64,000 bases of DNA, taken from a bacterium. GTDB taxonomy: Bacteria > Patescibacteriota > Minisyncoccia > Minisyncoccales > DG-74-3. The notes beneath the pieces were generated by a model. It saw only the letters and a program-made list of their open reading frames with translations, made no database searches and was not told the origin of the DNA. The translations under genes were made by a program, and so were the position numbers. Location of the stretch: assembly GCA_030603245.1 (NCBI GenBank), contig JAUVYE010000002.1, forward strand, positions 61 to 64,060, in the 5' to 3' direction. Below are positions 1-64,000 of this stretch, piece after piece (positions within the stretch are counted from its first letter, which is position 1; every line of letters starts with the position of its first letter).

Positions 1-102
1 TGATAATGAATGGGCTTATGCTTGTCGCTGAGCAGAAATGGCTCAGTTTATCGGGAAAAAGTTATCATAATTATTTTACTAGATTATTATTTTAAAAAAG
101 TT

Positions 103-127
103 AAAAAGCCCATAACATGGGTTTTTT
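103..127 (+). terminator. Rho-independent terminator for the gene ending upstream of the window
   Basis: A-tract, CCCAT-AAC-ATGGG hairpin, then a T6 run, in non-coding DNA before the 160 start. Confidence 0.5.
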
Positions 128-159
128 AATTTGTCTAATTTCTGCTAAAATATATCAAT

Positions 160-783
160 ATGGCTTTATTAAGTTTTAGTGAAACTAAAAAGCTTTTTTT
201 AAAGTATAAGCTTCCTGTTTTAAGAGCTGAACTTTTTCAGTTTGAAAAAAAAGCTTTATCTTTTGCTAAAAAAATAGGGTTTCCTGTTGTTTTGAAAATT
301 TGGTCTTCTAATATTTTACACAGAACCGATATTGGAGGAGTTAGAGTTGGAATTAATAATGAAAAGGATTTTAAAAAAGCCTTTTTTGATTTGCAAAAAA
401 TTAAAAATGTTGAAGGAATAATGGTTCAAAAAATGGGATATGGAAAACAATTATTTTTAGGCATGAAAAGAGATGCTCAATTTGGGCCAGTTATTGCTTT
501 TGGTTTAGGAGGTATCTTTGTTGAAGTTTTGAAAGATGTTTCTTTTAGAATTTGTCCTATTTCTAGAATTGAGGCTCAAAAAATGATTAGAGAGATTAAA
601 GGTTTCCCGATATTAAAAGGTCAAAGAGGGCAAGACAGTATTAATATGGAAACTTTAATTGATTTAATTCTTAAAATATCCAAGCTTTCTTTAAAAGAAA
701 AACAGATTAAAGAGATCGACTTTAATCCTGCTATTGCTGACAAAAAAAGAATTCTTTTGGCAGATTTTAAAATAATTATATGA
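160..783 (+). CDS. ADP-forming acetate--CoA ligase, ATP-grasp (beta-like) subunit
   Basis: 207 aa. PVVLKIWSSNILHRTDIGGVRVGI is typical of the ATP-grasp_5 domain. Stop overlaps the next start (ATGA). Confidence 0.75.
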   Translation: MALLSFSETKKLFLKYKLPVLRAELFQFEKKALSFAKKIGFPVVLKIWSSNILHRTDIGGVRVGINNEKDFKKAFFDLQKIKNVEGIMVQKMGYGKQLFLGMKRDAQFGPVIAFGLGGIFVEVLKDVSFRICPISRIEAQKMIREIKGFPILKGQRGQDSINMETLIDLILKISKLSLKEKQIKEIDFNPAIADKKRILLADFKIII

Positions 784-2126
784 ATCTAGATAGAATTTTT
801 AATCCTCAATCCATTGCCATTATTGGAGCTTCATCTGAGAAAAAATCAGTTGGTTGGGGGTTGATGAAAAATGTTCTTGAGGGAAAAAGCAAAAGAAAGA
901 TTTTTGCTATTAATCCTTATCGCAAGAAAGTTCTTGGAATCAAGTGCTTACCTTCTGTTTTATCTATTAAGGGACCTGTTGATTTAGCTGTTGTTGCTGT
1001 TCCAGTCAGGGTTGTTCAGGGAGTAATTAAAGAATGTTGCAAAAAGAAGGTGGGTGGCATTATTGTAATTTCAGCTGGCTTTGCAGAAGTGGGGGAGAGT
1101 GGTAAGACCTTACAGGAAAAAATTGTTGATATAACAAAAAAAGCTAAAATTCCTTTGGTGGGTCCAAATTGTTTGGGTATTATTAGGCCTTTAAAAGAAT
1201 TAAATGCTTCTTTTGCTCCGCTAACTCCTCAAGCAGGGGGTGTAGCTTTTATCTCTCAGTCAGGAGCTCTTATTGATTCTGTTATAGATAAAGCAGCTCA
1301 TGAAAATTATGGATTTTCTTCTCTTGTTTCCTATGGGAATGAGGCTGATGTTGATATTTGTGATTTTCTTTTATGGTTTAAAAAGGATAAAGAAACCAAG
1401 GTTATAGCTATTTATCTTGAGGGATTAGAAGATGGCAGAAGGTTTATGAAAGTAGCCAAAGAAGTTTCAGAGGAAAAACCTATTGTTATTATTAAGGCTG
1501 GTAAAACAGAAGAAGGGAAAAAAGCTGTTAGTACTCATACAGCTTCTTTGGCTGGTAGTCATAAAATTTATTCTGCTGCTTTTGCTCAATCAGGCGTTAT
1601 TGAAGTTGATACAATAGAAGACCTTTTGAGCGTTGCTAAAGTTTTGTCTGAAAACAAGAAGTGCAAGAATGGAGTTGGCATTATTACTAATGGAGGGGGG
1701 GCAGGAGTTTTAATGACAGATTATTGTGCAGAATTAGGAATTAATATTCCAAAATTAGATAAAAAAACAATTGCCAAATTACAGAGCTTAAGCTCTAAGC
1801 ATTCTGTTATTAATAGAAAGAACCCCTTAGATTTATTGGGTGATGCTCAGCCTTGTAGATATGAATTAGCACTTGAAGCACTGTTGGGCCAAAAAGACAT
1901 TTATTCTATTATTGTAATTCAAACACTTCAGATTATGACTGAGGTTGAGAAAAATGCTAAAATTATTATTGAGAAAAGTAAAAAATACAAAAATAAGCCA
2001 ATTTTGACTGCTTTTTTGGGCGGAACTTTAAGTCAGAAAGGCATTGAGTTATTAGAGAAAAATCATATTTCTAATTTTTCTGAATTAAAAAGAGCTTCAG
2101 TTGCTCTAAAATCTTTAATTAAATGA
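780..2126 (+). CDS. ADP-forming acetyl-CoA synthetase alpha-like subunit (CoA-binding plus CoA-ligase domains)
   Basis: 448 aa. PQSIAIIGAS, GPNCLGI and SQSGAL motifs match the succinyl-CoA-synthetase-like fold. Translationally coupled to the ATP-grasp gene. Confidence 0.8.
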   Translation: MNLDRIFNPQSIAIIGASSEKKSVGWGLMKNVLEGKSKRKIFAINPYRKKVLGIKCLPSVLSIKGPVDLAVVAVPVRVVQGVIKECCKKKVGGIIVISAGFAEVGESGKTLQEKIVDITKKAKIPLVGPNCLGIIRPLKELNASFAPLTPQAGGVAFISQSGALIDSVIDKAAHENYGFSSLVSYGNEADVDICDFLLWFKKDKETKVIAIYLEGLEDGRRFMKVAKEVSEEKPIVIIKAGKTEEGKKAVSTHTASLAGSHKIYSAAFAQSGVIEVDTIEDLLSVAKVLSENKKCKNGVGIITNGGGAGVLMTDYCAELGINIPKLDKKTIAKLQSLSSKHSVINRKNPLDLLGDAQPCRYELALEALLGQKDIYSIIVIQTLQIMTEVEKNAKIIIEKSKKYKNKPILTAFLGGTLSQKGIELLEKNHISNFSELKRASVALKSLIK

Positions 2127-4507
2127 CAAAAAAACAAAAGTTTCAAAAATATATTTTATGGTTTAAACAAGTCTCTTCAAAAGATGTTAATTTGGTCGGA
2201 GGTAAAAATGCTTCTTTAGGAGAAATGTTTTCTCGATTAACTAAAAAGGGCATTAATATACCAGATGGTTTTGCTTTAACAGCTGAAGCTTATTGGTATT
2301 ATTTAAAAGCCAATGGAATCGATAAAAAGCTAAAAGAGATTTTTAAAAAATTCAATCCTGAAGACATTAAAAGTTTAGAAGAAACAGGAAGAAAGGCTCG
2401 TCAGTTAATTCTTAACGGAGAAATTCCTTGTGATTTGGAAAAACAAGTTTTAATAAATTATAGAAAATTATCAAAAAAATATGGCGATAAAAACATAAGT
2501 ATAGCAGCCAGATCATCAGCAACAGCAGAAGATTTGCCAAGCGCCAGTTTTGCAGGGCAGCACGAAACCTTTTTAAATGTTAGAGGAGAAAAACAACTTT
2601 TACAGGCCGTTAAAAAATGCATGGCTTCTTTGTTTACTAATAGGGTTATAGCTTATCGAGAAGAAAAAGGATTTTCTCATTTAAAAATTGCGCTTTCAGT
2701 CGGCATTCAGAAAATGGTAAGATCAGACCTGGCTTGTTCTGGAATCATCTTTACTTTAGACACAGAGACTGGGTTTCAGGATGTGGTTTTGATTAATTCT
2801 ACCTGGGGGATAGGGGAAATGATTGTTAAGGGCAAAATTACTCCTGACCAATTTTATGTTTTTAAACCAACTCTTAAAAAGGGTTTTAATTCAATTATTG
2901 TTAAAAATTTAGGACGAAAAAACAGAAAATATGTTTACTCTAAAAAAGGAGGATTAAAAGAAACAAATGTTTCTGTTCAAAAACAATTAAAATTTAGTTT
3001 AACAGATAAAGAGATTATAAAGCTTGCTGAATGGTCCTGTCTTATTGAAGAACATTACAAAAGGCCTCAAGATATTGAATGGGCAAAAGACGGAAAAACA
3101 GGAGAATTATTTATTGTTCAGTCCAGACCAGAAACAGTTCATGCTCCGAAAACAGGCAATTTTTATGAAGAATATAAGGTAGAAAGCAAGAAGAAGCCAA
3201 TTTTAACTGGCATTGCTGTTGGTTCTAAGATTGGAATAGGAAAAGTAAGAAAGATTGCTGATGTTTCCAAGATTTCTCAATTTCAAAAAGGAGAAGTTTT
3301 GGTTACTAAAATGACAGATCCTGATTGGGTGCCAATAATGAGATTAGCTTCAGCTATTGTGACTGATGAGGGTGGGAAAACAGCTCACGCAGCAATAGTA
3401 AGTCGGGAGTTGGGAGTTCCTTGTATTGTTGGTTCTGGTAATGCAACTAAAGTTTTAAAAACTGGCAAAATAGTTACTGTTGATTGTACTCAAGGTTTAA
3501 ATGGCAGGGTTTTTGCAGGAAAGATTCCTTTTAAAGTTAAAAGATACAATCTTAAAAAGATACCCAAATTAAAGACAAAGATAATGATTAATATTGGAGC
3601 CCCTGATATTGCTTTTAGAACTTCATTTTTACCTAATGATGGGGTTGGTTTAGCTCGTCTTGAATTTATTTTGGCTGAAAAAATTAGAATTCATCCTTTA
3701 GCTTTATATCATTACAATAAGCTTAAATCACAAAGTTTAAAGCGCAAGATTGATAAAATTACTGTTGAACATAAAGATAAAAAAGAGCACTTTGTTAAGG
3801 AAATGGCTGAGGGTATCGCTCAAATAGCAGCTGCTTTTTATCCTAAGCCAGTGATTGTTAGATTGTCTGATTTGAAAACTAATGAGTATGAAACCTTAAT
3901 TGGGGGAGAGTTGTTTGAACCCAAAGAGGAAAATCCAATGTTAGGATGGAGAGGAGCGTCAAGATATTGTGATAAAGATTTTCAACCTGCTTTTGAAATG
4001 GAGTGTAAAGCACTTAAAAGAGCTAGACAGGTTTTTGGTTTAAAAAATATCTGGATAATGGTTCCTTTCTGTAGAACAGTTAAGGAGGGCAAAAAGGTTT
4101 TAGATTTAATGGCTAAATATGGACTTAAAAAAGGGAAAGATGGTCTAAAAGTAATTGTCATGTGTGAAATTCCTTCCAATGTGGTTTTGGTTGATGAGTT
4201 TTTAGAAATTTTTGACGGGATGTCAATTGGTTCCAACGATCTAACCCAATTGGCTTTAGGAATGGACAGGGACAATTCTCAAATAGCCTATATTTCAGAT
4301 GAAAGAGATAAGACGGTTAAAAAAATGATAAGCAAGGTAATCAGGGCTTGTAATGCCAAAAACAAGTATTGTGGAATTTGCGGAGAAGCTGCTTCTACAT
4401 TTACTGATTTTGCTGAATTTCTTGTTAAGAATAACATACATTCAATCTCTCTTTCTCCAGACGCAGTTATTAAGACGATAAAAATAATATCAAAAATCAA
4501 AAAGTGA
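2123..4507 (+). CDS. ppsA: Phosphoenolpyruvate synthase
   Basis: 794 aa. Phosphohistidine motif GGKTAHAAIVSRELGVPCIVG and C-terminal PEP-utilizer motif GSNDLTQ. Confidence 0.9.
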   Translation: MTKKQKFQKYILWFKQVSSKDVNLVGGKNASLGEMFSRLTKKGINIPDGFALTAEAYWYYLKANGIDKKLKEIFKKFNPEDIKSLEETGRKARQLILNGEIPCDLEKQVLINYRKLSKKYGDKNISIAARSSATAEDLPSASFAGQHETFLNVRGEKQLLQAVKKCMASLFTNRVIAYREEKGFSHLKIALSVGIQKMVRSDLACSGIIFTLDTETGFQDVVLINSTWGIGEMIVKGKITPDQFYVFKPTLKKGFNSIIVKNLGRKNRKYVYSKKGGLKETNVSVQKQLKFSLTDKEIIKLAEWSCLIEEHYKRPQDIEWAKDGKTGELFIVQSRPETVHAPKTGNFYEEYKVESKKKPILTGIAVGSKIGIGKVRKIADVSKISQFQKGEVLVTKMTDPDWVPIMRLASAIVTDEGGKTAHAAIVSRELGVPCIVGSGNATKVLKTGKIVTVDCTQGLNGRVFAGKIPFKVKRYNLKKIPKLKTKIMINIGAPDIAFRTSFLPNDGVGLARLEFILAEKIRIHPLALYHYNKLKSQSLKRKIDKITVEHKDKKEHFVKEMAEGIAQIAAAFYPKPVIVRLSDLKTNEYETLIGGELFEPKEENPMLGWRGASRYCDKDFQPAFEMECKALKRARQVFGLKNIWIMVPFCRTVKEGKKVLDLMAKYGLKKGKDGLKVIVMCEIPSNVVLVDEFLEIFDGMSIGSNDLTQLALGMDRDNSQIAYISDERDKTVKKMISKVIRACNAKNKYCGICGEAASTFTDFAEFLVKNNIHSISLSPDAVIKTIKIISKIKK

Positions 4508-4861
4508 AGATAACAACACAACAATTTTTATTCAGCAATCCTTTGATGTATATAGATATTCGAGAGTCATTTTTGAATAAAATTAAATTCTTGATACTGA
4601 GAAATTATGGAAGTCTAAAGAAGTTTAATAGAGATGAAAAACGAGAAAGAGATCAAATATCTTTTTAAACTTTTTAAATTATTGGGATATAAATGTAGGA
4701 TTTTTTTAAGAAGCAATAGAGAAAATATGTGGAGTATTTATATTGGAGCCAAGGAATTAAAAAGATTTTATGAGGAGATTGGTTTTGGGGCTCAAAAAGA
4801 AAGACAGGAAATTTTAAAAAAAGCAGCAAATAAGAAATTAAGAATAAATCAATATGTTTGA
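4505..4861 (+). pseudogene. Possible frameshifted remnant of a free-standing HTH / LAGLIDADG-like homing endonuclease gene
   Basis: A 54-codon frame from 4505 (..LILRNYGSLKKFNRDEKREKDQISF*) and the 75-aa ORF 4634..4861 (..IYIGAKELKRFYEEIGFGAQKERQEIL) overlap at an A-rich tract in different frames. The IGF-x4-K tail resembles LAGLIDADG C-termini. Confidence 0.3.
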
Positions 4862-5840
4862 TATAATTACTTTTGGTTCAGCAACCAGAGACACCTTTTT
4901 AAAACTAAAACAAGGCAATTATGGAGTTGTGGAGGACAATAAGTTTTTAACTGGTAAGGGTTTTTGCTTTTCTTCTGGGTCAAAGATTGAGATAGAAGAA
5001 ATGGTTGTTTCTACTGGAGGAGGTGGTACAAATACAGCTGCCACTTTTGCCAAGCAAGGTTTTAAGGTGACTTATGTGGGCAAGATTGGAAAAGATAAAA
5101 GAGGAGAAGCTCTGATTGAAGAATTAAAAAAGCTTGGGATTGACACTCGTTTTATTAAGAAAGATAAAGACAGAGCTACTGCTTACTCGGTTGTTTTTGC
5201 TTCCTCTGGTAGAGGAACAATTTTGGTTTATAGGGGAGCTTGTCACTTTTTAACTCAAAAAGAGATTCCTTTTAAAAAATTAAAAGCCAAATGGTTTTAT
5301 CTAGCCCCTCTAAAAGAAAGATTAATTAAATCTTTTGGTCCCTTGGTTGAGTTTGCTAAGAAAAATAATATTAAAGTAATGGCTAATCTTGGCAATTCAC
5401 AAATTAATTTAAAAAAAAGAGAGTTAAAACCAATCTTAGCCAAGATTGATATTTTGAATTTAAACCAAGAAGAATCTTCTTTACTCACTGGAGTTCCATT
5501 TCATAAGGAAAAGAAATTGTTTAAAAAATTAGATGATATGATAAAAGGAATTGCTATTATGACTAAGGCGGAAAAGGGAGTAATAGTTTCTGACGGGAAA
5601 TATCTCTGGTCTGCTTCTTCTCCTTTTGTAAAGATAGCTGATTTTACTGGAGCAGGAGATGCTTTTGGCTCTGGTTTTTTGTCTGGGTTTATTAAAACTA
5701 ATGATATTTCTTTTGCTATTCAGTTAGGAATTACTAATTCTATTTCTTGTATCCAAAAAATAGGAGCTAAAAATGGTCTGTTAAAAGGTTCTAAAAAGAA
5801 AGAGTTATCAAAAATAAGGGTTAAAAAACGTAAATTATGA
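4854..5840 (+). CDS. PfkB-family sugar / sugar-phosphate kinase
   Basis: 328 aa. GGGGTN and the C-terminal TGAGDAFGSGFLSG ribokinase-family signature. Lies next to the aldolase gene. Confidence 0.8.
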   Translation: MFDIITFGSATRDTFLKLKQGNYGVVEDNKFLTGKGFCFSSGSKIEIEEMVVSTGGGGTNTAATFAKQGFKVTYVGKIGKDKRGEALIEELKKLGIDTRFIKKDKDRATAYSVVFASSGRGTILVYRGACHFLTQKEIPFKKLKAKWFYLAPLKERLIKSFGPLVEFAKKNNIKVMANLGNSQINLKKRELKPILAKIDILNLNQEESSLLTGVPFHKEKKLFKKLDDMIKGIAIMTKAEKGVIVSDGKYLWSASSPFVKIADFTGAGDAFGSGFLSGFIKTNDISFAIQLGITNSISCIQKIGAKNGLLKGSKKKELSKIRVKKRKL

Positions 5841-6670
5841 CTGTTTTAGAGTATTTTGAAAAAGCCCAAAAAGAAAAATGGGCCATAGGGCAATTCAATT
5901 TTTCTACTGATGAACAATTAAAAGGAATAATGATTGCCGCTCAGAATCTTAAATCTCCCATAATTATTGGAACTTCAGAAGGGGAGAGCAAATTCTTGGG
6001 TTTAAAACAAGCAGTAGCTTTGATAAAATCTTTTAAAGATGAAACAGGTTTTCCTGTTTTTTTAAATCTTGACCACGGAAAGAATTTAGATTACATTAAA
6101 GAGGCAATTAATTTTGGTTATGACTGTGTTCATTTTGACGGCTCAGAACTTTCTTTGCCTGATAATATTAAATTAACTAAGGAAATAGTAAAAGCAGGTT
6201 CAAAAAAAGATGTTTTAATTGAGGGAGAGATCGGTATTATTGGAAAAAGTACTGAGGTTAAAGAAGAAAATTTGACTCGTTTAGAAGATGTAAAATATTT
6301 TGTTCAGGAAACGGGAGTAAATAGTTTAGCTATATCTATAGGGAATGTACATGGGGTTTATCAAAAAATGCCCAAGATTGATTTTGAAAGATTAAAGAAA
6401 ATTAGAGCAAGAATAGAAACTCCACTGGTTTTACATGGTGGCTCAGGTGTTAGTGAAAAAGATATCAAAAAACTGATTAAAGAGGGGATTGTTAAAATAA
6501 ATATTAATACTGAATTAAGAGTGGCTTGGAAAAAGGCGCTAAAAGCAACCATTAAGCAGAGCGGGAGAGAAGAAATTAAGCCATACAAGATTCTTTTACC
6601 AGCAAGTAGGGCAATACAAAAAGTCGTTGAGGAAAAAATTAAATTATTTGGAAGTCAAAACAAAGCTTAA
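5837..6670 (+). CDS. fba: Class II fructose-bisphosphate aldolase
   Basis: 277 aa. NLDHG, HFDGS and LVLHGGSG metal and phosphate-binding motifs. Confidence 0.85.
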   Translation: MTVLEYFEKAQKEKWAIGQFNFSTDEQLKGIMIAAQNLKSPIIIGTSEGESKFLGLKQAVALIKSFKDETGFPVFLNLDHGKNLDYIKEAINFGYDCVHFDGSELSLPDNIKLTKEIVKAGSKKDVLIEGEIGIIGKSTEVKEENLTRLEDVKYFVQETGVNSLAISIGNVHGVYQKMPKIDFERLKKIRARIETPLVLHGGSGVSEKDIKKLIKEGIVKININTELRVAWKKALKATIKQSGREEIKPYKILLPASRAIQKVVEEKIKLFGSQNKA

Positions 6671-6892
6671 ATGAAAATTATTCATCAGATTGAAAAATGT
6701 ATTGGCTGTGGTTCTTGTGTGGCTATTTGTTCAGAAAACTGGGAAATGAGAGATGATGGAAAAGCCCATCTTATAAATTCAAAAATAAATAAAAAAACCA
6801 ATAGTCAAGAATTAGAGGTTAAAGAAGTTGGTTGTAATCAAGAAGCAGTTGAAATCTGTCCAGTTGAATGCATTAAAATTAAAAATAATTAA
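6671..6892 (+). CDS. Small 4Fe-4S ferredoxin
   Basis: 73 aa. CIGCGSCVAIC plus distal CPVEC cluster ligands. Confidence 0.7.
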   Translation: MKIIHQIEKCIGCGSCVAICSENWEMRDDGKAHLINSKINKKTNSQELEVKEVGCNQEAVEICPVECIKIKNN

Positions 6893-6893
6893 T

Positions 6894-7583
6894 ATGCTTA
6901 CATTATTAACTAAAGTTCGTCAAGCTTCAGATGTTAGAAAAGAGGGTATGATTCCAGCAGTTTTGTACGGGTCACAAATAGAATCTCTTTCTCTAAAGCT
7001 TGACTTAAAAGAATTTGAGAAGGTTTATAAAGAGGCCGGAAAAAATACTTTGGTTGAGTTGAAGATTGAAGGGGGGAATAAAGAATTTTTGGTTCTAATT
7101 CATCAAGTTCAGTTTGATGTTATCAGTGGACAACCTATTCATATTGATTTTTTCCAACCTTCTTTGAAAGAAAAAACTGAAGCAAAAGTGCCTTTGGTTT
7201 TTGAGGGTGAGAGTTTAGCAGTTAGCGATTTAGATGGAACTCTAGTGAAAAATATTTTTGAATTAGAGATTAAAGCTTTACCACAGGATTTTCCAAAAGA
7301 GATTAAGGTTAATATAGATAGATTAAAGACTTTTGATGATGAAGTTTTGGTCAAAGATTTAGAAATACCAGAAAATGTTGAAGTTTTGAGAAAGCCAGAT
7401 GAAGTTGTCGCTACGGTTTCTCGTCCTGAGAAAGTAGAAGAGGAATTGGAGAAACCAATTGAGGAAAAAGTAGAAGAAGTAGAGAAAGTGGGAGAGGAGG
7501 AAGAAATAAAGGAAAAAGAAGAAAAGAAAGAAGATAAGAAAGAAGATAAGAAGGAAAAGGAAAGTACAGAGAAATCCAAATGA
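6894..7583 (+). CDS. rplY: 50S ribosomal protein L25 / Ctc with a long acidic-lysine C-terminal tail
   Basis: MLTLLTKVRQ..GMIPAVLYG.. is an L25/Ctc N-terminus. I chose the in-frame ATG at 6894, because the track start at 6828 would overlap the ferredoxin gene. Confidence 0.85.
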   Translation: MLTLLTKVRQASDVRKEGMIPAVLYGSQIESLSLKLDLKEFEKVYKEAGKNTLVELKIEGGNKEFLVLIHQVQFDVISGQPIHIDFFQPSLKEKTEAKVPLVFEGESLAVSDLDGTLVKNIFELEIKALPQDFPKEIKVNIDRLKTFDDEVLVKDLEIPENVEVLRKPDEVVATVSRPEKVEEELEKPIEEKVEEVEKVGEEEEIKEKEEKKEDKKEDKKEKESTEKSK

Positions 7584-8929
7584 CAAAATCTAAATGTCAA
7601 AAAATAATATTGCTTATTTTAATCCTGGTTTTAGTTTTGCCTAATTTCCAGGCTTTCGCTGAAACTCCAACCCAAGAAAGGGAAGAGCTTGAGAGAGAAT
7701 TAGAAGAATTGGAAAAACAAATTGCTGAGATAGACAAAGATGTCAAAAGAACAGAACAAGAAAAGAAAACCCTTGAGAATCAAATATATATTTTAAGAAG
7801 CAGAATTAATAAATTAGACCTTCAAATCTATCAAGGCAATATAATGATAAAAGATTTGGGTGTCCAAATAATAGACACTGAGGGCTCTATTGAAGAGACC
7901 TCTTTTAAAATTAAAGACTCAAGAAAACATTTGGCTAGGATTCTGCAACTTATTTATGAATCAGACCAGAAATCTTTGATTGAAATCCTGCTTTCTGAAG
8001 AAGAACTTTCTGATTTTTTTAATGATTTAGTCGCTTTAGAATCTTTGAGCATTGAAAGTGGAGATCTCTTAGAAAATATTGAAAACTTAAAGGTTAGGTT
8101 AGAAGAGCAAAAAGATTCTTTGGACAATGAAAAACAGGATTTAGAAAATTTAGTAGTTTTACAAACCGTTCAAAGAAGAGAATCTTCCGTGATTAAAAAA
8201 GATAAAGACTGGCTTTTGCACTTAACAGAAACAGAATATCAAAAATACCTTAGCGAAAAACAGGAAACAGAACAAAAAGCAGCTCAAATTAGAGCTAGAA
8301 TTTTCGAATTAATTGGTATTCCTGAAGCTCCAACCTTTGGAGAAGCTTATGAGATTGCTAAATATGTTTCTGGAATTACTGGTGTGAGGCCAGCCCTTTT
8401 ATTGGCTGTATTAACCCAAGAATCAAACATTGGAAAAAATGTTGGTCAATGTTATTTAAAAAACCCATCAACTGGGTCTGGAGTAGTTGTTTATAGTGGT
8501 AAGACTGTTGCTAGGGTAATGAAGCCCTCTAGAGATGTTTCTCCATTCTTGGACATTACTCAGGCTTTGGGGAGAGATCCATATAATACTCCTGTTTCCT
8601 GTCCAATGATTTCTGGATGGGGAGGAGCTATGGGGCCAGCTCAATTTATTCCTTCAACCTGGAAGATATATAAAGATAGGCTTTCTGACATAACAGGAAA
8701 ACCAGGTGATCCCTGGAATATTAAAGATGCTTTTTTAGCTGCTGGCTTATATTTATCAGACTATGGAGCAGTGCAGCAAACATATAATGGTGAATGGAGA
8801 GCAGCTATGATTTATTTCTCAGGCACAAGTCTAAGAACTAAATATAATGGTTGGGGTTTTTATGGAGATTCAGTAATGAAAATTGTTGAGGGGTATGAAG
8901 ATGATATTGCTGCGCTTGAGAAGAATTAG
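7580..8929 (+). CDS. Secreted coiled-coil protein with a C-terminal lytic-transglycosylase-like domain
   Basis: 449 aa. Signal/TM segment, E/K/L-rich coiled coil, then LTQESNIG..GAMGPAQFIPSTW (catalytic Glu plus the QF-P-TW motif of SLT/MltB-type domains). Confidence 0.65.
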   Translation: MTKSKCQKIILLILILVLVLPNFQAFAETPTQEREELERELEELEKQIAEIDKDVKRTEQEKKTLENQIYILRSRINKLDLQIYQGNIMIKDLGVQIIDTEGSIEETSFKIKDSRKHLARILQLIYESDQKSLIEILLSEEELSDFFNDLVALESLSIESGDLLENIENLKVRLEEQKDSLDNEKQDLENLVVLQTVQRRESSVIKKDKDWLLHLTETEYQKYLSEKQETEQKAAQIRARIFELIGIPEAPTFGEAYEIAKYVSGITGVRPALLLAVLTQESNIGKNVGQCYLKNPSTGSGVVVYSGKTVARVMKPSRDVSPFLDITQALGRDPYNTPVSCPMISGWGGAMGPAQFIPSTWKIYKDRLSDITGKPGDPWNIKDAFLAAGLYLSDYGAVQQTYNGEWRAAMIYFSGTSLRTKYNGWGFYGDSVMKIVEGYEDDIAALEKN

Positions 8930-9669
8930 TTTTCTAATTTTCTAAAGGCCTTAATAATACATTTTAGATCTCCATCCATAATTTCTTCTAAATTGTGCCA
9001 GCTTTTTTTAATTCTGTGGTCAGTAATTCTGTTTTGTGGAAAATTATATGTTCTGATTTTTTCAGACCTTTTAGCCCATTTAATTTGGGCTTTTCTTGTT
9101 TTTCCCAGACTTTCTAAGTCTTTTCTTTCTTTTTCTTCAGAGATTTTAGCTTCCAGGACAGCTAAAGCGTTTTCTTTGTTTTGAGCCTGACTTCTTTGAG
9201 TTTGAGAACTGGCCATTAAACCAGTTGGTAGATGAATGATTCTAACAGCTGTTTCTCGTTTGTTTACGTATTGGCCTCCAGGACCTGATGCTCGATAAAA
9301 GTCAATTCTTAAATCTTCAGGTCTTATTTGAATTGTTGCTTTTTTTGGTTTAGCTAAAATAGCTACTGTTGTTGTTGAAGTATGGACTCTTCCTTTTTTT
9401 TCTGTTTTAGGAATTCTTTGAACCCGATGAACGCCTCCCTCATTTTTTATTTCTGAAAAAACATTGGGACCAGAAAGTTCAAAAATAATCTCTTTAAACC
9501 CACCTATTTCGGTGGGTTTAGACTCAAGAATTTTTTGTTTCCAACCTTTTGAGGCAGCATATTTTGAATACATTCTAAATAGATTACTAGCAAACAATGC
9601 TGATTCTGCCCCTCCTGTTCCGGCCCGAATTTCAACAATAACTCCTTCTTGGTTGTTTCGACTGCTCAT
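8926..9669 (-). CDS. prfA: Peptide chain release factor 1-type protein lacking the N-terminal domain 1
   Basis: 247 aa. GGQ motif (SGPGGQYVNKRETAVRIIHLPTG) and an RF1-type PxT tripeptide (RIPKTEKKGRVHTS). Begins at ..VEIRAGTGGAES, which is about residue 105 of E. coli RF1. Confidence 0.8.
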   Translation of the reverse strand: MSSRNNQEGVIVEIRAGTGGAESALFASNLFRMYSKYAASKGWKQKILESKPTEIGGFKEIIFELSGPNVFSEIKNEGGVHRVQRIPKTEKKGRVHTSTTTVAILAKPKKATIQIRPEDLRIDFYRASGPGGQYVNKRETAVRIIHLPTGLMASSQTQRSQAQNKENALAVLEAKISEEKERKDLESLGKTRKAQIKWAKRSEKIRTYNFPQNRITDHRIKKSWHNLEEIMDGDLKCIIKAFRKLEN

Positions 9670-9670
9670 A

Positions 9671-9886
9671 TTACTTCTTTTTTTTGCTCTTAGTCAGTCT
9701 TTCTCTGAATTTTTGAACTCGTCCCAAAGTATCTACTATTTTTTCTTTGCCAGTATAAAAAGGATGGCATTGAGAGCAAATCTCAACCTCAAGAAACTCT
9801 TTAGTAGAGCCAATAGTAAAGGTACTGCCGCATGCGCATTTAATCCGAGCTTTTGGATAATATTTTGGATGGATATCTTTTTTCAC
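9671..9886 (-). CDS. rpmE: 50S ribosomal protein L31
   Basis: 71 aa. [10 protein letters not shown]..Cx[11 protein letters not shown]. Its stop lies 1 nt before the prfA start. Confidence 0.9.
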
Positions 9887-9966
9887 AGAGTTTTACATTT
9901 ATTATTTTGTTTATAGAAACTTTGCGGATGACCCAATATTAGCAGATTTTAGGTAGAAATCAAGAG

Positions 9967-9995
9967 TTGATTAAATTTTTCTGAGATGTTATACT
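9967..9995 (+). promoter_or_regulatory. Sigma-70-type promoter of rpsB-tsf (TTGATT-17-TATACT)
   Basis: Hexamers read directly. The -10 ends 9 nt before the ATG at 10005, which implies a 2-4 nt leader. Confidence 0.55.
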
Positions 9996-10004
9996 AATCC
10001 CATT

Positions 10005-10778
10005 ATGATAGCTAAAGAAAGCGACCAAAAGGTTGCAAAAACTAAAAATAGTGATCTTAAATTTAAGCGGGAAGAGATGCTAAAGGCTGGTTTGCAATTT
10101 GGTCATCGGACATCCAGAGCACATCCTAAAATGCGCCAATTTCTGCAAGGAGTAAGAAACACCGTTCATATTATTGATATTGAGAAAACAGCTGAGAAAC
10201 TAAAACAAACCCTTGCTTTTATTCAAGAACTTATTTCAGATAACAAAGTTATTCTTTTTGTTGGCACCAAGGTTCAAGTAAAGGATTTGGTTGAGGAGGT
10301 TGCCTCAGCTTGTAAAATGCCCTATGTGACTGATCGTTGGTTGGGGGGAACTTTTACTAATTTTGAAATAATTAAAAAAAGAATAGAATATTTTAAAGAT
10401 TTGCAAAAGAAAAAAGAGGATGGAGAATTGGAAAAATATACCAAAAAGGAAAAAGCCAAGATTGAGAGAGAAATTGCTGGTCTTGCAAGAAGGTTTGAGG
10501 GAATGAGGGATTTAACCAAATTTCCTGATGCTATTTTTGTCATAGACATGAAAAAAGATGCTTTGGCAATTAAAGAGGCAAGACAAAAAAACATTAAAGT
10601 AATTGCAATTGCTGATACTGATGTTGATCCTGACTTAGCTGATTGTTTTATTCCGGCTAATGATGATGCTATTTCTTCTGTCACCTATATTTTAGAGAAA
10701 GTTAAAGAAGTAATTCTTAATACTAAACCTAAGGCTGCAGCTAAAGAGGAAAAAGAGGAAGAAGAAAAAGATAAGTAA
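10005..10778 (+). CDS. rpsB: 30S ribosomal protein S2
   Basis: 257 aa. MLKAGLQFGHRTSRAHPKM and the central S2 core, with a K/E-rich tail. Confidence 0.9.
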   Translation: MIAKESDQKVAKTKNSDLKFKREEMLKAGLQFGHRTSRAHPKMRQFLQGVRNTVHIIDIEKTAEKLKQTLAFIQELISDNKVILFVGTKVQVKDLVEEVASACKMPYVTDRWLGGTFTNFEIIKKRIEYFKDLQKKKEDGELEKYTKKEKAKIEREIAGLARRFEGMRDLTKFPDAIFVIDMKKDALAIKEARQKNIKVIAIADTDVDPDLADCFIPANDDAISSVTYILEKVKEVILNTKPKAAAKEEKEEEEKDK

Positions 10779-10784
10779 AATCTT

Positions 10785-11369
10785 ATGGTAAATATTGACC
10801 AAATCAAAAAACTTCGTGAGGAAACCAGGATTTCAGTCATTGAATGTCAGAAGGCTTTAAAAGAAACAAAGGGAGATATTGAAAAAGCTAAGGAGTTTTT
10901 GAGGAAAAAAGGTAAAGAGTTGGCTGGTAAAAAATCAAGCAGAGAAGTTAAATCAGGTTTAATTTCAACTTATGTTCATCAGAATAAAAAAGTTGGAGTT
11001 ATTCTTGATATTCGCTGTGAATCAGATTTTGTAGCTAAATCAAATGATTTCCAGAAACTATGTCATGAGATTTGTTTGCAAATTACAGCTATGAAACCAA
11101 TATTTGTTAGGAAAGAGGATATTCCCGAAAGCATTTTAGCTAAGGAGAAAGAGATTTATAGGGCACAATTCAAGAATTCTGATAAACCTAAAGATATAAT
11201 GGAAAAAATGATTAAAGGAAAATTGGAAAAATATCAAAAAGAAAATTCCTTAACATCTCAAACTTGGATTAAAGATAGTAACAAAACTATTGAAGATTTA
11301 ATAGAAGAATATATTGTTAAATTAGGAGAAAATATTGTAATTAAGAAATTTGTAAGATACGAATTATGA
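10785..11369 (+). CDS. tsf: Elongation factor Ts (short form)
   Basis: 194 aa. N-terminal UBA-like IKKLREETRISVIECQKALKETKGDIEKAKEFLRKKG. Follows rpsB. Confidence 0.85.
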   Translation: MVNIDQIKKLREETRISVIECQKALKETKGDIEKAKEFLRKKGKELAGKKSSREVKSGLISTYVHQNKKVGVILDIRCESDFVAKSNDFQKLCHEICLQITAMKPIFVRKEDIPESILAKEKEIYRAQFKNSDKPKDIMEKMIKGKLEKYQKENSLTSQTWIKDSNKTIEDLIEEYIVKLGENIVIKKFVRYEL

Positions 11370-11716
11370 TGGCCCTAATCGCATCAATAATTTTTGGGGG
11401 CAGTATTATTGGGATGGGAACAATGCTTTATCAAAAGATTCCATCTTTAGTTAAACTGCCAGAGATGGCTGAAAAAGATGAAAAGAAAAATCTGATTTTA
11501 GTTATTAAAAATAAGGTGAAAGAGATAGAATTTGTCAAAGACTTTTCTTATGAAATGTTTTTGCAAAAAATACTTTCTAAGATTAGAGTGCTAACCTTAA
11601 AAACTGATAGTAAAACTTCTAGCTGGCTTCAAAAATTACGAGAAAAATCCAAAAACAAAAAAGTTTTGAATGATGACAAATATTGGGATGAGTTGGGAAG
11701 ATCAACAAAAAAATGA
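11366..11716 (+). CDS. Hypothetical small membrane protein
   Basis: 116 aa. One N-terminal hydrophobic helix and no recognisable motif. Confidence 0.4.
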   Translation: MMALIASIIFGGSIIGMGTMLYQKIPSLVKLPEMAEKDEKKNLILVIKNKVKEIEFVKDFSYEMFLQKILSKIRVLTLKTDSKTSSWLQKLREKSKNKKVLNDDKYWDELGRSTKK

Positions 11717-12552
11717 AAGCAAATTTAGAATTCTATTTTAAGCTTTTAAGAATTAAAGACTGGCGCGGTTATTTTTTAATCGCTACACTCGGATTCGTTA
11801 TTTCAAAAGGATTTTTATTTCCTGTGAGAGATATTGCTATTTTCTATGCATTCTCTTTTCTTCTTTTGGCTTTTGGGTTTTCAATAAATGATTGTTTTGA
11901 TACAAAAGAAGATAGATTAGATAAAGATAAGAAAAATCCTATAGCTCTTAAAAAGATAAGTTTTAGAAACGGTTTAATATTTTCAATTTTACTGGCAGTT
12001 TTGGGGTTAGCTCTATCAACAGTATTTGGGATGAAAGTTTTTTTATTCTGTCTGGTATCGATACTAATTGGTTTTTTTTATTCCTCTCCTCCTTTACGGA
12101 TGAAGTCGCGGCCTTGGTTTGATTTAATTTCTCATGGGTTATTTGCAGGCGCCCTTCTTTTTCTTATTCCTGTTTTAATTTTTAGCAAAGAGTTAACCAA
12201 ATTCCATTATTTAATTGCCTTTTCTATTTTTTATTTTTCTGTAATACTAGAGCTTCGAAATCATATAGAAGATTATGAAATTGACAAAGAGGCTGGTTTA
12301 AATACAACTGTTGTATTTTTGGGTCGCGAAAAGTCAGAAAAATTATTAAGATATTTAGCTGTTTTTTATCCTCTAACTCTTTTTCCAATTTTCTTGTTCT
12401 ATCAACAGTTTTTCCTGTTATTTTCTATTTTGACCGTAATCTTTTTGTTTTTATTTCAGAAAAAGGATCATAAGATAAAAGACTATAAAATAATAGATGT
12501 TTACGCAAATCTTTCTTTTATTTTATTATCCATAGTAACGATTTTTGAATAA
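11713..12552 (+). CDS. UbiA-family prenyltransferase
   Basis: 279 aa, polytopic. First Asp-rich motif NDCFDTKEDRLD and a second, ELRNHIEDYEIDK. Confidence 0.75.
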   Translation: MKANLEFYFKLLRIKDWRGYFLIATLGFVISKGFLFPVRDIAIFYAFSFLLLAFGFSINDCFDTKEDRLDKDKKNPIALKKISFRNGLIFSILLAVLGLALSTVFGMKVFLFCLVSILIGFFYSSPPLRMKSRPWFDLISHGLFAGALLFLIPVLIFSKELTKFHYLIAFSIFYFSVILELRNHIEDYEIDKEAGLNTTVVFLGREKSEKLLRYLAVFYPLTLFPIFLFYQQFFLLFSILTVIFLFLFQKKDHKIKDYKIIDVYANLSFILLSIVTIFE

Positions 12553-12555
12553 TTT

Positions 12556-12627
12556 GCCACCCTAGCTCAATGGCAGAGCAGTTGCTTTGTAAGCATCAGG
12601 TTCGCGGTTCAAATCCGCGGGGTGGCT
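12556..12627 (+). tRNA. tRNA-Thr (anticodon UGU)
   Basis: Hand-folded cloverleaf: acceptor GCCACCC/GGGTGGC, T-arm CGCGG-TTCAAAT-CCGCG, anticodon loop TTTGTAA. No encoded CCA. Starts 3 nt after the UbiA stop. Confidence 0.85.
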
Positions 12628-12636
12628 CAGGTTATC

Positions 12637-12665
12637 TTGACAGCTTGGGTTTTTAAATCTAAGAT
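12637..12665 (+). promoter_or_regulatory. 16S rRNA promoter (TTGACA-17-TAAGAT)
   Basis: Consensus -35 hexamer and a TAnnnT -10, about 80 nt upstream of the 16S 5' end. Confidence 0.55.
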
Positions 12666-12748
12666 GAGAATGCATAGGAAAGCACCTTTCAATTGAATAT
12701 TGAATATTAATTTAGTTTCTTAGAGTTGTTTCGTACTCAGTTTTTTTT

Positions 12749-12784
<36 letters not shown>

Positions 12785-13615
12785 TGTGGATAAGGCATGC
12801 AAGTCGAACGCCCATCTTCGGATGGGAGTGGCGAACGGGTTAGTAACACGTAGATAACGAACCCCAAAGACAGGTATAATCCCGCGAAAGTGGGGCTAAT
12901 TCCTGATAGTTCCCTCACCTCAAAAGTGGTGTGGGATAAAGAAAGCTTTGCAATCGCTTTGGGATCGATCTGCGGCCTATCAGCTTGTTGGTAAGGTAAT
13001 GGCTTACCAAGGCTATGACGGGTAGGGGGCATGAGAGTGTGTTCCCCAACACTAGCACTGCGACACGGGCTAGACTCCTACGGGAGGCAGCAGTCGAGAA
13101 TATTGGGCAATGGGCGAAAGCCTGACCCAGCGACACCGCGTGCTCGAAGAAGCCCTTCGGGGTGTAAAGAGCTTTTATGGAGGAAGAATCCCACTTTAGT
13201 GGGATGACGGTACTCCAGGAATAAGAGGATGCTAATCACGTGCCAGCAGCCGCGGTAAAACGTGATCCTCGAGCGTTATCCGGATTTATTGGGCGTAAAG
13301 CGTCTGTAGGCGGCATAGTAAGTTTGGTGTTAAAGCCCTCGGGCTCAACCTGAGGAATGCATCAAAAACTGCTAAGCTAGAGGGCATTAGGGGCTGATGG
13401 AATGGTCGGTGTAGGGGTGAAATCCGTTGATATCGACTGGAACACCAAAAGCGAAGGCATTCAGCTGGGGTGACCCTGACGCTGAGAGACGAAAGCGTGG
13501 GTAGCAAAAAGGATTAGATACCCTTGTAGTCCACGCCGTAAACGATGGATACTAGCTATTTGAAGTGTCGACCCTTCAAGTGGCGAAGCTAACGCGTTAA
13601 GTATCCCGCCTGGGA

Positions 13616-13647
<32 letters not shown>

Positions 13648-14118
13648 AGACGGGGTCTCACACAAGCGGTGGATCATGTGGCTTAATTCGACAGTAAGCG
13701 AGGAACCTTACCAGGGCTTGACATGTCAATGAACCTTCGGAGAAATTCGGAGATTCCACAAGGACATTGATACAGGTGTTGCATGGTTGTCGTCAGCTCG
13801 TATCTTGAGACGTATGCTTAAGTGCAGTAACGAGCGCAACCCTTGCTCTATGTTTTATGTGTCATAGAGGACTGCCTGGGATAACCAGGAGGAAGGTGAG
13901 GATGACGCCAAATCAGCATGACCCTTTGATGCTCTGGGCGGCACACGTGATACAATGGCCGCTACAATGGGTTGCCAACCCGTAAGGGGGAGCTAATCCC
14001 ATCAAAAGCGGTCTAAGTTCGGATTGAGGTCTGAAACTCGACCTCATGAAGTTGGAATCGCTAGTAATCGCCAATCAGCCACGTGGCGATGAATACGTAC
14101 CTGAGACTTGTACTCACC

Positions 14119-14959
14119 ACGAAAATGCGCCAGGCAGGCGTATAGACTAAAGAGTTAAAATCTCTTCTTTCAATACCGTTATTGAAACGTAGCTGAAAGG
14201 TAGTCATTTGTCGCGAGATAAATGGCGAAGGACCTGAAAGCAAATAATAGCCCGAATCATTTAAAGAGGCGGTTGATCCATGAGTGGGCGGTGAGCATGG
14301 AGAAAACCATACTCCACGCCTCGACTCGGGATGTTAGGAAAAGTTTATATGTTGACCCTGGGAGATCTGACGTAGTATAATGAAACTGTGACGCTGCGTC
14401 AGAAGTCAGCTGAATCATAGTATTGAGTATATTATTTACTCAAGAAGGATTCTCTCTAATGTATGTTAAACCCTGATTATATAAGTGGATTAATAGATGG
14501 TGAAGGAAGCTTTACTGTCTATATAAGAAACCCTGATTTGCGAAAGAAAGCGAAAAGAAGGGTGATAGCTGAACCAAGATTTTATGTTAAGCTTGTAGAG
14601 AAAGACAAAAAAATCCTCTATCAGTTAAAGAAATTCTTTGGTTGTGGTAATGTGTATTTTCAAAAAGATATACGCAAAAATCACCAAAATTGTTATCGCT
14701 ATGAAGTCGGAAATAGGGGAGATTTAGAAAAAATAATTATTCCTTTCTTCCAGAAATATCGATTGAAATTTCCGTCAAAAAAGAAAGATTTCGAGATTTT
14801 CTGTAGAATAATGAAAGGAATAAAAAAGAAAAAACACTTAAAGGAATCAGGTCTAAGAAAGCTGTATTGCTTGAAACAGCAGATGCACTAGAGCTCGCCG
14901 TATGCGGGAAATTCGCACGTACGGTGGGAACGTAAATTCTGTGTTTCCAGAAGACAATC
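14119..14959 (+). mobile_element. Intervening sequence in the 16S decoding-centre region (E. coli about 1400) carrying a homing endonuclease gene
   Basis: The conserved TGTACTCACC|..|GCCCGTCA is split by 841 nt, and the flanks rejoin to the universal 1390-1408 sequence. Boundary ambiguous by 1 nt. Confidence 0.85.
14463..14891 (+). CDS. LAGLIDADG homing endonuclease (single-motif, homodimer type)
   Basis: 142 aa. YISGLIDGEGSF motif near the N-terminus. Lies wholly inside the 16S insertion. Confidence 0.85.
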   Translation: MLNPDYISGLIDGEGSFTVYIRNPDLRKKAKRRVIAEPRFYVKLVEKDKKILYQLKKFFGCGNVYFQKDIRKNHQNCYRYEVGNRGDLEKIIIPFFQKYRLKFPSKKKDFEIFCRIMKGIKKKKHLKESGLRKLYCLKQQMH

Positions 14960-15174
14960 GCCCGTCAACTCAAGCGAGCTGGGAATACCCGAAATCCCAT
15001 GTTATGTGGGCCTAAGGTAGGTTCAGTAAGAAGGAGTAAGTCGTAACAAGGCACGGGTAGGGGAACCTGTCCGTGGATTAAATCATTTCTTTGAAAAATG
15101 TCGACAATGGTTGAAGTCTGAAATTTGGATTTTAACTATTCAGGTATTGATCGAACACCTAAATAGATCGATCG

Positions 15175-15199
15175 TACGAAGCAGCTCTAAGGAACTAAT
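15175..15199 (+). other. 3' half of the 16S precursor processing stem (pairs with 12711..12735)
   Basis: TACGAAGCAGCTCTAAGGAACTAAT is complementary, with three G-U pairs, to TTTAGTTTCTTAGAGTTGTTTCGTA upstream of the 16S. Confidence 0.7.
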
Positions 15200-15201
15200 A
15201 T

Positions 15202-15232
15202 AAAAGCCCCTTTGCTTGGGGTTTTTGTTTTT
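15202..15232 (+). terminator. Rho-independent terminator directly after the 16S processing stem
   Basis: AAAAGCCCC-TTTGCTT-GGGGTTTTTGTTTTT. Confidence 0.65.
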
Positions 15233-15258
15233 GATACAATTATTTTAAGAACGAAAAA

Positions 15259-15831
15259 ATGAGTTTTCATCAGGTATTTTCTAAAATATATAAAGGTGCA
15301 GCTCAAAGAATGTGCTTAGATTGTGAAGAGTTTATTAATAGAGGAGATAGGATTCTGGATTTTGGTTGCGGATCAGGAATAATAGCTAAAGCATTTCAAC
15401 AACATTTTAATTCAGAAGTTGTTGGAGTTGATATTAAGGATGACCGCACCATTGATATTCCTTTTAAACTTATTAAAAATCATAAAATTGATTTTAATGA
15501 CTTGAATTTTGATGTAATTTTGATAAGCTATGTTTTGCATCATACAAAAGATCCTGAAACTATTCTGAAAGAAATTAAGAGGATAGGAAAGAGAATTATT
15601 GTTTACGAAGATTTACCAGAGGGGTTTTTTTCTAAAATAGTGTGTTTCTTTCATGAAATGAGTTATAAGTTGCTATTTCAGAGAGTAGATTATAGGTTTA
15701 GCTTTAAAACTGAAAAAGAATGGAGAGAATTGTTTAATAAAATTGGCTTAAGAATTGTGGCTTTTAAAAAACCTAAAGCTAAATTTTATCTTCTGTATCC
15801 AGTTAAAAGAGTATTATTTGTTTTGGAATAA
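15259..15831 (+). CDS. Class I SAM-dependent methyltransferase
   Basis: 190 aa. ILDFGCGSGI (motif I) and an acidic residue after beta-2 (VVGVD). Confidence 0.75.
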   Translation: MSFHQVFSKIYKGAAQRMCLDCEEFINRGDRILDFGCGSGIIAKAFQQHFNSEVVGVDIKDDRTIDIPFKLIKNHKIDFNDLNFDVILISYVLHHTKDPETILKEIKRIGKRIIVYEDLPEGFFSKIVCFFHEMSYKLLFQRVDYRFSFKTEKEWRELFNKIGLRIVAFKKPKAKFYLLYPVKRVLFVLE

Positions 15832-15836
15832 TTTTT

Positions 15837-15908
15837 GGGCGTGTGGCTCAGTGGTAGAGCGTGTCTCTGATAAAGACAAGGTCGAAGGTCCGATTCCTTC
15901 CACGCCCA
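15837..15908 (+). tRNA. tRNA-Ile (anticodon GAU)
   Basis: Cloverleaf GGGCGTG..CACGCCC, anticodon loop CTGATAA, T-arm GAAGG-TCCGATT-CCTTC. Starts 5 nt after the methyltransferase stop. Confidence 0.9.
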
Positions 15909-15916
15909 CAAATAGA

Positions 15917-15990
15917 GGGCCGTTAGCTCAGTTGGCTAGAGCGTTGGATTTGCATTCCAAAGGTCACCAGTTCGAATCTGGTACGGTCCA
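15917..15990 (+). tRNA. tRNA-Ala (anticodon UGC)
   Basis: Cloverleaf GGGCCGT..ACGGTCC with the G3:U70 identity pair, anticodon loop TTTGCAT. Confidence 0.9.
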
Positions 15991-16009
15991 CATTTTTCAA
16001 AAAACCTTA

Positions 16010-16041
16010 AAAAGAGTTTTCCACAGTTGACTCTTTTTTTT
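16010..16041 (+). terminator. Probable terminator after tRNA-Ala
   Basis: AAAAGAGT..12-nt loop..ACTCTTTTTTTT. Confidence 0.45.
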
Positions 16042-16112
16042 GTTGGAAATTTGGTATAATAAATAAATCTTAATTAAAGGTCGAAATTCGACTAATTAAT
16101 TTATCTAAAAAA

Positions 16113-16793
16113 ATGGCGTTAGTACAAACATGGGCTGATACTACAATGATTGCTCTTCAGGATCTTTGGCAAGTTTTTTTAGCTTTTATTCCTCAATTAT
16201 TGGGAGCATTTATAGTTTTTATAATTGGTTGGTTTATTGCTATTGGTGTTGGTAGATTAGTATCTGAGGTTCTGAATCGCCTAAAGTTTGATAAGCTTTT
16301 TGATAAAGCAGGATGGAGTGAAGCTCTATCAAAAGCCGATTTAAAGGTTAGTGCCTCTGGTTTTATTGGAGGTATTGTTAAATGGACCTTGATTGTTGTC
16401 TTTTTATTGGCTTCAGTAGAGATTTTGGGACTTGTTCAATTTGCTGTTTTTGTCAAAAGCGTATTAGCTTATCTCCCTAATGTTATTGTTGCTGCTTTAA
16501 TTTTTGCAGTAACAGTTATTGTTGTTGATATTGTGGAAAAGGTTGTCAGAACAGGAGTAGAAGGAATGAGGATAGGATACGGTCAAATAGTAAGCTTAAT
16601 TGTGAAGTGGTCAATATGGACATTTTCTATATTGGCTATTTTATACCAGCTTGGAATTGCTCGTGCATTTATGCAGATTTTGTTCCAGGGATTGGTATAC
16701 GCAATGGTGATTTCTTTTGGACTCGCTTTTGGTTTAGGGGGCAAAGAAGTAGCAGCTGATATCTTAAAAGACTTAAGGGACAAGTTTAGATAG
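16113..16793 (+). CDS. Polytopic membrane protein of the conserved TM-helix-repeat type (resembles MscS N-terminal regions)
   Basis: 226 aa, 4-5 hydrophobic helices with repeated ..IVKW..I..F.. segments. No catalytic motif. Confidence 0.5.
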   Translation: MALVQTWADTTMIALQDLWQVFLAFIPQLLGAFIVFIIGWFIAIGVGRLVSEVLNRLKFDKLFDKAGWSEALSKADLKVSASGFIGGIVKWTLIVVFLLASVEILGLVQFAVFVKSVLAYLPNVIVAALIFAVTVIVVDIVEKVVRTGVEGMRIGYGQIVSLIVKWSIWTFSILAILYQLGIARAFMQILFQGLVYAMVISFGLAFGLGGKEVAADILKDLRDKFR

Positions 16794-16833
16794 TAGGAAT
16801 TCAAATAAACCTAATAGATCTAACCGTTCTCTA

Positions 16834-16861
16834 TTGACAAGCGTTTTGAATTTGTTAAAAT
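16834..16861 (+). promoter_or_regulatory. Separate 23S-5S rRNA promoter (TTGACA-16-TAAAAT)
   Basis: Consensus -35 read directly, about 190 nt upstream of the 23S 5' end. Confidence 0.55.
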
Positions 16862-19545
16862 CTTAGTACATGATAAAGAATGCAAAGATTTTAAACAAAG
16901 AAAGCGGTTAGGGTATTTTGACTTTTTTTGGTACAAAGAAGCCGCTTTTCTTAGCGGCTTTTAGTTTGTAAGAAAGTAATGGTAAGGACATTGATAATTG
17001 AAAAGGTAACCGTTTAAATTTAAAAGAGTGGTTATTAATTGCTAGCCAAGTGCTAATAATTAAGGGCGAATGGTGGATGCCTTGGGAGATTAAGGCGATG
17101 AAGGGCGTGGCGTGACTGCGATAAGCTTCGGGGAGGTGTCTAGCAACCTTTGATCCGGAGATTTCCGAATGGGGAAACCCAATAGACAATAAAGTTTATT
17201 ACTCTGTTTATACAGAGAGCGTACCCGCTGAAGTAAAACATTTCAGTAAGCGGAGGAAAAGAGAACGTAAATTATTCCCTTAGTAGCGGCGAGCGAAGAG
17301 GAAGAAGCCCAAACCTAATATTTTTATAATATTAGGGGTTGTAAGAGAATGTCGTCGGGGGCATTTGTTCTTAAGACAAATGTTTCTGAGGGAGAGCATT
17401 TAGGTAAAGGTTGGTTAAAAGAAATACCCTGGAAAGGGATACCATAGAGGGTAATAGTCCCGTATTTGAAAACTTCTTTACGCTCCTTGATATTTATCTT
17501 GAGTACCATCGGGGAAGATAACCTGGTGGGAAGCAAGCCGGACTACCGGCTAAGGCTAAATACTTAATCTCACCGATAGTGAACCAGTACCGTGAGGGAA
17601 AGGTGAAAAGTAGGGAGGTGATCCCGGTGAAATAGAACCTGAAACCATTATGCCCACAAGGAGTCGGAGCCATGTTTACATGGTGACGGCGTGCCTATTG
17701 AAGAATGAGCCAACGAGTTTAGATTTATCCCAAGTCTAATCCCGTCTCGGGAGGAGGCAAAGCGAAAGCAAGTGTTAAAAGCGCGTTAAGGGGTAGGTCT
17801 AAGACCCGAAGCCAAGCGAGCTTACCATGGCCAGGGTGAGTCCCGCAGAAATGCGGGAGGAGGCCCGAACCCGTGAGTCGTGCAATACTCTGGGATGAGC
17901 TGTGGTAAGTAGTGAAAAGCTAATCGAGCTTGGGAATAGCTGGTTCTCCCCGAAATAGCTTTAGGGCTAGCGTCGATTTAAGACAATTGGAGGTAGAGCA
18001 CTGAATGGGACTACTTGGGCGTAAGCTCAGTCTTTCCAATCAAACTCCGAATGCCAGTTGTTGTTTGTCGGCAGTTAGGCTATGGGGGCTAAGCTCCGTA
18101 GCCAAAAGGGAAACAGCCCAGATCTTCATCTAAGGTCCCTAAACTAAACTAAGTGTTTTAAAGGAAGTAGAGCGCCAGTGATAGTTAGGAGGTTAGCTTA
18201 GGAGCAGCTATCCTTTAAAAAGTGCGTAACAGCTTACTAACTAAGGAGTTCTGCGCCGAAGATTGCCGGGACTAAGTTTAGTACCGAAGATAAGATTTCA
18301 TATCAATTTATTGGTATGAAAGGTAGGGGAGCGTTCCTATTGCAGTGAAGTCCAATTGTGAATTTGGATGGAGCGATAGGAAGTGAGAATGTTGGCATGA
18401 GTAACCGCAATGCAGGTTAAATCCCTGCACACCTGAAGCCTAAGGTTTCCTTGGCAATGACAATCAGCCAAGGGTTAGGCGGTCCTTAGGGATAGCCGAA
18501 AGGCGTACCTGATGGACAGCTGGTTAATATTCCAGCCCATCTATTAAATAAACTCAAGAGGACGAAGAGTAGTACTCTGAGCGGATTATTGGATTTCCGT
18601 TGATTGCATAAGGATACCCGCAAGGGTTTCCAATTGTTGTCAAAATTTCTTCCTACGGGAAGGAAAATTCAGGAGAGCACTTTTCCCAGAAAAGTCTTGA
18701 CTATACTATTTAATAGGTACCGTACCGCAAACCGACACAGGTAGGCAGGTGTAAGAGCACTAAGGTGAACGAGTGAAAGATCCTGAAGGAACTAGGCAAA
18801 AAAGCAGGCGTAAGTTCGCAATATGCCTTGCCGCGCAAGCGGCCGCAGCGAAAGTACCCCTAGCGACTGTTTATCAAAAACACAGGTCCCTGCTTAACTC
18901 GTAAGAGGATGTATAGGGGCTGAGACCTGACCAGTGCTGGAACGTTAATCTTGCCGGTCTTCGTGATTTTTTTCATGAAGGCTGAGTGAGTGAAGCGCCA
19001 GTGAACGTCCGCGATAACTATAATCGTGTTAAAGTAGCGTAATCCCTTGCCGTGTAAGTTACGGCCCGCATGAAAGGTTTAACGACTGGGGGACTGTCTC
19101 CAGGATTTGCTCGGTGAAAATGCAACACCGGTAAAGATGCCGGTTACCTGCAGCTAGACGGAAAGACCCCGGGAGCTTTACTGTATTCAGATATTGGGTT
19201 TTGGTCTTGGATGCGTAGCGTAGAGGGTAGACTTTGAAAGACAGATTTCGGTCTGTCTGGAGTCGCCAATGAAACACCCTTCTTCCAAGGTCTTTGTTCT
19301 AATCTCGCTTTTAGCGGGAAACAGTGTCTGATGGTCAGTTTAAGTGGGGCACTTGCCTCCCAAAAGGTAATGGAGGCGTTTAAAGGTCAGCTAAGCACGG
19401 ATGGAAATCGTGCTTATAGGGCAAAGCTACAAGCTGGCTTTACTGCAAGACGGATATGTCGCGCAGTTAGGAAACTAGAACTTAGTGAACCGACGGTGGT
19501 TAGTAGAACCGCCGAAGATTATCAACTAAAAGTTACCCCGGGGAT

Positions 19546-20426
19546 AGACTCTGATTTCGCTTATAGCGAAAAAAAAGAGTTGTTGTCCAATCCTACAGTA
19601 ATGTAGGAAATGTACGGCTAATAACGGTGGAGTTAGAATCGGTCTTCCTCTAAATGAGGTTTTGAATTCTAATAATACCGTGGGAAGTCGAGAGGATTAA
19701 ACAAACTATGATCAAATTAAACAACGAAGAAAAATCTATTCTTTTTGGTACTATTTTAGGAGATGCATATCTCCAAAAAACAGGAGAGAATAATGCTCGT
19801 CTCAGATTAGAGCACGGAGCAAAACAAAAGGATTATCTATTTTGGAAAGTTGAAAAATTAAAAAAGCTTTTTCAAGGAAAACCAAAATATCTTAAAAGAA
19901 TTCATCCTATTGCTAAAAAAGAATATAGATATTGGCGTCATCAATCTCAATCAACGCCATATCTTGGTAAAATCCATAAAATCTTTTATCCAAAAGGCAA
20001 AAAGCGAATTCCGCAAGAATTAAAGGAATATTTAAATCCTTTAGCTTTAGCAGTTTGGTATATGGATGATGGATATTACTATCAAAGAGATCGTTGCAGC
20101 TATCTTTATTTGGGTAATGTAACCCAAAAAGAGGCTAAAAACGTATCTCAGACAATATTGGAGAGATTTAATATTGCCAATCGTGTTTTAGCCAAGAAAA
20201 AGGGCTATGCAATATATTTTTCTCCGAAAGAAACATTGAAGTTAAAAGAAGTGATCAAAGACTATTTAATCGAACAATTAAGATATAAATTACCTCTCTG
20301 ACCCCGTAACGACTGAGGCTTTAATGCCAAGATGGTAGGTACCTGATAATCAGGAATTTAAACTACCATAATACGCCGTCCCCAATTAAATGTTGGGTGA
20401 AGATATAGTCTAATCGTAAAAGATTG
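19546..20426 (+). mobile_element. Group-I-type intron in 23S domain V (peptidyl-transferase centre)
   Basis: The 5' exon ends in U (GGGGAU), the intron ends in G (..AGATTG), and the 3' exon resumes AACAGGCT. The flanks rejoin the universal GGGGAUAACAGGC. Confidence 0.8.
19708..20301 (+). CDS. LAGLIDADG homing endonuclease (double-motif, monomer type)
   Basis: 197 aa. LFGTILGDAYL and LAVWYMDDGYY motifs. Lies wholly inside the 23S intron. Confidence 0.85.
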   Translation: MIKLNNEEKSILFGTILGDAYLQKTGENNARLRLEHGAKQKDYLFWKVEKLKKLFQGKPKYLKRIHPIAKKEYRYWRHQSQSTPYLGKIHKIFYPKGKKRIPQELKEYLNPLALAVWYMDDGYYYQRDRCSYLYLGNVTQKEAKNVSQTILERFNIANRVLAKKKGYAIYFSPKETLKLKEVIKDYLIEQLRYKLPL

Positions 20427-20470
20427 AACAGGCTAGTCGGGCCCGCGAGTCCACATCAACGGCTCGGTTC

Positions 20471-20501
<31 letters not shown>

Positions 20502-20552
20502 AGGTGGAGAAGCTTCCAAGGGTTTGGCTGTTCGCCAATTAAAGTGGTACGT

Positions 20553-20587
<35 letters not shown>

Positions 20588-20714
20588 CCTATCTACTGCA
20601 GGCGTTTTGAATCTTGAGGAGAGTTCTCACTAGTACGAGAGGACCGTGAGGAACTGACCTCTGGTGTACCAGCTGTCTTGCCAAAGGCATTGCTGGGTAG
20701 CTAAGTCGGGAACT

Positions 20715-20745
<31 letters not shown>

Positions 20746-20895
20746 AGACTCCAAGATTAGGATTCTTTTGAGGCTGGTTGGAGACTACAACCTTGATAGG
20801 ACACAGGTGTAAGCTCAGTAATGAGTTAAGCCGAGTGTTACTAATAAGCCGAATAGTTTCTTGGCTAGCAATTAATGACCATTTTGAAAAGGCGT

Positions 20896-21010
20896 TTTGG
20901 TGGCGGTAATACTAGGGTTGTTCCACCTCTTCCCATTCCGAACAGAGAAGTGAAATACTCTAAGGCCGATGATAGTGCTTTGCGCGAAAGTAGGTAGCCG
21001 CCACCAAAGC
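20896..21010 (+). rRNA. rrf: 5S rRNA
   Basis: TTTGGTGGCGG..CCCATTCCGAACAGAGAAGT..GCCGATGATAGT..GTAGGTAGCCGCCACCAAAGC with terminal helix complementarity. Confidence 0.9.
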
Positions 21011-21056
21011 GCCTTTTTCATTGGAAAAAAAGTGAAATTTTGATATATATATATTA

Positions 21057-21851
21057 ATGAAGATAAATCTAAGAATTCAAAAAGCAGTAATATTGTTTTT
21101 AATTATTGTTTTTTTTATTTCTTTTAATCGTTCTCTACTTCCCAAGAAGCTTAAGAATTCTTTTTATCTTTTTTCTCAACCAATCCAAAAAGTTTTATGG
21201 GAAACAGGAGATAAAATTTCTGATTTTTTGGGAACTATTTTTGAGATTGAAAACTTAAAACAAGAAAACAAACAACTTAGATTAACAATTTTAGAATTAT
21301 TGGGTGATAATTTAAGAATAAAAGAGCTTGAAAAAGAAAATCTTGTTCTTAGACAAGCTTTGGATTTAGGAATAGAGAAAGAACTTAAATTAGAAATAGC
21401 AGATATTATTGGAAAAGATATTTCTCAGGATTCTATTTTAATTAATAAAGGATATGAAGATGGTTTTTCAAAAGATTTAATAATAATAACTCAGCAGAAA
21501 ATTTTGGTTGGAAGAATTTGCGAAGTTTATGAAAATTTTTCAAAAGTAATCTTGCTTTCAAACAAAGAGAGCTTTTTAGACGTTGAAATTGAAAACAAAG
21601 AAATTGAGGGTTTAGTAAAAGGCAAAGGAGATTTTAACCTTTGGCTTGAACTTATTCCTAAAGAAAAAGAAATAGAACAAGGAGACATTATTGTAACCAG
21701 TTCTTTGAGTGGAATTTATCCACAAGGCCTTTTGGTTGGTGAGGTAAAAGAGATTAAAAAGCAAGACCCTGAGCCATTTCAAACAGCAATTATTAATCCA
21801 TTTTTTAATATTAAAGAAACAAAAACCATTTTTATTGTTATTGATTTTTAA
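21057..21851 (+). CDS. mreC: Rod shape-determining protein MreC
   Basis: 264 aa. N-terminal TM, coiled coil (ENLKQENKQLR), C-terminal beta-barrel region ..GIYPQGLLVGEV. Followed by mreD and PBP2. Confidence 0.8.
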   Translation: MKINLRIQKAVILFLIIVFFISFNRSLLPKKLKNSFYLFSQPIQKVLWETGDKISDFLGTIFEIENLKQENKQLRLTILELLGDNLRIKELEKENLVLRQALDLGIEKELKLEIADIIGKDISQDSILINKGYEDGFSKDLIIITQQKILVGRICEVYENFSKVILLSNKESFLDVEIENKEIEGLVKGKGDFNLWLELIPKEKEIEQGDIIVTSSLSGIYPQGLLVGEVKEIKKQDPEPFQTAIINPFFNIKETKTIFIVIDF

Positions 21852-22159
21852 TGAAAAAAATTCTTTTTTTAATTATATTTTTTTACATAATATCTTTATT
21901 AGAAACCAGTTTTTTTATTCATTTTAATTTTTTTCGTTTTTCCCCTAATATTATTTTAATTTTTCAAATTTTAATTACTCTTTTTGAAGATCCCAACAAA
22001 AATTTAGCCATTTTTTCTGCAGTTTCAGCTGGATTTTTTTGGGACATCTTTTCTGAGAATCCAATTGGTTTTAGTATTTTAATTTTACTTTCAATCTCTG
22101 TTTTTTTAAAAATAGTCTTAAGAAAATATGTTCGAATTCCGATTCTCAAGCAATTTTAA
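21851..22159 (+). CDS. mreD: MreD-like small membrane protein
   Basis: 102 aa, three hydrophobic helices. Sits between mreC and the PBP2 gene. Confidence 0.55.
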   Translation: MKKILFLIIFFYIISLLETSFFIHFNFFRFSPNIILIFQILITLFEDPNKNLAIFSAVSAGFFWDIFSENPIGFSILILLSISVFLKIVLRKYVRIPILKQF

Positions 22160-24074
22160 GAAAAGAAAAATTCGAAGAATTTTTGATCTTGAACCTCAAG
22201 AGATTCTTTTGGATAAATTGGCTCAGAAAAAAACAGAGAAATTAGGTGTGTTTCAGGTTCCTCTTTCTAAAAATATTTTACAACTAACATATTTTCTTTT
22301 CTTGATTTTATTTTTTATTCTTTTTTATAAGACTTTTCAGCTTCAAATAATTCAGGGAGAAGAGTTTTCAGCTTTGGCTGAAAGAAATAAATTCATCATT
22401 TATCAAATTAAAGCTACTCGAGGAATAATTTATGATCAGAAAATGGAGCAATTAGTTTTTAATAAGCCGAGTTTTGACCTATTTTGTTACAAAAACGATC
22501 TTCCGCAAAAAGAATCTGAAAAAATAAGTGTTTTAAAGGAAATAGCTGAAATTCTAAATCAAGATTTTGAAGAATTAAAGGAAAAAATTGAAAAGAGCAA
22601 TCAAGCTCAATTTTTAATTTCAGAAAATCTTGCTCACCAAGAACTAATAATATTAGAAACAAAAGCTAAAGAATTGCCCGGCTTTCAAGTTGAGCGAAAT
22701 TCAATTAGAGAATATGTAGATGGAGATGTTTTTGCTAATTTAATTGGTTATCTGGGAAAGATTAAAAGTTCGGAATTGCAACAGGAGCTCGAATTTTATT
22801 CAATTAATGATTACGTTGGAAGAGATAGTTTAGAGCTTTATTATGAAGATATTTTGCGTAAAAATGCAGGAAAGCTTCAGATTGAAAGAGATGCTTTGGG
22901 GAATATAATATCAAGAGAGATAACTCAATTTCCAAAGCCAGGGAAAAGCTTAGTTTTATGGATAGACGCAGATTTACAAAGGAAAATTACCAATCAACTA
23001 CAAGAAAAGCTTAAAGAAATTGGAGCTCAAAAAGCAGTTGGTATTGCCTTAAATCCCAAGACTGGAGGGGTTTTGGCCTTAGTCTCTTTACCATCGTTTA
23101 ATAACAATTTGTTTCAAAAAGGCGCAGATTCTGAAGCTCTTAAGAATCTTTTAGAAGATCCTTTTGAACTCGAACCTCTTTTTAATCGGGCAATAGCTGG
23201 GATTGGCTATCCAACTGGGTCTGTAATTAAACCCTTCATTGCTTCAGCTGCTTTAGAAGAGAAAATAATTAGTCCAGAGAAAAATATTAATTGTCAGGGT
23301 GAAATTGTGATTGAGAATCCTTGGTATGATGCTGAAGATCCAGAATCAGGCCAGGAAAAATGGATTTATCATGATTGGACAATCCATGGTTGGACTGATT
23401 TAAAAAAAGCCATTGCTCAATCCTGTAATATCTATTTTTATCGTGTCGGAGGAGGTTATAAAGAACAAAAAGGTTTGGGGGCAGAAAGAATTGAAGATTA
23501 TCTTCAGCTTTTTGGTTGGGGAGAGAAAACTGGAATTGATTTAATCGGAGAGGGTAAAGGCATTTTGCCAACAATAGACAGTGAGTGGCGTTTAGGAGAT
23601 ACATATCATTTGTCTATTGGTCAAGGAGCTTTTGCTGTTACTCCTATTCAAGTAGCTAATGCTTTTGCAGCTATAGCTAATAATGGCAGTCTTTATTATC
23701 CTCAGATTGTTCAGAAGATTGTTGATACTTCGGAAGGTTTCACCAAGATTGTGGAAGAAGTTGAACCAAAACTTATTCGGGAAAACTTTATTAATTCTGA
23801 AAATCTTGAAATTGTTAAACAGGGAATGCGCCAGGCAGTGACCAATGGCTCTGCAACTGGCTGGCTTGATTTTTTACCAGTTGAAGTAGCTGCTAAAACA
23901 GGAACTGCTCAAACTGAAAGAACTAATTATTATCATAACTGGATTGTTTCTTTTGCGCCTTATGAAGAACCCGAGATTGTCTTGCTTATTGCAATCCTGG
24001 ATGTTAAAGAAATACGAGCAGCTGCTTTACCAGTAGCCAGGGATATTTTACAATGGTATTTTACCCGAGAATAA
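22128..24074 (+). CDS. mrdA: Penicillin-binding protein 2 (class B transpeptidase)
   Basis: 648 aa. SxxK (GSVIKP), SxN (QSCN) and KTG (KTGTA) motifs. Confidence 0.85.
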   Translation: MFEFRFSSNFKKRKIRRIFDLEPQEILLDKLAQKKTEKLGVFQVPLSKNILQLTYFLFLILFFILFYKTFQLQIIQGEEFSALAERNKFIIYQIKATRGIIYDQKMEQLVFNKPSFDLFCYKNDLPQKESEKISVLKEIAEILNQDFEELKEKIEKSNQAQFLISENLAHQELIILETKAKELPGFQVERNSIREYVDGDVFANLIGYLGKIKSSELQQELEFYSINDYVGRDSLELYYEDILRKNAGKLQIERDALGNIISREITQFPKPGKSLVLWIDADLQRKITNQLQEKLKEIGAQKAVGIALNPKTGGVLALVSLPSFNNNLFQKGADSEALKNLLEDPFELEPLFNRAIAGIGYPTGSVIKPFIASAALEEKIISPEKNINCQGEIVIENPWYDAEDPESGQEKWIYHDWTIHGWTDLKKAIAQSCNIYFYRVGGGYKEQKGLGAERIEDYLQLFGWGEKTGIDLIGEGKGILPTIDSEWRLGDTYHLSIGQGAFAVTPIQVANAFAAIANNGSLYYPQIVQKIVDTSEGFTKIVEEVEPKLIRENFINSENLEIVKQGMRQAVTNGSATGWLDFLPVEVAAKTGTAQTERTNYYHNWIVSFAPYEEPEIVLLIAILDVKEIRAAALPVARDILQWYFTRE

Positions 24075-24078
24075 AAAC

Positions 24079-24537
24079 ATGAAAAAGAAGAATTATTTAA
24101 CTCAAGATGGGCTTAAAAAGCTGAAAAAAGAATTGGCTTATCTGAAAAATATTAAAAGAAAAGAGATTGCTCAAAGATTAAAAAAAGCAATTTCTTTTGG
24201 TGATTTATCAGAAAATGCAGCTTATGTCGAAGCAAAGGATGCTCAAGCTTTTTTAGAGGGCAAAATTTTAAAATTAAGAAAAATTATTGGTTCAGCCGAG
24301 ATTATTAAAAAAGAAAAATCAGATAAAGTGAAAATTGGCTCTATTGTTAGAGTTATGTTTGAAGGCCAGGAGTTTAATTTTGAGATAGTTGGTGAACTAG
24401 AAGCAAACCCTTTAGATAATAAAATTTCTTACAAATCTCCCTTGGGTTCTGCTTTGTTTGGACAAAAAAAGGGAAAAGAAATTAATATTAATATTGGTGA
24501 TAGAAAAATCAAATATAAAATTTTAAACATAGATTAA
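24079..24537 (+). CDS. greA: Transcription elongation factor GreA
   Basis: 152 aa. LTQDGLKKLKKEL..FGDLSENAAYVEAK coiled-coil finger motif. Confidence 0.9.
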   Translation: MKKKNYLTQDGLKKLKKELAYLKNIKRKEIAQRLKKAISFGDLSENAAYVEAKDAQAFLEGKILKLRKIIGSAEIIKKEKSDKVKIGSIVRVMFEGQEFNFEIVGELEANPLDNKISYKSPLGSALFGQKKGKEININIGDRKIKYKILNID

Positions 24538-24576
24538 AGTTGTTTTTAAGTTAAAAAAAATATAAAATAGAGAAAT

Positions 24577-26019
24577 ATGGCACAAATAGATAATATACGG
24601 AAAATAAGGGAAAAGAAACTTAGCCGAATCAGAGAAGCGGGCCACAATCCTTTTCCGTCAAAAAACAAAAGAACCCATACAATTTCTCAAGCTTTAGAGA
24701 ATTCTTCAAAGAAAAAGAACTTAGTGTTGGTGGGAAGAATTATGGCTCAAAGAGGACATGGTGGTTCAAGTTTTTTTGATATTCAAGATGGAACAGGTAA
24801 AATTCAAGCTTTTCTTAAAAAAGATGTGGTAGGAAAAAAGCAATATAGTTTTTTTATAGATAATTTTGATATTGGAGATATTGTTGAAATAAAAGGAAAT
24901 TTCTTTAAAACCAAGCAAGGTGAAAAAACCATTGAAGTTAAAGGATTTAGGATTTTAACTAAAAGTTTATTGCCTTTGCCTGAAAAATGGCATGGTTTAA
25001 AAGATTTAGAAGAAAGATACAGAAAAAGATACTTAGATTTATTGCTTAATAAAGAATTAAGAGAGATTTTTATCAAAAAAGCCAAGTTTTGGGATGTGAC
25101 CAGAGATTTTATGAAAAGAAATGGATTTTTTGAAGTTGAAACTCCTAGCTTGGAAATAACTACTGGAGGAGCTGAAGCAAATCCATTTAAAACTCATCAT
25201 GATGATTTTGATATAGATGTATATTTAAGAATATCAGTTGGTGAATTGTGGCAGAAAAGATTAATGGCTGCTGGTTTTGAAAAAACTTTTGAGATTGGCA
25301 AAATTTACAGGAACGAAGGTTCAAGCCCAGACCATTTACAAGAGTTTACTAATATGGAGTTTTATTGGGCTTATGCTGATTATAATGATGGAATGGAGTT
25401 AACCAAGAAACTATTTCAAGAAATAGCTAAAAAAGTATTTGGAACAACTAAGTTTGGGTCAAGGGGTTATAAATATGATTTAGCTTCCAAATGGAAACAA
25501 GTTGATTATCAAAAAGAGGTTTTGAAGCAAACAGGAATTGATATTTTAAAAGCTTCAGAAAAAGAAATAAAGAGTAAACTTAAGGAGTTAAAAATAAAGT
25601 ATGAGAAAGGCAGTAAAGCAAGATTGGTTGATAGTCTTTGGAAATATTGTAGAAAAAATATTTGTGGACCAGCTTTTTTAGTCAATCATCCTAAATTTGT
25701 TTCTCCTTTAGCTAAAGAAAAAGAAAATGCCCCTGGACTAACCGAGAGATTCCAGATTATTTTAGCTGGTTCTGAGGTTGGTAATGGTTATTCAGAGCTT
25801 AATGATCCTATTGATCAGAGAAAAAGGTTTGAAGAACAGCAAAAATTATTAAAAGCAGGAGAAAAAGAAGCCATGATGCCAGACTGGGAGTTTGTTGAAA
25901 TGTTAGAACATGGGATGCCACCTACTTGTGGATTTGGATTTGGAGAAAGATTTTTTGCTCTTTTGATTAGCAAACCAATCAGAGAAACAACATTATTTCC
26001 CTTAATGAAACCCCGTTAG
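24577..26019 (+). CDS. lysS: Lysine--tRNA ligase (class II)
   Basis: 480 aa. OB-fold N-domain, then YRNEG, ..FTNMEFY.. and GFGFGERF class II motifs. Confidence 0.9.
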   Translation: MAQIDNIRKIREKKLSRIREAGHNPFPSKNKRTHTISQALENSSKKKNLVLVGRIMAQRGHGGSSFFDIQDGTGKIQAFLKKDVVGKKQYSFFIDNFDIGDIVEIKGNFFKTKQGEKTIEVKGFRILTKSLLPLPEKWHGLKDLEERYRKRYLDLLLNKELREIFIKKAKFWDVTRDFMKRNGFFEVETPSLEITTGGAEANPFKTHHDDFDIDVYLRISVGELWQKRLMAAGFEKTFEIGKIYRNEGSSPDHLQEFTNMEFYWAYADYNDGMELTKKLFQEIAKKVFGTTKFGSRGYKYDLASKWKQVDYQKEVLKQTGIDILKASEKEIKSKLKELKIKYEKGSKARLVDSLWKYCRKNICGPAFLVNHPKFVSPLAKEKENAPGLTERFQIILAGSEVGNGYSELNDPIDQRKRFEEQQKLLKAGEKEAMMPDWEFVEMLEHGMPPTCGFGFGERFFALLISKPIRETTLFPLMKPR

Positions 26020-26092
26020 AAATTTTTAAAGTCTACTCATATTTACAATTTTTAGACAAATATTAATTTTCTAACGGGGTGAAACCTAAAAA

Positions 26093-26644
26093 ATGAACAG
26101 AGAACAGGCATTAAAATTAGTTGAGGAAAAAATTAAGAACAAAAATCTTGTTAAGCATTGTTTGGCTACAGAGGTTTGTATGAAGGCATTAGCTTCTCAT
26201 TTTGAAGAGGATAGAGAAAAATGGGGATTGGCTGGTCTTTTGCATGATATAGATTATGAAGAAACAAAAGACAATCCTAATCAACATTCTATTTTAGGGG
26301 CTGAAATGCTTGAGAAATTGGGAGTGGATAAAGAAATTGTTGATGCAGTGAAAACGCATAACGAGATGCACGGAATCTCGCCACAAACATTAATGGCTAA
26401 AACTTTATTTTGTTTAGATCCTTTAACGGGTTTGATTGTGGCTACTACTTTGGTTTTACCTGACAGAAAAATACAAAACGTGAGTGTTGAAAATGTTTTG
26501 AATCGTTTTAAAGAAAAAGCTTTTGCCAGGGGAGCTAATCGGGAGATTATTCAAAAATGTTCTGATATTGATTTGGGTTTAGAAGATTTTGTTGGAATTT
26601 GCTTAAAAGCAATGCAGAAAATTAGTACTGATTTGGGACTATAG
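26093..26644 (+). CDS. HD-domain phosphohydrolase
   Basis: 183 aa. H..LLHDIDYE metal-binding motif. Confidence 0.7.
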   Translation: MNREQALKLVEEKIKNKNLVKHCLATEVCMKALASHFEEDREKWGLAGLLHDIDYEETKDNPNQHSILGAEMLEKLGVDKEIVDAVKTHNEMHGISPQTLMAKTLFCLDPLTGLIVATTLVLPDRKIQNVSVENVLNRFKEKAFARGANREIIQKCSDIDLGLEDFVGICLKAMQKISTDLGL

Positions 26645-26651
26645 TGTGCCA

Positions 26652-26680
26652 TTGACAATGTTTTTGCTGGTTAATATAAT
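26652..26680 (+). promoter_or_regulatory. Consensus sigma-70 promoter of the serS leader (TTGACA-17-TATAAT)
   Basis: Perfect hexamers read directly. Confidence 0.7.
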
Positions 26681-26686
26681 AGAAAA

Positions 26687-26937
26687 CAGTTTATTAAAAA
26701 CTGAATAATCCCAAAAGGCAATGAAGAGGGGTTTTCCCCCCTCTGAGCCGGCAGGGAAAACACATATGTGATTAACCTGGCCCGGGTTCGCCCGTTACAG
26801 CGAGAGCAGAGTTTACTGCATTAAAAGCAAAGAACTCTCAGAGGCAATTTTGGTGACATAATTGTGAAACAAGGTGGTATCGCGGAATTGAAAGCTCGCC
26901 CTTGAAAAATATTATTAATTTTTAGGGGCGAGTTTTT
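26687..26937 (+). promoter_or_regulatory. T-box-type leader with terminator upstream of serS
   Basis: AACAAGGTGGTATCGCGG matches the T-box core (GGTGGTACCGCG, 11 of 12). It is followed by CTCGCCC..GGGCGAG-TTTTT at 26895..26937. The upstream 180 nt is GC-rich and hairpin-rich, including an 8-bp CCTCTGAG/CTCAGAGG pairing. Confidence 0.6.
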
Positions 26938-26980
26938 ATGTTAAAATAAATAAAAGAAAACTAACCCCTTAGACAAAAAT

Positions 26981-28243
26981 ATGTTAGACATTAAATTTAT
27001 TCGTGAAAATCCTCAAAAAGTTAAACAGGGAGCAGCTAAAAAGCAAATCAAAATAGATATTGATCAGCTTTTGCTTCAAGATAAAAAAAAGAGAGAAATT
27101 TTAGGAGAATTAGAGAGATTAAGGGCTGAACAGAACAAAATTTCTGACAAAGTAGGTAAGGAGAAGAATAAAAGTAATAAAAAGAAATTAATTAATCAAG
27201 CTCAAAAAATAAGAGAGAAAACTAAGATTCTTGAGGCAAAACTAAAAAAAGTTTCAGAAAAGTTTGATGAATTAATGCGTAAAATTCCCAACCTTCCTCT
27301 TGATGGGGTACCTGCTGGAAAAGATGATTCTGACAATAAAGTTTTGAGGAAAGTAGGGGATTTGCCAAAGTTTGACTTTAAGCCCAAAGACCATTTAGAT
27401 TTAGGGGAAGCTCTTGATTTGATTGATGTTAAAAGAGCAGGAAAGACTTCTGGGAGCAGGTTTGGTTTTTTGAAGAAAGAGGCAGCCCAATTACAATTTG
27501 CTTTAATCAATTTTGGTTTAGAGATTTTACTAAAACATGGTTTTGTTTTGGTTATTCCTCCAGTAATGCTTAAGCCAGAAATGATGGAAGGAATGGGTTA
27601 TGTAGAAAGGGGTGGAGAAGAAATATATTTTCTTAAAAAAGATAATCTTTATTTAATTGGAACATCAGAGCAGATTATTGGACCCATGCATTCTAATGAA
27701 GTTTTAGATAAATCAGAGCTACCTAAAAGATATGTTGGTTTTTCCACTTGTTTTAGAAGAGAAGCAGGTTCTTATGGAAAAGATACTAGAGGTATTTTAA
27801 GGGTTCATCAGTTTGATAAGTTAGAAATGTTTACTTTTACTCATCCTGATAAATCCAAAGAAGAACATGAATTGATGTTGTCTATTGAAGAAGAGTTCGT
27901 GCAGGCTCTAAAGCTTCCATATCAAGTGATAAACATTTGTGCTGGAGATTTAGGAGATTCAGCTGCTAAAAAATATGATATTGAAGTTTGGATGCCTGGC
28001 CAGAACGAATATAGGGAAACTCATTCTACTTCAAACTGTACTGATTTTCAGGCAAGGAGATTAAATATCAGATTTAAAAATAAAAAAGGCAAGTTAGAAT
28101 TTGTTCATATGTTGAATGGAACTGCCTTGGCTATGGGGAGAATGATTATTGCAATAATGGAGAATTACCAGCAAAAAGATGGTTCTATTATTATTCCTGA
28201 TGTTTTACAAAAATACATGGGAATTAAAAAGATTGTTAAGTAA
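26981..28243 (+). CDS. serS: Serine--tRNA ligase
   Basis: 420 aa. N-terminal coiled-coil arm, FRREAGS, ..TSNCTDFQARR.., GTALA. Confidence 0.9.
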   Translation: MLDIKFIRENPQKVKQGAAKKQIKIDIDQLLLQDKKKREILGELERLRAEQNKISDKVGKEKNKSNKKKLINQAQKIREKTKILEAKLKKVSEKFDELMRKIPNLPLDGVPAGKDDSDNKVLRKVGDLPKFDFKPKDHLDLGEALDLIDVKRAGKTSGSRFGFLKKEAAQLQFALINFGLEILLKHGFVLVIPPVMLKPEMMEGMGYVERGGEEIYFLKKDNLYLIGTSEQIIGPMHSNEVLDKSELPKRYVGFSTCFRREAGSYGKDTRGILRVHQFDKLEMFTFTHPDKSKEEHELMLSIEEEFVQALKLPYQVINICAGDLGDSAAKKYDIEVWMPGQNEYRETHSTSNCTDFQARRLNIRFKNKKGKLEFVHMLNGTALAMGRMIIAIMENYQQKDGSIIIPDVLQKYMGIKKIVK

Positions 28244-29019
28244 TGGAAAAAATTGTTTTTGTTGATAACTTAAAAATTAATCTCAAGGTAGTCGGACAAG
28301 GAGAGCCGGTTTTAATTTTGCATGGTTGGGGTAGCTCTATTAAGTCTTGGTTAAGGGTTCAAGAGTTTTTGGCTGAAAAAGGTTTTAAAGTTGTTGTTCC
28401 CGATTTACCAGGATTTGGGGAGAGTTCAGTGCCTGAAAAAGCTTGGACAGTTCTTGATTATAAGAATTTCATTATTCGGTTTGCAGAAAAGATAGGACTC
28501 AATCAATTTTCTCTTTTGGGTCATTCATTTGGTGGCAGAATATCAATAAAATTTGCCCAAAAACACCCAGAGAAGATAAAATCGCTTATTTTGTGTAATT
28601 CATCTGGTATTAAGTTGCAATTAGACCAAAAAACAAAAATAATTTATTCTTTGAGCAGATTGGGCAACACCTTATTTTCTAAAAGACTATTGTCAAAGTT
28701 CAGAAAATTTGTCAAAAAAATATTTTATTTTTTCTTGCGCCATAAAGATTACGTTAAAGCTAATAAAATTATGCGCAAGACTTTAAAATTAGTTATTAAT
28801 GAAGATCTTTTGCCAGCACTTTCTCAGATTAAAACCAGAACACTTATAATTTGGGGAGAAAAAGATGATATGGTGCCTTTAAAAGCAGCTTACATTTTCA
28901 AAGAAAAAATCCCTAATTCAGAGTTAAAAGTCTTTCCTAATGTGAAACATAGTCCTCATCGAGAAATACCAGAAGAGCTATCAAAAACTATTGATAATTT
29001 TCTTAAAGCAGCTAAATGA
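28243..29019 (+). CDS. Alpha/beta-fold hydrolase
   Basis: 258 aa. HGWGSS oxyanion region, GHSFGG nucleophile elbow, C-terminal His. Confidence 0.7.
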   Translation: MEKIVFVDNLKINLKVVGQGEPVLILHGWGSSIKSWLRVQEFLAEKGFKVVVPDLPGFGESSVPEKAWTVLDYKNFIIRFAEKIGLNQFSLLGHSFGGRISIKFAQKHPEKIKSLILCNSSGIKLQLDQKTKIIYSLSRLGNTLFSKRLLSKFRKFVKKIFYFFLRHKDYVKANKIMRKTLKLVINEDLLPALSQIKTRTLIIWGEKDDMVPLKAAYIFKEKIPNSELKVFPNVKHSPHREIPEELSKTIDNFLKAAK

Positions 29020-30536
29020 TTTATTATTTTTTAATCTTTTTTTGGTTTATTCGCCAGGTAAAAGCTGGTTTGTTTTGGTTTTATCTTTGGCAGTTAAAAG
29101 AATATCATATTGGTCGTTTTATTGATCATTTTAGAACAGAAAAAGGAAAAAAACTTTTATTTAATAAACTCGTTATTTTTAAGGTTTTTCTTCTTGTTGT
29201 TTGGATTACTATGGGATATATTTCGGTAGGTTTTGGATTTTTTGACATGATTCATGATTTTATTCTTATTTTTTCTGTTGTCATATTTTTTGTTATGTAT
29301 TTTTTTGAGGGAATAAGAGCCGCAAGCAATTATGTCTCGGGTAAATTTCTTAAACCCGTATTTACGAGAAAAATCCAATTCTTATCTTTAATTGTTTTAA
29401 CGTTTACTTTTGGATTTTTATTTTATACGTTGCGTTTTTCCAGACGCCTTTTATTTAAATTATTGGCATTTGACATTTTTATTCCCCTTATTGTTTCCTT
29501 AATTGTATTAATTTTTCAACCTTTAGCGGTTTTAGGAAGAAATCAGATGATTAGAAAAGCAAAAAAGAAAAGAGAAAAGTTTAAAGAACTTTTAGTTATT
29601 GGAATTACTGGAAGTTATGGCAAAACTTCAACTAAAGAGCTTTTAGCAAGCATTTTGAGTAAAAAATACAAGGTTTTAAAAACAAAAGAACATCAAAATT
29701 CAGAGATTGGTATTTCCCAATGTATTTTAGATGAATTAAACTCATCTCATCAAGTTTTTGTTTGTGAGATGGGAGCCTATGGTATTGGTGGGATTAAATT
29801 GTTGTGTGATATTGCTCAGCCTAAAATTGGTATTTTAACTGGTATTAATGAACAACACATGGCTCTTTTTGGGTCGCAAGAAAATATTATTAAGACAAAA
29901 TTTGAGTTGATTGAAAGTTTACCAAACAATGGGACAGCTTTTTTAAATGGAAAAAACAAACATTGTCTTGAGCTTTACCATAAGACCAAAATTAAAAAAA
30001 TACTTTATGGACAAGAGGCCAAACTTCTTGGAGAAGAGAATATTGAAGGAGCCAAAGCAGTTGCTAAAGAATTAGGAATGAGCGATAACGAAATTTTAAA
30101 AGCTGTTCAAAAAATTGAAAATAAATTTCCAGGAATAGAGCTTAAAAAAGGGAAAAGTGGATTAAACGTAATTGATGCTACTTATTCTGCTAATCCTGAT
30201 GGCGTAATAGCTCATTTAGATTATTTGAAAGCTTGGAAGGGCAAAAAAGTAATTATTATGCCCTGTTTGATTGAGTTGGGCAAATCTTCAAAAGAGGTTC
30301 ATAAAAGAATAGGTGAGAAGATTGGTGAAGTTTGTGACTTGGCCATAATTACAACCAAGGAAAGGTTTAAGGAAATAAAACAAGGAGCAGTTGGAAAGGG
30401 GATGAAAAACGAGAATATACTGTTTTTGGAAAATCCAAAGTTAATTTTTGAAAAGATAAAAGATTTTAATAAAGAAAACGACATTATTCTTTTAGAAAGT
30501 AGAGCGCCAAAACTGCTTATTGAACAATTAAAATGA
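29016..30536 (+). CDS. murF: MurF-like Mur ligase with an N-terminal polytopic membrane region
   Basis: 506 aa. About 170 hydrophobic residues (4-5 helices), then GITGSYGKTSTKE (P-loop of Mur ligases) and ..DATYSANPDG. Confidence 0.7.
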   Translation: MIYYFLIFFWFIRQVKAGLFWFYLWQLKEYHIGRFIDHFRTEKGKKLLFNKLVIFKVFLLVVWITMGYISVGFGFFDMIHDFILIFSVVIFFVMYFFEGIRAASNYVSGKFLKPVFTRKIQFLSLIVLTFTFGFLFYTLRFSRRLLFKLLAFDIFIPLIVSLIVLIFQPLAVLGRNQMIRKAKKKREKFKELLVIGITGSYGKTSTKELLASILSKKYKVLKTKEHQNSEIGISQCILDELNSSHQVFVCEMGAYGIGGIKLLCDIAQPKIGILTGINEQHMALFGSQENIIKTKFELIESLPNNGTAFLNGKNKHCLELYHKTKIKKILYGQEAKLLGEENIEGAKAVAKELGMSDNEILKAVQKIENKFPGIELKKGKSGLNVIDATYSANPDGVIAHLDYLKAWKGKKVIIMPCLIELGKSSKEVHKRIGEKIGEVCDLAIITTKERFKEIKQGAVGKGMKNENILFLENPKLIFEKIKDFNKENDIILLESRAPKLLIEQLK

Positions 30537-31807
30537 TTTTTTCAAAACCAATTTTTACATCATTATCACCCAATACTGAAAAAGATGATATTATTTTAGC
30601 TTTTAAATTGATTTTTCAGCCTTGGAAATGGAAAAAAGGAGATTCAATTCAGAAGCTTGAAAAAGAATTCAGAAGTTATTTGGGAGTAAACAATGTTTTT
30701 GTTTTTAACAGTGGCCGTTCAGCTCTTTTGGCAATTTTAGATTCTCTTGGAATAGTAGAGGGAGATGAAGTTTTGTTGCAGGGATTTACTTGTAATGCAG
30801 CAATTAATCCAATTCTAAAATCAGGGGCTAAGCCAGTTTTTGTAGATATTGACGATACTTTAAATCTTGACCCAAATGATTTGAAAAAGAAAATCACATC
30901 TAATTCAAAAGCAGTAATGATTCAGCACAGTTTTGGCTGGCCAGCCCAGATTGATGAGATTGTAAAAATAGTAAAAGAGAACAATTTGTTTTTGATTGAG
31001 GATTGTGCCCATGCTTTGGGCTCAAGATATAAAGAAAAATTATGTGGAACTTTTGGGGATACTGCTTTTTTCAGTTTTGGTCGGGACAAAATCCTTTCTT
31101 CTGTTTTTGGCGGATTGGCAGTTACTAATAATCATGAATTGGGTAAGAAGATTGTGGTATTTCGGGAAAGAATAAAATATCCTTGCAACTCTTGGATTTT
31201 ACAGCAACTACTGCATCCTTTACTAACAAATTACATTGTGATGCCTGCTTATGCCCTAAGTGCTGTTTTGGGAAGACTTGTATTGGGTTTCTTGCACATA
31301 CTTTCAATTTTATCCAAAGCAGTTTATAAAAAAGAAAAGAGAGGAAAATCTGTCAAACAATTCCCCAAACAGTTTCCCAATGCTTTAGCTGTTCTGGCTT
31401 TGAACCAATTCGAGAAATTAGAGAGATTTAATAAACATAGGAGAGAAATAGCTGCTTTTTATCAAAAAGGGATTAAAAAAGATAATTTTATTTTACCCCT
31501 TGATAAAGAGAAAATTATTGTTGATCCGGTGTTTATGCGCTATCCTGTTTTAACAGATTTGGACACAGATGAGATTCTTAAAAAAGCCAGAAAAAGAAAA
31601 ATCTTTTTAGATGATGGCTGGAGGAAAAGTCCAGTAGTTCCTATTGACACTTGTTTAGAAAAAATGAACTATAAATTGGGTAGTTGTCCAAGAGCAGAAA
31701 AGATTAGTCAGTCAATTATCAATTTACCAACCCATATCAATATTTCTCAAAAAGATGCAAAAAAAGTTATCAATTTAGTAAATGAATATACAAGAGATAA
31801 AAGATAA
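30533..31807 (+). CDS. DegT/DnrJ/EryC1/StrS-family PLP aminotransferase
   Basis: 424 aa. ..AVMIQHSFGWP..EDCAHALGS..SFGRDKIL (PLP lysine). Confidence 0.75.
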   Translation: MIFSKPIFTSLSPNTEKDDIILAFKLIFQPWKWKKGDSIQKLEKEFRSYLGVNNVFVFNSGRSALLAILDSLGIVEGDEVLLQGFTCNAAINPILKSGAKPVFVDIDDTLNLDPNDLKKKITSNSKAVMIQHSFGWPAQIDEIVKIVKENNLFLIEDCAHALGSRYKEKLCGTFGDTAFFSFGRDKILSSVFGGLAVTNNHELGKKIVVFRERIKYPCNSWILQQLLHPLLTNYIVMPAYALSAVLGRLVLGFLHILSILSKAVYKKEKRGKSVKQFPKQFPNALAVLALNQFEKLERFNKHRREIAAFYQKGIKKDNFILPLDKEKIIVDPVFMRYPVLTDLDTDEILKKARKRKIFLDDGWRKSPVVPIDTCLEKMNYKLGSCPRAEKISQSIINLPTHINISQKDAKKVINLVNEYTRDKR

Positions 31808-32789
31808 GAATGTTTGGGAAAGATTTTTTGAACAATCAAAAGAAAAAACATTTCTTCAATCTTGGAATTGGGGGGAATTTCAAAAAGCAATGGGCAGTAA
31901 AATTTGGCGTTTAGGTATTTATGATAATAATAATTTAATTTCTACTTCATTAATGATTAAGATAAAAGCAAAAAGAGGTAACTTTTTATTTGTACCACAT
32001 GGTCCGGCAATGAAGCATCAAGCATTAGAAACATTATTGAATGAGCTGAAGAAAATTGCAAAAGAAGAAAGAGCGGATTTTATTAGAATAGCTCCAATTT
32101 CGGAAAGGAATGATAAAAACATCAAGTTATTTAGAAATTTAGGTTTTAGAAATGCTCCAATTCATATGCACCCTGAATTGAGTTGGGAATTAGATATTAG
32201 TTTTTCTGAAGATGAGCTTTTGATGGGTATGAGAAAAACAACTCGTTATTTAATTAAACAAGGATTAAAAAATAAAGACATTAAAATAATTCAAAGCAAA
32301 GAATTAAAAGACATTGAGATTTTTAATGAAATAAACAAACAAACCGTTAAACGTCACCATTTTATTCCTTTTTCATTAGAGTTTTTGAAAAAACAGTTTT
32401 CTGCTTTTAGGTCAGATAATCAAATTTCTATTTTTTTGGCAAAATATCAAGGAGAAATAATTGCTTCTGGTATCTTTATTTTTTGGCAGAATATAGGGTT
32501 TTATCATCATGGAGCTTCTTCTTTAAAGCATCCTAAGATTCCGGTTTCTTATCTTTTGCAATGGGAAGCTATTAAAGAAGCTAAAAAACGAAATTGTAAA
32601 CTGTTTAATTTTTGGGGAATAATTTCTGAAAAAGAAAAATCTCATCCTTGGGCAGGGCTTAGTTTATTTAAAAAAGGTTTTGGGGGTTATGAGAAAAGCT
32701 ATGTTAAAACTCAAGATTTTCCTATTTCTAAAAAATATTGGTTAATTTTTGTTTTTGAGAAATTGAGAAAAATGAAAAGAAGATTATGA
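31782..32789 (+). CDS. FemAB-family peptidyltransferase (peptidoglycan interpeptide bridge formation)
   Basis: 335 aa. FLQSWNWGEFQ.. N-terminus and ..YHHGASS..YLLQWEAIKEAKKRNCKLFNFWGI typical of FemAB. Confidence 0.7.
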   Translation: MNIQEIKDKNVWERFFEQSKEKTFLQSWNWGEFQKAMGSKIWRLGIYDNNNLISTSLMIKIKAKRGNFLFVPHGPAMKHQALETLLNELKKIAKEERADFIRIAPISERNDKNIKLFRNLGFRNAPIHMHPELSWELDISFSEDELLMGMRKTTRYLIKQGLKNKDIKIIQSKELKDIEIFNEINKQTVKRHHFIPFSLEFLKKQFSAFRSDNQISIFLAKYQGEIIASGIFIFWQNIGFYHHGASSLKHPKIPVSYLLQWEAIKEAKKRNCKLFNFWGIISEKEKSHPWAGLSLFKKGFGGYEKSYVKTQDFPISKKYWLIFVFEKLRKMKRRL

Positions 32790-33592
32790 AAAAGCGCAGA
32801 AAAAGAATGAGAAAACCATATCGAATTAAAAGAAAAAAATCGATTTTTGAAAATCGCTTTTTCAAACCAAGTATTTTGATTTTATTCATTCTAACCACTT
32901 TATTTTATATGGTTTGCTTTTTGAATTTTTTCCAAATTAAACAAATTAAAATTTCTGGGAATGAAAAAGTTGTTAAAGGAAATCTTGAAACAATAATTAA
33001 TGGTTTGATTGAAAAAAAGATATTATCTTTTACTTCTAAAAGTATCTTTTTAATCAATTCAGATCAAGTAAAAAAACAAATTCTTACAGCTTTTCCCTTA
33101 ATTTCATCTATTGATTTTAAAAAAGAGTTTCCCGATAGTTTAATTTTAGAGATTGAAGAAAGAAAACGAGTAGCTGTTTTCGTGCAAAACGATAAAAGTT
33201 TTTTTATTGATAAACAAGGAGTAATTTTTGAAGAAATTCCAGAAACACAATGTAAAAGATTTGAGCTTAGAAATTTAATTCTGAACGAAAGTTTGGCTTT
33301 AGGAGATAAAGCAATTGATACTGCTAAAATTTCTCAGATTTTTAATATAAAATCTGATTTAGGAAGTAGCTTGGGGATTATGATTGATGAAGTTGTAATA
33401 GTCTCTGAACAAAGATTTAATTTTACTACTGCAGATGGTTGGGACATATATTTTAATCCACAAAACAATATTGATTGGCAGATAATAAAGTTAAAAGAGG
33501 TTTTAGAACAAGAAATCCCCAATGAAAATAGGGGACTTCTGGAATATATTGAGTTAAGATTTGGTAATTTTGCTCCGTACAAATATCGTTAA
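32786..33592 (+). CDS. ftsQ: Cell division protein FtsQ-like (POTRA domain)
   Basis: 268 aa. Basic N-terminus, single TM, then IKQIKISGNEKV (POTRA start). Confidence 0.65.
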   Translation: MKKRRKRMRKPYRIKRKKSIFENRFFKPSILILFILTTLFYMVCFLNFFQIKQIKISGNEKVVKGNLETIINGLIEKKILSFTSKSIFLINSDQVKKQILTAFPLISSIDFKKEFPDSLILEIEERKRVAVFVQNDKSFFIDKQGVIFEEIPETQCKRFELRNLILNESLALGDKAIDTAKISQIFNIKSDLGSSLGIMIDEVVIVSEQRFNFTTADGWDIYFNPQNNIDWQIIKLKEVLEQEIPNENRGLLEYIELRFGNFAPYKYR

Positions 33593-35373
33593 TAGATATA
33601 ATAAACAAAAATTGAATAACCGATTTTTTCTACCAACTGATGCTTATCAAGCCAAACATAACAAAAAGCAGGATGTTCTAATTGGGGAATAGGTATTCCC
33701 CGTCCTGATTGTAAAAAGGTGGCTGAAATAGCTAAATAATTATTTTTAGGAAAATCCTGTTCTTGATTTGTACACTCCCATCTCACATATTTTTCTTTTA
33801 GATAATATTCAGGATTACTTCCACCAAAATAATCAACATAGATTTGCTTACCCGCAGGCAGATATTCTTCTGTCCATTTTTCTAATCTTCTTAAGTCTTG
33901 GCCCCAGTCCAAATTAGAATCAACAGTGAAAACATGTCCATTGTTTGGCCCACCAACAATTTCATTAAAATAAGCTAAGAAATGAGGGTAAACAGAAACC
34001 ACAGAAAATGCCTGATAAGCAATTAAAACCCCTAAAATAAATGTTTTTAACTTTAGATTTGGTTTTTTAAGTAGTTTGGCTATAGTTCCCCCTATTAATA
34101 CAAAAATAAAAGGAAGTGTTGGCAAAAGATGGCGCACCCCAATATTTAAACTTGATATTAAGCTGCTAGCCCAATAAATAGCAATAAAAGTAAGCATAGC
34201 AAACTCATTGAAATGAGTTTTAATCCACTCTTGGATTTTCTGACTGCATTTTTTCTTAGAATATATGATTGATTTAAGAATATATATAACAGTGACTAAA
34301 CTGAGGATATGAAAAGTTAAAGGTGCTTTTATGGAATAAACTATTGGAAAATATTTTTTCCAGCCCAAATTAGATACCTCACCCATAAAATAAGTGGTAT
34401 GACCAAAAGCTGCTCTGTGAAATACCATCAATAAACCAGTAAAGTATTGAGCATATGGTCTTAAGATTGGTTTGTCTGATGCCCAGATAATCGGGTTTTT
34501 AATAAATCCAGGATAGTCTTTGAGATAAAGCTGAGCATCTGTTTGTTGTTTTTGAGCAGGATAGTTTAGAACATGATATTGATAAAGAGGCCAGATAACA
34601 ACAAAGCCAATAATCATTATTAAGAAAAATGTTTTAACAATTTGTTTCAGATTGCCTAATTTTAAGAACCAATAAACAAAACTTAAGACAACAAAGAAAG
34701 GTATTAAAAGAATTACTGAGAATTTGCATAGTTGAGCTATTCCAAAAGCAATTCCAGCCAACCATATGTTTCTTGAAATTGGTTCTTGGAGAGCTTTTAG
34801 AAAATAGTAAGTAGCAATAAAGATTCCAGCTGCAGCTCCAACATCTGTGGTAATTAATCTTCCATGAGCAAGAAATGTTGGCGAAAAACAGAATAGGAAC
34901 AGACTAAGCAACGCAGCTTTTTTTCCAAAAAGCTGTTTTGCCCACTTAAAGATATAAAAACCCAATACCATCAAGACAAGAACCATTGGTATTCTTGCCC
35001 AGAATATCATTTTATCTGTTGGGTTATTGCTTTGAAAAAGAAAATAATCACCAAATTCCCACTGACCATTAATGTCTTGCTGCCAAGCCCTGATGTCTGA
35101 TGGAAAGTTTATATTTTTAATAAAAAGCAATGGAAGAGCTGCTAAATCTTTAATCAAAGGAGGATGTTCTGGATTTAAGCGCATATCTTTCTGTGTTAGG
35201 TATGAATAGCCGGCTGGTAAATGTGCTTTTTCATCCATGGTAACAGAATCATTAGCCATACTAGTTATGGCTAAAAAGAACATACAGCCCAAAAGAGCAG
35301 TAGCTATTATATTTGTGATTAGTCTAGCGTTTTTCATATAGCATATTTTACCATATTTTAAGAAATCGAACAT
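33589..35373 (-). CDS. GT-C (family 39 / ArnT-PMT-like) membrane glycosyltransferase
   Basis: 594 aa, more than 10 TM helices. First-loop DE motif (TMDEKAHLPAGYSY). Confidence 0.7.
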   Translation of the reverse strand: MFDFLKYGKICYMKNARLITNIIATALLGCMFFLAITSMANDSVTMDEKAHLPAGYSYLTQKDMRLNPEHPPLIKDLAALPLLFIKNINFPSDIRAWQQDINGQWEFGDYFLFQSNNPTDKMIFWARIPMVLVLMVLGFYIFKWAKQLFGKKAALLSLFLFCFSPTFLAHGRLITTDVGAAAGIFIATYYFLKALQEPISRNIWLAGIAFGIAQLCKFSVILLIPFFVVLSFVYWFLKLGNLKQIVKTFFLIMIIGFVVIWPLYQYHVLNYPAQKQQTDAQLYLKDYPGFIKNPIIWASDKPILRPYAQYFTGLLMVFHRAAFGHTTYFMGEVSNLGWKKYFPIVYSIKAPLTFHILSLVTVIYILKSIIYSKKKCSQKIQEWIKTHFNEFAMLTFIAIYWASSLISSLNIGVRHLLPTLPFIFVLIGGTIAKLLKKPNLKLKTFILGVLIAYQAFSVVSVYPHFLAYFNEIVGGPNNGHVFTVDSNLDWGQDLRRLEKWTEEYLPAGKQIYVDYFGGSNPEYYLKEKYVRWECTNQEQDFPKNNYLAISATFLQSGRGIPIPQLEHPAFCYVWLDKHQLVEKIGYSIFVYYIY

Positions 35374-35381
35374 TTAAATGT

Positions 35382-35408
35382 TTATCACTCTTGACGTTCG
35401 AGCGCTAA
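35382..35408. promoter_or_regulatory. CIRCE operator (HrcA binding site)
   Basis: TTATCACTC-N9-GAGCGCTAA versus consensus TTAGCACTC-N9-GAGTGCTAA (16 of 18). Overlaps the hrcA promoter. Confidence 0.85.
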
Positions 35409-35419
35409 TTTTTTAGAAT
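35391..35419 (+). promoter_or_regulatory. hrcA-grpE-dnaK-dnaJ promoter (TTGACG-17-TAGAAT)
   Basis: The -10 ends only 4 nt before the first ATG (35424) and 7 nt before the second (35427), so the transcript is probably leaderless. Confidence 0.55.
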
Positions 35420-35423
35420 ACAT

Positions 35424-36128
35424 ATGATGATAAATATTAAAAGACAAGATTTAATATTAAGCAAAATTATTCAAGAATATATTGATTTTGCAATACCAGT
35501 AAGTTCTAAAAGTCTTGAAGAAAAGTATAATTTTGGTGTTTCACCAGCTACGATTAGAAATGAAATGCAGAGATTGACTGGTCTTGGTTTTCTTTTTCAA
35601 CCTCATACTTCGGCTGGCAGAGTTCCTACGGATAAAGCTTATCGATTTTTGGTAGATAAAATTTTGTTGAAACAAGAGCTTTTTGAGAAGAAACAAGATT
35701 TCGAAATAAAAGATTTGTCAGATGATCCTTTGAAATTTGTTCAATCTATTACAAGGGCTTTAGCTACTACATCTTCTAGCTTAGCTGTTAGTTATTTGTT
35801 TGATGAAAGATTTTTGTGGAAAGAGGGCTGGGAGGAACTTCTTCAGGCACCAGAATTTCAAAAGACAAGCCGTGTTTCTGATTTTGTGAAATTTTTGAAA
35901 AGTTTTGAACAAGATATTGAGAAAGTTAGTCCTGATTCTAATATCAGAGTATATATTGGGAGAGAAACTCCTTTTCCCAAATCAGCAGAATTTAGTCTAA
36001 TAATTTCAAAATGTTGTTTTCCTGATAAAGAAGAGGGAGTTATTTCAATTTTAGGTCCCAAAAGAATGGCTTATAATAAAAACATTGCCCTGATTAATTC
36101 TTTAAAAAAAATATTAGAGAACTTTTAG
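35424..36128 (+). CDS. hrcA: Heat-inducible transcription repressor HrcA (short form)
   Basis: 234 aa. N-terminal wHTH ..PVSSKSL..GVSPATIRNEM..L...G.L.QPHTSAGRVPTDKAYR. Confidence 0.85.
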   Translation: MMINIKRQDLILSKIIQEYIDFAIPVSSKSLEEKYNFGVSPATIRNEMQRLTGLGFLFQPHTSAGRVPTDKAYRFLVDKILLKQELFEKKQDFEIKDLSDDPLKFVQSITRALATTSSSLAVSYLFDERFLWKEGWEELLQAPEFQKTSRVSDFVKFLKSFEQDIEKVSPDSNIRVYIGRETPFPKSAEFSLIISKCCFPDKEEGVISILGPKRMAYNKNIALINSLKKILENF

Positions 36129-36129
36129 T

Positions 36130-36603
36130 ATGGCAGAGAAAAAGAAAAAAAAGATTAGTCTGTTAAAAAAATACGAAAAGTTGAAAAATGAATATTTAGC
36201 TTGCTGGCAAAGAGAAAGAGCAGATTTTATTAATTACAAGAAAAATGAATTAATAAGAATGGGGGAATTAGTGAGTTATTCTAATATAGATTTGATTTTA
36301 AAAATTCTACCAATTTTAGACAATTTTGAATTAGTTGAAAACAAACTACCAGAACAGTTGAAAAACGATAAAAACATAAAAGGTTTATTACAAATCAAGG
36401 TTCAAATTAAAGATTTTCTTAAAAATCAGAAAATAGAGGAAATAAAATCTATTGGCAAAAAGTTTGATCCTAATTTTCATGAAGTAATTGGCGAGGTTCA
36501 AGTAAGAGGTAAAGAGCAGGGGATAATTGTTGAAGAAATTCAGAAAGGATACAAGTTTAATGAAAGAGTAATTAGAATTGCCAAAGTGAGAGTTGCGAAG
36601 TAA
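36130..36603 (+). CDS. grpE: Nucleotide exchange factor GrpE
   Basis: 157 aa. ..RERADFINYKK..ILPILDNFE..FDPNFHEV. Confidence 0.85.
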   Translation: MAEKKKKKISLLKKYEKLKNEYLACWQRERADFINYKKNELIRMGELVSYSNIDLILKILPILDNFELVENKLPEQLKNDKNIKGLLQIKVQIKDFLKNQKIEEIKSIGKKFDPNFHEVIGEVQVRGKEQGIIVEEIQKGYKFNERVIRIAKVRVAK

Positions 36604-36638
36604 TTAATAAAATAATTAATAAAAAACTTGAAAGTTAT

Positions 36639-38498
36639 ATGTCAAAAGTATTAGGTATTGATTTAGGTACATCCATGACTAAAATGGCTACCATTCAAAA
36701 TGGTGAGCCAAAATGTTTAGAAGCTAGAGAGGGTTCAATATTAGTACCCTCGTTTGTAGCTTTGTCTAAAAGTGAAGAAAGATTGGTTGGTGTTTTAGCT
36801 AAAAGACAAGCAGTTACTAATCCTCAAAATACTGTTTTTGCAGTAAAAAGATTTATTGGAAGACGATATTCAGATCCAGAAGTTCAAAAAGAATTAAAGC
36901 GCTTACCCTATACTACAAGAGAAAAATCTAATGGGGGAGTAGAGATTAAAATGGGAGAGAAATGGTATACACCAATTGAGATTTCTTCTATGGTTTTACA
37001 AAAGATTAAGGCTGATGCGAAAGAAAAGTTGGGCGAAGATATTACTGATGTTGTGATTACTTGTCCAGCAAATTTTGATGACTCTCAAAGAAAAGCAACT
37101 AAAACAGCTGGAGAAATTGCTGGTTTTAAGGTTTTAAGAATAATTAACGAGCCAACTGCAGCTGCTTTAAGTTATGGATTTGGGAGAAAAGAACCAGCCA
37201 AGATTCTTGTTTATGATTTTGGCGGAGGAACATTTGATGTTACTGTTTTAAACATTTCACCTGACACGGTTGAGGTTTTGGCTACTGGCGGAGAAGCTCA
37301 TTTAGGAGGAGAAGATTTTGATCAAAGAATAATTGACTGGATGGTTGATAAGTTTAAAAAAGATCAAGGTATTGATTTATCAAAAGATCCTTTAGCTCTT
37401 CAGAGGTTAAAAGAAGCAGCTGAAAGGGCAAAAATTGAATTATCAAGTGCTTTAGAAACTGAAATTAATCTTCCTTTTGTTTCTGGAGATAGTGCTGGTC
37501 CAAAGCACCTTTATTACAAAATAACCAGAAGTGAGTTTGAAAAATTAAGCAGAGATTTGATTGAAAAATCCATAGAAAGAGTGAAAAAAACCCTTAAAGA
37601 ATCTAAGCTTTCTAAAGAACAGATTGATGAAGTGATTTTAGTTGGTGGTACAAGTTTGATTCCAGCGGCTAAAGATGCAGTTAAGGATTTGTTTGGCAAA
37701 GAACCAAATAAATCAATTAATCCTGAAGAAGTTGTTGCCATGGGGGCTGCGATTCAGGCAGAGATTTTAAAAGCAAAAGAAGAAGGTAGGTCTCCAGAAG
37801 GAGAAATTAAAAGTGTGTTGCTTTTGGATGTTTTGCCCCTTTCTTTTGGTATTGAAACATTGGGTGGGGTAAACACAATAATGATTCAAAAAAATACCAC
37901 TATTCCTACTGATAAGATTCAAATTTTCTCAACCGCAACAGATAATCAGCCTTCGGTTGAGGTTAATGTTCTTCAGGGTGAAAGATCAATGGCAAACGAT
38001 AACAGGTCTTTGGGCAGATTTATTTTAGATGGAATTCCTCCCTCACCAAGAGGTGTTCCTCAGGTTGAAGTTAAGTTTGATGTAAATGCTGATGGTATTT
38101 TAACTGTTATAGCTAAAGATAAGGCAAGCGGTAAAACTCAATCTATCAAGATTGAGGGTTCAATAGGTCTTGCAAAAGAAGAAATAGAGAAAATGAAAAA
38201 GGAAGCTGAAATGCATGCAGTCCAAGATAAAAAAAAGAAAGAATTGGCTGAAGTCAAAAATATGGCTAGTAATTTAATTTATACAAGTGAGAAAACCTTA
38301 AAAGAGCTTGGAGACAAGATTTCTGATGAAGTGAAAAAAGAGGTTAAAGCTAAAATGGAAGCATTGAAAAAAGTTAAAGACAGTGATAGTATGGAAGACA
38401 TTAAAAGTAAGATTCAAGAATTATCTCAGGTTTTACAAAAGATTGGAGCTGAAATTTATAAAAAACCGCCCCAAGCTGAAGAACCAAAAGAAAAATGA
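36639..38498 (+). CDS. dnaK: Molecular chaperone DnaK (Hsp70)
   Basis: 619 aa. [16 protein letters not shown] and [11 protein letters not shown] motifs. Confidence 0.95.
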
Positions 38499-39580
38499 AA
38501 GATTATTACAAAATTTTAGGTGTTTCTTCTAATTCTTCTCAGGAAGAAATCAAAAAGGCATATTATAAATTAGCCCATAAATACCATCCAGATAAAGGAG
38601 GAGGGGATGAGAAAAGGTTTAAGGAAATAAATGAAGCATACCAGATTCTTTCTGATAAAGAGAAGAAATCGCAATATGATAGATTTGGTCAAGTTTTTGA
38701 TATGGGTGGAAAGGGATTTGACCCTCGAGGTCAGTTCAATTGGGCTTGGGGAAATCCAGGAATGAATTCCGATTTTGATTTTGGTGATTTACAAGAAATG
38801 ATGGAACAAATGTTTGGTTTTAGAACTTCGAGAGCAAGAAGAGATTTTAAAAAAGGAGAAAATATTAGAATAGATATCGAGCTTTCTTTGGAACATGTTT
38901 TAAAAGAACAGAGAAAACAGATTATTTTACATAAAAATATTGTTTGTTCTCGTTGTTCAGGAACTGGAGCTGAGCCAGGAACCAAAATAAAAGAATGTTT
39001 TTCTTGTGGTGGAACAGGTAAAGTTCAGCAAATTAAAAAAACAATTATAGGATCTTATACTAAATATATTGTTTGTCCTGAATGTGGAGGTGAAGGACAT
39101 AAGCCAGAAAAACCTTGTAATGTTTGTAAAACAAAAGGAAGGATTAAAGGAGAAGAAAAGATTGATATTTTTATTCCAGCTGGAGTAGATTTTAATCAGA
39201 TCATTAAGGTTAAAGGTAAGGGACATGCTGGTAGAAAAGGAGGCAAACATGGTGATTTGTATGTTAGAATTTTTGTAAAACCTCATGCTGTTTTTGAGAG
39301 AAAAGGTGATGATTTGTTTATTCAGGTTCCAATTTCTTTTTCTCAGGCAAGTTTAGGTGATGAGATCAGTATTTTAACTTTAGACAAGAAAAAAATTATC
39401 CTTAAAATTCCTGCAGGCATTGAATCAGGCAAGATTTTGAGAATTACTAATCAAGGAATTCCTCATTTTGGAAGCAGGGGCAGAGGTAATTTATATGCTG
39501 AATTAGTGATTAAGACGCCAAAGAAATTGACTAAAAAACAAAAAGAACTCTTGAAAAAATTGAAAGAAGAAGGTATATAA
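38495..39580 (+). CDS. dnaJ: Molecular chaperone DnaJ
   Basis: 361 aa. J-domain with HPD (KYHPDKGG) and four CxxCxGxG zinc-finger repeats. Confidence 0.95.
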
Positions 39581-39591
39581 TGTATATACTT

Positions 39592-39664
39592 GCCCCCATA
39601 ACTCAATTGGTAGAGTAACAGCCTTTTAAGCTGCAAGTTGGAGGTTCGAGTCCTCCTGGGGGCA
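39592..39664 (+). tRNA. tRNA-Lys (anticodon UUU)
   Basis: Cloverleaf GCCCCCA..TGGGGGC, anticodon loop CTTTTAA, T-arm GGAGG-TTCGAGT-CCTCC. No encoded CCA. Confidence 0.9.
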
Positions 39665-39667
39665 CAT

Positions 39668-40840
39668 ATGAAAATTAGAAACTCTTTTATTATTATTTTT
39701 TCTGCCTTTACTATTTTAATTAGTTTTGCTTTTGGTTTTTCTTTTGGCCAATTAGAATGCAAGGTTTGTCCTCCTGAAGATGTTGATTTTTCTTTACTTT
39801 GGGAAGCATGGCATGAACTTGAAAGTAAGTATGTCAATAAACAAGATTTTGATACTCAAGAAATGATTTATGGAGCAATTTCAGGAATGGTAGATTCTTT
39901 AGGCGATCCTTATACCATATTCTTCGACCCTGATGATACTAAAAGATTTATTGAAGACGTAAAAGGAACTTTTGAAGGAGTAGGAATGGAAATTGGAATC
40001 AGAAATGGACAGCTCCAAGTAATAGCTCCTTTAGAAGGAACACCCGCTCAAAAGGCTGGTTTAAGGTCTGGAGATAAAATTATAAAGATTAATGATGTTT
40101 TAACAGCTGATCTTTCACTTGATGAAGTGGTTGATTTAATTAGAGGGCCCAAAGGAACAACAATAAACTTAACCATTTATCGTGATGATATGAGTCAGGC
40201 AAAAGAGATTCCTATTGTTAGAGAAGTAATTCAAGTTCCTTCTTTGAAATTAGAAATGTTAGATGATAATATAGCGCATTTAGGACTGTATCATTTTTCT
40301 GAAAAGGCAAGTTTTGATTTTAGAATGGTTGCAATTGAAATTTTAACATCTTCGGCTGAATCAATAATTTTAGACTTAAGAAATAATCCTGGTGGTTATT
40401 TAGAGGTAGCTCAAGACATTGCTGGTTATTTTTTAGAAAGAGGTCAGATTGTAACTATTGAAGATTTTGGAAATGGGGAGCAAGAAGAATATTTAGCTCA
40501 AGGAACAGCTAATCTTATAAATTATCCATTAGTTGTTTTAATAAATCAGGGATCAGCTTCTGGTTCCGAAATATTAGCTGGTTCTTTAAGAGACAATCGA
40601 GGAATTTTATTAATCGGAGAGAAATCTTTTGGTAAAGGTTCTGTTCAGCAGTTAGAAACATTAAAAGGAGGATCTTCTTTAAAAATAACTGTGGCTAAAT
40701 GGCTGACTCCCAATGGAGATTCTATTACTGATCAAGGGTTAAAACCAGATATTGAAGTAGAAATAACAGAACAAGATTATGATCAAGAAATTGACCCTCA
40801 ATTAAACAAAGCCATTGAAATAATTAAAGAAATTCGTTAA
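39668..40840 (+). CDS. C-terminal processing peptidase (S41, Ctp/Prc family)
   Basis: About 390 aa from the ATG at 39668, because the track start at 39638 lies inside the tRNA. Signal/TM, PDZ (GLRSGDKIIKIN), GSASGSEILAG (Ser), SFGKGSVQ (Lys). Confidence 0.85.
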   Translation: MKIRNSFIIIFSAFTILISFAFGFSFGQLECKVCPPEDVDFSLLWEAWHELESKYVNKQDFDTQEMIYGAISGMVDSLGDPYTIFFDPDDTKRFIEDVKGTFEGVGMEIGIRNGQLQVIAPLEGTPAQKAGLRSGDKIIKINDVLTADLSLDEVVDLIRGPKGTTINLTIYRDDMSQAKEIPIVREVIQVPSLKLEMLDDNIAHLGLYHFSEKASFDFRMVAIEILTSSAESIILDLRNNPGGYLEVAQDIAGYFLERGQIVTIEDFGNGEQEEYLAQGTANLINYPLVVLINQGSASGSEILAGSLRDNRGILLIGEKSFGKGSVQQLETLKGGSSLKITVAKWLTPNGDSITDQGLKPDIEVEITEQDYDQEIDPQLNKAIEIIKEIR

Positions 40841-40857
40841 AATAGCTTAATAAATCT

Positions 40858-41304
40858 ATGAAAGTAATTCTTCTCCAAGATATTGAGAAGTTGGGTAAGA
40901 AATATGAGGTTAGGGAAGTAAAAAATGGTTATGCCAGGAATTTTTTGATTCCTCAAGGATTAGTGAAAATAGCTACTGATAAAGCTTTGGAATGGCTTAA
41001 AATTCAGAAAGAAGCAGGAGAGAAAAAAGCTGAACAAGCACTTAAAACAATCCAAGAGATTGCTTCAACCCTTGATGGTCAAGAAGTTATTATTTCGGTT
41101 AAAGTGGGAGAAGATGGTCAGCTTTTTGAATCAATCAGTGTTCAAAAAATATTTGATGAGCTTAAAAAAATGGGTCTCAATGTTAAAAAGAAGCAAATTG
41201 ATCTGGTTGAGCCAATTAAAGAATTAGGAGAATTTCCAGTTAAAATTAAATTTGATCACAACTTAGAACCAGAAATAACCATAGTAGTGAGCGAGGAAAA
41301 GTAA
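40858..41304 (+). CDS. rplI: 50S ribosomal protein L9
   Basis: 148 aa. [36 protein letters not shown]. Confidence 0.9.
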
Positions 41305-41332
41305 AAAGTCTATTTTTATTTTGATTAAAAGC

Positions 41333-41357
41333 AAAAAATCCCTTTTGGGGATTTTTT
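41333..41357. terminator. Bidirectional terminator between convergent rplI and rpmA
   Basis: AAAAAATCCC-TTTT-GGGGATTTTTT. Confidence 0.7.
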
Positions 41358-41379
41358 AAATATAATATATAGATTAAAT

Positions 41380-41652
41380 CTATTTGACGTCAACCACTTT
41401 AACTATTCTTTGAGAACCACCAAAACATTTTTTTCTTTTTGTTCTAAAGCTGACTGTTCCATCTTTAATAGCATAAAGCGTGTCGTCTCTTCCTTTTTTT
41501 ACATTTTTTCCAGGAAGGAACTTTGTTCCTCTTTGACGAATAATTATGCTTCCTGTTTTTGCTTTTTCACCAGCAAAAAGCTTCACGCCCAAATATTGAG
41601 GCCTTGAATCTCTTCCTAATCTTGATGTGCCTGTGCCTTTAGTCTTTGCCAT
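41380..41652 (-). CDS. rpmA: 50S ribosomal protein L27
   Basis: 90 aa. [24 protein letters not shown]. Confidence 0.9.
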
Positions 41653-41690
41653 ATAATGATATGATTATATATAGTTGAAAATATATTGAA

Positions 41691-41852
41691 ATGTTAACAA
41701 AAATCAGGTATTTTGTCAAAAAAAATCAAGATGATATAATATTATTTATAGGGATTATTTTGATTTCTCTTTTCTCTTTTGCTTTTGGTTTTATTATGGC
41801 TAAGCAGCAGGAAAAAGAACCTATTAAAATAGAGTATTTAAATGAAAAATAA
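41691..41852 (+). CDS. Possible 53-aa single-TM mini-protein (below the ORF-track cutoff)
   Basis: Hand translation: MLTKIRYFVKKNQDDIILFIGIILISLFSFAFGFIMAKQQEKEPIKIEYLNEK*. Its stop overlaps the uppS start by 11 nt. Confidence 0.3.
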   Translation: MLTKIRYFVKKNQDDIILFIGIILISLFSFAFGFIMAKQQEKEPIKIEYLNEK

Positions 41853-42543
41853 AATTCCTAATCATATTGTATTATTTCCTGATGGCAATCGGCGTTGGGC
41901 CAAACAAAAAGGATTGCCAAGTCTTAAGGGTCATTTAAAAGGACACGAAAAATTTAAAGATTTTTTAACATGGTGTCAGGAAAAAGGAGTCAAGATTGTG
42001 ACTGTTTTTGGTTTTTCAACTGAAAATTGGAAAAGATCTAAAAAAGAAGTCAATTATCTTATGAGTTTGTTTAAAAAAGGATTAAGCGAGAAAAAAGAAA
42101 TAGAAAAGTTTCAGAAAGCAGGGGTAAAAGTAAAAATAATTGGTCAAAAAAAGAGATTGTCAAAATCTTTACAAAAAGTAATTTCAAATATTGAGGAGTT
42201 GACTAAAAATAATAAAAAGTTTTATTTGAATTTGGCTGTTAGTTATGGTGGGAGATGGGATATTGTTCAGGCAATAAAAAGAATCATCAAAGAAAAAGTT
42301 CCTGTTAAAAAAATTAATGAAGATTTGGTTGGAAGTTTTCTTTCAACAGCAGGATTGTCAGCTCCAGATTTAGTTATTCGGGCTGGTGGAGAAAAAAGGC
42401 TTTCCAATTTTGTTCTTTGGCAATCAGCTTATTCTGAGCTGTATTTTTGTCCAAAACTGTGGCCAGATTTTAGTGAAAAAGATTTAGATAAAGCTTTTCA
42501 AGACTATGCTAAGCGCCAAAGACGGTATGGAGGAGATGCTTGA
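41842..42543 (+). CDS. uppS: Isoprenyl transferase (undecaprenyl-diphosphate synthase family)
   Basis: 233 aa. HIVLFPDGNRRWA and RAGGEKRLSNFVLWQSAYSELYF. Confidence 0.9.
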   Translation: MKNKIPNHIVLFPDGNRRWAKQKGLPSLKGHLKGHEKFKDFLTWCQEKGVKIVTVFGFSTENWKRSKKEVNYLMSLFKKGLSEKKEIEKFQKAGVKVKIIGQKKRLSKSLQKVISNIEELTKNNKKFYLNLAVSYGGRWDIVQAIKRIIKEKVPVKKINEDLVGSFLSTAGLSAPDLVIRAGGEKRLSNFVLWQSAYSELYFCPKLWPDFSEKDLDKAFQDYAKRQRRYGGDA

Positions 42544-42567
42544 CATTATTTTAATAAAGAGTATAAT
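42540..42567 (+). promoter_or_regulatory. Orphan consensus promoter (TTGACA-16-TATAAT) overlapping the uppS stop
   Basis: Perfect hexamers. No ORF starts within 230 nt downstream. Confidence 0.55.
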
Positions 42568-42572
42568 GACTA

Positions 42573-42689
42573 TGGGTTAGGAGACTTGGCTTGATATCGG
42601 TGTCATCCACATTGTCCTAGGACTAGTTCGCGAGATGGACACCTCACAAAGCCTTTAAGTCCCAACCCATTTATTTCTCAGTTTTTTTA
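42573..42689 (+). ncRNA. Candidate structured small RNA of unknown class
   Basis: GC-rich island in AT-rich DNA. The 5' TGGGTT.GG.GACTT.GGCTT pairs with the 3' AAGCC...AAGTC.CC.AACCCA. Inner GGTGTC/GACACC helix and a GTC-CTAG-GAC hairpin, with a T7 run at 42682..42688. Confidence 0.4.
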
Positions 42690-42799
42690 TAGCTCTTTAT
42701 AGTTCTTTATTTCGCAGACACGCGGCATACATTTTTTTATATTGTATGCCTCTCATCATTTGTATAATTTATATAGATAAAAATTAAATTAAAAAATAT

Positions 42800-43078
42800 A
42801 TGCAAAATACAAAATCTTTTTCAGCTGAACAAGCTAAAAAAATAGGAGAAGAATTAGGTATTGATTGGTCAAAGTTTGATGTAGAACAATTTAGAAGGGG
42901 AATGGATGTGGAATTAGAACATGGTTTGTGTGATTCCAACACAAACGTAAGCAATGATGACCCACTAATAACTGGGAAAATTGCTTTGGCTCACTTGAAC
43001 GAATTTCCTGACTATTACACTAGATTAGATAAAATGGAACAAGAAGCAGAAGAATATTGGGAAAAAGCGAATAAATAA
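42800..43078 (+). CDS. Conserved hypothetical protein (..MDVELEHG..IALAHLNEFPDYY.. motif)
   Basis: 92 aa, intact ORF followed by a strong terminator. Function unknown. Confidence 0.5.
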   Translation: MQNTKSFSAEQAKKIGEELGIDWSKFDVEQFRRGMDVELEHGLCDSNTNVSNDDPLITGKIALAHLNEFPDYYTRLDKMEQEAEEYWEKANK

Positions 43079-43089
43079 GAATTGTGAAT

Positions 43090-43118
43090 AAAAAAAATCG
43101 CCACAAAGGCGGTTTTTT
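43090..43118 (+). terminator. Rho-independent terminator
   Basis: AAAAAAATCGCC-ACAAA-GGCGGTTTTTT. Confidence 0.75.
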
Positions 43119-43223
43119 GATAGTTTGTTACTTTTTTACTTTTGATTCGTTATAAATGATGTAAGAATAAAAGAAGAATCTTTTATTTTAAAAATTATTA
43201 ATTAAAATATATTAAATAAAAAT

Positions 43224-44540
43224 ATGTTAAAAAAGATTATTGTTCTGCTCATCTTAATTATTGTTATTACTGGTCTAGCAGTTAATTATTTCTTAAACCT
43301 TGACTCTTTAGAAGACGAAGGCTCTTTAGAAGACGAAATCTCAGAAATGCTTAAAGAATTGAAACAGGAAATCGCAATAGAGGCAGATGTTCAGTCAACA
43401 GAACTTAAATGGATTGTTAATGTAGATCCAGAAATCAAAGACGTAAGTATAGAGGCAAAAGGATTTGAAGTAAAAAGAATATCAGAAGAGCAATATACAA
43501 AGATTAAATCTTTTCTAGAGAACAAAGGCTTTGAGAGAGACCCTTACAATATGCTTGACGGCACTTTTGTTGGATTGACTGGATATAGAAAAGACCAACT
43601 TGTTTGCACTGTTTCCGGAGGTACTACTGGATACAAAGAAGCAGAAGGTCAGTGGATTCCTTCAGAACCTGATAAATATGACATAACTATTAAGTGTGGC
43701 AAGCTGGAAAAGACTATTATGGAATATCAAACAGCTCATTGGAATAATTATGAGAATGAAAAGTATGGGTATTCTTTTAAGTATCCTAAACCTTGTCTTT
43801 ACGGTGGTTTGCCTGGTTATTGTAAACAATCACCACTAGAAGAAAGGCCTCGAGAGTGTTTCTGTTACTTTAATGCTGAAGATCCGAACAGCGTCTCATT
43901 GGGAACCTATACTGGTACAAAATCTGATTTAACCGGTGCTGCATTCGTTGTTTTCCATTCTATTTATGTTGATCATTATAGTCCTCCTGCTGGCACAGAT
44001 CTGGTTAATTGGGTTAAAGAAAACTATGCTTACTACGAAGACATTCCAGATGAGATAAATATGGAAATAGACGGAATACCAGCTTTAAAGGTTTATACTC
44101 CTAAATCACCTATGGCTTGGTCTCAGGAAGACATATATTTTATAAGGAATGATAAGGTTTTTAAGATCAGCATGTTAGATGTAGATAATAAAGATAATAA
44201 GGAACTATATACTAAAATGCTTTTCACTTTTCGATTCATAGAGATTTTAGAAAAAGAAACAATAGAGGTTATAATGGGTGATAATTTTCCCATATCTTTG
44301 GAAGCAAATCCTACCACTGGATATGAATGGGAAGTAGAGTTTGACTCTGATTACCTTGAATTAGTTAACAAAGAATATATCGCTGACTCAGACGAGTCGC
44401 TAGTCGGAGCAGGTGGTCACAGAATCTTTAACTTCCTTGCCTTAAAATCAGGAAACACCAGCATAAAGTTCTCTTATTTAAGATCGTGGGAAGGAAATGC
44501 TATCAAAACCCAGGTCTATGAGATAACAATAACGGAATAA
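43224..44540 (+). CDS. Membrane-anchored protein with a C-terminal chagasin-family (I42) peptidase-inhibitor domain
   Basis: 438 aa. N-terminal TM. The last ~100 aa read ..ISLEANPTTGYEWEVEFD..VGAGGHRIFNFLALKSG, matching the NPTTGY-W signature of chagasin/ICP inhibitors. Confidence 0.65.
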   Translation: MLKKIIVLLILIIVITGLAVNYFLNLDSLEDEGSLEDEISEMLKELKQEIAIEADVQSTELKWIVNVDPEIKDVSIEAKGFEVKRISEEQYTKIKSFLENKGFERDPYNMLDGTFVGLTGYRKDQLVCTVSGGTTGYKEAEGQWIPSEPDKYDITIKCGKLEKTIMEYQTAHWNNYENEKYGYSFKYPKPCLYGGLPGYCKQSPLEERPRECFCYFNAEDPNSVSLGTYTGTKSDLTGAAFVVFHSIYVDHYSPPAGTDLVNWVKENYAYYEDIPDEINMEIDGIPALKVYTPKSPMAWSQEDIYFIRNDKVFKISMLDVDNKDNKELYTKMLFTFRFIEILEKETIEVIMGDNFPISLEANPTTGYEWEVEFDSDYLELVNKEYIADSDESLVGAGGHRIFNFLALKSGNTSIKFSYLRSWEGNAIKTQVYEITITE

Positions 44541-44638
44541 ACAAGACTGTTCTTTGTTAAAAAACAAAATATAGATTATTTCCTATTTCTGTTCACTGAT
44601 TTATTGTAGAATAAAGAATATACTTTATCTGAAAAATC

Positions 44639-45214
44639 ATGATCAAAGAAATCAATGATAAAGAAATAGTAAAAAGCTGTCAGAAAGGAAGTTTACATGA
44701 GTTTGGTAAGCTTTATAATAAATACATTAAAAAGATTTATAACTTTATTTATTATAAGAGCTGTCATAAAGAAACGGCTGAAGATCTCACAAGCCAGACT
44801 TTTATTAAAGCTTTGAACAGTATAAGCACATTTAATCCAAACAAAGGTTCTTTTTCATCATGGCTTTATCGTATAGCTCGCAATAATGTTATTGATTACT
44901 ACAAAAACAAAGAGCGTGGAACTATTGATATTTATGATTTCTGGGGGTTAAGTTCAGAAACAAATGTTGCTTATGATATAGATGTAAAAGAGAAACTGGA
45001 TCAGGTAGAGAGTTATTTAAGGAAACTTAAAATGGAACACAGAGAAATTGTAATAATGAGAATATGGGATAACTTATCTTATAAAGAGATTTCTGAAATA
45101 ATTGGAAAGAGTGAAGCCAGCTGTAAAATGACTTTTTCTCGGACAATGACAAATCTTCGTAAAGAAATTCCTTTATCTTCATTACTCTTTCTCTTATTTA
45201 AAACATTGAATTAA
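44639..45214 (+). CDS. ECF-type RNA polymerase sigma-70 family factor
   Basis: 191 aa. Region 2 (..AEDLTSQTFIKA..WLYRIARN) and region 4 HTH (LSYKEISEIIGKSEASCKMTFSR). Confidence 0.8.
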   Translation: MIKEINDKEIVKSCQKGSLHEFGKLYNKYIKKIYNFIYYKSCHKETAEDLTSQTFIKALNSISTFNPNKGSFSSWLYRIARNNVIDYYKNKERGTIDIYDFWGLSSETNVAYDIDVKEKLDQVESYLRKLKMEHREIVIMRIWDNLSYKEISEIIGKSEASCKMTFSRTMTNLRKEIPLSSLLFLLFKTLN

Positions 45215-45237
45215 TCGGCAAGATTTTAAGCAAAAGA

Positions 45238-46641
45238 ATGAATAATAATTATAAAAAAATAGAAGAAATTTTAGAGGAATTATATTTGATTGATAGCAAT
45301 TTTAGACAGTATGATGGGGAATTGAAAAAGTTAATCAAGAAATTATTAGCAATCAAGCCAGATAGCAAATTTGATGATAATTTCAAAGCAGAGCTTAAAA
45401 TAAAACTGTTAAAAAGAATAGAAGAGATTAAAAGTCAGGAAAAAATTGGTATTAGTAAATTTTTCGATTTTCTTTTTAATCCAAAACTTTCTTATGCTTT
45501 TAGTGGTGCTATTCTTTCTGTTCTTTTACTCATTCCAGCAATTTATTATGTGAATAAAAGCGGATATTTATTTGGACAGCCTGAATTGGATTTAAGCCCT
45601 ATGTTTTCTATAGATTCTGTTTCAGACAATGCTTTTGGTTCTCTTAGAAGTATTGAACAGGTTCAGGAATTGGGAAGAGGGGGTGATGGTAGCATTCAAG
45701 AGGGCCAAGTAAGCGCTCCTCAAGTGATGCCTCCAGAATTTGTGAGTTATAATTATGTGTATAAAGGAGATGATTTAGTGCTTGAGCAAGATAAAGTAGA
45801 GGTTTTAAAAAGAAAGAAAGGAGGAGGGGAGCGTTCAGGTATTATGAATCTTGTTAATAGTCTGGATTTTGGAATTATGAATTTGTCTACGTTCAAGAAC
45901 AGTAAATTAAGCATGATTAGTTTTGTTCAGGATATAGATTTTGGATATGGAGTATCTGTGAATTTTTCAGAAAGCAGTGTTTCAATTCATGAAAACTGGG
46001 AAACATGGCAGTATGAAACAAGATCTGTGCCTACTCCTTTGGAAATTTCAGACGTTCCAGGTGATGAAAAGCTAATAGAAATGGCTAATAACTTTATCAA
46101 AGAGCATGGTATTAATCTTAGTATGTATGGAGATCCAGAAGTAGAGCACTCTTGGAAAACCAATGTTCCTGAAAGAATATTAGTTCTTTATCCTCTTGTT
46201 ATTAATGATTATTATGTTTATGATCAGTGGGGAAATAAGTTTGGACTTAGAGTTGATGTTAATATTCGAGTTATGAAGGTTTCTGGAGTATATAATCTTA
46301 CATCACAAAATTATGAAAAATCTCTTTATGAAGCTGAAATGGATTTTGCAGAAATTTTGAAAGTAGCAGGAAAAGGAGGAATTAGCCTAATGCGTTTTCC
46401 AAGTAGTGGAAAGACGGTTGATGTAGAAATTGGAACACCAACCCTTGTATATATGAAAACATGGAATATTCAAAGCACTGAAACAAATGAATTATTGGTG
46501 CCAGCATTTTTATTTCCAATTACCAAACAACCAGAAGAGGGGACTATGTATCAAAACAATATAATTGTTCCTTTGGCAAAAGAAATATTGTTTGAGAGTG
46601 AAAATCATGGTCCTGTTTTCTTGTTGGAGACAGAGCAATAA
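45238..46641 (+). CDS. Single-pass membrane protein, possible cognate anti-sigma factor
   Basis: 467 aa. Cytoplasmic ~85 aa, one TM (AFSGAILSVLLLIPAIYYV), large extracytoplasmic part. Follows the ECF sigma gene by 23 nt. Confidence 0.4.
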   Translation: MNNNYKKIEEILEELYLIDSNFRQYDGELKKLIKKLLAIKPDSKFDDNFKAELKIKLLKRIEEIKSQEKIGISKFFDFLFNPKLSYAFSGAILSVLLLIPAIYYVNKSGYLFGQPELDLSPMFSIDSVSDNAFGSLRSIEQVQELGRGGDGSIQEGQVSAPQVMPPEFVSYNYVYKGDDLVLEQDKVEVLKRKKGGGERSGIMNLVNSLDFGIMNLSTFKNSKLSMISFVQDIDFGYGVSVNFSESSVSIHENWETWQYETRSVPTPLEISDVPGDEKLIEMANNFIKEHGINLSMYGDPEVEHSWKTNVPERILVLYPLVINDYYVYDQWGNKFGLRVDVNIRVMKVSGVYNLTSQNYEKSLYEAEMDFAEILKVAGKGGISLMRFPSSGKTVDVEIGTPTLVYMKTWNIQSTETNELLVPAFLFPITKQPEEGTMYQNNIIVPLAKEILFESENHGPVFLLETEQ

Positions 46642-46654
46642 AACACTATTAGTA

Positions 46655-46681
46655 TAAAAATCGCCTAACAGGCGGTTTTTT
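46655..46681 (+). terminator. Rho-independent terminator (near-twin of 43090..43118)
   Basis: AAAAATCGCC-TAACA-GGCGGTTTTTT. Confidence 0.75.
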
Positions 46682-46696
46682 GATAGAATTAAAAAT

Positions 46697-47548
46697 ATGA
46701 TTAAAGATATTGTTATATCAAATCCAGAAGAATTAGAGAAATCGAGAAGAGCAATTTCTGAAAGTGGAGTTAATAAGCTCCACATTATAGCTGATTTTGA
46801 TAAAACTTTAACAACCGCTTTTGTTAACGGCGAAAAAATGCCTTCTATCATTTCAATTTTGCGTGATGGAAATTATTTGACATCTAATTATGCTTTAAAA
46901 GCCAATGAACTTTATGATAAATACCATCCAATTGAAATTGACCCAAAAGTTCCTTTAGAAGAAAAGAAAAAAGCAATGTATGAATGGTGGGCGACTCATT
47001 TTGATTTGTTGATTAAATCAAGATTGAATAAAAACGATCTAAAAAAGGTTATTGAATCTAGGAAAGCTAAGCTTAGACCAGGATTTACTGAATTTATTGG
47101 TTTTCTACGAACATATAATATTCCTTTGGTTATTATGTCTTCAGGAGGATTGGGTGGCGATGCTATTTCAATGTATTTAAAAAAGGAAGGAAAATTATAC
47201 GACAATGTCCATATTATTTCTAATTCGTATGAATGGGATAAAAATAATAATGCAATCGCTGTCAAACAACCAATTATTCATGCAATGAATAAAGATGAAA
47301 CTGCGATTCAAGATTTTCCGGTTTTTAATAAAATCAGAAATAGAAAAAATGTTTTGTTGTTAGGAGATAGCTTGGGTGATATTGGAATGATTCAAGGTTT
47401 TGATTACGAGAATCTGATTAAAATAGGGTTTTTAAATGAGAATATAGAGGAAAGTTTAGAACATTATAACCAAAACTATAATGTTGTTATTCTCAATGAT
47501 TCTTCTATGGATTATGTTAATGATTTATTAAAAGAAATGATAAAATAA
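46697..47548 (+). CDS. HAD-superfamily pyrimidine 5'-nucleotidase of the UMPH-1 / cN-III type
   Basis: 283 aa. HIIADFDKTLT (DxDxT), ..YHPIEIDP..EEKKKAMYEWW..MSSGGLG..LLLGDSLGDIGM..KIGFLN is colinear with my memory of human NT5C3. Confidence 0.75.
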   Translation: MIKDIVISNPEELEKSRRAISESGVNKLHIIADFDKTLTTAFVNGEKMPSIISILRDGNYLTSNYALKANELYDKYHPIEIDPKVPLEEKKKAMYEWWATHFDLLIKSRLNKNDLKKVIESRKAKLRPGFTEFIGFLRTYNIPLVIMSSGGLGGDAISMYLKKEGKLYDNVHIISNSYEWDKNNNAIAVKQPIIHAMNKDETAIQDFPVFNKIRNRKNVLLLGDSLGDIGMIQGFDYENLIKIGFLNENIEESLEHYNQNYNVVILNDSSMDYVNDLLKEMIK

Positions 47549-47564
47549 AAAATTCATTGCCATT

Positions 47565-48059
47565 ATGAGAAAAGCAACTTTGTGTTTGTTAATTAAAGAA
47601 AATCAGGGTGATAGGGAAGTGCTTTTGGCTATGAAAAAGAGGGGATTTGGAGTGGGAAAATGGAATGGAGTTGGAGGAAAATTAGATCCAGAAAAAGGAG
47701 ACAGAAATGTTATTGATGCTATTATTCGAGAGACTAAAGAGGAAATTGGAGTTCAAATAAAAAACTTAGAAAAAGTAGCTGTTTTAAATTTTTATTTCCC
47801 TCATGTTCCCCAAAAAGAAGGTTGGAATCAAGAAGTTCATGTATTTTTAGTGAAAAACTGGGAAGGAGAACCAGTTGAGACTGAAGAAATGGCTCCAAAA
47901 TGGTTTAAAGAATCAGAAATTCCATTTAAAGAAATGTGGGCAGACGATGAATTATGGCTTTCTCATGTTTTGAATGGTAAAAAATTAAAAGCAGATTTTG
48001 TTTTTAATAAAGAAGAAACCATAGACAGGCATAATATTAAATTTGTACAAGAGATTTAA
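47565..48059 (+). CDS. NUDIX hydrolase (MutT-like)
   Basis: 164 aa. Nudix box GGKLDPEKGDRNVIDAIIRETKEEIGV. Confidence 0.8.
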   Translation: MRKATLCLLIKENQGDREVLLAMKKRGFGVGKWNGVGGKLDPEKGDRNVIDAIIRETKEEIGVQIKNLEKVAVLNFYFPHVPQKEGWNQEVHVFLVKNWEGEPVETEEMAPKWFKESEIPFKEMWADDELWLSHVLNGKKLKADFVFNKEETIDRHNIKFVQEI

Positions 48060-48068
48060 GAATAAAAA

Positions 48069-48902
48069 ATGAGTTTAAAAACTATAGTTAGTAAAATTGG
48101 TCATCAAGAAAACCTTGATGCTTCAATAGAAAAAGCAGTTGTATTGCTTGGTGGCTGGGACAATTTTATCAGAGAAGGGGATACGGTTTTAATAAAACCT
48201 AATTTTAATACAGCTGATCCTTTTCCTGCTTCAACCTCCATTGATTTTTTAGAATCTGTTATCAAACTTGTTTATAAGGCTGGAGCAAAGGCAATTCTTG
48301 TAGGAGAATCTTCTACTTATTCTTTAAACACCAGAAAGGTTTTAGAAGAAACCGGCGCTCTTGAACTTTGTAATAGATTAGGAGCTAAGGTTTATATTTT
48401 TGATGAAAGAAATTGGGTTAAAAAAGAGATTCCTGAAGGGAAATATTTAAAATCAGTTAGTATTCCTGAAATTTTAGATAGAGTAGATAAAATAGTTTTA
48501 CTGCCTTGTTTGAAAACTCATCGTTATGCTCGTTTTACTGCTGCTATTAAATTAGCCGTGGGCTTAATGCGTCCCAGAGAAAGAGCCATGTTACATATGA
48601 GGCATTTAGAAGAAAAAATTGCTGAAATAAATACTGTTTTCAGACCAGATTTGATTATTATGGATGCTAGAAAATGTTTTGTTACCCGTGGTCCAGAGGA
48701 AGGAGAAGTTAGAGAGCCCAATTTAATTTTAGCTTCTACTGACCGGATAGCTATTGATATAGAAGGCCTTAAGATTTTAAAAAGTTATCCTGTTGAAAAC
48801 AAATTAGATTTACCTCTTTGGGAATTTCCTCAAATAAAAAGAGCTGTTGAACTCGGCCTCGGCGTTAAAACTGAAAACGATTACAAGGTAATAGAAAAAT
48901 AA
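48069..48902 (+). CDS. DUF362-family protein
   Basis: 277 aa. ..GDTVLIKPNFN.. and ..LPCLKTH.. pattern as I recall for DUF362. Confidence 0.55.
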   Translation: MSLKTIVSKIGHQENLDASIEKAVVLLGGWDNFIREGDTVLIKPNFNTADPFPASTSIDFLESVIKLVYKAGAKAILVGESSTYSLNTRKVLEETGALELCNRLGAKVYIFDERNWVKKEIPEGKYLKSVSIPEILDRVDKIVLLPCLKTHRYARFTAAIKLAVGLMRPRERAMLHMRHLEEKIAEINTVFRPDLIIMDARKCFVTRGPEEGEVREPNLILASTDRIAIDIEGLKILKSYPVENKLDLPLWEFPQIKRAVELGLGVKTENDYKVIEK

Positions 48903-48994
48903 AAACCCATATGAAGAAACTATATTATTTCGCTATTTTAGTTATAATTGCTTTGTTTGTGCGCTGGAACAGTATGACTGATAATAAGTTTGTC

Positions 48995-49023
48995 TTGACA
49001 AAGATTTTGATTAGGAAGATAAT
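48995..49023 (+). promoter_or_regulatory. Orphan promoter (TTGACA-17-GATAAT)
   Basis: Read directly. Lies inside a 58-codon unlisted ORF (48911..49087). Confidence 0.45.
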
Positions 49024-49029
49024 GAAGAT

Positions 49030-49223
49030 GAGGGTCTTTGAAACAATAAACATTGGCTTTCTTCGAACCACATCGAGGGCAGGTTAGCCAATATAATCTA
49101 TAGTTCATTCAAGTAAACTCTAATCGCTAGGACGTCAGTAAGTACAGCGATATCAATAATTACGATATTCGAAGACCCTCACATTTTCAATTGTTCTTAT
49201 TCGACACTTATGTGTCTTTTTTT
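49030..49223 (+). ncRNA. Candidate ~190-nt structured RNA of unknown class
   Basis: 13-bp closing helix GAGGGTCTTTGAA (49030..49042) with TTCGAAGACCCTC (49168..49180). Inner hairpins ATTGGCT/AGCCAAT and ATCGCT/AGCGAT. Terminator GACAC-TTAT-GTGTC-T7 at 49203..49223. Confidence 0.4.
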
Positions 49224-49291
49224 AGTATTTTTTAGTTGCTGAAAGACGATTTTTTGATAGAATAAAAACAATAGTATCAATTAAATAATAT

Positions 49292-49999
49292 ATGTTAACT
49301 ATTGCAGGATTAAAAAAAGAATTAAAGTCTTATTCTAGTCCACAAGCAGCAGAAATTTTACAAAGATTTTTCAAAACAGGGCCAGGAGAATATGGAGAAG
49401 GGGATAGGTTTTTAGGAATTAAAGTTGGTCCCTTAAGAAAAATAGCTAAGAAATATAGTGTCCTTGAATTGAAAGATGTTAAAAAACTTTTACATTCTCA
49501 GGCTCATGAAGAAAGATTGGTTGCTTTATTTATTTTAATTCATCAGTTTGATAGAGGAGAAGAGGATTTAAGAAGAAAGATTTTTAACCTTTATTTAAAA
49601 AACACAAAATATATTAATAATTGGGACTTAATTGACTTATCTGCCCCTAAAATAATTGGGGTTTATCTTTTTAATAAACCCAGAGATGTTTTGTATAAGT
49701 TAGCTAAATCAAAGAGCTTATGGGAAAGAAGAATATCAATTCTGTCTACTTTTTATTTTATTAGAGAAAAGGATTTTAAAGATACTCTAAAAGTTTCTAA
49801 GATTCTTTTGAACGATGAGCATGATTTAATACACAAGGCAGTCGGCTGGATGCTAAGAGAGGTTGGTAAAAGATGTTTGGAAACAGAAGAGAAGTTTTTG
49901 AAAAAACATTACCAGAAAATGCCCAGAACAATGTTGCGCTATGCAATCGAAAGATTCCCTGAAACAAAAAGACAGGCATACTTAAAGGGTAAGGTGTAG
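49292..49999 (+). CDS. DNA alkylation repair protein (AlkD-like HEAT-repeat glycosylase family)
   Basis: 235 aa. ..FFKTGPGEYGEGDRFLGIKVGPLRKIAK..HEERLVAL..W.LID.. pattern. Confidence 0.7.
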   Translation: MLTIAGLKKELKSYSSPQAAEILQRFFKTGPGEYGEGDRFLGIKVGPLRKIAKKYSVLELKDVKKLLHSQAHEERLVALFILIHQFDRGEEDLRRKIFNLYLKNTKYINNWDLIDLSAPKIIGVYLFNKPRDVLYKLAKSKSLWERRISILSTFYFIREKDFKDTLKVSKILLNDEHDLIHKAVGWMLREVGKRCLETEEKFLKKHYQKMPRTMLRYAIERFPETKRQAYLKGKV

Positions 50000-50019
50000 T
50001 TTTTATTGATGAGATGTTT

Positions 50020-50089
50020 TATATTGTGCGACATTCAATAGATGATACAAAACCACTGGGGTAGAGGATTGGTGGTTTTTTGATTGACA
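50020..50089 (+). repeat. Left copy of a ~70-nt inverted repeat (box 1 plus hairpin plus TTGAC)
   Basis: TATATTGTGCGACATTCAATAGATGATACAAAACCACTGGGGTAGAGGATTGGTGGTTTTTTGATTGAC, about 90 percent identical to the reverse complement of 54313..54384. Confidence 0.85.
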
Positions 50090-50112
50090 AATACTAATTT
50101 ATATTATATAAT
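50084..50112 (+). promoter_or_regulatory. Consensus promoter (TTGACA-17-TATAAT) for the 64-aa gene
   Basis: Perfect hexamers, with the -35 formed by the end of the repeat. Confidence 0.65.
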
Positions 50113-50128
50113 GAACTCGTGAGTATTT

Positions 50129-50323
50129 ATGCAAGAAAGCGTTCAAGAAACGAAAAAAAATGATCCAGACATGATAGTTTTTCTAGTAACCATCATATGT
50201 TTTATCGTCTTCCTTGTCTGGAGTATTTACAACGAAGAACCACTTGGTATTTTTTTTGCTGTAGGAGCAGGGGGAATTACAGTGGCACTTGCTGTGACAT
50301 ATTGGATGGCTGGTAAAGTCTAA
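50129..50323 (+). CDS. Small two-helix membrane protein
   Basis: 64 aa. Two hydrophobic segments, preceded by a consensus promoter. Confidence 0.45.
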   Translation: MQESVQETKKNDPDMIVFLVTIICFIVFLVWSIYNEEPLGIFFAVGAGGITVALAVTYWMAGKV

Positions 50324-50424
50324 GGAGAAAATCACATAAATAGTTCTATTCCAAGCCGAAAGTCTTAAGACAAGTAGGCGCTTTTTTTTTATTCATCGAA
50401 GAAGGTACGAAATGAATTTTCGAT

Positions 50425-51384
50425 TCATTGAGCTTTTAATTTTTTCCCAGAATGATATTTACGGTGAATGTCGCGGAGACGTTTACTAGTGACATGAGTA
50501 TAGATCTGGGTTGTAACAATGTTTTTGTGACCCAGGAATTCTTGAATAGTTCTTAAATCAACTCCCTGAGTTAATAGATCAGTCGCATAGCTATGACGAA
50601 TAGTATGAGGTGTAGTAGAAATTGGAACTCCTGCCAAGATTGAGTATTTTTTAACAATTCTTTCTATTGAACGGGCAGTTAATCGGCTGTCTGCATCTTT
50701 TCGAGACCTGTAATTAATAAACAGGGCTTTTTCTTTGTCTTTACGGGTTTCTAAATATCTTTTAATCCATTCTAAAGCTCGTTCTGAAAAATAAACAGTT
50801 CTGGGCCTTTCGCCCTTACCAATAATACCCAGCTCTAAATCTTTTTTCTTATTAATATTAGTAAACTGTTCTTGGTTCAAAGAAACTAATTCAGCAATTC
50901 TCAAGCCAGTAGAGAAAAGAGTTTCTAAAATAGCTTTATCGCGCAAACTGCTTCTGGTTCGAGTCTTGGGAGCTTCTAAAAGCTTTTGAATTTGCTCTAA
51001 ATTAAGGAATTTTACTGTTTTGCCCTTTTTAGCACCCTTGGGAAGCTGTATTTTATCAGGGGGGATAGATTGTATATCTTTAGCCACAAAGTAGCTTAAA
51101 ATGGCTCTCAGGGCGATTAAGTAGTAGTTTTGGGTTATCTTTTTAAGTGTTTTACCTCTAATCCTGTATTTTCTTGATAAAAACAGTCTATAGTCCCAAA
51201 TATGTTCATTTGTTAATTGATGAGGGAGTAAATCAGATTTATTAATAGATTTCAACCAAAGAACAAACCTGCTTAGATATCTTTCATAATTTTTCTGAGT
51301 ATTATCTGATAAACCTTTTTCAATCTCACAATAATCTAAAAAATCCGGAATATGATGAATTATTGGTGTTTTTGATCTTTTCAT
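50425..51384 (-). CDS. Tyrosine recombinase (XerC/D / phage-integrase family)
   Basis: 319 aa. N-terminal SAM-like domain. Catalytic residues in ..TGLRIAEL.., HTIRHSYATDLL, LGHKNIVTTQIYTHV. Confidence 0.9.
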   Translation of the reverse strand: MKRSKTPIIHHIPDFLDYCEIEKGLSDNTQKNYERYLSRFVLWLKSINKSDLLPHQLTNEHIWDYRLFLSRKYRIRGKTLKKITQNYYLIALRAILSYFVAKDIQSIPPDKIQLPKGAKKGKTVKFLNLEQIQKLLEAPKTRTRSSLRDKAILETLFSTGLRIAELVSLNQEQFTNINKKKDLELGIIGKGERPRTVYFSERALEWIKRYLETRKDKEKALFINYRSRKDADSRLTARSIERIVKKYSILAGVPISTTPHTIRHSYATDLLTQGVDLRTIQEFLGHKNIVTTQIYTHVTSKRLRDIHRKYHSGKKLKAQ

Positions 51385-51443
51385 ATTTAGGGGAGTTTAA
51401 TGGTATTTAAAGAGAACCCCTTCTAATATGTCGCTTTACCTAC

Positions 51444-51456
51444 ATTGTGCGACATT
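51444..51456 (+). repeat. Box 1 copy (ATTGTGCGACATT) just downstream of the recombinase promoter
   Basis: Exact 13-mer. The local context ACATTGT-GCG-ACATTGT is an internal direct repeat. Confidence 0.85.
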
Positions 51457-51466
51457 GTATATATTC

Positions 51467-51495
51467 ATAATATATGGCAAAAAAAGCCATGTCAA
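51467..51495 (-). promoter_or_regulatory. Recombinase gene promoter (TTGACA-17-TATTAT on the minus strand)
   Basis: Read on the reverse complement. The box 1 copy falls at about +4 to +16 of the predicted transcript. Confidence 0.6.
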
Positions 51496-51558
51496 GTCTC
51501 CTCTTTATATTTACAGGTATAACAAGAAGCTAGGTCGTACAATACAAATCACATTAAA

Positions 51559-52404
51559 TTAATTTAATATTTCTTTAGGAATTAAAACCTGTTCTACCTT
51601 ATCTTTTTCTTTGTCAAAATTGAAGAATCCGATCGAAATATCTTTATATTCTTCCATAAAATTATTATAAAGACTCGTTGCGCGTTTTCTTGTTAATTTC
51701 TTTTCATAAACAAAAATAATAAGTATGGGGATATTAATAATGCTAAATCTAATTCTTCCTGCAATTTTTCTTATGTAATAACGAGTAAGGTTCTCCATCT
51801 CTTTAGGAATATATTTTATTTCAACTATCCTTAAGACTTCGTGGGAATGACTTTTTTTAATTACTCCATCAACTATGATGTCTCCATATTCGCTTTTAAA
51901 TTTGATATTTTTAGAATATCTATTGGTAAATATGTCAAAGAGATGGTCGCCTGTTAGTTGTTCTGCTTTTTGTCTGATCTTAGCGCGACTCTTATAAGAC
52001 ATTCTTCTCTTTTTTCTCTTTGTCTTTTTTTCTTTTTGAATTTGTAGTTTCTCTTTTTCTTCAGATTCATCTTTTTTTATTTTTTCTTCTTGACTCGCCT
52101 TCTCCATCAAAATTTTCGGTATATCAGAACTTTTTGCTTTAAGGATGGCCACAAGTGTTTTCATAAATTCTTCACTGGCTATAATCAAACCGCCTATAAA
52201 AAGAGCGACAATCATAATCTCTTTGTCTCCTGAAAGGATTGCGATCACAAAAACACCAAAACCACCAATTATTTTCTGTAAATTCTTTTGTTCTTGCTTG
52301 CGAAGAATAAAGGCGATAAACGCTAGCAGTATAATAAGCAAAAATAGATATGTTGATATAGCTAGAACACATTCAATGCTTGTAATTATTGAAAGATTTT
52401 GCAT
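51559..52404 (-). CDS. Membrane-anchored protein with a possible C-terminal PD-(D/E)xK nuclease-like domain
   Basis: 281 aa. Three N-terminal TM helices, a K/E-rich linker, then ..GDIIVDGVIKKSHSHEVLRIVEIKY.. (D..17 aa..ExK spacing). Confidence 0.35.
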   Translation of the reverse strand: MQNLSIITSIECVLAISTYLFLLIILLAFIAFILRKQEQKNLQKIIGGFGVFVIAILSGDKEIMIVALFIGGLIIASEEFMKTLVAILKAKSSDIPKILMEKASQEEKIKKDESEEKEKLQIQKEKKTKRKKRRMSYKSRAKIRQKAEQLTGDHLFDIFTNRYSKNIKFKSEYGDIIVDGVIKKSHSHEVLRIVEIKYIPKEMENLTRYYIRKIAGRIRFSIINIPILIIFVYEKKLTRKRATSLYNNFMEEYKDISIGFFNFDKEKDKVEQVLIPKEILN

Positions 52405-52509
52405 TTTGATAAAGAATATTTTTTAATTCCTTAATTTTAGTTTGGTCTTATTTTATAATAAGGTCAAGCTTCATATAGCTCCCTACCCTAGCGATTCTCT
52501 CGCCTATTA

Positions 52510-52522
52510 AATGTCGCACAAT
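52510..52522 (-). repeat. Box 1 copy
   Basis: The reverse complement reads ATTGTGCGACATT followed by TAATAGG, about 105 nt upstream of the 52404 start. Confidence 0.85.
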
Positions 52523-52536
52523 ATTTTTTGTAGTAT

Positions 52537-53331
52537 TTAAATTACACACTGTCCTTGATGTAACATTTTCAACTCTTCTGGTTTTGCAACAAACACGTTT
52601 GTGCCCTTTCGAATGTATACGCGGCCTTCATATTGGTACACATTTTTTCGATTCCATGGGGATACATTAATGATAAATATTTTATAACCCAGTAAATCAT
52701 ACTCTTTAATGGCAATGCTAAGGGCAGGAGAAATACTATTTCTTACACTATTTTGTATTCTCTGATCAAAAACTTGTCGTCGTTGGTCGATTCCAGAGAT
52801 ACTTCCATCATCCTCAACTCCATAAAGAATCAACCCACCCATTTTTGTGTTTGAGAAAGCACATATCTCTTTTGTAATTGATCTCGAGTCAACGCCAGCT
52901 CTCTTAAATTCGTGAATCTGATTTTCTCCATCTTTACATATATTTAGAACCTCATTTTTTGTTGGAAAACCAAGTTTAATAATCTTGCCGGTTTTTATCT
53001 TTTTGCTAATTCTTTGGACTTGATCTTTCTTAATAATTTTGCTTAAGTTTTTAAAATAAGATTTAGAGAGATGTTGGAGTAATGGATTTTTCTCGTAGAT
53101 TCTTCCTCCTTCTTTTTTGAGAATTTTTCCGTGAGCATTTTTCTTGGCAGAAATCAATCCAAAGTCTTTCATTTTTTTTAAATCATTTAAGGTAGGAACT
53201 AGTGATCTGCCAGCTTTTCTGGCTATTTCTTTCGTCAATCTACGACCATTAACTAGTTCAAAAACAGCAAAGCGTTTAGGTGCTCCGCTAAATAACAGTC
53301 TACCTCTGGCTACAAGTTCTTGAAGTTCCAT
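52537..53331 (-). CDS. wHTH plus AlbA_2 (Schlafen-type DNA-binding) domain protein
   Basis: 264 aa. N-terminal wHTH, then C-terminal ..ENQIHEFKRA..ITKEICAFSNTKMGGLILYGVEDDGSISGI typical of AlbA_2. Confidence 0.65.
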   Translation of the reverse strand: MELQELVARGRLLFSGAPKRFAVFELVNGRRLTKEIARKAGRSLVPTLNDLKKMKDFGLISAKKNAHGKILKKEGGRIYEKNPLLQHLSKSYFKNLSKIIKKDQVQRISKKIKTGKIIKLGFPTKNEVLNICKDGENQIHEFKRAGVDSRSITKEICAFSNTKMGGLILYGVEDDGSISGIDQRRQVFDQRIQNSVRNSISPALSIAIKEYDLLGYKIFIINVSPWNRKNVYQYEGRVYIRKGTNVFVAKPEELKMLHQGQCVI

Positions 53332-53336
53332 GAAAT

Positions 53337-53507
53337 TTATTTTTTCTTTATTTTTCTGGCTGGAACCATCCGACTAACAATTGCGGGATCAACTCCTAAA
53401 ACGCTGGCAATATCTTTACTCTGAATGCCTTGATGGGTAAGAGCTAAAACAAGAAGCTTTTTAATGTCATCAAGTAGTTGGTTTGTTTTCTTATTATTCT
53501 TCATCAT
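53337..53507 (-). CDS. Mini-HTH protein, paralog 4 (56 aa, below the ORF-track cutoff)
   Basis: Hand translation: MMKNNKKTNQLLDDIKKLLVLALTHQGIQSKDIASVLGVDPAIVSRMVPARKIKKK*. Same helix-HTH-basic-tail layout as the three upstream genes. Confidence 0.55.
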   Translation of the reverse strand: MMKNNKKTNQLLDDIKKLLVLALTHQGIQSKDIASVLGVDPAIVSRMVPARKIKKK

Positions 53508-53509
53508 AA

Positions 53510-53716
53510 TTATTTAGATTTGTTAGGCTTCTTTATACCTTTTAAAATTTTATTTACACGACCATCACTCATGCCCATAATTTTAGCAATATTATTTTGT
53601 CCAAGATCTGTACTCGCATATAAAAGTCCGACTCCAAGACGTTCCAAGAGTTCAATGGTCCGACCTGAACTGGCAGATTTCGATTGTTTTTTAATTATCT
53701 TCTTCTTTTTCCCCAT
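53510..53716 (-). CDS. Mini-HTH protein, paralog 3
   Basis: 68 aa. ..LGQNNIAKIMGMSDGRVNKILKGIKK. Confidence 0.6.
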   Translation of the reverse strand: MGKKKKIIKKQSKSASSGRTIELLERLGVGLLYASTDLGQNNIAKIMGMSDGRVNKILKGIKKPNKSK

Positions 53717-53718
53717 AG

Positions 53719-53934
53719 TTATTTTCTCTTTTTCTTAAGACGATTTTTTATTACATTTACTGTGTTAGACGATGTATTAAGTATTTCAGCAATCTCAGAA
53801 TTCCCCATTCCGAAACGAGATAGCACCTGGATTCCTTCCGTCGTTGAGAAGTTCTCGGATTGCACATTCATTTGAAGTGCAATTAATACCCCTAATCGCC
53901 TTGCAATAGATTCAAGCAATTCTTTATTTTCCAT
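53719..53934 (-). CDS. Mini-HTH protein, paralog 2
   Basis: 71 aa. ..GMGNSEIAEILNTSSNTVNVIKNRLKKKRK (LuxR / sigma-r4-like HTH). Confidence 0.6.
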   Translation of the reverse strand: MENKELLESIARRLGVLIALQMNVQSENFSTTEGIQVLSRFGMGNSEIAEILNTSSNTVNVIKNRLKKKRK

Positions 53935-53943
53935 GATTATTTT

Positions 53944-54165
53944 TTACTTTTTTTTAAGTTCTGATAATTCTTTACTTATATAGCCGACCTTTTTACTGAG
54001 AATATCTGCAATTTCTGAGGAATTCAGACCAAAAGTAGATAATTCTCTGATTTGTTCCTTAAGCGTTACTTCTTCACACTCATTTGCAATTTTCAACAAA
54101 AGAGAGATAACAATGCTTAATTTGCGATCAATTGATTGGGTGATATTATTATTTTCTTTTGACAT
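53944..54165 (-). CDS. Mini-HTH protein, paralog 1
   Basis: 73 aa. ..GLNSSEIADILSKKVGYISKELSELKKK. Confidence 0.6.
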   Translation of the reverse strand: MSKENNNITQSIDRKLSIVISLLLKIANECEEVTLKEQIRELSTFGLNSSEIADILSKKVGYISKELSELKKK

Positions 54166-54203
54166 ATAATTGACTGTTAAGTAAATAAAAGAGATCCATA
54201 GTT

Positions 54204-54232
54204 ATTATAGTCCCTTAAAATATACTGTCAAG
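54204..54232 (-). promoter_or_regulatory. Consensus promoter of the mini-HTH operon (TTGACA-17-TATAAT on the minus strand)
   Basis: Perfect hexamers on the reverse complement, about 40 nt upstream of the 54165 start. Confidence 0.65.
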
Positions 54233-54312
54233 TGGTAATACTACTATTTACCTATGTAACAAATTTTATCAATAAATTTTAGTACGACTTAAGTCTTTAT
54301 TCATGCATTGAG

Positions 54313-54384
54313 CGTCAAAATCAAAAAACCACCAGTCCTCTCCCCTAGTGGTTTTATATCACCTATTAAATGTCGCACTATATA
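54313..54384 (-). repeat. Right copy of the ~70-nt inverted repeat (contains box 1 at 54369..54381)
   Basis: The reverse complement reads TATAGTGCGACATTTAATAGGTGATATAAAACCACTAGGGGAGAGGACTGGTGGTTTTTTGATTTTGAC. It also acts as a hairpin-plus-T-run terminator after the protease gene. Confidence 0.85.
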
Positions 54385-54499
54385 CCTTATGCGATATTAT
54401 GGTGTCCTAGCGGCTATCCCCTAGTCGGTCTCGAACTTGTGGTTTAATAGGAAATTCAAGGGTTTTTGGGAATATCCCACAACGCGTCTCTGTAATAGT

Positions 54500-55426
54500 T
54501 CAAGGAGATATGTCTCCTAGAAGAGATTTAGCATAATTTATAGAAGTAGAAAAGCCAATCCCTACTTGATTAACTTCTCCTGTATATCTTAAATTTCTAT
54601 TATAAGTTTCGACAGATAAAGAAATTGGGTCCACTCCGCCTATTCTCATTATTGGCTCATAATTTTCAGGTAATTTTAAAAATAATTTCTCTGGTATCTG
54701 ATTAAATCTTGCGTTTATTATCCCAATAACTTTTCCGCTTTTAACTGAAAATAATGGCCCACCGCTATTTCCTTGGTTTACGAAGGCATTTATAGTATAA
54801 ACATCAACACTCTCTTTGTCTTCTTTATATTTCGATTTTGTTTTTGCAGATATTATGCCCGTATGAGTAATGGGGAATCTAAAAATTAATGGGAATCCAA
54901 TAAACGCTACTTCTTCACCTTCTTTTACTTCATTATAATCTCCTAATTCTAAAAAATTGAGCCCACTAACTTCTATTTTAATTATTGCAATATCAGCATC
55001 TTCATTAAAATTAAGCACTTTTGCTTTATAATCTTTTGACTTGCCATTTTCTTGAACAGAGACTATAATATTACCTGTATTATTCTCTATTACATGATTA
55101 GCGGTTATAATATAGCCGTCTTCAGAATAAATAAAACCAGTTCCAGAAGACCATACTTTATTATCCATCTCTAGATATTCTCCACCAGTAAGAGGTATTT
55201 CTTTTAGATTAGTTTCTGCAATTATACAAACTATAGATGGTTTTATTTTTTCCACTAGATCAGGGAGTGTTTCAAGTTTCACATATCCCTCACTTTTTAA
55301 TTTAGAAACTTCCTTTTTTGTCATTTCTAATTCATCCTTTAGGTAATTATAAGCTAAAATACCTAAAATTAGAAATATAACTATTAGTATAATGAAAATG
55401 TAAATTGGAATTGGCTTTTTAAGCAT
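54500..55426 (-). CDS. Membrane-anchored trypsin-like (S1) serine protease without a PDZ domain
   Basis: 308 aa. N-terminal TM, with the triad in TANHV (His), DIAIIK (Asp) and GNSGGPL (Ser). Confidence 0.8.
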   Translation of the reverse strand: MLKKPIPIYIFIILIVIFLILGILAYNYLKDELEMTKKEVSKLKSEGYVKLETLPDLVEKIKPSIVCIIAETNLKEIPLTGGEYLEMDNKVWSSGTGFIYSEDGYIITANHVIENNTGNIIVSVQENGKSKDYKAKVLNFNEDADIAIIKIEVSGLNFLELGDYNEVKEGEEVAFIGFPLIFRFPITHTGIISAKTKSKYKEDKESVDVYTINAFVNQGNSGGPLFSVKSGKVIGIINARFNQIPEKLFLKLPENYEPIMRIGGVDPISLSVETYNRNLRYTGEVNQVGIGFSTSINYAKSLLGDISP

Positions 55427-55542
55427 ACTAAAGTTTGTAATATATAAAAATAAGGTTTTTCTTTGATTGAAGGTAATTTTTTTCTACCTTTTACCATATA
55501 TAGCAATAATGGTAGAGATTTTTCTTAAGATTTTCTCAATTC

Positions 55543-56583
55543 TTAATTTTCTGGAATATTCCTAGAATTTTTTTTTCTTCTAGATGCGACAGCCATCTTT
55601 TTACCCGTAAGCTTGAGGAAGCACTTGCGACATAATATCATATATTTTAATGAAGAGCTCTCTTTTGGATTTAAGCGGGTTATGTAAAAATCTCTTCCCA
55701 TCTCTCGAAAGACAGAAAATCGATCTTTTCCGCACATTTCGCATTTACCGTCCACACGAGAAATTATTTTTTCCCTCCGTTTTCCTCTGAAGACGCCGCT
55801 ACATCTTTCACATAGACCATATTTAAAGTGTGGCAGTATCGTTGTTCCACATTGCTTACACTGGATATAATATCGACTCCATCTTTTCGGTTTTTCTAAT
55901 TTTGTTGCTTTTTTGTTTCCTGTTTCCGCTTTTATTTTTTTTACTCGTTGATCGCGTAATGTTCCGTGCCTTTTCTTTTCTTGTTTTAAAACTTCTTCTA
56001 TATCAATTTCAAATCCTTGATCTATCTTTTCGGCAATTTCCCTTAAGATTCCAATCGTAATAATTTGCCTTATACGTTCTCTCGTTAGTTTCCACTCTTT
56101 CGCGATATGTGCGAGCGTTTTACCTAAACGCCACTCTTCTAACATTGATTTTTCTCGTTCTAGCATAATAAACGAAGGCGACGCAGCTCTTAATCTTTGG
56201 AGCATTCCTTTCCACTGCAATTCAACAGTTATAGTCTTTTCTTTGACGATTTTTTCTGGTTTCCTCAATATTCGCAACTCTTGCCCTCTGAACATTGCTC
56301 GAAGGCTTTCTATCTCTCGTTGCAATGCCTCTTTTTTTTGAAGATCGGATTTAATTTTTGCATATGCATAAATGGCTGTAGTATGATCTCTGTTACCGAT
56401 TCGGCGTCCAATCTCGGGATAAGAATTACGGAGATCCTCACGAAGGAAATACATAATTATGTGTCTTGCTTTTACTAATTCTTTTTTGCGACACCTACTT
56501 CTTATGTCTTTGACAGATACGTTGTAAAACCCAGCGACAGTTTCGATGATTTTTTTAGTAGAAATAATTTTTGTTTCGTTCAT
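55543..56583 (-). CDS. DnaA-domain-IV plus sigma-70-region-4 HTH plus C-terminal Cys-rich (Zn-ribbon) protein
   Basis: 346 aa. N-terminus ..VSVKDIRSRCRKKELVKARHIIMYFLRE..SYPEIGRRIGNRDHTTAIYAYAKI matches the DnaA C-terminal DNA-binding domain. Middle GKTLAHIAKEWKLTRERIRQI. C-terminal CKQCG..CERC..CEMCG..CRKC. Confidence 0.7.
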   Translation of the reverse strand: MNETKIISTKKIIETVAGFYNVSVKDIRSRCRKKELVKARHIIMYFLREDLRNSYPEIGRRIGNRDHTTAIYAYAKIKSDLQKKEALQREIESLRAMFRGQELRILRKPEKIVKEKTITVELQWKGMLQRLRAASPSFIMLEREKSMLEEWRLGKTLAHIAKEWKLTRERIRQIITIGILREIAEKIDQGFEIDIEEVLKQEKKRHGTLRDQRVKKIKAETGNKKATKLEKPKRWSRYYIQCKQCGTTILPHFKYGLCERCSGVFRGKRREKIISRVDGKCEMCGKDRFSVFREMGRDFYITRLNPKESSSLKYMILCRKCFLKLTGKKMAVASRRKKNSRNIPEN

Positions 56584-56615
56584 TTTTTATAAATTCATTG
56601 ATTATCTAGAAATCA

Positions 56616-58703
56616 TTAAGTAGAATTTGATGGAGAATAGGTTTCTTCGAACAGAAATTCTTCCAAATCGACTGTGGCTGCTGTATGAATTTTAGTAATT
56701 AACGCACCCATGATACTATTATCAATTCTATCGGCTCGAAAATTATCTGGATCTCTCTTTTGAAGTTCATATAGAGCTTCTTTTACAAAAATATCCACAT
56801 ATCGTTGGAAAAGATAATCTTTCCATCGTTTTGACTCAGCACCCCCTGATTCTCTTTTTAAAATAGCATTAGCAAGTGAGCTTGAAGTATTGATCCAATA
56901 GATTCCTTCAGGGACATCTTGAGGCCTCTGATAAACTACGGGTTCACGAGGCATGAGTACTACTATTCCTTCGGGCGCAATACCTAAAGGGTCTAGGTCG
57001 TGACCAGATAGTAAAACTTTCGGATGTCTAGATTTTTTACCACTACCTGATTTTGCTTCGATAACAGTTATTTTCATTTCGTCCGAATACTTTCCAGCTC
57101 TAGCAATTATTTTTCCCTCTTCTCCAATGCGCCTCCCAGTAACATTAATGTTCATTACTGCAACTGTTTTTCCTTCTTCGGTTAATTTCACGAAATCTGA
57201 TTTCGCGGTAATTTTATTGTTTTCAAGTTCGATTAGTTGGTTATTGCTTCTAATTGAGATAATGCTTCCGATTGGAATCGGATCTGAGACGGCAGCCTTA
57301 AGAGTTAGAGGTGAACTTTGATTGATTGGTATCTCGGCAGCTCTAAATGTAAATTCAATACCATTCTCTGGAACCTTCAGGAGTTTTCTTAAGAATCGAC
57401 TCTTACCGCTAACGCCAGGTTTTATACCTTCACCGAAGATCTCTGAAAAAACTTTTTTCATAAATTTATCCTTCCAGAGATTAAGAATTTCGTTATGTGC
57501 TGAAGAAAACTTTTTCATTTCTTCACTTCTTTTCTTTTGTTCTTTAGCACTAATTTCTGAAGCAAGTTCGTCAATTCGTTCCGCGATCCAATGAAGAAGA
57601 GCTAAAGTAGTTTCGTTCTCTACCAATTTTGTTCTATCATTCTTTACGCAATCTTCTTGAGGATTCTCTAAAATGGGACATTTACATTCGCCGTAAATAA
57701 AAGAAGCTTGTGGGAATGTCATAACTCTCAATTCGGAAATTCTATATGAAGCAATTATACCTAACTCACCTACGAAATCAATGCGGTTTAAATCGCTTAA
57801 TTTTCCACTTCCGCTCAATGCTTGCTCAGACGTTTTGAGAATAAGTTTACCCGATGAAAATTTTGGATTGGTCAATTTAACCGTAACTTTTTCGTTCCCT
57901 GATTCAAAAATAAGCGTTTTGGGGATTTCTGCTATTTTTGGTTTTTCAAAATCTAGCAATGCTATTATTTTTTCTGGACGCAGAAGATCATGGAGATATT
58001 CTTCATTATAAATAGCGGAAACATTAATTCTTGCCAGGATTCTTCGAGATTGAGGGTGATTTTTAAATTTTTCGATAATTCTTCTTACTTTAATTTTATT
58101 CTTCATATTAGCCGGAGCAAAACCTACCACAACGGTAAAACCGGTTTTACCTAAGAGAATTTTCTGCTTGACGTTAATCGGAAAAATAAGTCGATCTATG
58201 CCTGCTAGTTTCAATGCTTTTTCCGGCTTCATCTTTTTATTTTTATATCCTTTCGCGAAGCCATACTTTTTTCTTTCGTTAAATCCGAAAATATTAAAAT
58301 ATCCATTACTATAAGTAATGAAATGAGAACGATTAAACATCTGACGCATATAAAACTTCCCTCCATTTCCGTGCCCACCGTAGGTTTGCTTTTTTAAACC
58401 TCTTTTCGCGGCTTCCGGATCCCCCCACCTTTTAAGTGCCTTGATGATGTCGTTTTCCGTCATTCCAACGAAATCAATACATTCAATAGAGGCATTACTA
58501 TCTTTACTCTCGGTGAAGCGGAAAATAATATGGTTCTCGGAATCTGGTGTGTCGGTGCGAATATACGCATCGACTGAATTTTTCAACCATTCTGCAAGAC
58601 CCTTTGCATGGTCAAATTTAAATTCATTACCAATAATATCGAGCAAATGATCATCGATAACATTTTTCTCTTCTAAAATTTTTAAAGATGTAATTTTTGC
58701 CAT
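56616..58703 (-). CDS. GHKL-superfamily (MORC/MutL/Hsp90-like) ATPase with a large uncharacterised C-terminal region
   Basis: About 695 aa from the ATG at 58703, since the track start at 58724 is TTG. Bergerat motifs: LAEWLKNSVDAY (N box), IDFVGMTENDI (G1), TYGGHGNGGKFYM (G2). The remaining ~560 aa have no motif I recognise. Confidence 0.7.
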   Translation of the reverse strand: MAKITSLKILEEKNVIDDHLLDIIGNEFKFDHAKGLAEWLKNSVDAYIRTDTPDSENHIIFRFTESKDSNASIECIDFVGMTENDIIKALKRWGDPEAAKRGLKKQTYGGHGNGGKFYMRQMFNRSHFITYSNGYFNIFGFNERKKYGFAKGYKNKKMKPEKALKLAGIDRLIFPINVKQKILLGKTGFTVVVGFAPANMKNKIKVRRIIEKFKNHPQSRRILARINVSAIYNEEYLHDLLRPEKIIALLDFEKPKIAEIPKTLIFESGNEKVTVKLTNPKFSSGKLILKTSEQALSGSGKLSDLNRIDFVGELGIIASYRISELRVMTFPQASFIYGECKCPILENPQEDCVKNDRTKLVENETTLALLHWIAERIDELASEISAKEQKKRSEEMKKFSSAHNEILNLWKDKFMKKVFSEIFGEGIKPGVSGKSRFLRKLLKVPENGIEFTFRAAEIPINQSSPLTLKAAVSDPIPIGSIISIRSNNQLIELENNKITAKSDFVKLTEEGKTVAVMNINVTGRRIGEEGKIIARAGKYSDEMKITVIEAKSGSGKKSRHPKVLLSGHDLDPLGIAPEGIVVLMPREPVVYQRPQDVPEGIYWINTSSSLANAILKRESGGAESKRWKDYLFQRYVDIFVKEALYELQKRDPDNFRADRIDNSIMGALITKIHTAATVDLEEFLFEETYSPSNST

Positions 58704-58704
58704 A

Positions 58705-59316
58705 TTATTGAGTTTTATAATCAATTATATCTTTAAACTTCTTAAGTATAAATTTGTTAAAATCTAATATTTTATTATGTAAAAGCTTTCTTTTTTTGTA
58801 AGATTTTAATTCTTTGATTACACTCTTCATAGCTGCTAGTCTACCTAAAAAATCTATTTTTCCGGTTTTTACGGTTATTCCCAAATAACTATAAAAATCT
58901 GTATCTGATATTTTTGATTCTTCTCTTTGTAGAAACAATCTAAAGCTTTCTAGCGATTTTATGCGCGATATTTCCATTTCGGTATATTTTGAAAAATGAA
59001 GAGAAGGAAGAATACTTTTCCCCTCAACAATTTTATTGATTTTTTTTGCAACCTCTATGCCGTAATTAGTTAGGGAAAAAAGTTTATTATTTATCGAAAC
59101 AAAACCATTTTCTTTGGTTTTATAAAGAGGCCTATGGATAGAGAACGAATCGGGATATTCTGGATAACCGAGTAATTGAAATTCTTCAGGATATTTTTTA
59201 AATAAAGCAACTACAATATCTTCAAATTGAAGAGATTTCTTTTTTTTGCCAGAGAGTTCATAAAGCATTAAGAGAATTTTTTGTGAACGTGATAAATTAT
59301 AAAATAATTTTTTCAT
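58705..59316 (-). CDS. Hypothetical protein with a probable N-terminal winged-helix domain
   Basis: 203 aa. ..ILLMLYELSG..FEDIVVALFKKYPEEF..ENGFVS..LFSLTNYGIEVAKK resembles wH modules such as Mrr_N. Its stop lies 1 nt before the GHKL ATG. Confidence 0.4.
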   Translation of the reverse strand: MKKLFYNLSRSQKILLMLYELSGKKKKSLQFEDIVVALFKKYPEEFQLLGYPEYPDSFSIHRPLYKTKENGFVSINNKLFSLTNYGIEVAKKINKIVEGKSILPSLHFSKYTEMEISRIKSLESFRLFLQREESKISDTDFYSYLGITVKTGKIDFLGRLAAMKSVIKELKSYKKRKLLHNKILDFNKFILKKFKDIIDYKTQ

Positions 59317-59327
59317 GTATTTGATAA

Positions 59328-59549
59328 TTAAAGTTGAAATTCTTTTTCTTTTGGAAAATGAAATTTTGCCCTTACCTCTTTCACCTTTCGCTCAATTTCT
59401 GAAAAAATTTTATTTATCTCTTCTTCTGTATATTCATAAGCACTTCTGTTTGAACAATTTCCAAGCACCCTAAGTCTTTTTAAAACCTCATTAGTTCTAT
59501 AAACGGCTAATCGTTTAAATCTTTCTCTTTTATCATTTTTTGTAATCAT
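59328..59549 (-). CDS. Small helical hypothetical protein, first gene of the GHKL operon
   Basis: 73 aa, basic N-terminus (KRERFKRLAVYRTNEVLKRLR). 11 nt upstream of the next gene. Confidence 0.4.
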   Translation of the reverse strand: MITKNDKRERFKRLAVYRTNEVLKRLRVLGNCSNRSAYEYTEEEINKIFSEIERKVKEVRAKFHFPKEKEFQL

Positions 59550-59587
59550 GTTTTTATGTTATTTAATAAATCCTATCACCATCTTAC

Positions 59588-59608
59588 ATAAGGATATCAT
59601 ATCCTTAT
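59588..59608. promoter_or_regulatory. Perfect 10-1-10 palindromic operator overlapping the GHKL-operon promoter
   Basis: ATAAGGATAT-C-ATATCCTTAT. Covers the -10 (TATCCT, 59591..59596) and most of the spacer. Confidence 0.6.
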
Positions 59609-59619
59609 CGTATTGTCAA
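59591..59619 (-). promoter_or_regulatory. GHKL-operon promoter (TTGACA-17-TATCCT on the minus strand)
   Basis: Read on the reverse complement, about 45 nt upstream of the 59549 start. Confidence 0.55.
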
Positions 59620-59640
59620 TACCCTTATTTGTAAATAAAC

Positions 59641-59666
59641 AAAAATGCCCCGTTTGGGGCTTTTTA
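59641..59666 (-). terminator. Terminator after the restriction endonuclease gene
   Basis: AAAAATGCCCC-GTTT-GGGGCTTTTT (symmetrical). Confidence 0.7.
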
Positions 59667-59715
59667 CTTGATAAAACTTCCTTTGATTTTAAGCAAATTT
59701 TCTTAATTTTTTCTT

Positions 59716-60399
59716 TCATATTCTCAAGTTATGTTTCTTAATAACCAAATTAAGAGCTTTTCTCCACTTAAAAGGATCGTACCAAAAACAACCTTCACAT
59801 CCTTGGGGGTCATGGGGATCAATTTTTTTATCCCATTTTTCACCGCCTTTATAGAAAAAATTAATTCCTGGGAAAGTTCCTCGCAAACCTGTCTTATAAC
59901 ATTTTTGGCAATATCTGCTTTTCCACAGATTATTTGCTCTAGTTAATAACATAAATCTTTCTTGAATTTCTTTATTACTCATATCTAGGGGATTCTCTGG
60001 TTCTTCTTTCCCCCATCTTACTTGTGGAAATTTATGATCAACTTCTAACATGTTTGGAGGGAAATCACTCCTTAAGGTAATTGCTTCAATACATCTATAA
60101 TATTTTTTTATTCTTTTTTTTAATTTCATCGGAAATTTTGAACGAGTAAATATTCGGGCATCTTCTTTTTTTTCTAAAGATACTAATTTTCTATGAACTG
60201 TTTTCTCTTTACATTGTTTGCAATAAACCGTTTTATTCTCAATCTCAAAGCCGTGCTGCCTAATTATTTGTATTGCCTTTGCCGGTTGAGTACCAGGTAG
60301 CTCATGTTTTGAACAATGCCAATCTAAATCGGATAATACAATAAATGTTTTATATAATTTTGTACTTTCCTTAAAAGGAATTTTCTTTTTTTCTATCAT
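59716..60399 (-). CDS. HNH (beta-beta-alpha-Me) restriction endonuclease with Cys-rich Zn sites
   Basis: 227 aa. ..MLEVDHKFPQVRWG..LLTRANNLWKSRYCQKC.. plus CKQCKEK and CEGC. Lies 6 nt downstream of a DNA methyltransferase gene. Confidence 0.65.
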   Translation of the reverse strand: MIEKKKIPFKESTKLYKTFIVLSDLDWHCSKHELPGTQPAKAIQIIRQHGFEIENKTVYCKQCKEKTVHRKLVSLEKKEDARIFTRSKFPMKLKKRIKKYYRCIEAITLRSDFPPNMLEVDHKFPQVRWGKEEPENPLDMSNKEIQERFMLLTRANNLWKSRYCQKCYKTGLRGTFPGINFFYKGGEKWDKKIDPHDPQGCEGCFWYDPFKWRKALNLVIKKHNLRI

Positions 60400-60405
60400 C
60401 GTTTT

Positions 60406-61212
60406 TTATGATTTTTGAAAAACTAAAATATATTCGTGCCTAAAGATATAAAAACCACCGGCCAATGCTCTATATCTCCACAGGTGTTCTTGATTTCGTT
60501 TCGCCCTATTACCTACTATATTCTTAACTAAGATGCTTTTTAACCTTAAATCGGGGTTTTTCATTGTCTCTTGCATAGTGTAAAATGCTAACGGCACCCA
60601 CTCAGAGTTTGTATATTTGTCTCCAATCACAATAGCTAGGTAATGGTTCTTTTCTAATAAATCTGTAAAGTTGTTTACGACGTCTCCAAACTTTTTAAGA
60701 AAATCTTCTAGCGTTTTAGCGTTACACAAATCGTCAGAGTTGTTACTAAATTTGATAATGTCGTGATAGGGTGGGTGCATTATGATAAGTTGGACATCTT
60801 TCTTTCCATAATTTTTTAACATCTGAATTGTTAAATCTCTCGTCTTTTTTTTGGTGCTATCGCCAACGATAATACTTACTTGAATTTTCCCATTGAGAAA
60901 TTTTTGTTTGGCGATATTATTTTTAGCCGCTTTTGCAATTTTTGGAATCAATTCAATTCCTATACCATGTCTTCCTAATCTTCTGCATTCAATTAATGTA
61001 GTGCCACCACCTAAAAAAGCATCTAAAACCACATCTCCTTTTTTAGTAAATCTCCTCATTAGCTGATTAGGGATTTGAGGGATAAAATTACCGTGGTATT
61101 CTCCTGTGTGAGCACCCGATTTATCTCTGGCGCCAATAATCCAAAGACTATCAGTAAAGATGTCTTCGTATTCTTTCCAGTTATTTAAATTTAAATCATT
61201 AATTTTTGACAT
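60406..61212 (-). CDS. Site-specific DNA methyltransferase (N6-adenine or N4-cytosine)
   Basis: 268 aa. Motif I VLDAFLGGGTT and motif IV IMHPPY, with motif I N-terminal to motif IV. Confidence 0.8.
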   Translation of the reverse strand: MSKINDLNLNNWKEYEDIFTDSLWIIGARDKSGAHTGEYHGNFIPQIPNQLMRRFTKKGDVVLDAFLGGGTTLIECRRLGRHGIGIELIPKIAKAAKNNIAKQKFLNGKIQVSIIVGDSTKKKTRDLTIQMLKNYGKKDVQLIIMHPPYHDIIKFSNNSDDLCNAKTLEDFLKKFGDVVNNFTDLLEKNHYLAIVIGDKYTNSEWVPLAFYTMQETMKNPDLRLKSILVKNIVGNRAKRNQEHLWRYRALAGGFYIFRHEYILVFQKS

Positions 61213-61228
61213 ATCTTATTCTATCTTT

Positions 61229-61257
61229 ATTTTATCCTCAATAACTGAAAAATTCAA
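61229..61257 (-). promoter_or_regulatory. R-M operon promoter (TTGAAT-17-TAAAAT on the minus strand)
   Basis: Read on the reverse complement, 17 nt upstream of the 61212 start. Confidence 0.5.
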
Positions 61258-61309
61258 ACACAAGATGAAATTCATATATTAGTAGCTTCTATTGCGATAT
61301 TTTAGCTTA

Positions 61310-61322
61310 AATGTCGCACAAC
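61310..61322 (-). repeat. Box 1 copy (variant)
   Basis: The reverse complement reads GTTGTGCGACATT. It abuts the first 30-nt box 2 repeat. Confidence 0.8.
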
Positions 61323-61350
61323 ATAGATTGTGCGTCTAAATCAAAAAACC
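61321..61350 (+). repeat. Box 2 30-mer, copy 1
   Basis: ACATAGATTGTGCGTCTAAATCAAAAAACC, then hairpin CCAC-TCAATCG-GTGG and a T-run. Confidence 0.9.
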
Positions 61351-61442
61351 ACTCAATCGGTGGCTTTTTAACTTCTTCAAACTAATAACTTAGTTATTGG
61401 CTTGAAAAAAAAGTAGGATATTGTTTTCTTTGTCTAGAGCGT

Positions 61443-61802
61443 CTATTCAAAGAAGATGGCGGTCGTGATCTCCAGGCCAGGCGTTCCCTCCAGGGAAAAA
61501 GTTAGGCCCTTACAATCTACCGAAATACCCAGACTTTCCATTGCATAGTGAACTTGTTTTGCAGTTTCATCTTGTTCTTGCTTGAGATTGATTTCTAGCA
61601 TTTCTTTTGATCCTAATTTAACAAGTTGTATGGATGTTAATGATCTATGGTAAACTTCAGGCTCATTGTCAGATGCTTTGACTGTGTGTATGCTTTTTTT
61701 ACCGTGTAGAGCTTCTTCGTTCTCGATAATGCCAGAAAGGATAGTTTCTTTGTCTCTCTTAAAAAGTCCAGAAAAAAGCTTATGTAGTTCGTTCATTCTC
61801 AT
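61443..61802 (-). CDS. Hypothetical protein
   Basis: 119 aa intact ORF bounded by box 2 copies. No recognisable motif. Confidence 0.4.
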   Translation of the reverse strand: MRMNELHKLFSGLFKRDKETILSGIIENEEALHGKKSIHTVKASDNEPEVYHRSLTSIQLVKLGSKEMLEINLKQEQDETAKQVHYAMESLGISVDCKGLTFSLEGTPGLEITTAIFFE

Positions 61803-61864
61803 CGTTTATTATTCTAACATTAATTTTTTCGTTTGTCAAGAAAAAACTAGTTAAGTGATCTACA

Positions 61865-61894
61865 ACATAGATTGTGCGTCTAAATCAAAAAACC
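61865..61894 (+). repeat. Box 2 30-mer, copy 2
   Basis: Identical 30-mer ACATAGATTGTGCGTCTAAATCAAAAAACC. Confidence 0.9.
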
Positions 61895-61927
61895 GGACCA
61901 GAGGACTTTTTTTATCTTATTTCCCAA

Positions 61928-61956
61928 TTGATTTTTTTCTAAAAATAATGTATAAT
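61928..61956 (+). promoter_or_regulatory. Promoter (TTGATT-17-TATAAT) of the CxxC protein gene
   Basis: Read directly, 28 nt upstream of the ATG at 61985. Confidence 0.6.
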
Positions 61957-61984
61957 TTATACTGTAAAAACTAATAATAAACAT

Positions 61985-62371
61985 ATGGGAAATTTTAAAC
62001 GAGGAGATCGTGTTATGCATAAGGTAGTTTGTGATCAGTGCGGAAAGCCTTGCGAAGTACCCTTTCGTCCAACTGGCGATAAGCCGGTATATTGCAGTAG
62101 TTGTTTTGAAGGTAAAAGAAAAACTCGTGGGACAGGTGATAGATTTTCTAAAAATAAATTTAGTGGTCAAAAAACTGATTTTGGAAGCAAAGGAAATAAC
62201 GATGAGTTAAAGAAACAGTTAGTAATATTGAATGGAAAAATGGATCAACTTATTAAGGCGGTAGAGGCTATGGCAAATACTAAAACCATAGAGAAGAAAG
62301 CAATAAAAAAGACGCGGACAGTTAAGGATAAAAAATCAGCGAAGAAAGTAGTAAAAAAGAAGAAAAATTAA
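61985..62371 (+). CDS. CxxC-x17-CxxC zinc-ribbon protein with a basic tail
   Basis: 128 aa. CDQCGKPCEVPFRPTGDKPVYCSSC has exactly 17 residues between the Cys pairs. K-rich C-terminus. Confidence 0.65.
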   Translation: MGNFKRGDRVMHKVVCDQCGKPCEVPFRPTGDKPVYCSSCFEGKRKTRGTGDRFSKNKFSGQKTDFGSKGNNDELKKQLVILNGKMDQLIKAVEAMANTKTIEKKAIKKTRTVKDKKSAKKVVKKKKN

Positions 62372-62421
62372 ATGGATAAAAAGCCGTCTTCTCGGGCGGT
62401 TTTTTGTTTTTGAGTTCTAGA

Positions 62422-62451
62422 ACATAGATTGTACGTCTAAATCAAAAAACC
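62422..62451 (+). repeat. Box 2 30-mer, copy 3
   Basis: ACATAGATTGTACGTCTAAATCAAAAAACC (1 mismatch), then hairpin CGCC-TGATT-GGCG and a T-run. Confidence 0.9.
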
Positions 62452-62482
62452 GCCTGATTGGCGATTTTTTAACTTTTTAAAT

Positions 62483-63712
62483 TTATCTATCTTCAATAAA
62501 AGTTAAGGCCATTCCTTTTTTGTCCATTCTTCCAGTACGACCAATACGATGAACATAATTAGTATAAGTTGCAGGCACGTCATAGTTAATAACATGACTA
62601 ATGTTATTAATGTCTAAACCACGCGCAGCAACATCAGTTGCTACAAGAATTTGAGCATGATTCTCTTTAAATAAGCGTAAAGCTTTTTGACGTTGAGAGT
62701 TGTTCTTGTTCCCATGTATAGATTGTGCTTTAAATCCCTTGCCAGAAAGAATTCTTGATAGCCTTTCAACTCCATGTTTAGTTCTTCCGAAGATAAGCAC
62801 CTTTCTAAGTTCTTCTTTATGTAAGAGATTGCTTAAAATGTCTAATTTATTTTCCCCACGTCCTATTTTAACAATATTTTGTTCAATGTTTTTAGCAGTA
62901 TCTCTGGTTTTAACAGAAATTTTAATAGGATCTCTAAGAAATTCTTTAATTAAACCATCTATCTTAGAAGACATGGTAGCTGAGAAGAAAAGAACTTGGC
63001 GTTCTTTGGGCATTAAATTCATAATGAATCTAGTATCATGAATAAATCCCATGTCTAACATTCTATCTGCTTCGTCTAAGACGATATTATTAATATTAGA
63101 TAAATTAATAGCCTTTCTTCCTATTAAATCTCTTAATCTTCCTGGGGTACCAATAATAGCATTATATTGACGACGACGAAGGCTAGAAATTTGTTTTCTT
63201 ATACTTAAGCCTCCTACACAATAAACAGAAAAGATTTTTAATCCTTTAGTAAATAATCTGAACTCTTCATCTATTTGTAAGGCAAGTTCTCTAGTTGGAG
63301 TAACAATTAAAACTTTTTCTTTAGGATTTAATATAATCTTATTAATTAAAGGCAAAAGAAAGGCTGCTGTCTTTCCTGTTCCAGTATTGGCAACACCAAC
63401 AACGTCTACTCCTTTAATAGCCTCAGGAATAGCTTTGTCTTGAATAGGGGTTGGTGTTTTGTATCCTCTCAAAGAAATAATCTGTTTTAATCTTGAGTCA
63501 AGATCAAAATCTTGAAATTCATTTTCAATCTTAATAACATCAATTCCTTCATCCATAACAGCTTTATTAATAAATCTGGCTGGATCTATTTTTTTTCCTC
63601 TAAAAGCACTTCTTGATCTTCTGCTGAAGGAACGAGAAGAATTCCTTCTCTTGAAACGAGAGGATGAAGAAGAGGATTTTTTAAATCTATTGTTTTTACT
63701 TTTTTTATACAT
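62483..63712 (-). CDS. DEAD-box ATP-dependent RNA helicase with an Arg/Ser-rich N-terminal tail
   Basis: 409 aa. Q-motif region, ANTGTGKT, VLDEADRML, SAT, HRIGRTGR. The first ~40 aa are K/R/S low complexity. Confidence 0.9.
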   Translation of the reverse strand: MYKKSKNNRFKKSSSSSSRFKRRNSSRSFSRRSRSAFRGKKIDPARFINKAVMDEGIDVIKIENEFQDFDLDSRLKQIISLRGYKTPTPIQDKAIPEAIKGVDVVGVANTGTGKTAAFLLPLINKIILNPKEKVLIVTPTRELALQIDEEFRLFTKGLKIFSVYCVGGLSIRKQISSLRRRQYNAIIGTPGRLRDLIGRKAINLSNINNIVLDEADRMLDMGFIHDTRFIMNLMPKERQVLFFSATMSSKIDGLIKEFLRDPIKISVKTRDTAKNIEQNIVKIGRGENKLDILSNLLHKEELRKVLIFGRTKHGVERLSRILSGKGFKAQSIHGNKNNSQRQKALRLFKENHAQILVATDVAARGLDINNISHVINYDVPATYTNYVHRIGRTGRMDKKGMALTFIEDR

Positions 63713-63857
63713 ATTTTTTAAGGGAATCTCTTTAGTAGTTGCCCAATGTTTAAAAAAATAAAAAGGCGACTATTTAGTCTCCAATTTTTCGGGCTTTAAG
63801 GTTTTTACAAGAGATTTCTCTTAAAAAACAAAAAACTATGAGATTCAGTGTATTGAT

Positions 63858-63886
63858 AGTATATACCAAAATTAATTTTCTGTCAA
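63858..63886 (-). promoter_or_regulatory. Helicase gene promoter (TTGACA-17-TATACT on the minus strand)
   Basis: Read on the reverse complement. Implies a ~140-nt 5' UTR. Confidence 0.5.
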
Positions 63887-63992
63887 TACTTGATCAAATT
63901 ATTGAAATTTTAGCTTTTTTGTTTGGGCCATAATTCTATATATGAAACTTGAAACCACCTCTTTGGCGATTTTTGTGTGTGAACGTCATACT

Positions 63993-64000
63993 ACATAGAT
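63993..64000 (+). repeat. Box 2, probable copy 4, truncated by the window end
   Basis: The window ends in ..CTACATAGAT, matching the first 8 nt of the 30-mer and the same xxACATAGAT context as the other copies. Confidence 0.5.

Follow-up and report, generated by a model that had tools for sequence, protein, structure and literature searches.

Chromosomal systems that depend on a single Xer recombinase have been recognised by a site that lies beside the recombinase gene, coincides with a skew peak, is non-coding and forms an inverted repeat around a hexanucleotide (PMC5357621, PMC2731167). The Legionella element LME-1 has a 22-bp att site and one of its flanking sites is incomplete (PMC9765430), and the pdif modules of Acinetobacter are small, recombinase-less gene modules with 28-bp borders of the XerC/D type that are shuffled between replicons (PMC6449649, PMC13141974). 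Here we consider a 13-nt box in a 64-kb window (the whole stretch of DNA that was analysed), which a preliminary description had read either as an operator shared across an island or as a set of recombination sites through which the adjacent Xer-like recombinase delimits gene modules. The latter reading is supported in substance by linkage to the recombinase gene, by an arm-6 bp-arm build and by one box-bounded block insertion or deletion. Judging from the sequence, it is quite probable that the box is the conserved arm of about 11 bp (ATGTCGCACAA on the other strand) of putative sites for this XerC/XerD-like recombinase, at the replication terminus.

The box and the adjacent recombinase gene

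Scanning for ATTGTGCGACATT with up to two mismatches returned exactly five matches in the window, all within 50.0-61.3 kb, with exact copies at 50023 (+), 51444 (+) and 52510 (-) and copies with one mismatch each at 54369 (-) and 61310 (-). These are the five copies originally described, and the box is absent from the first 50 kb, as had been judged by eye; shuffled sequence gave a mean of 1.03 matches and none of 100 shuffles reached five. Our checks for absence covered the window and the 10-kb flanks of related loci. Start codons lie 94, 106, 204 and 98 nt downstream of four copies, in line with the range of about 95-200 nt given before, and promoters matching at 11-12 of 12 positions are found where they had been placed, at 50084-50112 (+), 54231-54204 (-) and 51495-51467 (-). 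The extension ATTGTGCGACATTyAATAGG, which had been attributed to three copies, is exact in copy 3 and differs in copy 4 solely by that copy's one box mismatch, but copy 1 ends in AATAGA rather than AATAGG. Copies 1 and 4 form the ends of a 66-nt inverted repeat (50020-50085 and 54319-54384, 89% complementary) in which the box is followed, after about 15 nt, by a terminator-like hairpin. There is also a second, related box (ATTGTGCGTC / GACGCACAA), located at 61328, 61872 and 62429 and, as a weak copy, at 54302. The arm pattern GWCGYAYAA has nine matches against 0.83 expected, eight of them within 50.0-62.5 kb. No convincing dif architecture had been seen previously, a view that we revise, as the pattern GWCGCAYAA-N6-TTRTGCGWC with up to three mismatches identifies four full 9-6-9 sites in the window (51430-51453, 54372-54395, 61313-61336 and 61857-61880) where 0.04 are expected, the third of these with no mismatches.

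The recombinase gene (50425..51384, minus strand) encodes a tyrosine recombinase of 319 aa whose catalytic residues (R..K..HxxR..H..Y) are all intact. It scores 220-225 bits against models for XerD, XerC and tyrosine recombinases, and its closest solved structure is XerD (E = 1.6e-40). Its promoter (TTGACA-17-TATTAT, 51467..51495, minus strand) has a short inverted repeat in the spacer. Box copy 2 is part of a two-armed, Class I 28-bp dif-like site, ATGTCGCACAA-TGTAGG-TAAAGCGACAT (51428..51455, minus strand), which falls within the leader of the recombinase's own mRNA, from about +5 to +32, taking the transcript start as about 7 nt past the -10 hexamer. Copy 1, a one-armed site with an AT-rich centre (AATGTCGCACAA + TATAAA; 50018..50035, minus strand), comes immediately after the recombinase terminator, where genes of the left replichore meet the recombinase gene. 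The hairpin at 50049..50081 (A-run, 11-bp stem, 9-nt loop and T-run), which is the inner part of the repeat at 50020-50085, looks like a bidirectional terminator. Between copy 1 and the recombinase gene sits an ORF for a 64-aa membrane-like protein (50129..50323, plus strand) with its own 12/12 promoter at 50084-50112; this ORF is missing in the close relatives L004 and L006.

Relatives of the recombinase were found on more than 460 metagenome contigs, of which we kept 80 (69-96% identical), and across the 76 distinct loci assessed for the motif, all gathered by recombinase similarity, the same motif flanks the recombinase gene. The arm G[TA]CGCACAA occurs in these loci at 5.4 per 10 kb in the first kb upstream of the gene and 8.5 per 10 kb in the first kb downstream, compared with 0-0.8 per 10 kb elsewhere within 10 kb, apart from 1.7 in the second kb downstream. 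The leader site was found with no more than seven mismatches in 49 of 66 assessable loci, and 42 leader sites yield a consensus that is conserved throughout the 28 bp, the centre included. Directly past the recombinase terminator, a one-armed site AAATGTCGCACAA-TATTAA, to which copy 1 corresponds in the window, is seen in 53 of 69 assessable loci. The conserved arm is single here and in most copies outside the leader, giving a non-standard core. Each centre is conserved separately, TGTAGG in the leader vs TATTAA after the terminator, which indicates that these two sites are not products of one exchange.

The cumulative GC skew of the window peaks at about 50-51 kb, genes converge just past the recombinase gene, and in all 20 loci with enough flank the skew is positive upstream of this gene and negative downstream. 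The flip in strand and skew at 50 kb is therefore the replication terminus, and what had been framed as an island regulon is variable DNA beside it, the recombinase and its site being a conserved chromosomal module and not island cargo. Nor is the box specific to the island. The hosts are tiny, Nealsonbacteria-like CPR bacteria that carry the recombinase gene at their replication terminus.

Junction elements and turnover of gene blocks

Copies 3-5 and the second box GACGCACAA belong to junction elements that separate accessory-gene blocks, three or four of them being full 9-6-9 sites. Such an element runs from the gene end through an accessory arm, a terminator hairpin and the 9-6-9 core to a promoter and the next gene. 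Upstream of the recombinase promoter, the slot extending to an inverted box element encodes a 281-aa membrane protein (51559..52404, minus strand) and is occupied by different genes in close relatives. That element, with copy 3 (52470..52527, plus strand), consists of a degenerate hairpin region followed by AAATGTCGCACAA-TATTTT, is inverted with respect to copies 1 and 2, and is 92.6% identical to L002:5965-6018. Beyond it, module A (52537..54165, minus strand, promoter 54231-54204) encodes an AlbA_2/Schlafen-domain protein and four small HTH-like ORFs and has no homologues in the other box-bearing loci. In the composite junction containing copy 4 (54302..54397, plus strand), a degenerate second core arm (54302-54318) is followed by a hairpin (54325-55) and then by a full 11-6-11 site, ATGTCGCACTA-TATACC-TTATGCGATAT (54370-54397, plus strand). 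Module B (54500..61212, minus strand) carries a trypsin-like protease, a DnaA-C-domain protein, a 702-aa HATPase-like protein, small ORFs and a type II restriction enzyme with its methylase. At its far end, copy 5 and the second box are the arms of a palindromic full site with no mismatches, ATGTCGCACAA-CATAGA-TTGTGCGTCTA (61311..61338), adjoined by a hairpin at 61339-61373; this layout of hairpin, core and promoter recurs in L004, L005 and L006. Two further elements lie on the minus strand, one at 61857..61915 (a good GACGCACAA arm, the centre TCTATG, a degenerate partner arm and a hairpin-like stretch) and one at 62414..62474, after the terminator of a DEAD-box helicase gene (GACGTACAA-TCTATG and a degenerate arm). 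Read directly from the sequence, a partial site GTCATACTA-CATAGAT (63985..64000, plus strand) is cut by the window end.

Close relatives, in which the recombinase gene is 88-91% identical in DNA, have nothing in common with the window's 51.5-61.3 kb except short copies of the repeat elements, and instead carry arrays of one- and two-gene blocks upstream of the recombinase with the same composite elements between them. In one relative, L052, a 4.2-kb block has a box element on either side where L058 and L002 have a single element, and homology of the flanks ends and restarts at the box. Another, L064, has two direct-repeat sites with 5.3 kb between them, and the sites in arrays are mostly direct repeats rather than alternating inverted ones. 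The copies upstream of the recombinase are inverted relative to the leader site, which simple single-site integration would not yield. The box lies at an edge in only two of about eight indels near the recombinase gene. Since the elements are 60-140 nt long, homologous recombination could also explain the gain and loss of blocks.

Perfect GTCGCACAA-N6-TTGTGCGAC sites were also present in 38 phage contigs, where at most about 1.5 are expected (scaled from 46 matches of a 32-bit pattern), and a terminase gene lies downstream of the site in 22 of the 38. The phage sites are perfect palindromes in the DNA, and their 6-bp centre varies. The examined DNA of the site-bearing contigs contains no Xer-like gene. 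The phage contigs have no DNA in common with the 83 host loci (the window and 82 contigs), among which an integrated form is thus not seen.

A mechanism that may connect these observations is one in which each arm takes one recombinase monomer, two cores synapse, and the recombinase catalyses strand exchange at positions 6 bp apart in the centre, such that circular DNA with a matching site is inserted or excised at the cores. The leader site may be the one that resolves chromosome dimers and may also mediate autorepression, and block turnover would be driven by the recombinase rather than by homologous recombination. The outcome would be that gene blocks or integrase-less phages make up a variable, cassette-like region next to the terminus.

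Alternative roles for the box

The other reading first proposed was that the box is the operator of an HTH protein from the island (mini-HTH, AlbA_2 or DnaA-C) and marks out an island regulon. The island does encode at least six HTH-type proteins, and the four copies upstream of start codons share the polarity of the downstream unit. However, none of the three proteins has a homologue among the 82 box-bearing loci, where the recombinase is the sole gene consistently linked to the box (80+ related loci), and without such co-occurrence the operator reading fails. In addition, copies 1 and 4 lie at the 3' end of the preceding unit with a terminator hairpin between box and promoter, and in related loci the same box follows unrelated genes. 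We consider this role most improbable. Only copy 2 is placed as an operator might be, and it is probably bound by the recombinase itself. It is conceivable, though unlikely, that the boxes are purely regulatory or architectural (autorepression, roadblocks or polar terminus elements), with the recombinase or another conserved host factor as the binder and no exchange of blocks. The leader site occupies a classic repressor position, box orientation, which reverses at the terminus, tracks transcription and replication, the one-armed sites cannot make up a standard core, and the phage sites precede terminase genes, a possible operator position. Against this, the recombinase is the only conserved gene linked to the sites that could encode a regulator, and recombination is the better fit to the hypervariable content beside the sites, to the block indel at the elements and to an arm-6 bp-arm build whose centre varies. 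LexA was also tried as the binder and rejected; the lexA promoter in two box-bearing contigs has GAAC-N4-GTNC and not the box.

The length of the elements in the window's clade, their terminators, the duplication of whole elements (more than the core) around the L052 block and the lack of a box at the edges of most nearby indels would suit passive intergenic repeats, each a terminator with its flank, that spread and become uniform through homologous recombination while RecA drives block turnover. This seems quite unlikely to us given that distant relatives keep only the 14-18-nt box at its fixed position after the terminator, next to hairpins of unrelated sequence, that the leader site has no more than four mismatches in most loci whose recombinases are just about 70% identical, and that unrelated phages carry perfect palindromic versions. 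All copies are probably transcribed, in the leader or between stop codon and terminator, and the leader (AAUGUCGCACAAU) could pair over 13 nt without mismatch with AUUGUGCGACAUU in the 3' UTRs of its neighbours, or form a regulatory hairpin. We think an action in RNA very unlikely, though, as the leader palindrome shows no significant covariation, its outer pairs are frequently disrupted and conservation in its 14-nt 'loop' equals that of the stem, which argues for a DNA site; there is no matching Rfam family, and the palindromes in phage DNA vary in their centre.

Comparison with known systems

If the box is indeed a recombinase arm, the locus resembles XerS/difSL of streptococci and lactococci, XerH/difH of epsilon-proteobacteria and XerL/dif of Legionellales, each with one Xer-family gene, an immediately adjoining non-coding site of two inverted arms and a short centre, and a peak in GC skew (PMC5357621, PMC2731167, PMC9765430). 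It differs in that the protein is nearer to XerC/XerD than it is to XerS or XerH, the site lies within a transcribed leader, it is the outer halves of its arms (ATGTCGC/GCGACAT) that are palindromic, and a second conserved, one-armed site follows the gene. Xer-type invertases of Mycoplasma and Ureaplasma (Ureaplasma parvum mba, PMC3599477) likewise combine an Xer-like gene, nearby short sites in both orientations and a small genome; here, unlike there, there is neither a surface-protein gene family nor a single shared promoter, and inversion between the sites is hypothetical. As with integrons (IntI, attI, attC), a tyrosine recombinase gene is accompanied by its own site and adjoins an array of short cassettes separated by structured repeats of 60-140 nt, with one core box conserved and its partner degenerate. 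Yet the protein scores 89 bits against an integron-integrase cut-off of 265, the GTTRRRY core is absent, the cassettes have their own promoters and terminators, and the recombinase gene is co-directional with the array.

IMEX such as CTX-phi, TLC-phi, the gonococcal island and LME-1 are recombinase-less DNA with dif-like flanks next to the chromosomal dif. The phage contigs, with their site mimics, are similar, as is the incompleteness that one flanking site can show in LME-1. In contrast to IMEX, no integrated phage was seen among the 83 host loci, the phages are tailed with terminases rather than filamentous, many of the host copies face the opposite way to the leader site, and the cargo blocks hold metabolic, restriction-modification and defence-like genes. 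The analogy to Acinetobacter pdif modules, drawn in the preliminary description, falls short in arrangement, since here the cores are mostly direct repeats and not alternating C/D-D/C, the locus is chromosomal and at the terminus rather than on a plasmid, and the junctions add an accessory arm, a terminator and a promoter. It holds for the modules themselves, several blocks of one or two genes being bordered here by dif-like cores.

Boxes and two-armed sites in the window

When the window was scanned with ATTGTGCGACATT, the 13-nt box, allowing up to two mismatches, five matches were returned, namely copy 1 at 50023 (+), copy 2 at 51444 (+), copy 3 at 52510 (-), copy 4 at 54369 (-) and copy 5 at 61310 (-), exactly the coordinates and strands first noted. 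Shuffled sequences held 1.03 copies on average and none of 100 shuffles reached five, confirming that the set is non-random, and the same scan found no copy in the first 50 kb, an absence which the preliminary description had reported from inspection by eye. The distances it had given between box and start codon (94-204 nt) and its promoters were also correct. At copies 1 and 4 a terminator lies between the box and the next promoter; both boxes are part of the 3' end of the unit before them. The same two copies bound a 66-nt inverted repeat (50020-50085 and 54319-54384, 89% complementary), in which the box is followed by about 15 nt and then by a hairpin composed of an A-run, a stem-loop and a T-run.

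A sister box, ATTGTGCGTC (opposite strand, GACGCACAA), was located at 61328, 61872 and 62429, with a weak copy at 54302, and several of the boxes are arms of two-armed sites. The pattern GWCGCAYAA-N6-TTRTGCGWC, at up to three mismatches, gave four matches in the window (51430-53, 54372-95, 61313-36, which is perfect, and 61857-80) against 0.04 expected. Given this excess, a dif-like architecture is present, and the earlier view that no convincing dif architecture could be seen has to be given up. The perfect core has copy 5 as its right arm and the sister box as its left. The cores of copies 1 and 3 are degenerate, and each of the elements at 61857 and 62414 has a single good arm.

Two further features of the non-coding DNA in this region were seen. 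An extra arm-like 9-mer, GTCGTACAA (51534-51542), is inverted relative to the site in the recombinase leader and lies between the stop codon of a 281-aa gene and the recombinase promoter, near the point (51496) at which homology with the close relatives L004, L005 and L006 ends. On the outer side of copy 4, the stretch 54398-54482 (TATGGTGTCCTAGCGGCTATCCCCTAGTCGGTCTCGAAC...) recurs in L006 (82% identical, 119 nt), and its first 25 or so nucleotides come after similar sites in L005 and L004 as well; Rfam gave no match for the stretch and its folding z-score was only modest.

The recombinase gene, the sites beside it and the replication terminus

The product of the gene at 50425-51384 (-) is 319 aa long and carries the full set of catalytic residues (R-K-H-R-H/W-Y); its best solved relative is XerD. 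It scores 220-225 bits against the XerD, XerC and tyrosine-recombinase models and, since these scores are below both equivalog cut-offs, it is Xer-like but assignable to neither XerC nor XerD. Exact-protein look-up returned no match for this recombinase or for the neighbouring DNA-alkylation-repair protein. Scanning a genome collection with the extended box pattern identified two Candidatus Nealsonbacteria (CPR) assemblies in which the same elements adjoin a homologous recombinase gene, the remaining match being a chance one inside a Niallia CRISPR array. A metagenome scan yielded more than 460 contigs that encode relatives of the recombinase, and from these 80 relatives (69-96% identical) were kept, their loci being oriented on the recombinase gene. 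In a few loci (L056, L081 and L038) a second Xer paralogue lies near the gene.

Two sites are fixed around this gene in the related loci. Upstream, a promoter (TTGACA-17-TATTAT) is followed, from about +5 of the transcript, by ATGTCGCACAA-TGTAGG-TAAAGCGACAT, the leader site, which is copy 2 in the window (51428-51455): about 28 bp of non-coding DNA with two inverted arms around a centre. It was found with no more than seven mismatches, and mostly no more than four, in 49 of the 66 assessable loci, 34-361 nt upstream of the recombinase start codon, with about 70 nt the commonest distance. When we compared it with E. coli dif, taking GGTGCGCATAATGTATATTATGTTAAAT from PMC2731167, 16 of 28 positions were identical, and the palindromic sites of the window's clade, such as TTAGCGCATAA-TACATG-TTATGCGTCAT in L006, are nearer to E. 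coli dif than the leader site is. Downstream, the stop codon is followed by a terminator hairpin, about 15 nt and then AAATGTCGCACAA-TATTAA, the post-terminator site (copy 1 in the window, 50018-50035), present in 53 of 69 loci; its conservation is limited to one arm and the centre, and this centre differs from that of the leader site. We considered the conserved hairpin as a component of the site, but it is kept in the window's clade alone, and distant loci retain just the box beside an unrelated terminator. In 10 loci the kilobase upstream of the gene contains hairpin plus box in inverted orientation, the counterpart of copy 3.

The density of 9-mer arms is 5.4 per 10 kb in the kilobase upstream of the gene and 8.5 in the kilobase downstream, against 0-0.8 in the rest of the 10 kb on either side, except for 1.7 in the second kilobase downstream. 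The box therefore travels with the recombinase gene and not with the island.

Two observations on the recombinase promoter and leader stand apart from these sites. The 17-nt promoter spacer (51473-51489 in the window, and at the same position in L004-L083) contains a short inverted repeat, ATGGCTTTTTTTGCCAT in the window and GGCCTTTTTGGCC, GGGGGTTTTAGACCCC or CACCGTGTTTTGGCACGGT elsewhere, the arms of which vary between loci with their complementarity kept. The leader (51385-51427 in the window, and in related loci) has no GGAGG-type ribosome-binding site and ends C-rich, as (C)CACTCCCC(T/C)AAATATG; a G-rich stretch that precedes this end could pair with it.

The location of the gene also has a consistent signature. 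Twenty loci have 5 kb or more on each side of the gene, and in every one of them GC skew, read on the recombinase strand, goes from positive values upstream (mean +0.10) to negative values downstream (mean -0.15). The cumulative skew of the window peaks at about 50-51 kb, and genes on both sides point toward the recombinase gene and converge directly after it. What had been framed as an island is the terminus region, the skew changing sign at the gene in every one of these loci. The G-rich hairpin loops (GGGNAGRG) were examined as KOPS-like elements and show a 13:1 strand bias in the left 50 kb, but this is about what GC skew alone predicts and the reading was dropped.

Other readings of the box were weighed against that of recombination sites. 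An operator for the HTH proteins of the island, forming a regulon, had been proposed on account of boxes upstream of transcription units; the regulator genes, however, do not co-occur with the sites, the terminators at copies 1 and 4 part the boxes from the promoters, and the island proteins of the window (among them AlbA_2, four mini-HTH proteins and DnaA-C) have no homologue in any of the related loci, so the proposal was rejected. The recombinase is the sole candidate binder that is always present at box loci. The leader palindrome could fold as RNA, and here 39 distinct sequences were available for comparison; covariation was not significant, outer pairs are often broken, the 14-nt "loop" is conserved as strongly as the stem, and Rfam gave no family match at or near any box. 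The box might have been the local SOS box, were it not that the lexA promoters of two box-bearing contigs, L061 (3380-3415) and L081 (4400-4435), have a GAAC-N4-GTNC palindrome instead: between their -35 and -10 hexamers they carry GAACAATTGTCC and GAACAATTGTAC, which are probably the local LexA box, of the GAAC-N4-GTTC type. On this comparative evidence the leader site is best regarded as a DNA site rather than as an RNA element or the operator of another factor.

Gene blocks at the junctions and matching sites in phage contigs

The close relatives L004, L005 and L006, whose recombinase genes are 88-91% identical to that of the window in DNA, differ in everything upstream of the recombinase promoter, and 51.5-61.3 kb of the window has no counterpart in them save short copies of the repeat elements. 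The upstream intergenic junctions of this clade share a composite of about 135 nt, in which the end of a gene is followed by an accessory arm (ATATTGTGCGACATT), about 15 nt, a terminator hairpin, a full core (GWCGCAYAA-N6-TTRTGCGTC), ATTTTGCTTTTT and then the promoter and the next gene; copy 4 has this composite form and, outside it, a further full site. Between the same junctions the relatives carry other blocks of one or two genes, for example a metK-like gene or a C5-methylase pair, and the cargo of the window comprises a type II restriction-modification pair, HTH proteins and a trypsin-like protease with defence-system profile matches. Segments bounded by dif-like sites and lacking a recombinase of their own are found at 52523-54370 and 54398-61310 in the window, at 3948-8243 in L052 and at 11001-16297 in L064.

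In L052 a 4.2-kb block (two glycosyltransferases, a radical-SAM protein and a HAD hydrolase) occupies a position where L058 and L002 have a single element; homology of the left flank ends at the box of the first element and that of the right flank resumes at the second, so an empty site with its breakpoint at the site is seen against both contigs. No close relative of the window has an empty site where one of the blocks of the window lies. In L064 two direct sites with similar right flanks lie 5.3 kb apart just downstream of the gene, and in L027 a 1.2-kb insertion abuts the post-terminator box. A systematic survey counted about eight independent indels near the gene; the box is at the edge in only two of them and most are not box-bounded.

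The arrays in L004 (3477, 5102 and 6493) and in the window (52511, 54370 and 61311) are direct repeats, the sole inverted pair in the window being copies 1 and 4. The upstream copies are inverted; since the copies are oriented with transcription and replication, the cause may be polarity and not inversion events. In L005 the site at 54370-54397 is found downstream of the recombinase gene, in the window and L006 upstream and inverted, which could be taken as inversion of the recombinase segment; that reading is unsafe as the flanking site is itself a repeat.

Other variable DNA was also recorded. The metK-like gene lies beside a recombinase site both in the upstream array (L004:4040-5113) and downstream of the recombinase gene (L027:6609-7800), and its leader, judged by eye, resembles a SAM riboswitch. 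A block of about 6 kb (L006:12808-19013, L004:11878-18169), located between the counterparts of window 48909 and 48901 and missing from the window, encodes 499-aa and 732-744-aa MHCxxC proteins that look heavy-metal-like by eye; neither edge of the block showed a box. In the rRNA operon (window 12500-21100), the 23S match spans 3813 nt compared with a 2925-nt model and a group II intron D1-D4 match follows directly after 16S (14368-14450), which suggests insertions in or beside the rRNA genes.

In scans of phage contigs, the one-armed pattern gave 46 matches, mostly at chance level and inside coding sequence, and the leader-type site gave none. Only the two-armed patterns were clearly non-random: of 17 matches three had perfect arms, and the unspecified base before CGAC was G in 14. 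The perfect palindrome GTCGCACAA-N6-TTGTGCGAC was present in 38 IMG/VR phage contigs (L130, L137, L138 and L143-L177; GC 27-53%), where scaling from the first scan predicts at most about 1.5. The site centres are variable and mostly AT-rich, resembling the centre of the one-armed site, and in 22 of the 38 contigs a terminase large-subunit gene lies 170-2300 nt downstream of the site and is transcribed away from it, a placement shared by five more phage contigs of earlier scans. No Xer-like gene was detected in the phage contig DNA searched, and comparison with the 83 host loci revealed no shared DNA or protein and no integrated copy. Because conserved arms around a free 6-bp centre have the look of a recombinase core, it is likely that this mobile DNA uses the same recombinase protein. 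Near the phage sites, GGGTAG/CTACCC is about 6-fold enriched within 80 nt, and AACAGGGG, CCCCACC and AAGCCAT recur; in the host elements the hairpin loops are likewise filled with GGGTAG.

Interpretation and comparison with known systems

Taken together, the data support the reading of the boxes as recombination sites of the adjacent Xer-like recombinase, which the preliminary description had offered as one of two, and sharpen it. The boxes would be arms to which the recombinase binds, no site is a better candidate for dimer resolution and autorepression than the leader site, and the remaining sites may be attachment sites or junctions through which accessory blocks, and perhaps phages too, come and go. 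To judge from sequence comparison, the module is of the Xer/dif type; its terminus region, cassette-like and with multiple sites, is unusual, and it has a link to phages. A more far-reaching proposal, which we put forward tentatively and consider rather doubtful, is that one Xer-type recombinase in Nealsonbacteria-like CPR acts as the terminus recombinase, serves an integron-like cassette platform and is exploited by integrase-less tailed phages. Self-contained cassettes, each with a promoter, terminator, accessory arm and dif-like core, would then be captured or exchanged at the terminus, and the phages would use their perfect palindromic site just upstream of terminase for integration, cyclisation or multimer resolution.

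CPR bacteria (Patescibacteria) have tiny genomes and are mostly uncultured, and little is known of their chromosome maintenance and mobile DNA; in the literature searched we found no description of a dif/Xer system or of this motif in CPR. The module offers a testable candidate of one gene and a 28-bp site that could be assayed in E. coli, as XerL has been (PMC9765430). It would also explain the position of the patch of restriction-modification and defence-like genes, and the perfect sites in the 38 phage contigs may, provided that the hosts are confirmed, serve as markers that link CPR phages with their hosts.

The closest parallels are the single-recombinase systems XerS/difSL, XerH/difH and XerL, in which an Xer gene adjoins a two-armed non-coding site at the skew peak (PMC5357621, PMC2731167, PMC9765430), the same gene-linked arrangement as is found here. 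Membership of the integrons was rejected: IntI has an extra domain and attC sites have GTTRRRY cores, whereas the recombinase reaches 89 and 54 bits with the integron-integrase models (cut-offs 265 and 435), matching through its C-terminal part alone, and its sites have different cores. The likeness to the pdif modules of Acinetobacter plasmids holds in part, in that blocks without their own recombinase are bounded by dif-like sites; the flanking sites are direct repeats here, however, whereas pdif sites are inverted and alternate along the array. How those plasmid modules move is still unsolved; what the present loci point to is a naturally occurring system on a chromosome, its gene blocks bounded by dif sites.
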